Positions 1 through 64,000 of a DNA stretch of 64,000 nt are shown one piece after another. Position numbers and translations under genes: made by a program. The stretch comes from Takakia lepidozioides. Its lineage: Eukaryota; Plantae; Bryophyta. The first letter of the stretch is position 1. Each line of letters begins with the position of its first letter. Location of the stretch: positions 12,338,001-12,402,000 of the forward strand of contig CM060734.1 in NCBI GenBank assembly GCA_030704615.1, written 5' to 3'. The notes under the pieces were generated by a model. That model was given only the letters and a program-made list of their open reading frames with translations, did no database searches and was not told where the DNA came from.

Positions 1-206
1 TTGCACCCGGGGAAGATTATTTCCAAATCCTCGAAGCGCATTGAGGGCCCTTACCTCATCACTGAAAAGCTTCGTGGTCAGAAGTTCTTGTTACTTCCTC
101 AGCATCATTCGACTCCTCCCCTGGATCACCCAGTGCATGTGGACTCCCTAGTTCACAGCAAGTTGGTCTTCGATCTCCTAAAAAACAAAAAACAAAAAAA
201 AGGTGG
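1..206 (+). mobile_element. Probable 3' end of a Ty3/gypsy integrase (GPY/F module) followed by a purine-rich tract
   Basis: Translation KRIEGPYLITEK...HPVHVDSL resembles the GPY/F and VHV..L motifs at the C-terminus of gypsy integrases. An A/G-rich run at ~180-206 could be a polypurine tract. Cut off by the window edge. Confidence 0.4.
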
Positions 207-300
207 ACGCTTTGCCGAAGTAAACGTAACTTATGTTGTCACTTGACCCAGAATGGATTCGATCTCCCTGACACACTACCTAACCCCTTGAGGAATAGAA

Positions 301-550
301 GCATACTCGGGGGTCGTGAGATTAGCTTCATAAATAGAAGCACGTAGTTTCCACATTAGCCCGAACTACAGGGCAACCCTTTCGGTAACGCGGTTATAGT
401 ATGCGCACCAGCACGTGAACTCCCAATCAAGATGCAAATTTCCTTGCCCCTCACCCGATTTCGGCACTGCGGAAACACACGATTCATCCAACTTATCGTC
501 GCTCGGTCTTGGTAGTTGATCACCCCTGAGCTCCATTGGGCCACTGCCAG
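301..550 (-). pseudogene. Possible degenerate Ulp1/C48 (SUMO-protease-like) fragment
   Basis: Minus frame reads AQWSSGVINYQDRATISW...CSSG*CGNYVLLFMKLI. This resembles the HW.L.VIN and Q.NG.DCG.YVL.FM motifs of Ulp1 proteases, which are often carried by plant DNA transposons. There is an in-frame stop and the His is not conserved. Confidence 0.3.
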
Positions 551-2575
551 TGGCCTATTTTGTTGGTTGTTTCTACATCCTAGCTAACCACACCATGCAT
601 CATCATTCCAAACAACATACAAAACACATCATTTGGAAACAATTCCTCTTTATAAACAAGATATGTACAACACAAGTCTTCAAATGCAATCAGATCCAAC
701 AACGGTAGTCGATTGACTTCGTTAACTAATTTTGATAGATTGTGTGGCTTGGGGAGATGATTCTCGTTGGAAGGTGATGGTTGAAGTTGTTCTTTGTATT
801 GAACTTTCGAGTATTGTCCCTAAGATAATGCGTGAACTATTAAAGTAGACTATTTAGATATGAAGTAAAATGTACAATTTTTGTAAGTACTATGAGTGCT
901 CTAGGCGAGGTGAGCATCATTACAAACTGTGTAAGGCAGGTCTATATGGATAACTCAGTGATCTATTCGCATCTCGTCCGTACAATTAAATTTGAAATGC
1001 TACGTAATAGGCACTAAGTCAAATGTGGGGTTGCTGTGTATACTCTTTTAGAAGAGGCTTTCCAGCCACCTTAGACTGATTTTTGTAGTCAGTAACTTCG
1101 GTGCCTAGTTTCTATCTCTACTTCTTCTTTTATTCCCCTCTCTACTATAAGATCCGTGGGAGATTCAACAGTCTATTCCGTGAAACCCAATCTCTCACAG
1201 ATGAGATCAGAAATGCTTGGCAGCTGACCTCCATGAAGCTTTGACCCTTAGGCAATCCCTTGAGTAGTAGTTGCTTTTGGTTAGGTGGTTAGAGTATGCC
1301 AAGAACTCTAAATCCTAATTCAGACCGAGAGTGAGATGCTCCTGGAAATACAATAAATAAGCAGCTTACCTGCAAGATAATGACGGGCTTGAACTCGTGG
1401 TACTATGTCAAACTCTGCCTTCAGGATTACAAACAATGTGCTCACAAACACTGCAACCGTAGCTCTCGCCGTAGGAGAAGAAAAAATGGTGTTCCAAGAG
1501 GGAAAAAAAATAAAAAAAATGAAGAAAAGGACTATCCAAAGGTAAGCAAGCTCAAAGATCTTATGGGACAAAGAAATGAAGTGATACTTCATAAAGTCCA
1601 CAAAAAGCTCAAATAGCTTATGGGACAAGAAACAAGGAAGAAAATGGGGCCCTAAGAAGCGCAAATTCTACCTATTCATATCAAGAAGTACCCCTAAGTT
1701 TGAGAGACTCATGAGATATGGCACTAGACATGGACCTCTTAATGAAAGATCTGTCAGGGATTGGCTGTCTTAGAAGAGGCAGTAGTGGCAGCCACAGATT
1801 TCATAATAGAGCGGCCAGTGAAAGAAGAAATGTTTCAGAGTCTCCATGCCCTGCTTGTCTTCCCTAGCACAGGCAGGGCTCAGAGGAAAACATAAACAAA
1901 ATACAAAAAATTGAGGGGCTTGTCAATGAGCCCGAAGATTCTGAATCAACAATGGATTCCCGAAGATGGAGAGATTCATGCAGATGTGCAGCCAGGCCTG
2001 TGGGAAAGACTCCTCAAAGGGGTTTACTGTCTTCAAACAAGCAGTAGTAATGGCCCCAAATTTCTTAGTAAAACGTACAGGGAAGAAAGAGTTCCCACTG
2101 GCCTGTCTGGCTTCTCTAGCACAAGCTTGGCAGAAGCGTCAGTAAGCTCCAATTTGCCAGTCTTCCAGTCTCTATCCTTAGATTGTGAGAGCCCATCCTG
2201 AACCTTCCCAAAGCATGTAGCAAAGATGGAGACACACACAAGTAGTTGGGATGTAAGAATCATTTTTTGCAAAGGACCAGAAAGGTGTCATGATGTTGAA
2301 ATGGGGTTCCAATCTAGCTCAAAATGTGCATAAAACGACAGAGGATGAGAGAGAGCTCACGAGAAGTGTACACGGGCATGACTGCCAGTAGCCACAGGTT
2401 TTGCCCTTTTGCCCTCTCCCCGTGAAACTACACGTGATCAACTCACAATGTTGAGAGCTGGTCCTGGGATTCCCGATCCATTCGTCAATCTACTCACCTT
2501 TTCAATCTATTCACTTCTACTTCGGATGCACATTTTTGCTACAGTCAGTTCCTCATAGTTCCTCACTGGAACATT

Positions 2576-3967
2576 TCATAGCATGCGGGGCCTTCTAGCT
2601 TGCCTCACACCAAGCCATTTTGCAGCTGGCTTACTGGTCCTCCCTGATGAGTTACTGATCCTCCCTGCTGGTTTACCGGTCATCTCAGATGGTTTAGAAA
2701 CCCTTCCTGATGGTTTGCTTTCTCCCCCCGACGGTGTACTGACCCTCCGTGATGTCCGGCAAGAACCCCTGGTCTGTTTAAACCCTTGAAGTGCTGCTGG
2801 TGACTCCCCAACGTCGTCCTCATCTTCAATGTCAGCTTCTAGTTCAATCACCTCATTTACGTCAGCGACCTCGCTTTTCTTGCTGTGAGTCTTTTCTCCT
2901 TTTGTCTTGGCCTTCTGATCTGGCAGTGAACCTTCCTCATCACTGTGCTCGAAAACCACAACCTCCTCCTCTTTGACTTGTCTCTTGCGTTTGCCAGACC
3001 GTGCTGCCTCAACGACCTTCAATTATGTGTCCTCTTTGGTGCCTTGTTTGACTCTCTTGCACCGCACCACATCAAGAACAGCTGCATCTTCTTGGTTCAT
3101 CTCCTCTTTGATTGTTTTACGAAGTTTCCTGGATTCAGGCGTCATTGATTTTTTCCCGCTTGAGCTCTTTTCCACTTTCTCTCTGGCTGGATACGATGCA
3201 GTTGACTTCTTAGTGGGACGTTTCATCTCTTTCTTCTCTGCCGCCAATGTTCTCCCTTCCGTCGGTGCTTCATCTGCATCCTGGGATGCTGGGTCCTGCT
3301 CAGAGGCCCTTACAATGTGGGTCCTGAATTTAGTCCTAGAAACGAGCTCAAACACGCATGCATCTCCATCTACCAAGTTATGGTCCAGCGAGAGGCCTCG
3401 CCATCCCCCACTCAGTCCCACCTTTTTCGCTAGATAGATCGTCTCCCATTCCATATCTTGCTCATCCTGCAGCATAATTCGGTCATCTTGTAATGGCAGG
3501 CGCACCTTGCAGAAGGCGGCCGGCAACCCGAGCCAAAACCCACTCGCTGTATGTGAGTGTAACATTGATTTCACGATGGAGGGAGTCTCTAAGCCTTTGG
3601 TGATTTCTTCAGCAGCTTCAATGGCTGCCATGCGAGCCTTATCAGAGAAGTACCGGCGAGGGAGACATTGTTTGTCTCCCCTGGACCCACACCTTGCCCG
3701 CAGCCCAGAAATCTCAAAATGGTCTTTGTAATCAACAACTGGCTTGGCAGCCACTCGAGAAGACCGCCTCTGCTTCATGCCTAGCTCCTCAAGGGAGAGG
3801 CATCTTTTCTTACATGACCGCGCAACTGTTGCACTGGATGGACATGATGACTTGGTCAAGCTCTTGGACAGTTCCTTGAGGCCAACCTCTAGCATACGTT
3901 TCTTGTTTTCTTCGATTCTCTTCCGGCGAACGTCCTCATACGATGACGAGTTTGCATTTGGTCCCAT
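2576..3967 (-). CDS. B3 DNA-binding domain protein (At3g19184/At5g42700-like REM family); 314 aa to a TAA at 3023-3025, with the frame open for another 148 codons
   Basis: N-terminal YEDVRRKRIEENKKRM and RRSSR motifs. B3 core PSIVKSMLHSHTASGFWLGLPAAFCK...YLAKKVGLSGGWRGLSLDHNLVDGDACVFELV. No intron interrupts the coding sequence. Confidence 0.9.
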
Positions 3968-4159
3968 TCTCGAGAAGCTCTGCTGAGCAAGACTATGAGG
4001 TAGCTTGAACTATCAGCAATGCTGTTCCTTCTTGCCCTCCTTGTGCATTGACACAATAGTAGAATCAAGTAGTAAGTCTGTTATTGCTCACGCCATTAAG
4101 CACAGTACCCATCCAAAGGTAGGCACACACAGACAGACCAGCTGATGCGTGAGAGGAGC

Positions 4160-4255
4160 GTAAAACCCTAGCTAGTGTAGTTTTGGTGGGCTTTAAATAG
4201 CATAAAATCCCGCTTGTCCTGTTACGCCGTGGAGCCCATGGGCTGGGGCCGTAAT
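4160..4255. promoter_or_regulatory. Telo-box-like and site-II-like motifs in the divergent B3 / receptor intergenic region
   Basis: AAACCCTAG at ~4163-4171 and AGCCCA/TGGGCT at ~4233-4244. This motif pair is typical of plant promoters. The two genes are head-to-head (ATGs at 3967 minus and 5161 plus). Confidence 0.4.
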
Positions 4256-5160
4256 CTCAGATTACGGGCAGATAGGCAGGTAGTTTTCTTTTCACACGGT
4301 CTACAATGCAGTTTTTACGTGAGTTTAAGTAAAACATAACCTCGTAAGAGGCCAAAAGGCAGCCAACTTCTACCGTGGAAAACTTTGAAAGTTTTTGAGG
4401 TGGTAGCTCACCTTCTCTACGGTCAGGTTTCATGGATCTGAGCCTTTCTCAGGCTGCACGTTCAGTTTTTATGCAGTTTAAAGAGCTTGTTACATTGTAG
4501 ATGATTAAACTGTTGAGATGGGGCCTATCTGTTTTGGATTCCTCAAACTGTTGAGTAAGCAAGTATAGTGTTCCTCGATTGGGGAGCCGCCATAAAATCA
4601 ATCCACCGTCGCTTTGCCGCTTTGCCCCTCTTTGATTACGTCTCCAGCTGTCGAGCTGAGCCCGTCGTCTTTTCTTTGGGAGTTCTCAGTATCATCGCAC
4701 TGTGTTCTCTGTTGCTGTTCAGGTTCACATTGTCACTGGATTTGTTATTGAGATTTGCTATCTCTCGCTGTCTCTCAAAGAATTGTTTTTCTCGCCGCCA
4801 ATCCTGCATGCAACTGATCCTGTCCTTTTCTCTCCCGCTTCCTTACTATGGCTTTATGCTTCTCCCCTTTCTCTGGCTTTCATTCTCGCTCTTGTGGCAT
4901 TCAGCTCCGTCCTGCCTCTTCTTGACTTTACCGGAGCCGGACCGCTCTTTATCTCTCTATTTCTCTCTCGGTATTAGAAATGTTGTTTTCTTTGTGTCTC
5001 TCTGTTTTGAAAATACGCATTATGTATTTCTTCAGCTCTCGAAATTTTCTTTCAAGAACTTCGACCTGAGGCTACCAAAGAAGCAGATTACATTTCGTCT
5101 TTGGAGCGAGATCAAAGAACAAGGAATAGCGGAATCAGTTATAATCAAACAGGAGTATCA

Positions 5161-8100
5161 ATGCCAATATGTGGGGTGTTGCTGCTACTGGTGGCGTTTC
5201 TGGCTTTGTGGCCGGGCGGTGAAGCAGACTCTAATCTACCAACATACACTCTCGGATTCCTATCACCTTCAGCCGACTCTGCCATCCCTGCTAGCCTTGC
5301 CACTGAATGGTGCGTCTCCGGCCATATCAATTAGTGCTACTACAGAATATCAAGAACGTTTCCTGTTGGATCAATGACGGTTTGTGTAAGAGCAAATCTT
5401 CCATGTTGATATAAGATTTTTCCTGGGAAGGTGAGACTGGATGGTAATGCGAACATTATGCTCTCCATTGCAGCAAGCCATTGGCGCTTTCCTTCATTTG
5501 AGTTTCCTGTCCCCGGGTATTCAATAATAACAGGGGAGAGTGTTAACGGATATTTGTCACTCCCAAGAGGCCCTTACCACAACCGATTTTTTCTCCTTTG
5601 TATTTACTTCTTTGTCCACTTTTGAGATTTTGTGAGAATGACCTGCATTGGAAACTTAACTTAGTTCGTGCTCAATTTTGTTCATGCATGGGCTGAATTT
5701 AAGATCTCTATAGGGTATAACAACTTTGGTGGTTTATAAATAGTGCATATTACTGTAAAGATAGAGGCTTTGTATAGTGACACATATTTTGAGCAAATGC
5801 TCTCCTGTCCCTTAACCTGTTGGAAATCTCACTCTCAAATTAAGCCGGTGACCTGATTCCAAATGCAGGTTTGAGGGGAGGAGCAGAGAGAGAAGAGGGC
5901 TGTGTGAGCATACCATCTAATGTTTTGAAAATATGTTAAATGTGAGAGCCTTGTATTGATAGACCCATGGGATGTAGCCCCTTGTGGACATTGAACCCCA
6001 TCTGCTCCTCTTGTAAGAAGTATGGCATCGCCAAACATTGTAGGTTTTTTATTTCCCCACATGAGTATTAGTGCATCTTTCTGGAGAAATAACAGATCAT
6101 AAATTATTTATCCTCTCTACAGCAGTTGGCCAGAGTTCAGCTTTTGAGTCAGGTGTAGACAATGTGTTACCTTTAAAGGCTTAACATACGTACCCAACTT
6201 GACAGACCACAACACAACATCCATACAGATACTCTTGGTTCTGGAGATGGACACAAAGACTCATCGCATTGACTCCAAAGCCCAATAAAAACTTGTTAAC
6301 CAGTTAGAAATGGCTCAGTTCAATTTAGATTCATGGGGTGGATGCACCGAACAGTGTGGTTCAGAACATGCCACATGTAAAGCCACCTATTTCGAAAAAC
6401 TCAGGATGTTCCACTACCTGCAGACCTAATAAATTTCTTACTTACCTTCTGTTGCACTTACAGTGGGTGCAAAGATTGTCTCCTGGTGCTTTTGATTGCT
6501 ATGCATTGTCACACATAAGTCGCTCTGTGGACGTTATGACTTTTTCTCTTCCTGTTACAGCATTCCTCTCTCCAAGCCAAGCATGGGTCTTGGGTAGCAA
6601 TATTATAGAGTGAAACTACTACTCTCTTTCTTCTGTCTGAATTTGAAACAGATTATTTGCCACTCTTAATAGCGCAAGCGCAGACCTTCAGGCACTGCTT
6701 CTGTACTGTCCTGGTTCCCCTTGTCCTACCTTTCCTTCGTTCTCAACTGTTTGCGGCATTGACCACAATTCCTGGTAAGCAAATAACAATGCCTCCCTCA
6801 TCCTACTGAGTCCTCCACACCATATACTCTAGTCTTGAAGGCTTTGGCCATGATGTGTGGGGTTATTTGGCAGGCAGTCAGCATTCCGCGTAGCAGTGGA
6901 GGTACTCAACTCAGAAAACCGCCCATACAGGCTCACAACCCAATCGGAACTGAGTGAATGTGATTATGCAGGAGCTCGACGAGGGGCGTCTATCCTGGTG
7001 GCCCCTAGTACAAATCCGCCACTAATTGGTGCTGTTGGACCTGCCTGCACTGGGGCGGCCATTGCAGCTGCTGGGATTTTTGAGGAAAACAATCTTACCC
7101 TTGTTTCATTTGCTGCCACAGGGGAGCCTCTTTCAAGCAGAAATATGTTCCCTACCTTTTTCCGCACAGTGTAAGTCCATGGTGGCCTGTTCTGGTGAAG
7201 TCCAATTTGAGAGGTGGTTATGTTTCAGCTTTTTAGTTCTTTCAGTGCTTGTCTGCGCATTGATGGTTCAGCCTGATTCATTGGCTGGACCTTGAAGCAT
7301 GACTGAATCAAGTCATCCAGCTATGGTACATATGGGACAAGGCAGCAGTCTGGTAGCTGTCATCATGTCCATATTATTAGTCTAATCACTTCACTTCACA
7401 AGCTTTGGACAGACTGAAGTTCTGGAGTCTGTCTGATTTGTATATGTTGCTTGCCAATTGCAGATATAGTGACCTGCATCAGGCTGCAGCTGTGGCAGCA
7501 AGTGTGAGTGCTCAATGCACCCTCTTTCCCCCTACAGCTAATCTGAGAAAATTTCCTTCAGATGGTGGGGCCCTCAATTTAGGGTCATTCCTGGAAATGG
7601 TTGCCCTTTTTTATTTTTTTTCCTTCTCTCGTGGTCTTATGTTTCAGCAGCTAAAAGGACCATTGTATATTCCCTGTGACAAGAACTCCAGGGCAGGTCT
7701 CCAAGTTGCCAGTTGATTACCATGTCATAGCTGTACAGCATTCTGAAGACTGTTTGAAGCGGCGGTGCAGATTGCTAAGCTGCAGATGACCAATGTCACA
7801 ATCCTATCCACTCAGGATTACTACAGCATGAATCTGGCTGGTAATATTAATGAGGTCTGTTTCAACTCTTTGTTGCTGTTTGCTGTTTTTCATTAATGAG
7901 ATGCTCAGCAAATAAGGTTCTGACGGTTGTGTCCACCATAGTCGGCTTCCAGAATCTTCAATTCTGGCTGGATAACACAACTTTGGGAAAAGAATTGTGT
8001 TTTTTGTTTGTCTATTGAATATGGTCGCTGTGTTGCAGAAACTCATCCTAAAAGTCTCTCGTGACAATGATTATCACTTGGTGGCAGGTGTCATAAGCGA

Positions 8101-11100
8101 TGCTCCTACAGTGCTGTCTGTTTCAGCATTGGTTATTGTCTCCTTAGCTGTGTGAATACTAGATTCACCATAGGTTGTCATAACTTGACTGTGTTAAGTT
8201 GTGCTTGGTTGTAGAGTTGTACCCCTTGACAAGCGGCTCTTTGTTTGTATTGTTTGATGAGCCTGTATTGCTGGTAATCTTGACGTGCAGTCAGTAAATG
8301 GGGCAATCTCCATCCGTACGGAGCTGTTGGATTTTGGGGAGAACAGTACAATTGACACTGTCCAGCTAGGCAATATTCTGAACACTGTCCAGCCAAACGC
8401 CTTTCTTATCATGGTTGTGCATCCCCTCGAAGCACGTGACATCTGGCAAACAGCCTTCAAATTGGTAACATGTGTCAACTTCTGAAACAGCAATTTATAC
8501 ATGTTTCTGGAAGTTTATTTGAGTTTCCATTTGCAAATTCAGTTCTGTCACCGATTTCAGCAAGGGTTGAGAGATTTCCCATAGTAGATACGCAGACAGC
8601 AGTATTCCAACACATGTTTACTTAAAACATAATACCTATCAAGTCTTAAAAGAGCAGCGCTAAATAAAACTATACCAGCCACAGAAGACAGTGGAGCATG
8701 GATGATTGTACCAGTCAGTCTCCTTACCATAACTATCTTAACATATGACCTAGACTTCGAATGAATCTACATGGTTGCATGTTGCCGAGACTTTGTAGTA
8801 GAGTTTATCATGTTCTTGGATAATTGCTGCCTTAAGGAGTATTTCTTTTTCATTCTAACTAACAAACTTCACTTGTCTGTCTTACCATGCAAAGAGAAAA
8901 ATGGAGTTTCCCTGGTGGTACTTAGGCACTGATGGAGTAACAGCCTTTGATCCTTCCAGTGAAGATTCAACAGGTAAAGTGTCTTGATGGTTGTGTCATG
9001 GTGCTTATATCAGTTGGCAGTCTCTGAGATCTCTGTTGCTGGACATTGTCTTGGAGGTACTGTTCATAAAACTGGGTGGACAGAGCACTAAGTATGCCTT
9101 ATGGCTGATGTATCTGCCAGAATCTGCATTTGTGAATGCGTTGGTGGGAGAGATCGGGTTGTCTCCTTATGGTAAATCTCTCCTTATAATCTCCTTCATA
9201 TCTTGTGTGTAAAACTCCTGCTGTCTTGCTATGCAAGTGGTTGTGCAAAACTGTATCCCAAAGCTGGATTGCCAAGACGGAAAGGAGGCATAGTAAGAGA
9301 GAAAAGGGGTGGGGGGATGGGTATGCATTTTATAATTTGTTGCTCCCTTCTCTCCCTCCATCATCTTTTTATTTTCTGTATCTTCTTTACTTGATTGATA
9401 GGAGTGATGGATCTCTTTAAATTTCATTCTGCAGGTGGAGACTATTCAGGCGACTCCTCTTGTGACAAGTTCTACACCTACTGGCAAAAAGCTAGCTACC
9501 CAGGCTTTCCATCCAGCAGCCAAAATAAGTCGCGCTCATATACACCCTATCTGATCGATACAGTTCGAGCGTATTTTGAAGTCTGTGACTCACTTGTGAA
9601 AAGCAACCTGCCAATCACGCCTCAAAATGTATTATTGGCATTCAATGGCTCTGGACCCGGGACGCCGAACTTCCAAGGGTGCACTGGACAAGTTGCGTTT
9701 GACCCAGAGACAGGCAGTCGGAGCACTGTGGCACAACCCCCTATATATGACCTTGTCACACTCACACAAACCGATTGGGAGGTACATGTATTGGTGACCT
9801 GTGTTTTTGGTTGCTTCATTGCTAGCTGGTACATTGACGAGACTTCTAGTCCATACAGCGAGAATAGACATATTTAGTTTGTAAGATTACGGCTTTGGCA
9901 GGGGCTACTGTCTCCCTCTACTTCCCTCACTCTCCTTGTAAAAGCCCTTCACAAAGGTAGTGTATGTTCCCTTTTGTTCTGCCCAAACTGTGCATGAGGT
10001 CTATGGTCACGAGGGTATGGCAACCATCTTATGAGTGCATTCTCTCCTTATAAAATCAATTTCTCATTCTAACCGCATGGAGCGGATTTATGCTGCAGGC
10101 CAAAGGGCGGATACAAAATCAGACTTTCGTGACATTGCAAACATTGTCAAGGCCTGGCAGTCAATTCGGGCCTAATTCGGTAACACCAATATCTCTTCTG
10201 ATTTGCGTAGGACCTTCCTTTTTGCATGGATTATAACTTTTGCAATCCACCTTGCGTGGGATTTTAGTATGTTGGATCAAACATGGAGAGATGAAAATAT
10301 CACCTTTGCTGTTGCAGCATGGACAACTCGACCCCCTTTGATTTGGGCGAAATTCCCACAGCTGTACTGGGTGGCACAGCAGTATTCTTTCTGCATACTT
10401 GCAGGTCCTTCACCCCTTAGTGTTAGGGGTTGAAATCACGATTGCTGTTTTTCAACTGTCTCTTCGCTGTTTTGATGATGATGAAGATAAGCTCTTATCA
10501 TCCGCAGCTAAAATTGATGCACTTGGATTAGATTGTACACATGTGGGTGTGTAGGTGCACCTGTAGTGAGTAATAGATGGTTGCCCCTCTAGTGGTCACA
10601 AAATCTGTAGTGGTTTTTTGTGGCCAGGATAGAGAGAGTTGTTCTAAGAGTACTTCACTTTCTTTGGCCTCCTGGGCCTGCCCCCTGTTTCGACGGAAGA
10701 GACAAAGGGGAGGACAATGAAAGGAGGACATTCTAGATAGTCCCACTACCATTGGGGAACACCTCCGCACAGTAATAAGACTCATATGGAGAAAAATAGT
10801 TGAGAGAGAGATATGAAATGTAGTAAAGTGACAGTTCCCAGGAAGATACTGATTTCCCTGGTGCTGGTTGTGGTCACCTGAGCTTGCCTTAGTGCTCAGT
10901 CACAGCCAAACCCATCCAGTTAAAAGGGAATTGATTACACTTTGGTGTAAGCAATAGCATTGGCTTCAACTAAAAACTAGGAGGTCGCATCCAACCCCGC
11001 TACTTTAGCCCTTAATCTGGAAGTAGATGTAGCCTATATAGCTTTGTGAGCGCTCACATTGCCGATTACCCTGTCAAGGATACGGGGGAAGGAAAGAAAA

Positions 11101-11807
11101 GAAAACCCAAGATAGAATGAGAGAAACTTCATAACATCTAGGGGCCAAAAGGGTCATCAAAGAGAATGTGCTCAAAAGATGTTGGAAAGAGGGAGCAGAC
11201 ACTACTTCTGTCAGGGGCTCATTTCAGTAATGGAGGTCATTGGAGAGTGCAATTGCTCGTTGTGTGGGCAACCCGAAGACAATATTTTCTGATTCACTGT
11301 CCGGGGTACTCTCACCAGAGAGAAGCTCTCCTCCAATCTATCAAGAGAATTGTGCCTGCACCTATGTTTACCAACTTTGAAAGTCTCGAGGCTGAGCCAA
11401 AAGCCCAGGCCCTTCTGAGGCCTAGTTACTGGACAAACCACACACAGCAGATTGATGCTTGTGTGAAAGGATTTCTAGAGGATATCTGGAAAACCCGAAT
11501 CAATGTCCTTTATGAAGGTAAGTCTTACTACCGACGTCAGCCCTTGACTGAGGTAGGTTCTGTCCCTTTTTGTTCCGTTCAAACTGGACGCGGGGTCAAT
11601 GGCCACAAGGCTACGGCAAACAACGTCTTATGAGTACATTCTCTCTCTCTCTCTCTCTCTCCAATGTTCCACTCAAACTGGGCGCTCGGTCAATAGCCAC
11701 AAGGCTACGGCAAACAACGTCCTCTCTGCTTCTGTTTACTGTTCAAAGGAGGCTTCCTGCCCTGAGTTTAAATTTCAGTCTGGTGCCGAGAGTGGGTAGA
11801 CCCTTGA

Positions 11808-11842
<35 letters not shown>

Positions 11843-14800
11843 CACATAGCATGTCAAAGCTAGACAAGGAAACACTAAGCACAGTGTGCCATGTTTGCCT
11901 CTTTTTAACGACATCAGACAGCCTAATCTAGGCACCATCAAACTGTCTCTACCCAGATCTGCCTCCATACCTCCCTTTACATATCCTTGCTGGAAAACCA
12001 GCTTTTAGGTGTACAAAGTGGCAAGCAGATGCACACTAGGTAGGCCCTTCTCAGAAACAGATCTGCCTCCTCACTTTCATATTATAGGAAGCGATAGTAG
12101 AAGTAGGAAGACACAAGTGTCTCCTTAAAAGTAACTCCTTTCCATGTAGGTACAAGCTCATAGATCCATCAAACCAAATAGAGCAAAAACAGCAATAATA
12201 TGTGTACAATCAACACATACAAACAGATTTGAGGTTTGAGAGAGCTCAAAGCCTCACTCCCTTAGTCTCTTGCCCTTAGTAGCATTTCCTGCATCAAAAG
12301 AAGGTGAAGTGGCATCACCTGGATCCATCACAGCCAACCAACCAACCAACAGGTTAGTGATCCCTGTGGAACCCCAGGCTTAAACCCCTTCACATTTGTT
12401 ATCAATGTCATCCCTGCAACAGGTCATACTAGCAAAGAGAGGAGAGGTAACATAGGTACAGAACTCAGTAGCACCTATTTCAGCCCATGCTCCAGAGGGA
12501 GGGGGGGTGGTCTCATGTCTGTAAGCACCCATTCCCAAAAGGAAGGTGTCACTGGAGCCAAGTACTCAAGCAAGGGGACACAGAGGCCTTTGGTTTGCAA
12601 AAGTATTCAAAGAATCAGAGTAGAGCTAATCATGTCCATGTAAGTAAGCATGACAACAGCACCTATTCCCAAAAGGAAGACCAAGTACTTAAGCAAGGGC
12701 ACATATAGAAGCCCTTGGTTTTGCAAAAGTATTCCTAGATTCAGAGTAGAGCTTAGTCAAGTCCATGTAATTTCCTCATAGTGTCAACTCTCTTTGTGTT
12801 GCCATCCTAAGCAGCCCATCACAGTGTTGAAGGAGTCTGAATGGATACCTTGCTTGTAGACATAGTGTAGTCAGCTCCTTCAGCTCTTGCTTGCTCCTCT
12901 TCCAAATGAGAAGAGTGGCCAAGCATACTAACCATGTAGGGCAGCAGCTTTAGGTTAAGACCTCTAGGGTGAACCCTAATGAGTCACCCTCATGAGTCAT
13001 CCTAGTGAGTCATCCCGTTATACAATTCCCCGTTCCGTTCTAGACAAAAAATCTGAATAGAATAACGGGATCAGGCAATTCTTGATTGCTGTCTATAAAA
13101 ATCTTAGCAACATTTAAGGAAAGAGGGAGAGAGAAAAATTTCCTCAAGCCTCTCATTTTCAGGCAGTTCTTGAGTGTTGTTACAAAGAACATATCCACAG
13201 TCAAGTATAGAGAGAGAGAGAGATTGTACTCAAAAGACGTTGTTTGCCGTAGCCTTGTGGCCATTGACCCCGCGCCCAGTTTGATTGTCAGGGACTGACA
13301 TTGGTAGTAAGACTTACCTTTATAAATAGAATTGATTCGGGTTTTCCAGATATCCTCTAGAAATCCCTTCACACAAGCATCAATCTGCTGTGGGTGATTT
13401 GTCCATAAACTAGGCCTCAGAAGGGATCGCCACTGTGCTTGATAAGCTCGTTGACTATGCCATCAGGACCACCTGCTTTATATCCATTTAGATGTTCAAT
13501 TGCTTCCACAATCTCAGAAGAACTAATGGGAGCGTTGTAGGCTTTTGAAATATACTCCAGTTTATCAGGGCTGTTTTGAATCATAGGAACAGTTTTACCA
13601 ACTGTGTCCTTCCATTCATCAGAGGACCCCTCACTGTTAGACCTAGAAGTTCTGCCAAGGATACTGTAGTGGGTTTCAAAGATTTTGACAATGTCAACTG
13701 ATGAAGTTACCACTGCACCCTTAGTAGTCTTCAGCGCTTGTACTTGCTGACAGCTTTTCGGCTTGTACAAGCGTTGAAGGGCCAACCAGAATCTCTTGTC
13801 ATTACCACCATGGTGGTTTGAGTTTATTTCACTGTATAACTTGTCCCAGTAGAATTTCTTCTGAGCCCTTACAAGCAGATTGATATCTTTACGGATCTGG
13901 TAGTACCTCGCCCACAATTCTTTGTTGGTTTTCAAATTGCAGCACTCTTTATAAAGGACTCGTCTCTCAGCTATCTTGAGCTTAATCTCATTGGTCCACC
14001 AATTAACAGCTCTACCGCAGACAATTAGTTTCCTCCCAATGATCTTGTCAGCCGCAGAGGAGACGAAACTCTCCCAAGAATCCACTGCTCTTTCGACTTC
14101 ATTTCTTGCATTGTCAGCGCGAGACTGAAGGTCTTGGAGCGAATGGACAAAATGAGGAAGAGCCTCTTGCAAGGCCTGGACATACTCAGCCTTGACGTCT
14201 TCATTATGGAATTTTTCTATGCGCCACTTCCGAATCGAACGTTTCACAGATCTCTTGGTGTTGGGAAAACACCTTTTGATCTCAGTCCAAACCAGGAAGT
14301 GGTAAGAGGTACCAATATCAGTTCTGTCGATCAACACATTGGCACTCTGGGGAAACAAATTTTTGTCCATTATGATATAATCCACAATGGAACGTTCCCC
14401 AGTTTGGGCTTTCTCACGAGTCCACTGCACTTGGTCACCTTTTGCCCTATTGTTCAAGGCCAGAAGCTGAAGCTCTTCCAGACAGTAATTAACCGTCTGC
14501 CATTAGAGTTCAGCTCGTCCTCACCAAAAGGCCCAATGATATCATCCTGATGGAGACCTTTACCCACCCGGGCATTGAAGTCACCCAATAAAATCACCTG
14601 ACCTTTGGCAAGGAACGAAGCACAGTCTAGCTTTACATCTTCGAAGGCTTTGTCTGCGTCAGCACTAAGGGTCCCCTCTGTGGGCATGTAAACACAACCC
14701 ACAAAGAGGTCCTTCGTACTCATGCTGCCCTTCAGTTTCAGCTTTAGCCAGATACTATGCTCGTACCTCAAACCCTTGTTGATAATTTCACAATTGTCAA

Positions 14801-15234
14801 ACAAGAAATCACGGACAAAGAATCCAACCCCTTTTTGACCGCGTTTGGCAGAGGCTGCCTTGAGAGTACACATCTTACCTGCCCATTTATAACCAATGAC
14901 ATCTCCAAAGAGTTTATCCGACGTTTCCCATGTTTCTTGCCCAGCACAGATATGAATATCATTAGTCCGAAGAACTTGTCCCACTTCGAGTTGTTTCCTT
15001 TGGTTAGTCAGCCCTGAGAAGTTGAAAGTGGCCAGCCGCAAGCCAGCCCTTTGCATGTGAATTGTTTGTCGTCTAGGTAGCTTAAGATTGCTCCTGGACG
15101 GCCAACCGTTCTGCAAAGGGGGGACAGTTACCCCCTGTGTAGATTTTTCTCGTCTTGTGTAAACTTTGAGAATTGGTAGACCATTCAGAGTACCAAATCC
15201 TTCACTTACACGACGTCCGCACACTTAGGGACAA

Positions 15235-15281
<47 letters not shown>

Positions 15282-15643
15282 CTTCCCTCAACCTCTCAAC
15301 CCTTTCCTGTGCAATGAAATTTACTGGAATCTTGCTAGCTTTTGAAGATATCATTGTGCTATGCTTTGGAGTACATCTTTCAAGGTCAACGCATTGAAAA
15401 GTCATTCATGGCAATGCGCTTTCAAGGTCAAGGCATGGAAAAGTCATTCATGGCAATGTGGTGGGTTTTGTTTGGCAGGCTTATTACGCACCTAATCCCA
15501 ATGGCACCCGGGGTAAAGTTATAGCAGGGACTCTTTTTGCAATTATTGCAGTCCTGGCTGCCGTCGCAGTTGGAGCTTACGTTTACATGAAAAAGAAACG
15601 AAGGGCGTATCAAACTGCATCATATGTGAGGGGGTTTGAGTAG
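5161..15643 (+). CDS. Single-pass type I membrane protein with an extracellular Venus-flytrap (ANF_receptor / periplasmic-binding-protein type I) domain, 488 aa, 10 exons
   Basis: Exons 5161-5309, 6874-7170, 7464-7503, 7771-7854, 8291-8464, 8895-8973, 9121-9171, 9435-9781, 10099-10179 and 15479-15643. All introns are GT-AG; the total is 1467 nt in one open frame. Signal peptide MPICGVLLLLVAFLALWPGGEA. Domain motifs: SECD..GAVGPACTG, LVSFAATGEPLSSRNMFPTFFRTVYSD, WWYLGTDG, FQGCTGQVAFD..GSR..YDLV. TM segment VIAGTLFAIIAVLAAVAVGAYVYM; tail KKKRRAYQTASYVRGFE. Confidence 0.85.
11280..11726 (+). mobile_element. Two tandem 5'-truncated 3' ends of an APE-type LINE, each ending in (CT)n
   Basis: ORF end YFLIHCPGYS...IWKTR...GRGVNGHKATANNVL* followed by (CT)10 at 11641-11660. 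A second ~60-bp copy (caaactgggcgc..gccacaaggctacggcaaacaacgtc) follows immediately and ends in ctctct. Highly similar to 13224-13425 on the minus strand. Confidence 0.8.
11811..11839. repeat. (GA)n microsatellite
   Basis: About 14 GA units, read directly from the sequence. Confidence 0.95.
12524..12770 (+). repeat. Degenerate ~130-bp tandem duplication inside a probable TE-derived intronic segment
   Basis: agcacc.attcccaaaaggaag...ccaagtact.aagcaaggg...tttgcaaaagtattc...tcagagtagagct...gtccatgtaa occurs at ~12524-12642 and ~12658-12770. Confidence 0.75.
13224..15237 (-). mobile_element. Internally deleted non-L1 LINE (APE endonuclease, RT start, 3' end; RTE-X/CR1-superfamily-like) flanked by (TC)n on both sides
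   Basis: APE motifs LATFNFSGL, QETW, GVGFFVR, CVYMP, LLGDFNARVG, NSNGRRL and SIVDYII, then the RT N-terminal motif KAGGPDGIVNELIK. At ~13420 this is fused directly to the 3' end, so the RT core is missing. Frameshift at ~14455. (GA)20 at 15238-15277 and (AG)7 at 13209-13223. Confidence 0.88.
15379..15460 (+). repeat. 42-bp tandem duplication just upstream of the last splice acceptor of the receptor gene
   Basis: ttcaaggtcaa(c/g)gcat(t/g)gaaaagtcattcatggcaatg occurs twice. Confidence 0.85.
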
Positions 15644-17799
15644 GCAACCATGATTTTAAAATGGGAAGATTGTTCGAGCTGAGCGATCCCTTGTCATTAC
15701 GGCCTACCATTGAAAACAGATGAAAGGGATATGACACAGGAACAGATACATGTCCATGCATGCCCAATTGATACAAATTGGCGGGATCAATGCGACACTA
15801 GGTTTCAATGGCGGGGGAGTAGACATCTGTTGTATAGGATCTTCAACATTCCTTGCAGAATGAAATCTGTGTAGTCCTCTCTCCACAGGTGCAGCTCATT
15901 GAAGAGATGAAGGGAATGTGAATGACTGCAATAAAATCAGAGTTTTGACTATGATGTTCTTACTTCTTACTATTCCAGGACAGAATATAATTACTCTCAT
16001 GTATTCTTACTATAGAATCTTATATCCTAAGAATTATCAAAGAATAAAAAACGTCAATAATTGCGAACCGACCCATCGTTCGTGCAATCCCAATATTCAA
16101 TTAATTAAATTCTGACATGGAAGAGGTTTAGTTGGATTGAGTTATAATTAGTAAGAAGGTTAGCAGGATCACGGGTTAGTTAGTAAGGAAGTAGGGGGGT
16201 CGCTAAACTCGCTGACCGAGTGCGTCGCTAAATCCGAACTCCCGGCTTCTTCTCCTTCGCCACCACGCATACCTTCTCCCTTCGAGATTGTTGGCAATGG
16301 CCGTCTGCAGCTGGGTCTGATACGGAGTGAGAGTTATCCGTTGCTTTCTTTCCTGGATCATCCCGCTTGTGGGTTTCGTTTTCTCTTTGTTTGCATCTCG
16401 GGTGTGCTCTCTGTTTTCGGCATGCACTATCCGTGGATCTGTTGCCTACGGTAGCAAATTACCGTCCTGATTCAGGTATTGATGTATGCTCTTGCTTTTT
16501 TGAATCCCCCTCGGTTTCTGATTGGTGGACTGATATCCCGCAATCGAAGACACTGAAAACCTGTGCCTTGTAGGAATCACGTTTGCAGGGTAGAATAAAG
16601 CACGCCCATAGGTGCATTTCAGTCGGAAAATGTCGCGCTTTGAGTGAGGTGGCCATATCCCACTGCATTGGTGTAAGATCTGAAGTTTTTCCATAGATCT
16701 CCATTTGTGTGTCATTCGTGATTCGATGTTGGTAGTTATCTGGTCTGGATCTAAGAAGAATGTTGAAATTTCAGATCTACGAGATTTATTAGTCTCTAGA
16801 TCTCTGTTTCAATCTCTCTTGGAGTGTTTTCCTGTCTTTCACAGGATTGCACTTGCATCTTCTCATCGCAGTATATTGTGCACTTTTTCATGTTTCTGGT
16901 TATCTGGTAGCAAATCTCTTCATATAAAGAAAACCATTTTCCGTGTCACATTTCCTCTTAAACCAAGACATATGCTTTACTCAGTTCCTTGTAACTTTTC
17001 ATCCTCCTCATCACTCTGCAATTGTCTCCTATCTGTGTGGCTACCTCACTTCTTTGTTCCCAAACCCACCTTCCCCTGCTTGCTGGTAATCCTGTTTCTT
17101 TCAAATCCATGTTTTCAAGTGATTTTCCAGTACGCGATTGCTTTCTACTTTTAAAAGAGAGGTCTAGGAGGAGGTAACGTGATTCTCGCATAGATTGAAT
17201 GTGTACATTGGCTGAGAGTTTGTGATTGTGGTGGAAGCACTGATGTTTCTAGATGAGGCCTGTAACAACTGCTTAGACTTTGTCCTCACGGCATTCCACT
17301 TTGCATGTCAGCTTGGTACAGAATGCCACTTCGTTTGGGAAGGTTGCTCCTTGGTGCTCATTAATTATAATAGGGCCGCCACCCTCCTTGCACTCCCCCT
17401 TTGGTAGAAAATCAGATTGGGCCTCTGTTCTCACTGGAAGGATACAAAACCTTACATTGTTATTTTATGTCTGTTGCTGAATGTAAGCTTCCAAGCTTAT
17501 AAGGTGGAGATTAACAGAAGTTGTGGATTTGTAACAATCTTCCTCAAAGCTGTCATTGTCTGGAACTCTTGACAAGAATTAGCCTAACATGAGCTCGACT
17601 CCCACATGACAACCTTTTGGGTATCTAGCCCCTCCCTTTTTTTCAAAGACCTTGGTTAGGAGGGTGCTGTTGACCAGATACAACTGCTGCGCAAGTAAGT
17701 TTACACATCTGTCGAAGTCAAGAGGTTATTAAGCAGATCCAGTGTTCTGCTTTGGGACAGGTCACAGAATTCCTTCTTGGCTCCACGAGGTGTTTGACA

Positions 17800-20700
17800 A
17801 TGAATGACTCTTCATCAGAGGCTCCTTTGGAGCAACTGCAGGCGCCACATAATCTGGAGGCAGATTCTGAGCAGGCAGAGAGCGCTGAGCGAATTACGGA
17901 GGTGCAATCACAAAATGGTGATGACAACATTAACAAGACTGCCTCTTCAGACACACAATGGGAAGAGGTGAAGCTATTCAAACTTTAGTATGCTCATGTC
18001 CAGGGATGCAAAGGAATGGTTTAGTTAATGCTTTGTTTGCACATACACATCAAATGGGTGACACCAAGATGACCCACTGAGGCATGAAAGAGCAAAACCC
18101 CAACTTTTGTTGAAATTGAAGCTGGAGGGAAAATACAAAATCAGGTCAGAAATGCATAAGCATACACACATGGGGTTGCAAGTCAGACAGGGAGAGACAG
18201 ACAAACACTGGTAAGATGGGAGCGGTACTGAGAAGAAGGTGAAAGAAATGCTGAGTTGGGAGGGGAACAGCATCGGGAGTGGGAGGGAAGGGTTCACCAA
18301 GGCAGACGCTACCTCTTCTGATGGCTTACACAAGTTGTCTTCCTATCCTGCATGATCTGCAGCAAGTAAAAGCTCTACAAAACCAGGTTGTAGAGCTGGA
18401 AGCAAACCTGAAAAAGGCAGAAGGAGCTGCTCAAGCTGCTATCAAACTGGCTGGAAATGGTGCAGAAGCTGAGAGCCGAGCATCTGAACTGGAGTTAAAG
18501 CTGCAGGATGGCGAGGCATTGATTGGTGAATTGAAGACCCTCGCAGCATCCCTGGAGGCAAAGGTCAAACAGATGGAAAACCAAGAGCCTGTGGGCGACG
18601 AGAAGGCTACATTGGTAGCAAGAGTGACAGAAGTGGAGGGTCTTTTGAGTGCTGCACAAACCCAGGTATGACAGCAGAAAGAGAGGCAGTTAATCTGTGC
18701 TATAAGCATGTAAATTGTGTTTCTATTTGAAATGAAAAGTTTATCTCCCTCAGAGGGAAAACCAGGCATCCCGTGGCTGTAGGTGCTTTCTCTAGCCTTC
18801 GAAGCCTTCTCCAAGCCTTGTTGAGCAACATGTGTCTAATTGGAAGCTGGTTGTCTAGTGACCACAAGAAATGTCATAGGAGACTCAGGCTGCACATTCC
18901 TGCACTCCTACTAACTATAAAATGTTGTCACAGCTTGACTCTCAGCACGCAGAACTTGCTACATCAGCAGTCAGAGAGGAACATTTGAAGGAGACTCATA
19001 TTAAAGTGAGTCAGCTTGAGTCTGAAATTACCTCCTTAAAGGAAACAGTGGATGAATTGGATGGGAAGTTGGCGACAGCAACTGGAAAACTTGAAGAGCA
19101 TGAAAGCAGTGCCCTGACCTTCACAGAGAGGTGCAATGAACTGGGGGAGAGGGTTAAAGCTGCAGAAGAGAGGGCTGCCCACCATGAGAATCGGTCCAAA
19201 GAGTTGACTGACAGATCTGTGGAGCTTGAGAGTTTACTCACAGGACATCAAACACAGGCCAAGGATGTTCAAGAGAAAGTCACTCCTTTGGAAGTGAGGG
19301 TAGCAGAGTTGGAACAGGATCTCAAATTAAAAGGAGAAAAGCAGGCTGAACTGGAAGAGAGAGTGAAAGATGCAGAGAACAGGGCTGCTCACCATGAGAG
19401 CAGTGCAAAGGACATGAGTGACAGATCTGTGGAGCTCGAGAGTCTATTGGCAGTACAGCAAAAGGATTCTACAGAGAAAATTGGCCCTCTGGAAACCAGA
19501 GTGGCTAAGCTGGAACAGGAACTACAAACCTTACATGAGATGAAAGATGGACTCAGAAAGACTGCCAAGGCTGCAGAGGAGAGGGCAGCTCATCATGAGG
19601 GCAGTGCAAATGAATTGAATGACAGAGTTTTGGAGCTTGAAGGACTGCTGACCATGCACCAATCACAACTGAAAGATGCTGGAGAAAAACGTGATCTTTT
19701 GGAGGCTGAATCGGCTGAGCTGAAACAGGAACAATGCAGCTCCCAGCAGAAGGAAGCAGAACTTAAAAAGACTATGATGGAAAGGGCAGCTCACTATGAA
19801 AATTCTTCAAAGGAATTTAATGACAGAGCTTTGGAGTTTGAAGGCCTCATGTCCACACACCAAACACAAGCAAAAGATGCTGGAGAGAAACTTGCTCTTT
19901 CCGAAGCCAGGGTGGTTGAGTTGGAGGAGGAACTGAAAAACATGCAAGCAAGAGAGACCAACCTGGAAGAAAGGGTAAAGGCTGCAGAGGACAGGGCTAT
20001 ATACCATGAGGGCAGTGTAAAACAGCTGACTGATAGGACTATGGAGCTCGAAAGTCTATTGGTCACACACAAATCTCAGGTTGAGCAGCAGGAAGCAAAA
20101 GCTGCCCATGTGGCAGAGCTGGAACAGGAGCTGGAGAGCTTGCAGGTGCAGTTCTTCAAACTGTAAAGTCATTTCATTATTTTGGCTGATGCTGTCAATT
20201 GATGTTGGAAGCATGTCACTGTCTTTACCAGAAGGTGTTTGGAGTTCCGAGGAGAAGGATGTTGACTTATGTATATAAGGTGTTCATATCACAGAGTGAG
20301 AGAGTATAAACAGATGTACACACCGAGCGTCTTTTCTGGTGAGTGCAGGGGAGAACACCAGACCAGTGGTGACGCAATCTGCTGGCGTTGAAAGCTGGTG
20401 AAACTCTTAAATTGTCTGCCACAGAGTTTTTACTACTTTATGCTAGTCTAGCAATGTAACTCTTTCTGCTTTGTGTGGCTGGGACGACTGAATGATATGG
20501 CGCTTGGACAAATAGATTGCCTGGAAAATTGGTTACATTCTGGCAGCGGTTGTGGCAGGTGTGGGATATTCATCCTGAATTCCGATGTCAAAGTAGATTA
20601 AGCTTTGGAATATAACCTTGTCTGATGTCTGATGTCAACTTAACAGGAAAGGCAAGCTGAATTAGAAGAGAAGGCGAAGACAGCAGACGAAAGAGCTGCT

Positions 20701-23700
20701 CTCATTGAAGACAGTGCAAAGCAATCAACCACAAGAACATTGGAGCTCGAGGGTTTACTGGCTGCACATCAACTTCAAGCTAAAGTAATGGAGGCTGAAC
20801 TGGCAGAGAAAGCAAGAATTGCTGAGGAGAGGGCCTCCCACCATGAGGGCAGTGCAAAGCAATTCAGTGAAAGATCTCTTGATCTTGAGGCCCTACTTAC
20901 CACACACCAAAATCAGGCCGCAGAGAGGACTGCCTCCTTGGAGGCTTTGCTGACCACAACTCAGAAGACGCACGCTGAGGTGAATGCAGACGCTGCAGAA
21001 CTCAAGGAAAAATTGAGGGAAGCTGAAGAGAGGGCAGCACAAGCACTTAGTAAGGTGAGCATAATCAGACTTACACAACACAGGTGCCTGAAGCCTGCAT
21101 GTATACCGTGTTATATTCGAGAGCAATTCCAAATTCCACATCACCATCGAACCTTTTTCAATACAACCAATTTGCAAGCAGGACGGTCAGAAAAGTGAAT
21201 ATAATACTAAACAACTCCACACTCCTTAGACCTTAAACAGAGTCACAAAATATGCAAGTAGAAAATCTTATAAATTTAAAACCTTGGCAACATATTTGAT
21301 TAGTAGGAGACAGCTCCTGTTGACAGTTTCCTGTGAATTGGAGCTTTGGTGCCGTCTTCTTCAGATAAGATGTTGACCTGGATTTTGACTTAGGTTCCTC
21401 CTGTGCAATTGTGAAGGCAGGAGAAGCAGATGCAGTTGTAGCTGAGCTGCAGCTTTCAGTGGCAAAGATGAAGGAAGCAGAAAGTGTTGCCTTGGAACTG
21501 CAGGAGAAATTGGTGGCTCTGCAAGAGAGAGCTGATACTGCCGAGGGCCAGTATGGGGCTGCAGTAGAGAGCTTGGCAAAGTCAAGAGAAGAGTTTGGTG
21601 GACTCCAAACATTGGCAGCACAGTTGGGACATGAAAGGCAGCAGCTTGAATCACAGGTGTTCCCTTGTCTCTTTCCTCTTCCTCTGATGATTTCCTGACA
21701 TAACAGCCAAAGCTGTCTTCCTACCTTGCTGTTTCTCCAAAATCATAATGAGATAGTGCCTATTTTTTGAGGTACTGCAGTGAATAATCTTTGCAGTGAG
21801 ATACCTTCTTTACAGCCATGAAAATGACTATGACGGCACCCTCCTCACTTGGTGATGCCAAAAGGCTGTTACCCTCCGCGGGTCTAAATTTGCGGCGAGT
21901 TTTCCAATTGATGGTATGGTGTGCGGTTTTACATGGAAATTTGGAATGTCAGGAACAGTAAAGGAACAGGCTTCAGGCAATGGTAGTGGCTCCATTCTAC
22001 TCTCCCCTCTCTTTTCTGCTCCATCATAAGCAGGTGCACCTACAAGGGTAAGCAAAGTCTATCTCTTTTTTCTGTAGACTGGCTCATTCCATTGAGTCCT
22101 TACATATCTAGATTCTGTAGTCGAGCACTATGTATATAATGCGCACAGTACCAACCCTTAAGGTTGGCTTCACAGGTGGGGCAAATGGCAAACATTGTTC
22201 AAGAAAACGAAAGCTTGCATAGCCAGGTGACGGACCTACAAGGACAGCTCCAAGAAATTTTGACAAGGGGAGAAGTGGATGCAAATGAGCTCAAGAAAAA
22301 ATCTTTCCGCGAAGCAACTCTTGATGGAGAGCTGCAGGCCTTGAGGTCGCAAGCATCTGAGTTCACTGTTTTACGTTCACGTGTGACAGAGTTTGAGCAG
22401 AAGGTGCGGGAAGCAGAAGCAAAAGATCATCAACAGGTATTTGTGAGACTGTGTTTTAATACTTGTTGAGTATCTGATCACCCTCATCATAAAAGAGATG
22501 AAACTGTGGTATTTTGCTACAAGGCATTTTGAATGTGTTTTGTGTAGACTCGTTGACATGTTTCATTTGCAACCGGGATCCCTTGTTTTGCATGCCCCTC
22601 CCTTTGACCACCAAATCTGTTGTGCACTGTGGCATGCAGAATGCTAGCTTAGTAAGGGAGCAGCAAAGAGTGACAGCAGCTCAAGACGAAATTTCTGCAC
22701 TGAAGGATCAGCTGGCCAATCATACCTCCCAAGTACATTCTCTTGTGTTCCTCATATGCATTCTTTGCTTTTAGCTTGCAGTGGAACCTTGTTGGATGAC
22801 TAGTGAACTGTCAATACGTATTTTCCTGGTCACCTGTAGACTTTTGCAGGAGGTACAGGTGTAGATTTGAGAACATGAATGGAGACAAGGGAAGGCAATT
22901 TGTTGCCCTCTGAATGTACCCACACCTGTATGTCAAGTATTTGGGGTAAAGATCCAACAGTAGGAACAAACGTTTACTTACATAGCTTAACATTAAGCCA
23001 TGCTTTGAGATAAAAGCTTGGGTCTGGAAAAGTCTAGATGGAGGTTTTGATCAAACCATGGTAAATCAGAGGCAACTAGTTGTTAAGATTTGGAATGCGA
23101 GACTAAACCTGGAACTTTTGACCAAGGTAAGTTTTAAGAGTGAAGGTATGGAGATTTGTAGGCCTGCTAAGTGGACGCATTCTGAGCTTGAAGTACAATG
23201 TTCAGAATGACTGGCAGTGGTTGATCTTAAACTAGGGTTTTGTGAAGTGCATAGACAGGATTTGTAGTTAAACTGACTAACCTCAAAAGTAGTGAGACCA
23301 ACACACCATTTCCAAACTGATGTACATCAAAATGATAGGTTCACTCACCAGTCAACACAACACAGAGAGTTGTCATGGAGTATGACATGTGTTTTAAGTT
23401 TTGGGTAGAAACACATGCTCCTTGTATCTTAACTTTACTTGGATTTCTTCAATGTCATGTGGGTGCAGGGGGAAGGGGAGCTGGAGGCCACAATCCTGGA
23501 TGTTACAGAGAGAGTTCGAACTGCTGAGTCTGAGGCTGCTAGTGCACGGCAGCTTGCCTCCGTCCTAGAGGTACTCTTTCTCTGACATAAGAGGGAAGGA
23601 ATTGTAGCTGTCTTGTTTTTGAAAGATAGAAATGGGTGTTATGAAGAAATATTTCTATAGTTTCTCATAAGTAAGCATCTGATGGAGCTGAGTTCTGGCT

Positions 23701-24685
23701 CAGGCACAGGTTGCAGGACTGCAGGAGACCATTACAGCTCTCGATAGCAAAGTAAGGGCTGCTGAAGCTGAAAAAACAAAGCTTAAGAAGGATAACAAGG
23801 ATTTGCGCAAGGCTGACTCTGACAAGGAAAAAGGATTTGCTGAGTTGGTAAGTGAAACTTGCTGGTGGGTTTGCTTGCTGTATGGTTCAACTGCCGAAGC
23901 AGGTTACATTGTGTCACAGATAGAGGAGCTAAGTGTTGAGATTCCTAATGGGTGAAGACTGCTGGTGAGAATATTGTGCTCGAAAGCTTTCTGGCTACAG
24001 ACATGTTGCCCGGTTGGGACAAAGCTGTACAGGGTGAAGGACAAGGAGGGGGCAGGAAAAAGGGCTGCTACATGAGCAGGATTGTTAGCCGCATAAGATT
24101 GTTTGAAAGGAAGGATAAATCTGCAGGTTTCACTTAGTGAAACATTCCGACTAACAGAGCTACATTAATCGGCATCCCTCAGTGGTTGCAGATGTGGTTG
24201 TACATGTCAGAGTGACCCTTAACTATCACTTCTATGTTATTAAGATCAACTGGCAATCAGAGCAAATAGTGACACGGAAGGTCATGATGAATCCCTCATC
24301 TTGGTTTGGCCTCAACCTTGGAATCTCATCAGGCTTGCAAGGACAGATAATTAGCTACGTGTCTGACAAGGCTTTCTTTTTGCTTGATACTCTGCAGAGG
24401 TCATCATTGCAGGCCCTGGAAGAGAACCAAGGCAGTGTGAATGCTCGAGATCTGGTCAAGACCCCCGTACAGACACCAACTGGGAAAGCACGGAAGAGAA
24501 AGGGGAAAAGTGACAAATCATCCGAAGAGGAAGAGGCTGCTGCCCTGACGGCGCTCATCAATGAGAAGGGAGTGAAACCTGTGCACTCCCACACCCTCAG
24601 TGGTGGTCTACTCGCTGTGCTGATTGCCATCTCTCTCGCTTCATTCTTCCTTGGTTTCTGGCTCCCAAAGAGAATCACTTTTTAA
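17800..24685 (+). CDS. Long coiled-coil tail-anchored protein, PICC/PICL-like (At2g32240 family), ~1072 aa, 10 coding exons
   Basis: Exons 17800-17967, 18363-18665, 18934-20145, 20647-21054, 21417-21656, 22176-22436, 22640-22732, 23469-23570, 23704-23847 and 24398-24685, all phase 0. E/K/Q/L/A-rich heptads throughout. The C-terminus VNARDL..TPTGKARKRKGK followed by TM GGLLAVLIAISLASFFLGFWL and a short PKRITF tail matches the SRD / basic patch / TM end of PICC-type ER proteins as I recall it. Confidence 0.75.
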
Positions 24686-26334
24686 TTTTGAGAGCTGTCA
24701 AATAAGGCAGGTCTGTGGGAGCCATGTTTGCTTCCTTTGCATGATTTCCAATATTGGATAGTGCGAGGTACAAACCTTGCTAATTTCGCTAGAGATGGAC
24801 ATCCCTACATGGCACCGATTACAGCGTGTCCACAAGGAACATTGTTGATAACCCTTTCTGAATGTGTCGAACCCAAACAGTGGCTTGCTTTGGCCCAAGA
24901 GATCACAGATAGACAAAGAAACCTTCTCTTCAGCATGCCGGGGATTGTTGGCTTCGAAAGGGTTACAGCACAAAGATGTTGCTGCTGATGAGTACCTGAC
25001 CACCAAATTTTCCGTGTGGATTTGTAGACTGTATACCTGCATTTCAAGAGTGGTTTGAGTAGGTTGCACTATGACTTCCTTGTCATCTTAGCTATATGGA
25101 TGGTGTTTCAACCAAGTTCATCAGCAAGGCACTACATGACTGTACGCCCTCTTTGAGCTTCAATCTGAAGATCCAATTCAGTCTCTTCAAGTGGCTGTCC
25201 CCTTTCAAGTATAAACAGATCAAAGGGGTGTGACTTGCACAGGCATCAGACGTTAACCTTCAAGTGTTGATATGGACAACTGAAGAGCTCTGTATTATGT
25301 TTCTTGTGGATATATCCTCATTTGCTAATGCATCATTGCTGGTAACATTTATGACAAGCTATCTGAGGAACTAGAAGTGCTTGTGTGATGTACTAGATTT
25401 GAAAGCTTGTTAAATAATTGTAGCCTTGAATATGTGAGATGGTGTTGGAACAGAATTTTATGAATTCCTGTAAGATTGGCTATTTCAATTCTTATGATGA
25501 GTCATTCCAGGTTGCAAAAAGTAAATTCAAGTGTTTGGCTTCGAAGTCTATTGCCATTTGCATGCGTGATCCTGATAGTCACCTACTCTTGTTTCTTCTT
25601 AGCACAAAAGCAGAGAGTAAAAAGGTGGAATTTGAGCACATTGTGAATAGTTTTTCTTTGGGTGATGGTGTCCATGTGATGCACTTGTCCAAGCAAGCTT
25701 TGATTGTTTGCAATTACTTCTTCTGATCAGAGTTCACCCATGGGTGTGATAGAATGCCCTTGTAGATGAACATCACTTGGGCCTAGGAGTTCCACCTCCC
25801 ACTACTTGATGATATGGACACCTAATCTCCTAACAGCTAGTTCCCAATCTCATGTGTGGCTTCAAATTTAGCCATCCAACAGAGCTGGGTCTGTTGTCAT
25901 CTTTGAAGGAGGCCGGGTGCCATGTATTTTGGTTGCAGTGTCTAGACCAAATTGTAGACCATAGTACAAGGTGAACAGTTTGAATTCAACCCATCTAACA
26001 TGAAGTGTTGTTCCCAAGTCACTCATCAAAACAAGCATGTAAGTTGGGCATATTCCCTTACCTTCAAGACATAAGAAAGAAAAGTTTGTTGGCTCCTCCC
26101 TATAAGGGAGAGACCCCGCATTGGTGCCAAAAATGAGTAAGATCCTGATATACCTCCACTAGATAGTACCTCCATGAAGCACATAATCCTCCCCCACTTA
26201 AATGTTAGCTTGAATGTACCTTGATTGGATAGGACCCATAAATGAATCTTACATATGTAAATATTCATAGCTTATATAGGCTAACTTATATAGGCTTATT
26301 TATTTATTTATATACATTAAAATAGAAAGCAGAA

Positions 26335-28818
26335 ACTTAGCAGGCTCAAGGCTGCCAATCTCCCAGTCAATTTCAGTGCTGCTCTCTCCAGCCTTCTCAA
26401 TCTGTTCAATATCCCAGTCAATATCTCCATTGCCATCCTCAAATCCTCCTGTCCCAACGTCTGCCAATGTTCTAGTCAATGCCTGTACTGTCCATCTCAA
26501 ATCCTGCAGCCTTTTCAGGGAGAGCATCCTGTTCAACATCGCAGTTGATGGGGGCATTGCCCCTCTGAACCCCTGTAGCCTGTTCTAAGGTACTGGAGAA
26601 ACCCTCCGCCTCTACTAGAGTAGCCTCCTCATTACTTCCACGGCCAACAGGGGGGTGGTCATGGAGCCCTTGAAGAGTTACTAACACCAGCCCAGACTCA
26701 GCCTGCATTAAAGATCCTCCATTTCCTCACCACTGAAAGTATCATAGCAGGGACAAAACCGATAAGATCTGAACATTTAGTGAAATGCTATTTGGCCAAA
26801 CAATCCACTGCCAAATGGAGAAGTATGAGAGACATACCGCAAGGCTGGTGTGTGCATAAGAGACAAAGGTTTGATACAACTCCAAAGCTTCACCCACACT
26901 ACTGTCGCAAACTGCTCTTACAACCTCCACGAAGACAGTGGGAAGGCTTTTGCCCAGTGCCTTCAGTTCTTCTCTCACATCATTGCCCTGCAGGATGCCA
27001 CAGTTAGCTGCATAGCTATACTTTTTCTTTGGACACAGGTAAGCTGCTTCTAGTCTTTTCACTAGGAAAATTTATAAGGAAAATGTCTTCACATGAAAAA
27101 GATTTTGAAAGAGAATAACAAACCAAAATGCCAAGCTCCTGACAAGCGTGTTGATACTTGATGGCTGATGCAGCTGCATTACACCTGAATTCAGCCTCTT
27201 TTCGTTCCATATCTGTCAGCTGCTGCTGCAACTTTGCTATCTGCTTTTTTTGGTATGGACTTCCACACATAGCTAGTAACCATCTTCAGAGATCATCCCC
27301 TCCAGCATCCAAAGCAAAAAGCAACAAAGTTCCTGTGCAAGTATAAATGCACGTGCAGTTTCATGGGTACATGAGCACTACATCAGCTGTGATGTTTGAA
27401 CTGGCGAACAGCAGGACCCACTTATAGAAATCTTACATCTCATAATTTGTGTGCTGCACCATGAGCTGGGCAGCTTCTCCAAGATGTAACTGTTCCTTCT
27501 CATAGCTGCGCACTTTGCCATCCCACTCACTCTGCCACACAGGTTCGACCGCCACTTAGGATAAACAAAAAGAGCGAACAAACGATAGAGAAAGGTGCCA
27601 GTCACAAAAGGATAATAATTTACAGCGGATCCAGAAAGTCGACCAAAAAGGGTGCGGACCTCTGGTGTGGCCTGCACTACCACATCTCTGATGTGCTTTG
27701 CTTCCAAGTAGCCTGTGCCTGCCCGTCAAGCCCACCCTGCCTCAACCACACAAAAAGCTGCACCTGATATCTAGTCCACCTCTATCCATGGTCATAGGAT
27801 TGGCAGTGCACCACTCACACAGCCATATTCCTCACACTTGTAGAAGCACTGCTCAAATGAACTTCACCCTTTCTAGAAGAAACATCAATAGCAGCACATA
27901 CGTCCAGACCATGAACGATTCAGTGTGCTTTACCTTGGTGGGCTAAAACCCCCAAAGGGCATCCGTAATGGTTAGAATCCAGAAGGATTATCCACTGAAG
28001 GGTATGGCATGGCCAACATTCCCAGGCAACAGTCAGAGGGAACATCTCTATTTTTTCTTTCTAAAACTGCCGATCGAAAAGAAAACATCATCACTAAAAA
28101 CCTCTCAGCAAGACCGAGAAAAGCCTCTAATAAGAGAAGCTGTCTCTCCGTCTCTCTAATCTTAGTTGTGACGCACCCTTCAGGTTATGACACGCCCTCC
28201 AAACCCTACCAATTTTTCAGATCCAACGGAGTATGAAGTGAAATATCCCAGTGCAAGAAGATCACATGAACGAATCAGGACAGAATGTCACATCTGAAGT
28301 ATCACAAATTCAGCCCCGAGTGCCTAGATTGATCCACAATGACAAAGAACCACAATCTTCATAGACTTCACCAATACCTCACGAATGCAGGGTTTTCAAT
28401 TATTGAGGCAACAACTCATTACAGGACATCGGACAAATTAGAACTTACATTCTGGAGTTAGAGTTGATAGCCATGGATCGACACCGCGGCAGGGCAGAAA
28501 GTGCCGATGTAACACGAGACCGCAGAGAGGCAAGCTTCTTATGCCAGTCTGCAGGGATTTTCCGGCGATCTACTAGCCAATCTGCCCACTCCACCTCAAT
28601 TAGATTCATTCACCCAACCCAACACTGTAAAGCATTCTGCGACATGAAATTGCCCAAATCCCATGCATTCAAAGATAAAAATGGATAGCACATAACCAGA
28701 GGATGAACCCGAAAGTGGAAGGAAAAGTGAGACATTGGAGTTAGAACTAACCCGCAAGCTTGGTATATGTGATGTCAATAGGCAGCAGCAACACTGGATC
28801 CTCAACAGACTGCTCCAT
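26335..28818 (-). pseudogene. C53: CDK5RAP3 / C53 (ER-phagy receptor, UFMylation adaptor) pseudogene, 3'-truncated
   Basis: Spliced translation MEQSVEDPVLLLPIDITYTKLADWLVDRRKIPADWHKKL..., GYLEAK..RTLFGRLSG, YEKEQLHLGEAAQ..NYEIPYQKKQI, GNDVREEL..SLP. Defects: exon 2 (28581-28449) is 133 nt and shifts the frame; TAG at 26472-26474 followed by another frameshift; no C-terminal exons found below ~26335. Confidence 0.9.
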
Positions 28819-30446
28819 GGACAACCCACCTGTGCTCTATCCTCCCTCTATCCTCCTCCTGTAATTGCAATGCCTCTACACGGTCTGTGCCGAGAAGACC
28901 CCTTGAGAGCCCGAATCCTTCTTGTTCTTTCGACCGACAACAGCGGCGCTTTGCATCCAACCCACTTCTTACTTCAGAGTTCCACACTTCTCTTCACACA
29001 TAACTTCGTAGTCCAGGCAGCAAAGATCTGAAGCACAATTTCCACAATGGATGGATTCTTCCTTATCACTGCTTGCCTGGGATTTACTTAACTTACAACT
29101 GCATTCGAAACAGTTCTGAAAGTAGAGCTACCCAAAAGCCCCACCATAAAAGTAGTAATAATACCCCTGCTCATGCACTTGCTTGTCTCCTTTACTCGTC
29201 CCCTGTCAAATTCCTTTGGTATCCTCTAGGCTATACCTTCAGCTTTAGCTACATGGTTACATGCTTGCATTCCATGCAAAGTAAAGCTCCAGTTTCATTT
29301 GTGCACATATGGCTGTAATGTCTATCCATTTGCTATCAACTCAAGTGTAATGATCTGAAATATCCACTGTTCTACTGAGGCATTGAGGCATTGCCGCAAT
29401 AATCATGCAGACACTCAAGAAGTGTGTAGGAGTTGCTGCTCACTACAACCTGCGCTTGGCCAGCCGCATAGTGCACGGCCATGAGGATCTATGCTCTTGA
29501 CCATTGCACGAGGAAACACTTCGACATTGAGCTGGCAAACGATTGTTACACGTGAGAACCAGCAGGAGTTGCATGTCTGGAGAAGAACACAAGCACAACT
29601 CGTAACTCTAGAGAAGCTGCATTCTGAACTGTGTGAGATACAGATCACAAATGCATTAACAAAAGGTCGAACATGTGAAGTGCTCTTCAGTCTCAATGGA
29701 TCCACAGCAGAGTTGGGTGATTGATGCAAGAAAAAATTGAGTTAGACAACTAAAGTCTCTGTGCGTCAAACAAAATTAACGAGAGTCTCCATTCTTAGCA
29801 TCTTTCCCACCAATTAACTCTCCCTTATCTCACTGCCCTTGAGAGCAAACTGTCACGTGGGTCACACACTTCAGCTGCAAAATAACCATAGCCATGCTAT
29901 GGCTTTGAAGGCATCTCTCTCCACATTAACAGAAGGCTGCTGCATCCCTCCCTCTATGCTAGCAAATGAATGCTCCTACACGCCATCCATAAGGCGATCA
30001 AGCCTACATAACACAAAGCCCCAACCACAACTTGCATGTAATCATGTGGCATGATGATCCAAACAGAGGGCTATCTTATACCCAGCAATACCGGCCACAC
30101 TACACACCAAATCAAAAGAATATGCTGTTGCAGCACTTGTCTGGCATGCCGTTCCGAGAAATCCATGGGCCTGTATGCTCCAGCTGTGATCCACCAAGGC
30201 CGCCTCAAAAGCCCCAAACATTGAATATATATCAGGAGGCACAATACTATCAATAACAGACACCCATGGCCTTCATAGATTTCCCGTAATCTCGGTCCAA
30301 GGAAGGTTTGTAAAAGTCTTTCACTGCCTGTAGCATTCCAGCGAAGCAATTCCTTGATTCCCACCTAGCAATCTTCCACATTTCACCAGGTTTCCACGGA
30401 CGTCCCAACATCATATGTATGTCATGTCATATCATGATTTTCCCTC

Positions 30447-33400
30447 TTAGTAGCCACCCACAGGTGGCATGCCATATGCTGGCATCCCCCCATAGGCTGG
30501 CATGCCCCCGTCATAGGTGCCACCCATCCCAGGCATGGGGGGAGCTGGTAGAGCCAAGGGCAAAAGCCGGGCGTACATATTCTGCATAGAACACAAGTGG
30601 TTTTCAGACTGACTGAGACATCAAGCTGTCCCAACTTCATTCATCCAGCGACCATAAACCAGAAGCTAAGGAACTAGAAACCCTCAAAATTTCAGTAGCA
30701 AACTTAGTCTAGAGTTTCATTGATCACGACGTGCATAAAGACACATGGGGCACAATTCGAGCAACAGATTGTACCGATTGAGCGACTAGATCCTTCTCTT
30801 CCTTCTCTTTGGACTTCACCACTAGAAGTGCTTCCTGCTTGTCTTTGACCAAGTCATCCACCTTCGTTGAGTACTCCCGCAAGAACTGATCAACAGTCAT
30901 GGAACATATTTCATTGATCAGGAAAGAACTGATAAACTTAACACCTGAAGACAAGCCGTAGATCAAGAGGCTACCAACCAACTAACGTACAACAATCACA
31001 GCACATCAGCTACACACTGCAACCAACACAACAAGAACAACAGTTGACATCCTACAAACACATCATCTTTCAAGACTTCAAAACATATCATAAAGATAAA
31101 AATGTGTGAATTTTGGTGTTCAGTGCCTGCACATCAACAAGCCACTGCAGGCCAGGAAACATGCAACAGACCTGTAGCAAGTAAGGGAAGGAAAAGTCCA
31201 GCATGTTCTTCATCCACGCCAGCTCCAAGGCCACATCAGCACGAATGAGGTCATAACAAGTATACAAGCATGCTGCAAAGCACTCTTTCTTTCCCTGCGC
31301 AACCACAGAGGACATTCACGAAGAGGAATCCCACCTTAAAGAAAGATACCCAAGATGATTCTTATCCTTCTATGCGAATGCAATGTCTACACCCAAGTGC
31401 TGATTTGTTCTGAAAAGTCTAGAAGCCAGTGTGATCTAACAGTAACCCTGAACCGAATATAAAAATTTCTTACTTTATCATGCACACACTTTGCATCTTG
31501 TCTTGGGGGCAGCACATTGAGGACAAAATGCATTCAGCAAGTGGACATTGTTAATACCTGATCCACAAAGAATGTAAGCAACTCTTCCGCAAGTTCACGA
31601 TCACCAGATTGGGATGTGGTCTCCATTGCATCTTTGTACAAGTTATCGTTTTTAGAAAGTGCCACAGATTGTCGCCACCTTCCAGCCTTGTTGTAAATAT
31701 AAGCTGCAATTCGCCGCATCTCCAGAAGCTCGTGCTTCTCAACCTGTTTTAAAAAGCAGGAGAGGTCAGAAGAGATAAGCATCGATGGCTACAGAAATGT
31801 TGCTATTCTTGTGACCGGACACAAGCAAGAGGACTGAGGATATTGATCGCCAGGATATAGTGTCTATCCTACTAGGTTGTCTGTTGTCTGTGGTCTGTTG
31901 AACCTCACCATTTTCTGTTACCTAGGCAAATTCACTATCCAGGGCATCCATCCCACGTACATAGAAATAAATAATTTTAGAGAAGCAACCACCACTATGG
32001 CTCTTGCGTTTGCCACAATTTGACACAACAAAAAGCAAATGAACCAGCAACAGACACGTTTCGAATGGTTCACACATTTTCCAGCTCTCTGGATAAAGCA
32101 GGGTGTGTGTCCACAAATCCAAACAACATCCTATTAGCCTTACAATTTCGAGAGAAAAGAACACATCTAAAACCATGAAGAAAACCTTACCCTTTGAGCC
32201 AATGATATCTGATCAAAGTTGTCATACATGTCAATCGACTCCCTGAGTCGGTCATAATCCTCCTCCTCAATATAAAGCTCATTTAGAGCCTCATTCACAG
32301 CGGCAACGTTGCTGCTCTGGACTGCCACCATATACGGCTTCACAAGCGGCAAATGTCCAGCCTGCGCAATGTTTTTAAAACCAACCCTCGATATCTTTAG
32401 CATTGGAGCGGAGTGAATCATGAGTGTTCTTGAGTGAAAGGGCACACTGGACTATAAATAGTGCATCACAGGGTGCAAAAGTGGTCAGGACACCTAGATA
32501 AGGCAAAAAAGTCAAGTAACATGCAGCTGCCAAAGAGATCACACCTTGCGCATGATATCCACCACACGGGTATGGTCCACACGTGCAGCTAAGACATTGA
32601 ATAGGTCATTGATGAGATCCGGATGCTCCTGTAGATAGAAACGTACGGCCCTATAGTAAAGCTCCACATTTGCCACCTTGACTGACACATCCTTAAACTG
32701 CATGTGGTCCCAGGCCTCTGGGGAATGACTCATCATGGTCGCAGCTGCATTGTCATATTCATCGTATTGGATGTACAGGTACGTAAGCTCCTTCCAGTGC
32801 TGTTGCTCGTCGCACACACGGATGAGCTTTGGGATGTTGATGTGCGTGGAAAAGAGTTTGAGATGCTCCATCAGCTTGTCTGGCCGGTACTTAGCATACA
32901 GAGTTCCAAGCTCTGTGAAAATACCCATGTGGGCGCGCTCCAGGCCTAGTCCACTCTCCATCAATGTAATAAGCTCATCAAAGCGACCCTTGTTCTGGTA
33001 GTAGTCGCTCACCTCTTCCAAATCGTCGACCTGGACCCACATTGCAACAACAAATTCCCTTAATTTTCTCGAACACTTTTGCAACATTAACAGTTAGCCA
33101 GTACTGATTCTCAGAGGAAGAATTTGTACAAACCAGAGTTGTTACATAACCTGACAGTTGAGAGCTTCCATCAAGACTGAAACAAACAACATAAGGCCAC
33201 ATTGCTGCACAATATTTAGCAGACACTACAACTTCAATACATACCTGGACAATGACATTGAGACCGCAAATTTGAGCCAGCCGGAACTCCTCTGCATCAA
33301 CACAGGCAAAGCATACTTCCTTCCACGTCTTGGAGCTATTGGCCTTCCGGGCAGCATCCACCGCTGCTTGGAATTGGTGCAGCTTCACAAGTGTACTTGC

Positions 33401-36400
33401 AAGGCGGCTCCAGTTGGAAATGTGAGTGAAGATGATCTTGGCAGCCTCATAGAGTGCTTCATCAAAGAGACGGTCCCCAACGTTCTGCAAGTTGGCAACA
33501 TTGGGCTGGACAATGAACTCCTCAATCTCTCCCAGTCGATCAATCTTGGCATAGGCATAGATCAACTCAGAGTCCACCTTGGGCTCCTTCACCTTCTTGC
33601 GCACCATCAGCAAGTACTTGACCAGATCCTCAAAGGCCCTGACCTTCTGAGCGTCATTGATCACCTCATTAAACTGAGTGGCATCATTTGCACGAATGAA
33701 GGACTCAATGGCATCACTGACGAGCCCCTCCCTTAACTGTGCTTTTCCCACCTGGCTCCACACTTCATCCTCTTCTACGCGACCTGCGAACTCTACAGCT
33801 CGTTCAATGCTGCGAATGTTATCCAAAAGCACATTGACTGCCTGCACGTTGAGGTTGAACTTCTTGAAGATAGCAAAAGCCTCCTCATACAGCTCTGCCC
33901 CGACAGCTATTTCACCCACTGCTGGACCATCAAAGTTATCCAGCCGGTTGATGTAATCCATGACCCGCGATTTGTCAGCCTTGATAGCTGTAAGAATAAG
34001 CAAGTTTTGAAGGTTGGGGTTGCCACTGAAGGCAGAATTTTGGAGAACAATTTTCTCAAGTAACTCTATCAACTCATGGGGTAAATCAGCAGTCATGAAA
34101 GCCTTCACAGTGGCAGAGACCTGTTCTGGATTCTTGCTCTCTGGCAGTGCCGTGGACACAACTTGATCAATAAGCTGCCGCCTGAAGGGATTCTCTGGAT
34201 TGAGAACCTTCAACCACAGATCCGGTTCCATGCGTTCCACCACATACCTTCAAGAACACCAGTACATGTGATCGGCTTTTCCAGTCAACGCTAGTATGCA
34301 GCTTAGATTCAAGTCGCCGGTATGACTAATCAAACAGAACACTTGGTCTGACCCAATGTTTCTCAACTGGTTATTGGCGTCTGTTATCCAATACATGCTT
34401 ACAAGATTAAAGTTTCTGGTACTTACATCTTTGATAGGACCACCGCTACAAAGACAGGAATCATATGCTCACCTAGCCTGAAGCTTGAAGAGAGAGTTCT
34501 TGTTGGTGACATTGACAAGCTCAACATCGCATTGGCCACGTCGGTAGGCCACAACCGCAAGGGTTGGGTCACGCTTCTCACAGTACTTGCCCACCACGCG
34601 AGAATCATAATATGGGTTGGTGGTGAGGAAGTGCTCGGGGTGGTTGTTGTTGTCAATAAATATCTTACCCAAAGCATTGTGCACATGCACATCTTGACTT
34701 CCCTCACTCACTAGATGCTCCAAGAATTGGGTCAGCAGCCTCAGCCGGTTCCTGAAATGAACAAAAACACCTCATCAAACCATGGGATAAGAGTAAGTAC
34801 AAAAAGCACAAATAGAACTTCGGAACTTGACCAAAACCCCGTCTGCGTATTGTTTTACGTTCATGTAAACCAATTAAACTCAGGAAGCCATTAGAAACTA
34901 TTTCGTATTCCTAGTCTACAGAAGAATGGAGTCAAAGAAATCACCTCTTCTCGCACTCATCCACGAGTGGCTCTACTGGCAATAGAGATCGTACAGACAA
35001 AATGAGACCCTTGATGAAGTCTTCTGGACAATCATCATCCAGCAGTTGGCCAACAACCAGAGGAGCATTGCTTGGATTGACCTGCACACTGAACAAATTT
35101 ATCAGACCGTGTATTTAGTCAAAGTGCCCCAACACAAGCATACTGCATGAGACGGATTGTGGCAGTACTGCACCAGAGGTCAGTGACACAGTAGTATTGA
35201 CTGACTTTACTATACCCATATGTTCCAATCCGCCCGCAAACCTGTAACAACAGAGCAACAAAGAGCAAAGCCACTTCACCTTCTGCACATAACCTTCAAT
35301 ATACCGAAGCATATTGTTGGCGTAGAGATAATGTGTGAGATCAGGCACAAATCCATGACGGTCGCAAACATTTATCAGGGGGCGCGCATCTGGTAGCTTT
35401 GACTTCATCAAGAAATTTTTTGTTCTCTCCGCAGGGTAGAATTCAGACTCTCTTGTAACACGCTCCACTTCTTTGATTTGGCCAGTCTTGGCTGCAGCTT
35501 CAATATACTTGAAGTGGATTTCTGGGTCCTCACTGCAGATTAGTAACAAGCACTTCCCTTGAACATTAGATTGAAGTCACAAAAACCCAATGCAAGAGGG
35601 TGACACTATCAGAGGATGACACTATCATCCTCTCTGTAGGAGGGCCAGAGCAGACAAACCACTTCCTCTCTTCAGTAGAGGTAAGAGAAAGACGCAGACA
35701 CAGATCAATTACGATATCAGATTCAAAACTCCTGCAAACTGAGCTGACATACAAAGCCACCTATTGTGCTTGGGAAGCTTGACAGCACTCACCTAGAACT
35801 TAAGTATGCACCCAGGAAGAAGTAAAGTCCCTCATACGACTTGAATTGTTCAAAAAGCTTCACACATGCATCCACACCCAGCTGCTCTGAGTACTCCTTC
35901 GCCACCTGCCAAATACAAAGAGCCCCTTACCAGTTATCCTTCTCTAGAGCTGTTGGCATGAAAGAAAACCTTATTTAAGAAACTCAAGGCTCACTCAGTG
36001 CAATATATTCAATCCTTCCACTCTTCACTGAGCTCCAAAGTAACACCTAGGGTTCAAAATATGTCACCTCACGTGGCTGACTCTAGGCAGATACACTTGC
36101 ACACAACATAAGACATCACTCTCCTCCAAGTAGGAAAGAAAACTACTCTATCAGTAGTAGAGGGCATCAAGATTCCCTACCAGTCACACACCTGAACAAT
36201 AATCTGCAAGTTTCCGCACATATTGACCACAAGAAGCTCCTTCATGCAATCCAATGCCCATTCCTTCGACAATGTTCCAAAAAACTCCACCAAGGCCTGA
36301 GAGAGGAGGGCACATCCATGTAAGATAGATCTTAAACATACTGAATTAAATGTGCTGCAATATAGATGCACGGTTGAGATAATTATGGCACCTCATACCA

Positions 36401-39400
36401 TGCTCGTGATTTCAAAACCCTCACAATCGGTCCATTGCATTTCAAGACAAGCAGTTCAAAAGTTTAAGGGTTGATTTGAACAGGTTCAGGCCAATTGCAA
36501 TAGCCAAGCGAGAGGCGCCAAATATACTGTCCTTCTTTCACAAACGTAGATGCTAAATAGGTAAGAGCAACAAGTGGCAGGCATAGACACTTCGACCTCT
36601 ACAGAAGAAATTGGAGATGAGAGGACAAGTACAATTGAGGACAGGAGAAGGTCTGTGATATTCCATACCTGAGGCTCAATAGCATGGGTGTTGATTACAA
36701 CGCGCTTGATGTCATTGAGCTCTGAGTAGTGCTGCAAGCATACCCAGCACAATATCGCTTATGTCAACCACCATCTATGTTCTGTTATTGAGAGTCACTG
36801 TTCTCATGTCAGTATTTTCCATCACAACCACCCAGGCCTGCCTGCAATCATTGTTCTTTAAGGAGTCCAGCGTTTGCTGCATGCTAGCCTTGACCATGAT
36901 CAGAACCCAGCAGAAAACCTTGGCACTAGACTGGAGCTCCAGGATATGCATTGGGTTAATATGTATACCGATATTGCCCCTCAATAAACCTTGGCAAGGC
37001 TCAAGTGACATAACAAAATATAGCAGAAACCAAACCTGAAGTGCCCGCATATAGAGACCAGCTTTCTCACACAGCTGTGCAACACGAGGACGGTCATAAT
37101 AGCTGAACATCCCATTTGCCAGAATTGCATCTGCAACGTTGGGGAAAGTAACGAGGTTGATCTCCAAAACCTATGCACAGTTACAAACCAACAGTGTCCA
37201 ATTGAAAGAGACATCCATCAGAACTGCAACAGCACTCGTGCTCCATCTTCTTGCTGATGTAGGTGGGATTGAGTTTACCTTGGTCTGAAGCATGCCCTGT
37301 TCCGGTAGATTGGGCTTCAAGACATCTAGAAGGAAAGCAGTTGCCTCTCTGATCATGTTGCGCTGCACAGCAATAATTCAAGGTTGTCAAAACCTACCTT
37401 TCCAACCATTTCCAATCCTAAAGGCACAGATATTTAAGAAAGGTGTCTCTTACAGTAATAACTCCCACTGCACAGGTCCTTTGACAAAAGACCATCAGTT
37501 CCACCAATGGAGGTGTGTAAGCACCTTCACATTATCACATGCTCAGGCCACCTCCTACTCACAAAGAGTAACCACTTCCTACTCACAAAACCAAGCAGAG
37601 GAGATTTGTCATCAAGTGCCATGAGGATACATACCTGGAGAAAAAGATCTGTAATGGTATTGTAGTCCACTGGGCAACCACCTTCTAATTGAGACATCAT
37701 CAGAGCGAAGTTCACAGCACCCTGCAGCCAATTCAACGCTGCTTTCTTGATCTTATCTACAGCTGACACACTCAACCATCGTCTAGAGTGCAATGTGATA
37801 AACAACACTTCACACTAAAAAGATTGATTGGTACCGTCGCACCTGGGGGTCTGATCGCAGAATAGATTGCAGCAGGTACACGTAGTCTGGCGTGTAGCCA
37901 ACCTGTCAACACATGCCACAACAAAATGTAACCATTGATGCCAATTATATAGAATCTGGAATATCCTGGATTGGACATGTAGAACTCATCCACGAACGCA
38001 GAGTTGAGAGGATGAGATGAAAAAAAGTTTTAAACAAAAGACGGCAGACAGTCGAAACGAGTAAAGAACATGGCCTTGTGATGAAGTCCCTAGGTCTACC
38101 TGCTTGGAGTAGATCAGAATCTTGTCAAACTCTCTGCGCTCAGCAAAAGCTGCCACCACTTTTGGGGTAGCCCTGGCTTTAATGTAGATCTTCAGAGCCA
38201 TGTCATTGTCCACAGACTGGACAAGCAGTACCATGTTAGAAATGACAAATCACATCTAGAACCACCTACACAGGTCCATATTCGTCAGCAAACGAGATAT
38301 TAACCATGGGACCATCACTTATAATTTGACCCGCATCATTCCCAACAGTTGATACATGATCACAATAGGTTGTATCAACAGTTGCTTGAAATGGAAAAAG
38401 ACAAACTCAAAATTTCAAAGATAAAAGACTACCCGGCTTCCTCAAACTTTCATCAAGAAAAAGTTGCAGCAAAGACTAAGAAAAGTGAATTGTTGAAGTC
38501 ACTACATGGGCAAATGCTTAATAAATCCAGGTAAGTGCAGAGTAAACTCCAGAATTTCTTCAAAAGGCAACCAAAAAGAGCAGGAGAAGACCATATCCAA
38601 GGTAAAAGATGCTCTTCACAGATAGCACATGTAAATCTAATCAGAAATAAGAAGATAAGACATTCAAACATCATAAACAAACAACAAATAAACAAGACCT
38701 TCTTCCTTAGAGAGTCATCACAGACAGCAATTTAACCAGTTTTGAACAGAAGAGACTAGGTGTTAAAACTTACTGCATCAGTTCCTGACCTTTTGGTGGA
38801 TGCAAGATATAATCAGTTCAATTAAATATAACCAAAAATCAGTTCCTGAACTTCTATCCAGCTTCGTATTGGTAGCTGCACATCCTTGGCTAGGAATGTA
38901 AGCTATTCCCCACTCTCCACCTCTAGCTTACCAGCATTCGCTAACGTCAAAGTAATACCAACAAAACAAAAGAACAACGACAAGCATGGGGTCACACCTT
39001 CACAAGGTCTCCAAGCTCTTCACTACACTCCAACTTGTCCTCTGCCAACCAATTCTCCAGCAAATTCTTTTTGTTTTGATTCACAACTAGGCGAGAGAGC
39101 TCCAAGGATTCGAAAGCATTTAGCTTTCCCTTGGTCAACAGAGTTCCAAAATACTGCAAAAGTGGGGAGGTCTGCCCTGGCTGCACTGGAACACTCTGCC
39201 AGAAAACATGGACCAAGAAGCCCAGGGTTAAATCCAGTATGCCACAAACATGGACTCAGATGAACAACACCATGTTTGACCTGAATAAAGAGCAAATAAT
39301 TTAGCAATCTGCTTTTGTTTCACCACACATTCCTGAATCCTGTGGCAAATCCCGTCAACCCATTCATGTTGAACAACCCTGGTACTTAAGGCATAATACC

Positions 39401-42400
39401 TTCTCTTCCTGCAAATACCAGAATCAGCAGATAGTGCGCTGGTCCACCTGAAGAACTTATTAGTCAAGGCATATGACCACCATTGATAGTGTGTTACATC
39501 TGCATACCTGAAACTTGGCTACAGTGTCTGGTGTACGAAGGATGCCTTGGGGTGACTCAGCTGCAAGCTCTGCTGCTTCCTTGTATTTCATCTGAGAGAA
39601 CACCTCTTGAAATCGTTGTAAAACCTGCGTAAGACCAGAATAGTAGCATACGCTGGTCAATGTACAGCTTAAGGTCGAGGAAAATAAGAGAAGATGTAAC
39701 AAGTGACACCCATAGATTCTAGCAGTACGTAAAACCCTTGATCAACACCCTACTTCATTCTCCAATACAGAGCAACCGTACACTTCATGTGTAACAATGA
39801 GAACTACGCCTTTGAAGAAAGTAAAGAATCAAGTCTGTCATACCAGGTTCTCAGCTCCTGGCAAATTTCCACGCTTAGCAAGATTGACTGCCAGTTCCAG
39901 ATTATTGAGCTGAAAAGTCCAGCAGAGGTAGTCTGAGCATAGAACAGTGATGGCTCCACTGGCACAAGAAGCACACAACCTCCAAAACCCAAAACACTTT
40001 TCCTTTGATCATCCAATATACATGCTCCACCAAGTCACAAACCCACCATGCAGATGGAAACTCTCACATTGAAAGTCACTGGTTTGTATGATAAGCCCAA
40101 GCACACAAAGTGATACTAGTTCATGTCCAAGGGCTTGGCCCTACTTTTTGCTCCACCTGCATAGAATAGCACACAACAGCTCCATACCTGTACACTTACG
40201 AACGGAACAATTGTTGCCTCATTCACAGTGGCAAGTAGGACTTGTCCTCGACGATTCACCGCATAGAAGCCCCCTACTGTAGGAGCATCCACTGTCAAAA
40301 AGATGGGGTCGGGACTGATACGGTTCCTGTATACCGCAGTTGCAGTTTCCAAATCATAAACAAACAGAAGCCCGAGCTTTGTGATCACATAAATCAGGTT
40401 GTACTTTTCTGATATCTGTACAACACAATGTCACAACGTCAGGAGGCATGAACCCATCCTCTCACATACATCCATTTAGCTGCACAGGAAACTCAAGACT
40501 GACATTTACCAGACAACAGGGTGATGGGAAAGATAGACCAACTCCAAGGAAAACATAGTCCCATCTTTAATAATAAGTAACAAGGGTTCCAGCTTCAACA
40601 ATTTCGCAACCTTCTACTCATCCTACTTATTTAGATGATAATTAGACTAAGACACTCATCATCTATAATATTTGAACCGGACATATATCAACTACACCCA
40701 CCTGCATTGCTACAGGGAAATCGTCCGCAAAGTCTGGAGGAAAAAAGAGATCTGCCTGCTTCTTGGAGAAGCCAGGTTTACCTGAACAACAAAATGCAGA
40801 CCCACAGTCCAATTTATCAAAAACCTCCTCCGATTTACTTCCTCCATTTTACCATATCCCTTCACCTTCTTGAGACATAAACTGCTTTCACCACAGCTAA
40901 CCGTGAAACAAGACAGGGCTGGAATTAGAAACTACTGTAATCTTCCTTTCCACCTGGCCTGCCGACATACTTTATGCCGGACTAAACACCAACAATTGTG
41001 TATCAATGTGAGAGACTAGTAAATTCTGAACTCACATTTGAGAGGTAACCAAAAATTAAAAGATAGCACCATACAATGTAAGAAGAGCATTTGAGATGAC
41101 GATAAAAACAGCAGGACAAAACTTCCAGGAAAAGCCATCAACAAAAGGGAAGGAAACCAGAAAGAAATAAAACCACATCAATTTATCCAAACAGGGAACC
41201 AAGCTACAGTAACAATACAACTGTGGCCCCCTGGCTTTCATCTTTACAAGGTTTAAGAGGCCAAGATATCCAGGTTGAGTAGCAACGCTAAGTTTTGTTT
41301 TCACAGGTTCCTGACCAATGTACAAAATACATGACCGAAATTGTCTCTTTCTCCAGGGTATTTATCATTCAGGGGACTTAAAATAGAACATTATGGATAT
41401 GATGTACCCAACTGCAATGAGAGGAGGGGTAGGCCACACTAGACTAAGGTCACGTAGCACATTTGAGACATCAATGTAACACAACCTGCACCTAAGAGTT
41501 GGAGGCATACCGGCAATACTGAGGGAATGCAAGTGGCAATTGAAAATTCACAACATTTTGACAATCTGATGATGTATCACAAACCTGGCTGAGCCCCCAA
41601 CTCGATGATATGCAGCTTTGATGAAAGCTGCCCAGCATTAATGGATTTTGTTGAAAAAGCAATAAAGAGTGATGAAGTTTCACTCCCTCCCACCTGGGGA
41701 AAAAGCAAGTGCATGGAGTAGTGTATAAGGAGAGAAAAGACAAACCTGGCTGAGTATTTAGCTCAATCATGTGCAACTGGCAATTAGGTGACTGCCCAAA
41801 ATAGTCTTAGATGCAAGCAAATTTAGAGTGGAGGGTCGGTGCTTTACTGCAGGCATGTGAGAGGAGCTCATCACTTCATCAACATACCTAGCAAACAAGA
41901 GCAGGAATTGCTGCCCTTTCCGTCTTGCTTTACACCTCCGTTTTGACCAAGAATGAAGTGAACAAGCAGCATTTGACAACCCACACCTTACCTTGAAGGA
42001 CGCAAAAGATGCAGCATGGGCTTCCAATGCCTGACTCCGCTGCTGGTCCACAGAAAAGAGCTGCATGTTTCCCTTCACAAGCTGGGGACGCTGTAAGCAC
42101 AACAAGGTCTGAATCTCAGGTTGGAAGCAGAGAGTAGCCAGCAGCCTGGTGCCTCTAAGACATCACCAGGAGGGCATGGAGAAAGGGGACGGATGAAATG
42201 GGATCTAAAGCATGGAAAACCAAGAAATAAGTTGAAAGCATCCATCATGTTCAGGGTGGGGGGATAGGACAATGCTATGAGCATTTACCCAAACACTTAT
42301 TAATATATCCAGTACCTCAGGTGCTCCTGGTGCAATGCCAATCAGCACAAGCCACTTCTCAGAGGGATCACATCGATAGTTGATGATTTGGTTGCCACTC

Positions 42401-43701
42401 AAGTTTGCTGTTCTCTCGAACATCCTCAAGGGTTCAGAGTCACCTATTTCAAAAGTCCGACAATACAGGTCAGAAACACCATGTAAAAGCACGAGGCCTC
42501 TTTCACTGCATTGAAAAGGTTACAGACCGACGGATGCAAACTCAAATTCCTGAATTCATAGTGAGCCATACATACTGCCAATGGAACCAGATATGAGGTG
42601 CAGCATTCTATACCTTCAATGGTCCAATGATACACTGCTGTTTGTGTCACAAGTCCAAGCAGCTTTGGAGTGATCCACTTCCAGAAGACCACCTTTGACA
42701 ATCAATACACACTTCCAGTCAGCAATACCACCAGATGTGCAATGTGCTTGCTCAATTGAAGCGGGTTGGATTACTTTCAGCTCTACTTCTCATAATCAAC
42801 TCAACTTCTCCTTCAGCAAATCCAAACTGAGCTGTCAACCTGCTCTGGCATCTGATGGGATTTTATTTTTGCCTTCATCTCGATGTTGAAGATTTGGAGA
42901 TGATCTTGTGCGGACCCGGGGATTTGAGCTGCCAGACACCACAAAGACAACACGTGAGTAATTCTTCAAATTGCTCTTCCCAGCTTTGATCCAGACCTTC
43001 TCTAAATTTAATAAGTGCACTGTAAAACTCGCAGTTCGTAACTCTAGAATGCTGACACTCAAAACAACTCCCGAAGCCTAATTCCAGGTAGGTGCTCCTT
43101 GCGGCCATTTACACAAGTTGAATTGAACATGATAACACCTTTTAGGGCAAGAACTCTCTGTGTAGGATTCATCAACGCAGAGTCGGCAGTAATAGGACGG
43201 CGCAACGGCTGGAGGGGCATAGCCATATCGATGATAACTACGCTATTTTGAGGTGATGTCTCCCGCACACATATGTACTTATCAGACTCCATTGTCACAT
43301 GTGTAAATGTGATGAATTGCTGATTAATGCCAAGGCTCGTTAGCTGCATTGCAACATCAACATTTCCCTCCGTCAGTAACAGTTGATAGGATGAGGCAGA
43401 CTAGGGGAAATAAAATTCCAACCAAAAAACGTCAGTTGTGTAAACTTTCCTACTACCCAATTGCTTCCACGTTAGAAGCTGCCACATCAGAACCATCAAG
43501 TCACGAAAACAATAGGAAAACCAGCCAGAAATTCGCACAACGGATCTCCCACACCCCCAAGAACACACCATCACATTACCCATAATTACCATTCTACCAA
43601 GTTCCCCCCCTGCTACTTCTCCCCACCATCAAAGCAAGCCCTTTCCAGCCACTCACCGTCAACGCCTCTTTCATGGTAATGGGGGCGCTTGTGGCCGCCA
43701 T
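30447..43701 (-). CDS. CHC: Clathrin heavy chain, 30 exons, apparently intact
   Basis: Starts [15 protein letters not shown]|[28 protein letters not shown]. Every expected block is found in order with GT-AG introns ([60 protein letters not shown]). Ends [21 protein letters not shown]...GGY* with TAA at 30449-30447. Confidence 0.97.
41746..41858 (-). pseudogene. Decayed tandem duplicate of clathrin heavy chain exon 7
   Basis: Reads ..[21 protein letters not shown](1-nt deletion)[11 protein letters not shown]|gtttgt. This is colinear with functional exon 7 at 41693-41585 ([37 protein letters not shown]|gtttgt), and the donor context ctcagccag|gtttgt is identical. Confidence 0.8.
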
Positions 43702-43921
43702 GGCGACGAGCTTCGATCAGGCCCTCTCACGCACTGCACAGAGAGAGAGAAGAGAAGGGCAAGCAATCGAAAGAGGGTAGAAAAGAACCGATTCACACAG
43801 ACAGTTTAAACCCCCTTCCATTTACCCCCGCCAACTTTTCACGCGAGTATCTACAAGGGCAGTGAATAATTGTCCCCGGGTGGTCCCATCCAACGGCCGA
43901 GATCGCAGCAACTCTTTTGCG

Positions 43922-46900
43922 TTTTTTTTTTTTTTTTTAAATTTTTAATGAACAGGGGAGCCCTGATAAATTTTATTAATAAAACTGAGGAAAAAATAAC
44001 GTCAGGAAAACAACCATAAGGATGATAAAGGAGACACTGGCCCATGGCCAAATCTAAGAGAGGCTGCAGGAGACTAAGGATGAGTAGGTCCATAGCAGCG
44101 AGACAAGACTACAAAGGCTCATTGATTCTGCATCCAGAGGATTCAAACGAGAGGTGGGCTTTGGATTTGCCCTTTCTAGAGGTTCTCTTATGCCTCCAAT
44201 TCCTATCTGATTCTTCCTGCTCAATAGATAGTTGGGCGCTAGTGGAGCTGCCAACATGGCGGGATGTTGTCGTTCCAGACAATCGATGAGTCTGATGTCC
44301 TTGTGCAGATGATGTTCCCTTTCCCCCAAGCGTTATCAAAGCCAGTGAAAAGTTGTTGTCTCCTTCGTTGCGCACATCGAGAAGTAGCTGCACAGAGAAC
44401 ATTCCAGGCCTTTCTCGCTTTAGTCATTAAATCTGAGTGGATCATGAAGAAAACCTTCTGAGCACAGGGCTGAGACCCCCCCAACACCAAAGAACATCTG
44501 CTTTTCCATACATTCCAGAGCGAGTGCGCTCGAAGACACGCCCATACCGGGCAATTAGACTAGATAGATCCTTCGTGAAGTTTGAGCAAGATTAAGGAAG
44601 ACTGCAAGGGAATGGACAGGACCCAAACAATCTGATACGGCTCCACATGAAACCAGCGAAGGGGCATTCAACCAAACAGTGATCCAGTGATTCCGAGAGA
44701 CCCAGGTTGCACACTTGACATTGGTCAGGAGCATCTGGAATGACTTGAAGGACCATCAAAATTCTATTTACTAGCTTCCATAGAAATCCCGAGATTTTGG
44801 CATGTCTGTCCTTTCTCCAAACATCCTTCCAGATGTGTTGCCAATTAAGGGGGAGAGTGGGTAGATGTCCCCACTTGGCATTCCATTTGGCCACAAAAGT
44901 AACCGGAGGTCTTAATAGAGAGTAGCCCAGCTTGACCCCATATCCCAGGAAAGGATCATGCTTATTAGACATCCAGTTCCATTCTGCCGGGTCGAATCGC
45001 AGCAATTGCAAAAGGGCAGTAAGAAACAGTTGAAAGATCCGAAATAATGTTGCATATTCAAAGGAGGAATGGATCACATTTCCCAGAGACTTTGCAGTAA
45101 ACTCTAATGGCGTACATATCCGATTCTAGCAAGTGAGACCACACTGGGGAAGTCAGGGTACCATCAGATTGAACATGAAATTGCCAACCAGAGATTTGAT
45201 TCCCTATTATGTGGATTGCATAGAGTGCATACTTAGAAGCAGTGCCACTGTCCCCCCCCCCAGCCAAACTGGCAGAGCCCTGATATTGGAAGGAAAAGAA
45301 CAAAGCAAAATCCACAATTGAGGAATGTTACTGATAACCTGATCCCAACATGCAGCCTTCATAGGTGAAAGATTGCTGGAGGCTGTGGCTTTGGGAAGAA
45401 TGGACCCTGATTCCCAGATGTGGAGGAAGCTGACAATCCCTGCCTTCTCCCAGGAAGCCCATTTTTTAGAGCAGGTAATTAAGAAGTCAGAGTCAGCATT
45501 GAGATTTCCAAAAAGAGGCTGCCTCATGGCTTCTTCCCTTGTCTTAGGGGTGGACTGGAAAAGATTGGGCCTCATTTTAATCCAGGCAGCCCAGATGGAC
45601 TGCCACGCCTTTGAACCAAAGGAGAAGGCACGGGAGGAACGATTACCCTGGGTTATCCATCTCAAAGACTCTGGCCAGTAAGCCGCTTGAGGCCACGAGT
45701 CCAGAATATGACATCTTACAACAAGGCTCCACGGAGATGAAAGATGAGTCAAAACCCTAGGCACCCACTTAGCCAATAAAGCAAGGATTTGAGATTGAGG
45801 GTCCAGAACCCCCAAGCCCCCGTTTTTTTTCTTTTGAGAGACCTGGGCCCAGCTCACTAAGCTTCTTCTGTTTGGCATAGCCGGGGTAGCCCCCCATATG
45901 AAGTTGCGAGTCATGGATTTAATCTGCGAGATAATCTTTGAGCCAGGGGACCAGACAGCCAAGGAAAACCATGAGGAGGATTGGATTACCTGGTTAGCCA
46001 CCAAAGCCCGCCCAACTATAGACAAATGAATGGAGCACCAATGGCCCATTTTCTTCTTGATTTTGGCCAGAACCGCCTCGCATCTCTGCAGATCTGTGAG
46101 ATCATGACCCACTAGGTGCCCCAAGAGATTATGGGCTTCTCCATTTTGAGTCCAACGAAGACCCAGATCCTCCCTCCAAGGCGCGATATGCGATGCCCCC
46201 GCTTGGATGGAAAGCTTGGAGAGAATAGCTACTGTCTTGGACCAATTTATCTGTAACCCTGATGCAAGGCAGAACGTCTTTAGAGCCAGAAGGATGGCTG
46301 AGACGTTCGCTTGCATAGAGTTGTCAATAAATAAGACAGCGTCGTCAGCGTATAAGGAATTCTTGACAGAGGCAGGAGAGGGTAAAGATCGTGGGATTTT
46401 TAACCCTTGCAAGGAGGTATTGGCAGCAAGCAAGTGACCGAGGGCATCCGCTGCGATGAGAAAGAGGAAGGGGGATAGAGGGCACCCCTGCCTTACTGAC
46501 CTGTGTAATTGAAAGGATTTGGATAGAATTCCATTGACTTGAACTTTACTAGAGGCCGAGAAGAGAAGGATTTTTATCCAGGCCACGAAATTCCCTTCGA
46601 ATCATAGCTTCTGAATGACCCCTAGGAGAAGAGCCCAATCTATATTGTCGACAAAATCAAACATTAGCAACCGCTAGAGGCTGGTCCGAAAGATGGGCCT
46701 TCAATCGCAAGAAGAACATTGTCTAGGATCATTCTATTTTGCATAAACCCAGTCTGCTCTGGACGCACCAGCCTGGGCAAAAAGGGCTGAAGCCTCATGG
46801 CGAGAGCCTTGGCTATGATCTTGTAAGAAGAATTAAGCAACGTAATGGGCCTGTAATTGGTAATCAAGTCACGATCCCCTTTTTTGAAAATTGTCCGACT

Positions 46901-47800
46901 CGCCCCCGTTGTCACCCGATGTGGCAGGAGTCCCCGTTGCCGGATGTGCCCGCTCTATCCCTTCCCGGAGCGCCACTGGAAGTAGATTCCAGATGTGGAG
47001 CATAGCCGGCGGCGGCGCCCCGTAGTCCAGGCCCTTCTTTGCTGACCGCTCAGGCTCAGGGGACGGTGTCACTGATCGGCTAGGCTGCTCCGAACCGGCC
47101 CATACCTCCTCCTCTCCCCGCCCCAAATGCGTATCAGGGTAGAAGCCCTCACCCGGCTTGACTTCTTCGAGGCGCTTCGCTATCTTGGCCACTTCATTGG
47201 CCCTCCTCGTCTCCTCCTCCCTCATCGACAACAATGGGCTGGCAATGGAGGCTTTCAAAGGCCCTTGAACCTGACGTTGGGCCTTGGCAAGTGCAGCCTT
47301 TGCTGCGGAAGAAGGGGTCGCTATGGGGGTGACATCCAAAAGTTGCCCATACCGGGCCCCCGAACGGGTGATGTGCTTGCCAAGGTACATTTCACCCGTC
47401 TTGGTGGCCGGGGGTGTGCTCAACAGAGCATCCGGCTCAGCAACAACCTCCCGAATAGGAGAGCTGGCTGAACCGGCCCCTGGCGCATCCAAGATGTGGA
47501 CAAGAGGGGGGGTACTGGCCTCGGGGGGCAGACGAGCCCTCCGGCTGCGGCTGTCGACGGGGCTGGTTAACCGTGAGACGCCCTGGCGCGTCACACGTGC
47601 CGGCAGAGCAAACGGATTGTCCGCCCCTTTCTTTGGGGTAGGGGACTTCTTCTCTTTCCCCATAAGCTGGCACCTGTCATGCAAACCCACAAGTTGGCCT
47701 CATTAAACTATCCGTTCAACTCACTCGAACCTCGCGTCCTAGAGACAGATCTCATTGAAAACTTCGTGCCGTTTATAAGAATTCAAGTGTTATTCCCCCA
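43922..47800 (-). mobile_element. L1-clade LINE with poly(A) tail and internal deletions (ORF1-like start fused to RT)
   Basis: RT motifs NYRPITLLNSSYKIIAKALAMRL, EQTGF, RSVRQGCPLSPFLF and SLYADD; C-terminal CQVC...ESLDHCLVEC zinc finger. 17-nt T run at 43922-43938 is the poly(A) tail on the minus strand. A GC-rich ORF at 46869-47690 joins directly to RT, so the endonuclease is missing. Frameshifts present. The 5' boundary is approximate and no TSD was found. Confidence 0.88.
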
Positions 47801-47948
47801 ACAGTCAAAGAGCAGGAAGAGTCAAGTGTAAGGGGTATGTGGCCCATTCCAGATCAAAAACAAAAAAAACCAAGGATGTCGGGGGCTGAGAGCAGCAAGT
47901 GCTCGGGGTCTCGAGAAGGGGCCACAAAGATAAAGAAAAAGGTGGAAA

Positions 47949-48021
47949 GGGGGGGGGGGGAGTGACTGAGCACCACCACCAGCTACTGAGCACCACGGGC
48001 TCAGTCACTCCCCCCCCCCCC
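47949..48021. repeat. Perfect 23-bp inverted repeat with a 27-nt spacer
   Basis: G12-AGTGACTGAGC (47949-47971) and GCTCAGTCACT-C12 (47999-48021). Confidence 0.9.
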
Positions 48022-49978
48022 CCATTTTCTTTTTTTTTGGTTTCCTGATCTCTCCCTCTCTCTGTCCCTCTCTGTCCCTCTCTCCCTCTCTCCCTCTCCC
48101 TCTATAAATCTTTGGATTTCATCTGGCCTTAACCTTTTGAGGTTATTTAGTTTTTCATCCCTGCCTTTTTCATCCAAATCTGGATGATTTTATTTCATTG
48201 GATGATGAAACTTAATATACAGAAAGCTAGAGTTACCATCTATTTTTTTCATCTAAACTGGATGATCTACATAAATAATGGTTACCTATTATAAAATCCA
48301 AGAGAATAATAAAACTACCATCATAAATGATGGCAGTTATTAAACCTAAACCTATACCATAACCCTAAAAGATACATTTCTATGGGATGTCATCCAGTGA
48401 CAAAATGCCTAATCGGGAAGTTTTGCCCTAAGCAGGCCGACACACTTCAAGCACTGAACTCGTGCTTCAGTGAACCTTGATGATGCGCCGTATAAACCTG
48501 CTCCCCTGCTGCTACATGGTACTCGTGATTGCTGGCTCTTGGGATGCGCAGTGGTGGTTAAACAGATTCTTCTATGGCAGACGACAAAGCCGTGATTGCT
48601 CTGATCAGGAACTCATGGTTCTTTATTTTGCAGCGGCGCTTTTACTCCTTGTTGGGAAGTACTCTATCCCTATTTATCTACAGATTACTTGTTGCTCTCT
48701 CTTCGTGTATGAGCCACTCTCTAGCTGTGAACGCTTCTACTCTGATTGCGTTCTGTTGGAGACAATCTGTTGGACGCCATGGCGCAGGGCATACCACAAA
48801 CACTCAAGGTTTTTTGAGTTACCATTGCTTGAATTGTGATCTGTACTTGCTTTAGAATTCAACATTGACATGGATAGCAACTGTGAAGACCTGCCACTTA
48901 CCTGCTGCATCCTCACTAACACACATCGCTATGTGGTGGTTTTTGGGACGGGCACAGGTGAGGTCTTCACTTGTCTTGATTTCTTGAAGCTTGCAGTTCC
49001 TGTTCTTGCAAGTGTGGATACTGCTGCTGCCTAAGCTGCTGATGCCATCTGCTATTTCAAACTGCCACCATGCCGCTTCAGACCTGCTCCAAGATTGCTC
49101 CAATGAGGATCTGCTTCTCTCCTTACCACTGTTTACGGTTTTTTACAACCACATTTGCATGTGTAGGAGTTTAGCTATGAAGGATACAAGGATACAATAG
49201 CAGTTATTACTTTGACTGCCTTGATACTTGGCTCTGAAATGAGAACTCTTGGTATGACTCTGATGGATCAAAAGGATAGGCTTTGATAGATAACACACAT
49301 TCTTCAAGGCCCTCATATCATTTTGGTTTCATGGCTTGATAACAAACTGGGGTTTCTGAGCTGCTCTTTCACCTTGGTAGAACTACTTTATGTGGCCTTA
49401 AAATACCATTCTAGGCCTATACCTGCTTAAGGGGGCTCTACACTGTTGTTTCTTCTTCCTTTTTAAGAATCTTGCTTATATCTTGGTTCTAAAACATCAT
49501 CTTCAAACCAAACCTGCAATCTGGTTTTTGAAATGAGTTTTAAATGGATTCTTGAGATGATGATGTGTACTATGGTGCTTTCATGATATGAATGACCTGG
49601 AATCCCACCCTCCCGCCCTGTTTTTTCAGAGACCCTGAAATGTAATTGGGTATTCAAATGAGATTGTAAACATGAAAGAGAATGTTAGATGGTGCCCTGT
49701 AAAGGGCTGTTTTGTCTTTCAATGACAATGACCTTAGCGGTCTTGTCCATGTCTTGACATGACATGTATATCTTCCCTCTCTTTATTTGATCAGTGTACT
49801 TAGTGGTTTTTGTACACACCATCTACCTTTACCTTTCTCCTTTTCACCTTCTCATTTTGTTATATTGACAAATGTTCTCGGGGGGCTTTGACAGAAAGTC
49901 ACCAAAGGAGGTCCTAGCTGGAATGAGGACCTCATAGCCCTGGGGTATCAGTCCCCACTACCTCCTCCAATTCCTGCT

Positions 49979-50923
49979 GTGCAGGCAACCCTCGCACAAG
50001 TCACACCAAGTGACTTCCATGCTGCATTGCAAAAGATGGATGCTGAGGCCGTGGAAAATTCAGGTGATGAAAACCCCGTGTTATTACTTGAAACCTTGGC
50101 TTTGGAAAATTGGGTTGCACTTGGCATCATGGCAAATAAGAATGGCAGGTACCTGGAGAAGCTCCAGGAATTCAATACTAAAATGATTGAGGTACTGGAA
50201 GATGATGCCGAGGAGCTGATACAATGGGAAAAGAAGGGATCAGCCATTGAGGCAGCTCTTAGAATGGCGAACCCAGAAGATGACCAGACTGTCTCCACGC
50301 AGAAATCTACAAACACATCTGAAAAAGACTTCATCCCTTCTGTAAGTAATCACCCAATCCTTGGGCACATGATTTTACCGGATGAAGAAAAAGAGGCAGT
50401 GAGAGAATTCTGTGAACAAGTAGAAATCTCACAAGTGGAACAAGAAAGGGCATCAGGTGCCACTCCTGGAAATCTACAATTTGTCCCTTGGTTGCCTCCC
50501 CGTGCAGTTGAATTAGAGGTTGCCAATAACGATCACATGATGTGGCACCCACATGCTAATATCAATTTATTGGCACCCATTTCTATTGAAATGTGGGTCA
50601 AATGGGGCAACATAACTCCTGCTGAACGCAGTAGGTGTGCACAGGATGCTAAGGAGGGTTTTCAGAGAATAAAAAAGGAACCTATTGCTGTGGCATGGCC
50701 ACTAAGGACCTTCTACTACAAGCTCTGTGACAAAGGTGAGAACCTTACCCTGAGGACCAAAAATGACTTGCCGACTGGTTCGGCCAGATCCAAAAATCAC
50801 AAGAGTCAACTCTTCAACTGGCATCGTCCCTACATAAGATGTAACTGTGGACAAGGAGGGGCACCCTCTTCTTGCATTGGGAGTGTTGCTTGGTTTGACT
50901 GTAGTGTGAATGCACGGGAGTGA
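49979..50923 (+). CDS. Hypothetical 314-codon open frame, unknown family, probably TE-associated
   Basis: Long stop-free frame with protein-like composition: an acidic helical N-half and a Cys/His/Trp-rich C-half (RPYIRCNCG..C..WFDC). No family recognised; start and splicing unclear. Confidence 0.35.
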   Translation: MQATLAQVTPSDFHAALQKMDAEAVENSGDENPVLLLETLALENWVALGIMANKNGRYLEKLQEFNTKMIEVLEDDAEELIQWEKKGSAIEAALRMANPEDDQTVSTQKSTNTSEKDFIPSVSNHPILGHMILPDEEKEAVREFCEQVEISQVEQERASGATPGNLQFVPWLPPRAVELEVANNDHMMWHPHANINLLAPISIEMWVKWGNITPAERSRCAQDAKEGFQRIKKEPIAVAWPLRTFYYKLCDKGENLTLRTKNDLPTGSARSKNHKSQLFNWHRPYIRCNCGQGGAPSSCIGSVAWFDCSVNARE

Positions 50924-53157
50924 CATTACATTTTGTTTACCATTACGACCTGCATCACTATGAAGGGAGTGCCCGTCATCCCAACTGCAGAAATGATGTA
51001 TCCCTTCATGTAGGTAATTTCATGAGCGCACTGAGCTTATGCTTTGCCAGGAGAAAAATGGCTAAGTCATGACGGTACTTATTTTCATCCATGCGATGAA
51101 CGTTTTTCATCACTGGTTCTTGACCTAAAAGATCGCGGGTTGAGAAAAACGAAGAGGAAGATGACGGATGGCTCGTAGCAGCTGTTGCAAGCAGTGGTGT
51201 CGGCAGGGCAGCCTGTGTTAGGAGGTTGTACCTGCGCTGTGGGATCTTGCTTGGCTTAGGAAGCGGCATTAAGACGCCTCTGCTTGGTATTCTGTGTAGA
51301 AAGAAGCGGTGCCGCCTCTCTCATAGTGATGATCAAGTCCAGGAGATAGAAGCATGTGAGGAGAGCGGCGCACCACCACTGCCGCCAGTGCCTTGAAGAT
51401 GACAGTTATGGGCAGATGAGCAAGCAAGGAAAAGGCCAGCTGCTGAAAGCACAGGGAAGAGAGTCTGGGCACAATCAATGGGGGGGGAGGTAAAGCATGT
51501 GGAGTGCTGGCTGTATGGTATCTCAGGTTCTCTGTCATCAAGCTTCTAGCTGCTTTGTGTCTCCTTGTTATAGGACCAGGCCAATTCATGAGGAAGGATT
51601 GCATAGCGTAATCTGGTTGTCAAGCCACGGGATGGTCCAAGTGAAGAAGGGGAGCCATCATGGCGTCATAAGGTCTGGAATCAAGACAAAGAGAAAGGGT
51701 TGAAGTGGCTGCTGACGGGCGATGGCAAGGTGCCACCTTGACAGGCAGACCCACCGCTTCACTAGTGGATAAAAACAGATAAGTCTATGGACAGTGGCCT
51801 TTTTTTGGAGCGACTTAGAAATTGCTTTGGTAGATTTAGGACTGCCATCTTGGCAGAAGGGAAAAAGGTGGAGACATGTGACAAGAAAAAGTTTTTGAAA
51901 TTGGAATGGAGACTCTGGACTTCAAACCAGAACGTGGAAAGGATGGATACACCTGATGTTGTGATGACAGTGAGAGAAATGAGTGAAGAGAGAGAGAGAA
52001 AGAGAGAGTATGTTTGTCACTGAATTCAGAATGGTCACTGTTGTCTTCATTCTTGCATTTTGTTTCAGTGTCATAAACCTGGACACCATGCTGCCGTGTG
52101 TAGTGATACACTGGAACCAATGTAGATCTGGCTTGTTTGTTTGGAGAGATCAATGATGGTTAGCTGGAGCTGCAAAAACATGGAAAGGATAAGGTGATTT
52201 CAGTATGGGATCAGGATCTGAACAACTGCGTTCCACAGTTGAAGGGAAAAGAGGGATGTTGGGGTATTTGGGTTGAAGTCTGACAAAAGGGATGAGAGCT
52301 GTTTGAGCGATGGGTTCTTGGGAAAAGGGCAGTGTGAAGGGCTGAACATTGACAGACAGAGAGAGAGGCAGAGAAAAAGGGACAAGAGAGAGAGAAAGAG
52401 AGAGAGACTGATGGATGGGATGGTTGTGTATTGAGAGACCGAGGATGACTTCAAGGCTGGCTGCACTGGATGCCTAGCAGAGTGTGCATTTGCATTACAT
52501 GACAGATCTGCTGCTGTGAAGTAGTGGGGAGCCTGTGGACATAGACAGAGATAGAGAAACAGACAAAAAGGGGAAAAGAAAGAAAGAGAGTGAAAAAGGG
52601 GATTTGGGTAAGGAGAGAGCTGCAAATCAAAAGGGCTGTTGGGGGGTTGGCCAATTTGGGGAGATGAGATGAAGAAAACCTGAACCCTGAAAGAAACCAG
52701 TGCCCCTGCAGACCATGAAGATCTGAGCTGCCTCCTCCTAAATCTGTGTCACCACTACAAAAGGGGATTTCCGACCTGTCACTGCTCAAGTGGGCTTCAC
52801 ATAAATGATCGTGTTTACCGCTGCCATTGGGCTGATTGCATCACAAAAAATATCGTGCTAACATTGTTGGCACCGTGATCATAGGGCCAGGCTGTTGAAT
52901 AGAAGTAGAACCGAGAGCAAGAACAATTCAAGACTCCCCATCCATGTCTTCTCTTCCGCTGCGGCGTGGATGAGGATTCCGTGAACTCTGATCACGAACG
53001 TAACTGAGGGAAAACCCATATAACCGTGTGAAGATGGTTGGACAGGAAAAGAACGCTCCTCTCCCTTTCCTGGACAATCAGCTGGAAAAAAGGGGGGAAG
53101 TAGAGGGGAGTACCACGGATTTAGGATTAAACAGAAGGGGATTCACGCCCCTTCTTT

Positions 53158-53169
53158 TGGTATCAGAGC
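53158..53169 (+). promoter_or_regulatory. Primer binding site complementary to the 3' end of initiator tRNA-Met
   Basis: TGGTATCAGAGC directly upstream of the gag ORF. Confidence 0.9.
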
Positions 53170-56100
53170 TTCGTTAAAATCTTGATTTCTACTAGCTAGG
53201 GATCTTGACTGGTATTGGATGGTTTGATGGCAGGCAGAGACCACACACTGATTCCTGATGAACCAAGCATTGGAGATGTGCTGATTTGCTTCAGCAGACG
53301 CACACCAAATACCCACGCAGACCCTTGTTTGTACTTCTTCAACCCTGCTTGGAGAATAGCTAATGGTGATTTATGTCTTAGAGTGATACATGCTGGAGGT
53401 AGAACAACCATGGTGCTTTGGATAAGAGAGTTAGGAAGGTGGGAGAAGATAAACACCATGGCACGAGAGGTGACATGGGGAGGTAGAGTAGAGATGTTGC
53501 GAAACGGACAATGGGAGTGGTATAGAGGCCAGCATTGAGGGAGTTGCAGGAAAAATTAAAATCAAGATTAGGTATCAAACCAGTTAAACTCAGATTAGAG
53601 AATAGAAGGATGACCAGTCCAACTAGCATAGATGCGCCTTATCATGGTAGGAATAGTGAAGATGTAAATGACTGGCTAGAGAGAATTCAGATGGAGGCAG
53701 ATGTCTGGGATTTGAATGAGGACAAAACTTTCAAGGTAGCAAGGCTCAACCTGAGAGCCAAGGCTGATGAATGGTACCGTAAACAAAACCCTAGGCCAGA
53801 CAACTGGGAAGACTTCAGGGCAGCCATTTCAGCCAAGTTTGGTATCGTTGACTTGGCAGAAATTAGGCTAAGAATGGATACCATTAAACAGGAGAATAGA
53901 CAAAGGGTTCAAACATACTTCGATAGGTTGAACCGGTTATTTATAAGAAGTGGGGCGTCTGATTTGGAACAAAGGCGTAGATTTGCAGCGGGTTTGAGAC
54001 CTGAAATAGCAAGAGTAACGCTGGGCAGGCGCTTCCTTGATGTAGAGGAAGCACTTGACACAGCCATTGAGATTGAGAGGGGCCTGGGAAGGTTGGGAGA
54101 GATACCTCCAGAGCCATTGAAAGGAGATGATACAGATGAGTCAGTTGTGTTTGTCAACCCTGTGGACAGAAGACTTGATCAGCTGAACACTACCCTACAG
54201 AAGTACTTTGATAGGGCACCAGTCATAGGAGAAAGCTCGGGATCTAGAACACCACCTCGTGTTCGCCTTTGTAATGTTTGTCACAAAGAAGGTCACATAG
54301 CTGCATATTGTCCTGAAGGAAGAACCCAAGCTAAGTGTGACAAATGTCACCGGTTCGGGCATTCCACGGAGATGTGTGGTGTGAGATGCAACTTTTGCAA
54401 GCTACTCGGGCATACAGAGAGTGAGTGCAGTAGAAAACTCGACCAAACTATGATGGGAACTCCGGGAACTAACTTTGTAGATGTGTTTTATGATGATGAG
54501 GATGATGTACTCGCAGAGATGACAGATCTGATGTCACGAAATAGTATCAATGAAGTCAGACTTCCAAGGACACGCATACCTGTCCAGAGTCCGATTGTTG
54601 AACCTACAGGGTCACCAGAAATGAATAGTGAGAGCAGTGAACAGCCAAACAAAACCAAGAGTGAAATCTACCCAAAGAACAATTTCAAGAATGCTATAGA
54701 AGGAGGTACAAAATCCAGAATCTTGAACCACTTCTACAAAGGGAGAATATCGTTGTCTCCCATGGACCTGATCATGACTGTGCCCGGAGAGCTAGACAAA
54801 TTGAAAGGGCTGGTCAAAGTGGTGGAAAGGGCAATGGTCCAACAAAGGGAGACAACTCACAGTGTAGAAGTTGTGAAGGATGCACCAAGGCCTTTGTACT
54901 CAGCACACGCTGAACCCACGATCTCGTATGCTTATACTGGTAAGGTTAAAGCGCTTCATGTAATGATTACAATGGGAGATTACCAAGTATTAGGCCAGAT
55001 TGACAATGGTGCCATGCTTTCTGTAATATCAGCTAGTACAGTCAGGGATCTTGGTTTGATGGGATCTGTCATTACTAGTAAGGATGTGAATTACAGAGTA
55101 GCCTCAGGTGCTCTTGAGACTGCAATGGGCAGACTTGAGGACATCAAGGTCAAAGTAGGAGAACTGACCAATCGTTTGTCCTTTATGGTGGTGAACACGG
55201 ATACATATCACATGCTGCTGGGATTAGACTTTCTCAAAAAGTTGGCGTTGTAGTGGACACCGAAGCTGAAACAATTCGCGTACGCTATGGGCCAGGAAAG
55301 GATTTTGCTCACTTCCCTTTGCACACCATCAATTATAATGAGCCTGCAGTTACCAAAACAGCCTACCATAGAGGGGTCGAGAGTAGAATGAGATATGCAA
55401 GCAGTACGTCAGCAGGTAATGTCTTAACCCTGACGTCAGATGAACAGTACCTAGGCTTGTGGGAGAAGAAAAGAAAACCAGAGGAAGAATATGAGGACAC
55501 GGAGGAAGCATCCTCAGGTTCTGTCACCTCTAAATCTGATAAAGATGAGGAGATGGGAGGCTCTGAGGAGAGTAAGGAGGTAGAAACAGCACTGAGGGAT
55601 GTTGAGGAAATAATAGACGATGTCAACCTAGGGGAGGACTTGTTCGAGGACCAAGGGATGTCTGAACTCCTTCAGGAAGAGACCCATAAGAGTATGGCTG
55701 CTGCCATAATACATGAAGCTTACCAGAAAGCTTGGAATGGTGAACTAGGGAACAACAACCTAGAAATAGAGGATGACTTCCATGATTGGAATCAGGTTGT
55801 CACACAAGAGGAAGGACAGAGAATGGCTAACTCTGTAAGCCAGGTGGAGGGAAAGAGTTGGGAACCTAGTCAAGAGGAAGAAATGGAGAGTCGTTGGAGA
55901 AGTCTGAAATCCAGACTGCACATCAACCCAGAACTGGCCCCAGAACATAAGATAGAGCTGGAGCAAGAGCTGAAAGCAAACCAGGAATGTTTTGCTCTTA
56001 GCAAAGCTGACTTGGGATACTGCAGTGAGGTGGAACACACAATTGACACACAAGGTTTTCCCCCTTGCAGAAGTCGTCCCAGCCGCCTATCAGAATGGGA

Positions 56101-57105
56101 GGAAAACGAGGTACAGGTACAAATTGAAACTTTGATCTCACAAGGCAAGATGAGAGAGAGTAATTCAGAATGGTCGTGTCCTGTTACCCTTCCACCAAAA
56201 AAAGATGGATCTAAGCGTTTTTGTGGTGATTTTAGGCCAGTAAACCGATTAACAAGAAGGGACTCTTACCCTATGCCATTAATTCAGGATGTTTTGAACC
56301 AGTTGGGGAAAGCCAAGTGGTTTTCTGCTCTGGATTTGCAATCTGGTTTTTGGCAGATCAAAATGGACGACCGAGACATAGGCAAAACAACAGTGATCCA
56401 CCAAGAAGGGATTGTATGAATGGCTGGTCATGCCATTTGGGCTGAAAAATGCTACTGCTACCTTTCAGAGAACAATGAATAGGGTGCTCAAGGAAGAAAT
56501 CAAAGATTGCGCCAAGGTTTTTGTAGATGACGTCAATATCCATAGCAAGGACTGGGTAGATCACGTGGGGCATATAAAGAGAGTTCTGGGAAAGGTTAGG
56601 AGGGCCAATCTCAGGCTCAATCCGGACAAATGTTATTTTGCCAACCTACAGTTGGTGTTCCTTGGGCATGTGATCTCTGAAGAGGGAACGTGGCCTGATC
56701 CAGATAAGATAGCTGCAATTGAAAGATTTCCCTTGCCGAAAAACCACATTGCTCTCAAAATTTATTTGGGCATGACAGGGTACTATAGACCCTATGTCAA
56801 GGGATATGCTGGAGTGGCAGTTCCCTTGTTCACGCTAACCAAGAAAGATGAGAAGTTCATCTGGAGTGCAGAGGCCCAAAACGCCTTTTCTGCCTTACAG
56901 GTGAAGCTGGTGACAGCTCCCATCCTGGCAAGACCAGATTTCTTGAAACCTTTCATCCTAGATGTGGACTGGTCCATCAAAGGAGTGGGGGCAGTATTAT
57001 CACAAAAGGAGTATAAGAAGGAGAGAGTCATTGCATACGCTAGTAAGGTACTATCTGATGCTCAACGCAAATATCACCCTATGGAGGGTGAATGCTACGC
57101 CTTGC
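53158..57105 (+). mobile_element. Degenerate Ty3/gypsy LTR retrotransposon (gag-PR-RT-RNase H), truncated inside RNase H
   Basis: Gag with three CCHC knuckles (CNVCHKEGHIAAYC, CDKCHRFGHSTEMC, CNFCKLLGHTESEC). Protease IDNGA...LLGLDFL. RT RFCGDFRPVN, LDLQSGFWQI, VMPFGLKNA, FVDD. RNase H FILDVDWS..GVGAVLSQ..IAYAS..EGECYAL, then an abrupt switch to unrelated sequence. Frameshifts at ~53525, ~55240 and ~56400. Confidence 0.95.
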
Positions 57106-57959
57106 TCCGACATTACATCCTCAACCACCTCCACTTTCATCTCCTCCGCCAGCAGTACCACCTCCACCACCACCACCATCTCCACCTCCACGTGCATGTG
57201 CCCCCCGAACCCCTAGGAGGGGTTGGCTTCGCCCTAGGTTTCCTCCCCTTTGGCTTGGGCGGCCTGAGCCGGATTCTCGCCCCGGATGGGAAGCGCATAG
57301 GACTATGTTACTGAGGACCGTCTAGCCTTGTTGTTGGGGGAATCATCTCGACCCTCCCACCCCCATCCGAGAAAACGTGGAGTTCGAGTATTGGGGGAGA
57401 CGGTATGTTGTGAGAGCCATTACAGACCCTGCTATGGGTCGGGGTTTATTCACGGTCAATGATATTGTGGTTCCTCCTCGGAGAAACAACATGGTGGACT
57501 TGTTTCCCTACTACGGTCCATACTACACCTCCGCGGAGTTTCGTACATTACGCCTCGAAGCCCCATACATCCTACATTTTGTGTGTCAACGGACAGGATG
57601 TACGTAGACGGGGGTTGTCTCCCATTGAGATCAGATTTTGTGATGGTGACCCCGACATCTTCGGCAATGTTGCTGGGTTGGTCAATAGTTCTTTTGGTCA
57701 TCCTAGGAGAACCAATGTAGTATGGGACGAGCGAAGCGATGGGCATGAGAGCTTTTGTGGTCATACGTCAGTATACTGTGAGGGGATGCACATGTTTGTG
57801 ATGACATGTGCTAATAGGACTATTAGGGCTGGCAGCGAACTATTTGCATCATACGAGTTCTCCCGGGATGATTGGGACCTCCGATTACAGCGTGAGTGGG
57901 ATGTGTATGATAGAAATAAGGTTCCTTTGAGACAAGGATCGCGTAGATGGGCATTGTAG
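57106..57959 (+). pseudogene. Divergent SET-domain gene preceded by a proline-rich region; one stop and one frameshift, 5' end lost
   Basis: Joined frames give PPP-rich...RTV*PCCWG...DPAMGRGLFTVNDIVV..DLFPYYGP..(frameshift ~57582)..FCDGDPDIFGNVAGLVNSSFGHPRRTNVVW...VMTCANRTIRAGSELFASY. These correspond in order to SET motifs I (GxGL), II (YxG), III (normally RFxNHS..PN) and IV (A.R.I..GEEL..xY). Confidence 0.75.
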
Positions 57960-58971
57960 ATATTCTCATGATGTACTTTGTATACATCCGATTAATCGAT
58001 TGATGTTAAAAAAAAAATTGTTGCTCGTGTGGGTTGCAACTTTGCATATGTGATCTAAACATACTTATGCACATGTGGACCAAATATGAGCTTGAACCAA
58101 GTTGATTCAATGGTCATTCTAGTGTTGAACGCAGCTACGTGTCATAGAGACGGAAATTGTGTTTCGCCTGTAGATGATTTTTTTCTTATTCCATTTTTAA
58201 GCCATATGCTTAATGATAGCATATGCAATGTGCGTGCAAAATTTGGGAGTAAACAAAAGTCATTTGGACCCATAACCAGATTTTGTTCTCTCATTTGCAC
58301 TCCAAAGTTGAGTTATTTTCAACTTCATGCACTCTTCATAGAGAGTTATGCAAAAGTGACCCTAGAAACACACTTATTTTATTTCCATTCTTTTTTGTCC
58401 CATTTTTTGCATGGATGTAGTGGTGCAAAGCCCAATGTCACAAAACAAAATAGAGCTAAAAATAAAATCATTACGCCCCTCAAAACCGCAATCATATATT
58501 TTTTAAATGCAAATATTTATTTTAAATTCATTTAAATTCGATTTAATTCAAAATTGATGCAAGGGAAAGTGCGTCGTTGGGGAGGTTTTTTTTTATAAAA
58601 AAAATTATTAATATTTAAATTTATCTGCTGGATCTTTGTACAGGTGTTACACACATATTCAAGCACATGTAGGAAAAAATGAAGCTTGAGCCACATCCGT
58701 TTGTTGGGTGCAATGGCATGAGAGGATTTTCTTTCACATTAATAAACAAAAATTGGTTGATAGGGTGAATGCGTCATTGGGGGGGCAAATGATTTTGTTT
58801 GGGTTTGAAACTTTGCATGCGTGTACGTTGCGCACATACATGTAATTATTGAATGACATATTTGATGCACACACACATTGAAGGTTGTTGTTTGCATTTC
58901 GCTTATAATGAAGTGTATGGTTGCAAGGACACATTATAATATATGTCCTTATGTTCATTTGTTTGTATCAG

Positions 58972-60990
58972 GACTTTGTCCATCCCTTCCCGGTCCTTTC
59001 TCTTAGCACCCCATCCGAAAACAACCCAAGTACATCAGGCGGGAGTCGTGGGCGATACGCCGCCCCCACGGTACTGGACGATTACGACGATGACAGTGAC
59101 AGTGACAGTGACAGTGACAGTGACAACAACAATGAGCATGGAATTAACCAGGAGGATGTGCAAGCCATGGATGATCTCATGTGGGCGCTGATGCATCCCA
59201 TGAAGAGGGAACCCGACCAATCGATGATCCTGAAATGGCCCCCTCAAATGACATGGAGAGGGAGGCGAGAACTCCTTTGTACGAAGGGGCGAAAGTGAGT
59301 CGACTTTCAACAATCTTACTTTTGCTCAATCTTCAAATTCGATTTGGCATAAGTAATATTGGGATGTCTGCCATAATGCGAACTATTGCAGACTATATCC
59401 TTGCTCCACACTTGAAACCCAAGATGCGACGGTCGCGGAAAGAGGCGCGCAAAGTCTTGGACTCTGTGGGGATGGGCTATAAGATTTTTCATGCATGTCC
59501 ATGTGATAAAACCCTATACTACGGAGAGGATTCACATCTCACCAAGTGCCCAAAGTGCAAGAAAGACCGATATCGGGATGATGTCAAAGGGAAAAAAGTA
59601 CCACGCAAGGTATAAGCGTCATTCCCCCTTGCATGGAGATTACTTTCTTTAATCTTCTCAATGTATGTAATTCCACAAAGTTTAGGGTTTAGAGAGTAGT
59701 ACTTATGTAAGATCTGATTGTGGTTTTGGAAGGAGTGAGTGAGGAGTGGAAGGAGCGATGTTCGGTTTTGACCATTCACACCCAAATGAGGGAGATGCTG
59801 CATAAAGGGAAAGACATAAGGGTGTTGTATTATGTGTGCTAATGGGATGATGACATGTGGGGGGGCGTGGGATATTTCATCCTAGAAAATGCATTACTTT
59901 CCGATCATCCCGCGATTGAGGGCACAATACCGAAGCCCCAAATTGGCCAGACTCATGAGATGGCACGCCTCGCATCGGAGCCCCCCGGGAAAGGTGTGCG
60001 GGCCACAAGATTCACAAGCATGGAGGCATATTGAAGAGATGTGGCTTTTTCTCTTGGAGGACCCACGACATGTCCACCTCGGCTTCTCCTCGGATGGGGT
60101 CAACCCATTCTCTGTCCAGTCATGTAGTCATTCCACATGGCCGGTGACCATGGTAAATTACAACATCCCTCCGTATCTTTCAATTAAAAAAGGCCATATC
60201 ATGTTGGCTGCCATTGTACCAGGTGAGTGTACTCATTTCATGTTTATTATTGCCTTAGACTTTACATTAAACTTCTGATCTCTGACACAATTCAGATGCA
60301 AGATTGATTAGTGACATAATCATGGAGTAAGACGTGTAATTCATTTTGTAGTATAATTTGCATATTGGTGGAGCATTGAAACAATGATGTGAATGTCTCA
60401 TAGGGAAAAAACAAGTGGCAAACATGGACACGTACTTGCGACCTCTAATTGATGAACTTAAGGAGCTATGGAGGGGGGTCCCGGCATTGGATGCTTCACT
60501 TGACCCTATGGCCGGACAATCTTTTCAGATGAGAGGCATCTTGCTTTGGACAATGCATGATTATCCAGGTATATTATGTTCCCCATGAACAACCCGCGTA
60601 CATTCACTTGTCAATGCCAGATAATATCGATGAGGATTGGGATTGATTGAAGTAGCGGCGACAGTCTTGTGCACCGTAGTGGGGTAGATGGCATTATGGG
60701 CCGTGCACATGACAACTTTTTGTTTTTGCTAATGTGGCGGGATGTGTAGTACATGACTAACTATTTGCTTGGGGCTAAGCACCAAAGGGTACCATGCATG
60801 CTTGCATTGTGGCGATGATCTTGATGCACATAGCTCCCGCCATCTTCACAAGATGGTGTATCCCAACTACCGCAAATTTCATCATATGAGCCATCGATGG
60901 AGAAGAAGAGAGAAACACTTATTTGATGGCAAAGAAGAAGTACGTCCCCCCCCTATGACACCGTCCGGGCAATTTGTTTTGCAAGAATAG
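58972..60990 (+). pseudogene. CACTA/En-Spm transposase (Tnp2 / Transposase_21), intron-containing, frameshifted and 3'-truncated
   Basis: PLYEGA..S.LS, GMGYKIFHACPCD..LY..CPKC..RY, YFPIIPRL, LMRWHA, DPRHVHLGFSSDGVNPF..HSTWPV..NYNIPP, MDTYLRPLIDELKELW, LLWTMHDYP, GLSTKGYHACLHC. GT donors at 59610, 60283-region and 60569. Confidence 0.93.
59092..59124 (+). repeat. (GACAGT)5+ hexamer repeat encoding DSDSDS
   Basis: Read directly from the sequence. Confidence 0.9.
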
Positions 60991-61413
60991 GGCAGCCGGG
61001 CAGTTTGCGACGCCCGGCCGTCGCAGGGGCCTTTTGCCCTTCATGCCACCATGTGACGGCCTGACGTCGCAAGAAAGGGCTGCGATGAAAGAAAGGGCAA
61101 GAAAGGGTTTTTTTTTTCGGCGTGCGACGACCGGCCGTCGTCAGAAAGGGCTGCCTTCTGCCCTTCGCTGGGGGGCGACACTTGGGCGTCGCACGGAAGG
61201 GCTTCCTTTTGCTCTTCATCCGCCCGTGCGACGGCCAAGCGTCGCCGCCTGGCCCCGACGCCAGGTGGCGACCCGCGGGGTTTGGCTGCGATGGCCCGGC
61301 GTCGCAAACACGCTCCGTAGGGTTGGCATCGTACGCTCAGCGCCGCGCGGGGTGTGGGGGGTGTGGCTGGCATCGCAAAACAACCCCCCCCCCCCCCTCC
61401 ATTTGCTGTAGTG
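60991..61413 (+). mobile_element. CACTA right end: subterminal palindromic repeats and terminal TGTAGTG
   Basis: Six units of consensus TGCGACG-N6-CGTCGCA between 61006 and 61306, a C-run, then ...TTTGCTGTAGTG ending at 61413 (reverse complement CACTACAGCAAA). Gypsy integrase coding sequence resumes at 61414. Confidence 0.9.
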
Positions 61414-63135
61414 GTAGGTGCATTGAAAGAAGCCTGCACTCTATCACACACCATGCACCTTGCCCACGAACTGTTGCACATCCGTGTGCATGCCCCGCCA
61501 CCAGTAATGTCCTTGCAACAAACTATGAGTGCGCCCCGCACCCCAAAATGTCCCAACTCCTCATGGGCATGACGTACCAATCGCGCTCGTTGTGTTGGAT
61601 GAGGCACAATCCTCACTCGTCCATCCTCCCATACTCGGAGTAGGTGAGTCCTATCCCACTTGAATCTCTTGGCTCCTTGTAGGATCCGATCTCTTTTCTT
61701 AGCAGTCACACTGGCTGTTGTCTCTCCTGTACGAAGGTAGGCCAACACTGCTGCATCTTCATACACATCATTAGCACCACCAAGCTCTTCACTGATCTCC
61801 GGATCGTCATGCATACCATCTACATGACCAATCCTTTGGGATGGACCAGCTTGAGCTCCCATTGCTAGGATGCATAAAAAGGCAGATGCATGTCATCTTG
61901 GCACCATCTCCTCATCCGTCTCACCATGCCACCGAACTCCTGTATCATCATGCTTGCTTGTGCATGGATTACGACTCAACCCATCTGCATCCCGATTGAC
62001 TATACCAACTCGATGCATCACCTGGAAGTCGTACTCTTGAAGCATAAGTGCCTACCGTGCAAGCTTCCATGTAAGCTTGTCTGACTCCATTAACCACTTC
62101 AATGGTTGGTGATCCGTGACAAGGGTGAAGAGGTTGCCATAGAGGTAACATTTGAAATGTGCCACTGCCCATACCGCAGCTAGACACTCCCTTCATATGA
62201 GCTATACTTCGCCTCAGCATCATTGTTCGAGCGGCTGGCATATGCCAGTGGCTTACCTGTGTGAGCACTGCTCTAATTCCCAGCATACTCCAATCCATAT
62301 GTAGCTGGAAATGCCCCGAATAGGCCGCCTCAGAATAGGTGCAGAAGTCAATCGAGCCTTGAGTTCCTCAAAGGCTTCTTCTTGCTCCTCCTCCCACTGC
62401 CACTCCTGACCCACCTTGGTCAACTTGGTAAGAGCCTTTGCTATGCTGCTAAATCCCTTGACAAACCGTCGATAGTAGTTTGCCAACCCCATGAAAGCAC
62501 GAACTCTGCTAACATCTATGGGACGTGGAATGCGTGCAATGGCCTCCACCTTCGTCTTTTGAACACCCAATCCTCCAGGGTATATCATATGGCCCAGATA
62601 CTCAATTTGGTTGTGGAAGAACTTGCACTTCCCAGGGTGCAATTTCAACCCATGCGCTCTCAAGCACTCAAACACCATCTGAAGATGTCTCTCATGCTCC
62701 TCAACCGTAGCACTAAAGACGATGATGTCATCAGTGTAACACTAGGCAAAGTCTAGCCCCGCGAGAATCCTATCCATAACCCTCTAAAACTCTGCATGAG
62801 CATTCTTCAACCCAAACGGTAGGAACCGCCATTGGTACAAGCAATCCTTCCCATGTTGGTCAATCCCCCAAAATACCGTCTTTTGTTTGTCAGCCTCTTT
62901 GATTGGCAACTGGTGGTAACCGGATCGCAAGTCCAATGTGCTAAGCACCTTTGCATGCCCAATGGCATCAAAGATCTCTTCTGGAGTTGGCATGGCATAT
63001 CTATCGGACTTAGTCTGACGATTAACAGGACGATAGTCCCCACACATCATTCTTTCTGTCCAATTGCCATAGATATCCTTCTTAGCTGACATTACCGTTG
63101 CCGAGGCATACTCCCCGCCTAACAACTCCACCAAT
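61414..63135 (-). mobile_element. Second degenerate Ty3/gypsy element (RT, RNase H, integrase N-terminus), interrupted by the CACTA end
   Basis: RT EYASATVM..KKDIYGNWTERMMCGDYRPVN..DRYAMPTPEEIFDA..LDLRSGYHQ..FLPFGLKNA and LKLHPGKC..YLGH. RNase H DWSMLGIRAVLTQ. Integrase HHCC HAHEELGHFG...CMVCD. Several frameshifts and stops. Confidence 0.93.
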
Positions 63136-63680
63136 CCAGTACATTGTTGGGGCTTCGAACAATGTACTATGGAGCTTCGAACAGCTCCATAGTTCGTGAC
63201 ACAGCCAGTACATTGTTGGGGGTGGCTACGGCAATTTGCCAAGCTCCATTGTTTTCTGCCACGACAATTGCAATGCTGGGGATGTGGCCAGCTGCAGTGT
63301 TTAGACTGGTAGCTGCACCCTGGATTCAGGGTGAAGACAGCCACAGCTGCACCATGGCAAGCGGCAGCTGCAAGGTTACAGGAGTTGCCAGCTAGACCAG
63401 CCATTGAGCGTAGTATGGTGACTCTTGGGGTAGTCCTGGTGATGGTGTGTTTCAGTTGGGTGGCCCAGCCGGGAGGAGGTATAGGCCACTGCGGGTCTTG
63501 TTGGACTCGGGAGCACAACCATTGACGTTGGGGAGAGCAGCAATTGCAGGCTTGGGCCTTACAGAGGCGGATTTGAAGCCTTGCCCTTTTCAAATTCAAA
63601 CATCTTTGGGCGGTTCAGAGAAGGCACGAGGGATTACACGCCATGAGCTCTTCAATCGATTGCAGCCAGATCATCCTTGA
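63136..63680 (+). mobile_element. Gypsy gag-end / aspartic protease fragment in the opposite orientation to the adjacent RT
   Basis: Plus frame RYRPLRVLLDSGAQPLTLG...PCPFQIQTSLGG contains the retropepsin LLDSGA motif. Confidence 0.75.
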
Positions 63681-63779
63681 AATCCCCAGCTAAAACCCAG
63701 TTGGAGATATGAGGCATTCCAATGATCTTCTCTCTAATAACGTCCCAAAGGGCAGCCCTTTCAAGCGACTGATTCGGGG

Positions 63780-64000
63780 CATAAACATTAATGAAGGCTA
63801 AGTGGCCAAAGGGGGAGGACTGTTCAGTGACAACACACTGGACTCGTCCTTGAACCCAATTTTGGACTTCAAGAATGCATCCTTCTCTGCTATGGAGTTA
63901 ATGCAAGCTGCCGAGGTGCTGGCCTCCCTCAAAACTCCAGGCCTTGACGGGCTCCTTGTAGAGTTCTTCCTGGCCCTGTGGGATTCTTGGTGACGACTTT
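63780..64000 (+). mobile_element. L1-type LINE ORF2 fragment (region just before the RT core)
   Basis: FSAMELMQAAEVLASLKTPGLDGLLVEFFLALWD matches the K.PG.DG...EFF...W motif. Confidence 0.7.

Follow-up and report, generated by a model that had tools for sequence, protein, structure and literature searches.

A conserved streptophyte family of membrane-anchored Venus-flytrap proteins with a candidate amino-acid-binding cleft, represented by a ten-exon gene of the moss Takakia lepidozioides

Gene structure at the locus

In the window, by which we mean the entire 64,000-nucleotide stretch of Takakia lepidozioides DNA analysed here, comparison with homologous sequences confirms a real and intact moss gene of ten exons on the forward strand at positions 5161-15643. 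It runs from an ATG at 5161 to a TAG at 15641-15643, all of its introns have the form GT...AG, and script translation of the ten exons, which sum to 1467 nt, gives a single open frame of 488 aa; an earlier note on this DNA had read ten GT-AG exons and a frame of this same length, and the spliced exons bear it out. Each exon is collinear, without overlap, with 33 homologues, and likewise with full-length proteins of 463-587 aa that share its layout. Exon 2 taken alone matches the Pfam ANF_receptor profile (E 1.2e-12; 48 bits, the cut-off being 25.4), and given that all ten exons align to the homologues in this manner, the match is not due to chance. The ten-exon structure is common to the window gene and to the genes of Sphagnum jensenii and Physcomitrium patens, with matching exon sizes of about 50/99/13/28/58/26/17/116/27/54 aa in the window, 57/100/13/28/58/26/18/118/26/55 aa in Sphagnum and 58/103/12/28/58/23/17/112/24/55 aa in P. 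patens.

Exon 1 (5161..5309) carries the start codon, the signal peptide (residues 1-22) and the first strand of the Venus-flytrap (VFT) domain, TYTLGFL, and aligns to the family N-termini. Lobe 1 continues in exon 2 (6874..7170), identified by Pfam and by a phmmer search of PDB, which encodes C79 and C108 (SECD...GPAC), T109, the SFAAT motif with T132, and FFRT. The 13-aa exon 3 (7464..7503), with counterparts of 13 aa in Sphagnum and 12 aa in Physcomitrium, supplies YSD with D152 and an invariant glutamine. QDYYS with Y180 lies in the 28-aa exon 4 (7771..7854), and strands and helices of lobe 2 in the 58-aa exon 5 (8291..8464), exons of these two lengths being found in both Sphagnum and Physcomitrium. 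The family alignment places the signature P-W-W-Y-L-G-T-D-G, with D261, in exon 6 (8895..8973) and G-E-I-G-x-x-P-x-G in exon 7 (9121..9171). Exon 8 (9435..9781), of about 115 aa, returns to lobe 1 and keeps its invariant columns, with C301, C374, YPG, SRSYTPYLID and GCTGxVxFDPETGSR; it is 47-64% identical to embryophyte members, and C301 and C374 likely form a second disulfide. The final VFT β-hairpin (KGRIQN...LQ.L.RP) and the start of the stalk are encoded by the 27-aa exon 9 (10099..10179). By hydropathy and homology, exon 10 (15479..15643) encodes the stalk with an NPNGT sequon, the transmembrane (TM) helix (residues 448-470; 15518-15586, from hydropathy), an 18-aa tail predicted to be cytosolic (15587-15640) and the stop, and it is 33-46% identical to the TM and tail of moss members.

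The exon 4/5 junction adopted in the earlier note is correct, since it agrees both with the homologues and with the exon lengths seen in Sphagnum and Physcomitrium; an alternative join, with exon 4 ending at 7840 and exon 5 starting at 8295 (482 aa), was ruled out, as the homologues carry ...NINES... and the 28/58-aa exon pair. Intron 9 (10180..15478) is 5.3 kb long, its Sphagnum and Physcomitrium equivalents measuring 205 nt and 101 nt, and is swollen by the debris of a non-LTR retroelement: a copy on the reverse strand at about 13417-15224 with an endonuclease domain (Exo_endo_phos, E 4.8e-6), and inverted copies of the retroelement 3' end at 11410-11654 and 13209-13425. The intron also contains (GA)n tracts. 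The exon 9/10 join reads ...FGPNS/AYYAPNPN... in the window, and the mRNA-derived homologue P0057 is contiguous here (...FAPNSAYNGPNPN...). A hydrophobic open reading frame at 10320-10405, running from AG to GT, was considered as an extra exon and rejected: the Sphagnum protein P0058 has no HSP there, and in the homologues exon 9 passes straight into exon 10. An intron of this size and content could hinder the joining of the TM exon, and read-through into it meets a stop after 18 codons, which would yield a soluble flytrap. No channel, 7TM, kinase or cyclase exons lie close to the gene; open reading frames viewed downstream as far as 32 kb contained no S1/S2 or pore sequence, and Pfam scans of some of these gave coiled-coil, CDK5RAP3 and clathrin.

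Domain architecture, fold and candidate binding cleft

The encoded protein begins with a signal peptide, followed by a single LIVBP-type VFT (Pfam ANF_receptor). A short stalk leads from this to the only TM helix, after which 18 residues form the tail, and no effector domain is present. Its hydropathy profile contains the N-terminal signal peptide, one marginal stretch within the flytrap (the GPAC region) and the single C-terminal TM, with the stop codon 18 codons past it. The hydrophobic N-terminus, TM, short tail and SECD...GPAC cysteines all lie where the earlier note had placed them, and the seven sequons that it named (NLT, NVT, NST, NKS, NGS, NQT and NGT) are present in the 488-aa frame, with an eighth, NES, spanning the exon 4/5 junction. 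The effector-less arrangement that it had described extends to the homologues, as ANF_receptor or Peripla_BP_6 is the only Pfam domain in 33 out of 33. Neither the ten exons nor the 33 members give a Pfam match to an S1/S2 ligand-binding domain or an M1-M4 pore (Lig_chan), and 7tm_3 is likewise absent from all 33 in Pfam. Short motifs recur around the membrane: a G-x-I-A-G-like motif at the TM entry (19/33 members) and a C-terminal [FYM]-x-R-hydrophobic motif (25/33). The window tail has a KKKRR cluster and then Y-V-R-G (Y-V-R at 15623-15631), a glycine standing where the family motif has a hydrophobic residue.

The fold was predicted with AF2 for P0057, which is 59% identical to the window protein (pLDDT 88, pTM 0.82), and the model has the bilobed α/β VFT fold, in which the chain passes from one lobe to the other. 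Its VIA Z scores are 36.8 for LivK (346 residues), 35.2 for mGluR3 and 35.1 for the AtGLR3.4 ATD, and Foldseek relates it to mGluR5, mGluR8 and CaSR with E 1e-22. The earlier suggestion that the domain is closer to LivJ, NPR and GABA-B than to the GLRs stands only for part of the molecule. Exon 2 by itself, with PDB phmmer matches to T1R2a, GABA-B and mGluR5, does score T1R and GABA-B above AtGLR3.4; however, the best solved relative of the whole-family profile is the AtGLR3.4 ATD (E 3.5e-25), and the structural Z scores are tied for LivK, mGluR and GLR3.4, with GABA-B and NPR-C lower.

Class C receptors possess a five-residue motif for the recognition of α-amino acids (PMC2680970, citing Acher and Bertrand 2005). 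Alignment shows that the predicted cleft of the moss protein keeps the five residues by which class C GPCR flytraps hold the α-amino and α-carboxyl groups of the amino acid: T109, T132, D152, Y180 and D261 are the equivalents of mGluR1 S165, T188, D208, Y236 and D318, with spacings of 23/20/28/81 versus 23/20/28/82 in mGluR1. That these contacts are kept had been claimed from a manual alignment, and the claim is upheld by these spacings and by a HMMER alignment of the family with mGluR7, which is ungapped over GPAC[ST]...SFAAT...D...Y and aligns WYxGTDG to WVGSD. The five positions are invariant or nearly so across the family alignment.

Phyletic range and constraint

The window gene belongs to a conserved and unnamed streptophyte flytrap-TM family, with several paralogues per moss and under purifying selection. 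Membership by the ANF_receptor profile holds for window exon 2 and for 33/33 homologues (best E 9.5e-36). Members were found in mosses, liverworts, lycophytes, ferns and Zygnematophyceae (conjugating green algae); Marchantia yielded one gene (MPTK1_1g13780) and Physcomitrium at least three. Homologue searches, including an exhaustive scan with exon 2, found no member in seed plants, and those matches of the exon 2 scan that were identified by source, Pfam or motif were family members or non-plant flytrap proteins, with no plant GLR among them. The family signature comprises C...GPAC[ST], SFAAT, FFRT..D..Q, PWWY.G.DG, GEIG..P.G, YPG, SRSY.P.L.D and GC[TS]G...F...[TS]G.R, and the window gene keeps 58/58 of the columns conserved at ≥90% in the family alignment. 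Within the family dN/dS is about 0.1-0.2 (0.16 between P. patens paralogues), and for the window gene against Sphagnum P0058 it is about 0.23 (dN 0.34, dS 1.5, the latter near saturation). Relatives express and splice the gene: three contigs of 1.7-2.2 kb (two JGI samples and one SRA run) carry the coding sequence of P0057 without a break, and P. patens P0056 is present on 305 contigs shorter than 5 kb.

Closterium proteins of 715-1022 aa (P0029, P0114 and P0035) were considered as flytrap fusions and proved not to be. P0029 and P0114 have the usual layout and C-terminus, with one C-terminal TM and proline-rich read-through inserts (unspliced introns), and P0035 has an ANF_receptor match only, with no 7TM.

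In databases, members are labelled "hypothetical" or, wrongly, "glutamate receptor 3.x"; NCBI automatically names P. patens members 'glutamate receptor 3.1/3.5', and JGI names some members 'ABC-type branched-chain amino acid transport system substrate-binding protein'. The family is an old and separate lineage and not a recent GLR truncation. The earlier note had allowed that the gene might prove to be a species-specific GLR truncation, to lack orthologues under purifying selection or to belong to a characterised family; none of these was found to hold.

Proposed function and alternative explanations

A flytrap anchored in this manner would act through a partner or by capturing its ligand. We propose, at a probability of roughly 60%, that the 488-aa product is a type-I membrane glycoprotein functioning as a ligand-binding receptor-like protein, which closes on an amino acid and relays this event via a partner. 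The ectodomain would face the extracellular space or the secretory-pathway lumen, and there the flytrap would close on an amino acid or another small zwitterion like it, probably as a dimer by analogy with other eukaryotic flytraps. The tail would be unable to signal alone, and the output is therefore probably relayed through a partner membrane protein, for which the family-conserved G-x-I-A-G at the TM entry and the aromatic-x-Arg motif near the C-terminus are candidate contacts.

The same build could instead serve ligand capture without signalling, whereby an extracellular amino acid is removed, buffered or handed over, either through endocytic clearance, a role proposed for NPR-C, or through delivery to a transporter, in the manner of a membrane-tethered bacterial or archaeal solute-binding protein. 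The best structural matches, which are ligand-bound transport binding proteins of the LivK/LivJ type (Z 36-37, rmsd 2.4-2.6), the proximity of NPR-C in language-model features and the conserved motif of the short tail, a possible sorting signal, all agree with capture; yet the conserved TM-entry motif suggests that the helix packs with something, and we know of no eukaryotic importer that uses a type-I binding protein, so that we regard capture as unlikely, if still deserving of attention. Less probable again is a split class C receptor in which the protein supplies the flytrap and pairs non-covalently with flytrap-less seven-helix proteins of the GABA-B/GPR156-like kind. The N-lobe exon is indeed more like GABA-B, T1R and mGluR than GLR, and, as in GABA-B, no cysteine-rich domain intervenes between flytrap and membrane. 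Against this, no fused ancestor was found, the long Closterium members being mis-modelled intron retentions, and a range from Zygnematophyceae to ferns with later loss is common to many gene families.

An association with the channels themselves, as an auxiliary or decoy subunit that joins or competes with the ATD layer of true GLRs, of which bryophytes have one or two, would accord with the AtGLR3.4 ATD being the family profile's best solved relative over both lobes, with its structural match (Z 35.1) and with the NCBI names of the P. patens members. We nevertheless hold it to be improbable to a marked degree, as the GLR ATD shares only some 20% identity with it, no plant GLR appears among the identified exon 2 matches, the second cysteine of the family pair is absent from GLR3.4, and seed plants, which have many GLRs, yielded no flytrap-TM member. 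Finally, the swelling of the last intron to 5.3 kb by retroelement insertions might betray a non-functional gene in Takakia, either a copy in decay or a cut-down piece of a GLR or class C gene whose intactness is mere appearance. This we consider the faintest prospect of all in view of the open frame, the canonical splice sites, the full set of conserved columns, a dN of 0.34 versus a dS of 1.5 against Sphagnum, an exon structure identical to that of expressed orthologues, and a stop and tail homologous to the family C-terminus.

Significance

Plants respond to external amino acids, and the flytrap-type candidates discussed so far are the GLR channels only. Reviews and bryophyte papers describe one or two GLRs per species and leave the flytrap-TM genes unmentioned, and our literature searches found no published description of the family. 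It constitutes a second, separate flytrap lineage whose amino-acid recognition motif is intact; the lineage has persisted over several hundred million years in the algae nearest to land plants as well as in bryophytes, lycophytes and ferns, and was not found in seed plants. As the tractable Marchantia and Physcomitrium have members, ligand screens, knock-outs and partner searches are feasible at once, and the misleading database names ('glutamate receptor 3.1/3.5', ABC-type substrate-binding protein) can be corrected. Should the less probable split-receptor arrangement be true, non-seed streptophytes would have a two-piece metabotropic receptor for amino acids, both halves of which were lost en route to flowering plants; to our knowledge, no class C receptor is built from separate flytrap and seven-helix polypeptides.

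Comparison with known flytrap and receptor-like proteins

In overall build the closest counterpart is the vertebrate NPR-C (NPR3), which shares the signal peptide, the lone ANF_receptor flytrap, the single TM, a short enzyme-less tail and a length of about 500 aa, together with paired cysteines in lobe 1 that follow a C...GP.C pattern. The earlier note had likened the architecture to that of NPR-C, and animal NPR-C does cluster nearest by protein-language-model features (0.94). It is nonetheless not an orthologue, being absent among the best 60 sequence-profile matches; its structural match (Z 29.5, rmsd 5.2) ranks below those of LivK, mGluR, GLR3.4 and GABA-B, and the moss-family tail is half as long and has a conserved motif of its own. 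NPR-C binds peptides across its dimer interface, whereas the flytrap-TM family instead keeps an α-amino-acid motif within the cleft. The flytraps of class C GPCRs (mGluR, CaSR, T1R and GABA-B) share the fold (Z 31-35) and the five recognition residues at equal spacing, and GABA-B2 has the exon 2 stretch ...SFAAT...FP.FFRT in common, but the moss protein has a single TM and lacks both 7tm_3 and the cysteine-rich domain.

Among plant proteins, the AtGLR3.4 ATD (PDB 7lzh) aligns over both lobes in the sequence profile, and its identity in the structural comparison, 20%, is the highest in the match list; GLRs differ in that no S1/S2 or pore exons occur in the moss gene or nearby, and GLR3.4 reads GPQSS at the site of the family's GPAC[ST]. 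Structural comparison ranks bacterial LivJ and LivK first (Z 35.6-36.8; about 345 residues at rmsd 2.4-2.6), yet at 14-18% identity they contrast with a eukaryotic, spliced, sequon-rich and TM-anchored protein that has no ABC importer context. The invertebrate VKR is likewise a single-pass flytrap with the amino-acid motif and is activated by amino acids (PMC2680970). The moss flytrap-TM protein differs from VKR in having no kinase domain. Plant receptor-like proteins (RLPs), built of ectodomain, TM and short tail, require an adaptor kinase; those known have LRR or LysM domains, which are absent from the flytrap-TM protein. By this analogy we infer that the family may represent a flytrap-type 'receptor-like protein', the logic of which would be comparable to that of the LRR-RLPs with their need for an adaptor kinase.

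Gene structure and integrity of the flytrap gene

The ten-exon gene on the forward strand at 5161-15643 is genuine and intact, and belongs to a conserved streptophyte family of single-pass, receptor-like Venus-flytrap (VFT) proteins. In our splice model its exons lie at 5161-5309, 6874-7170, 7464-7503, 7771-7854, 8291-8464, 8895-8973, 9121-9171, 9435-9781, 10099-10179 and 15479-15643, with GT...AG termini at all nine introns, and their summed length of 1467 nt gives a single open frame of 488 aa that ends in a TAG stop at 15641-15643. This reconstruction reproduces both the length and the coordinates of the ten-exon model proposed in the earlier note; an alternative junction between exons 4 and 5 (482 aa) was discarded because homologues, and the genes of Sphagnum and Physcomitrium, have exons of 28 aa and 58 aa at this point. 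Translations of all ten exons align collinearly, with no overlaps, to the 33 family members gathered, with an overall identity of 50-59% to the bryophyte members. The exons match 57 of the 58 columns conserved at ≥90%, and the remaining column, a tryptophan, corresponds to a codon split across exons 1 and 2 (TG/G). The annotated genes of Sphagnum jensenii and P. patens likewise have ten exons of nearly equal sizes. The join between exons 9 and 10 (...FGPNS/AYYAPNPN...) is mirrored by an unbroken stretch in the transcript-derived homologue P0057, and the exon 2 boundary (...FFRTV) coincides with the exact end of several short database fragments.

The last intron (10180-15478) measures 5,299 nt, versus 205 nt in S. 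jensenii and 101 nt in P. patens, and its excess length is debris of a non-LTR retroelement. This comprises a pair of minus-strand ORFs (13417-14457 and 14454-15224) that encode an Exo_endo_phos endonuclease domain, inverted copies, 76-139 nt long, of the 3' end of the element (11410-11654 versus 13209-13425; 90-96% complementary), and extended (GA)n runs around 11810-11840 and 15240-15280. Intron 8 also appears to contain a stretch resembling this 3' end (about 9960-10050). Were the last intron retained in the transcript, the predicted product would be a soluble protein with its stop 18 codons past exon 9.

Both transcription and selection can be followed in the relatives. Three contigs of 1.7-2.2 kb, originating from two JGI samples and an SRA run, carry the coding sequence of P0057 without interruption, and the P. 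patens homologue P0056 is present on 305 contigs of less than 5 kb; since the genomic genes have nine introns, these contigs represent spliced mRNAs. By the Nei-Gojobori method, dN/dS is 0.16 between the P. patens genes P0061 and P0107 (dN 0.12, dS 0.75), 0.17 between P0056 and P0057 (dN 0.31, dS 1.78) and about 0.23 between the window exons, taken one by one, and the Sphagnum homologue P0058 (dN 0.34, with a dS of 1.5 that is near saturation).

About 1.2 kb upstream, and divergent to the flytrap gene, is a minus-strand B3-domain gene with a 314-aa ORF (3023-3967; Pfam E 3.9e-13). Downstream are a long, highly repetitive coiled-coil gene on the plus strand (about 18279-24685; repeats of the form ...AEERAAHHE.S.KE...R..ELE.LL), and, on the minus strand, CDK5RAP3-like exons (26742-27270; Pfam E 2e-12) and clathrin heavy-chain exons (31534-31782; Pfam Clathrin E 5e-11). 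The coiled-coil gene coincides with a strong positive GC skew at 18-26 kb, and the hydrophobic end of its last ORF hints at a tail-anchored protein. The surroundings of the flytrap gene showed no exons for a channel, 7TM, kinase or cyclase.

Domain architecture and phyletic distribution of the family

The predicted protein has the features typical of a type-I membrane protein of the secretory pathway; its flytrap ectodomain lies at about aa 23-440, and it lacks an effector domain. Its N-terminus is hydrophobic, a TM segment of 23 residues spans aa 448-470, and the tail consists of 18 residues (MKKKRR...YVRGFE). All seven N-x-S/T sequons previously listed are present, with an eighth (NES) spanning the junction of exons 4 and 5, and the SECD...GPAC cysteine pair is formed by C79 and C108. 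Pfam searches with exon 2 alone detect ANF_receptor (E 1.2e-12), and those with exon 10 return only weak TM-like noise. Across the family, ANF_receptor is found in all 33 members, overlapped in 24 of them by Peripla_BP_6, with no other Pfam domain.

A multiple alignment of the members reveals a common layout. A signal peptide is followed by the flytrap, with the invariant cysteine pair and the motifs SFAAT, FFRT..D..Q, PWWY.G.DG, GEIG..P.G, YPG, SRSY.P.L.D and GC[TS]G...F...[TS]G.R; then come a stalk (about 25 residues in land plants; 60-100 residues and P/S/A-rich in algae), a single TM that frequently starts with G-x-I-A-G, and a basic cluster leading into a short tail. Within the final 14 residues of the tail, 25 of the 33 members display the motif [FYM]-x-R-[hydrophobic], which in Zygnematophyceae often forms the last five residues of the protein (FVRML); the window protein has Y-V-R-G-F-E at this position (15623-15640). 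We know of no explanation for this conserved aromatic-x-Arg-hydrophobic motif, which could be a sorting or partner-binding signal. In two Closterium members of the family (P0029 and P0114; 715-851 aa) proline-rich inserts interrupt the flytrap midway; a new domain fusion was rejected here, as these inserts have the appearance of introns left unspliced by the gene models.

With exon 2 as query, HMMER was run exhaustively over 1.84 billion representative proteins and produced only 51 matches at E ≤ 0.001, of which the best full-length ones (480-506 aa) are equal in size to the window model. Cluster look-ups and word-index searches placed members in mosses (at least three genes in Physcomitrium patens, namely P0056, P0061 and P0107, two in Ceratodon purpureus and at least two in Sphagnum jensenii), liverworts (Marchantia polymorpha MPTK1_1g13780, Riccia and Calypogeia), lycophytes (Selaginella and Diphasiastrum), ferns (Adiantum and Ceratopteris) and Zygnematophyceae (Spirogloea, Mesotaenium and Closterium). 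Seed plants are absent among the matches of known source, with several short fragments and Logan contigs bearing no organism label. The non-family matches identified by source, Pfam or motif comprise a coral flytrap, flytraps encoded on metagenome contigs without a label, some of which also have 7tm_3, and binding proteins of bacterial type, and no plant glutamate-receptor channel (GLR) was recognized among them. The names under which the sources list the members either carry little information or are mistaken: 'hypothetical protein', 'Receptor ligand binding region domain-containing protein', 'glutamate receptor 3.1', 'glutamate receptor 3.5', 'metabotropic glutamate receptor-like protein E' and 'ABC-type branched-subunit amino acid transport system substrate-binding protein'.

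Affinities and the predicted ligand-binding site

Among solved structures, exon 2 alone matches T1R2a (E 1e-4), GABA-B2 (1e-3), GABA-B1 (2e-3), mGluR5 (8e-3) and AtGLR3.4 (0.16). The best match of the family profile to solved chains is the amino-terminal domain (ATD) of AtGLR3.4, over both lobes (E 3.5e-25), and mGluRs come next (about 1e-19), with alignments covering lobe 1 and part of lobe 2. An AF2 model of P0057, built with the family alignment as input (pLDDT 88, pTM 0.82), retrieves the ectodomains of mGluR5, mGluR8, mGluR1 and CaSR in Foldseek (E ~1e-22), with NPR-C, the animal natriuretic-peptide clearance receptor, at rank 42. A second, independent structure scan gave Z scores of 35.6-36.8 for LivK/LivJ-type amino-acid binding proteins (rmsd 2.4-2.6), 35.2 for mGluR3, 35.1 for the AtGLR3.4 ATD (20% identity, the maximum in the list), 34.5 for T1R2a, about 31 for GABA-B and 29.5 for NPR-C. 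These scores are effectively tied, and the fold therefore places the family in no single branch. Three observations rule out a recent or species-specific GLR truncation: the family extends from Zygnematophyceae to ferns, its gene structure is conserved, and the identity amounts to 20%. We read the family as an old, separate ANF_receptor lineage, about as distant from class C flytraps as from the ATDs of plant GLRs.

The amino-acid recognition motif of class C flytraps has five main residues in mGluR1, S165, T188, D208, Y236 and D318 (PMC2680970, citing Acher and Bertrand 2005). In HMMER, the family profile aligns with mGluR7 without a gap from GPAC[ST] via SFAAT and the D of FRT..D to the Y of ..YY/YG, and the family WYxGTDG is paired with WVGSD. 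The window equivalents are T109, T132, D152, Y180 and D261, at spacings of 23/20/28/81 versus 23/20/28/82 from the mGluR1 residue numbers, and the family shows little or no variation at any of the five positions. The ungapped alignment, matching spacings and family-wide invariance thus bear out the manual mapping of the mGluR1 residues in the earlier note. At the sequence level, the motif supports an amino-acid-like ligand, the identity of which it does not specify.

Potential functions

We propose that the flytrap would close on an amino acid or similar zwitterion, that the protein probably dimerizes, as other eukaryotic flytraps do, and that the conserved TM and tail would relay the outcome to a membrane protein acting as partner, by a logic comparable to that of plant receptor-like proteins relying on adaptor kinases. 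We prefer such a partner-dependent role, as judged from sequence conservation, chiefly because the TM and tail motifs are kept from algae to ferns, which would be unexpected for a pure membrane anchor. An alternative is ligand capture or clearance in the manner of vertebrate NPR-C, which has a layout in common with the family and supplies its nearest clusters in language-model features (0.94). Alternatively, the protein might modulate GLRs, and, more speculatively, it could constitute one half of a split class C receptor.

Flytrap-only proteins go unmentioned in a GLR review (PMC11479355), and a Marchantia preprint, which refers to a single GLR, is silent on the flytrap-TM gene. A full-text literature search, with most subscription journals outside its scope, found no description of the family, which is conserved yet unstudied within the literature searched. 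It is directly testable in Marchantia and Physcomitrium. The fold and the layout are themselves known; what is new is the presence of an NPR-C-like layout in a plant lineage, combined with a class C-type amino-acid motif.
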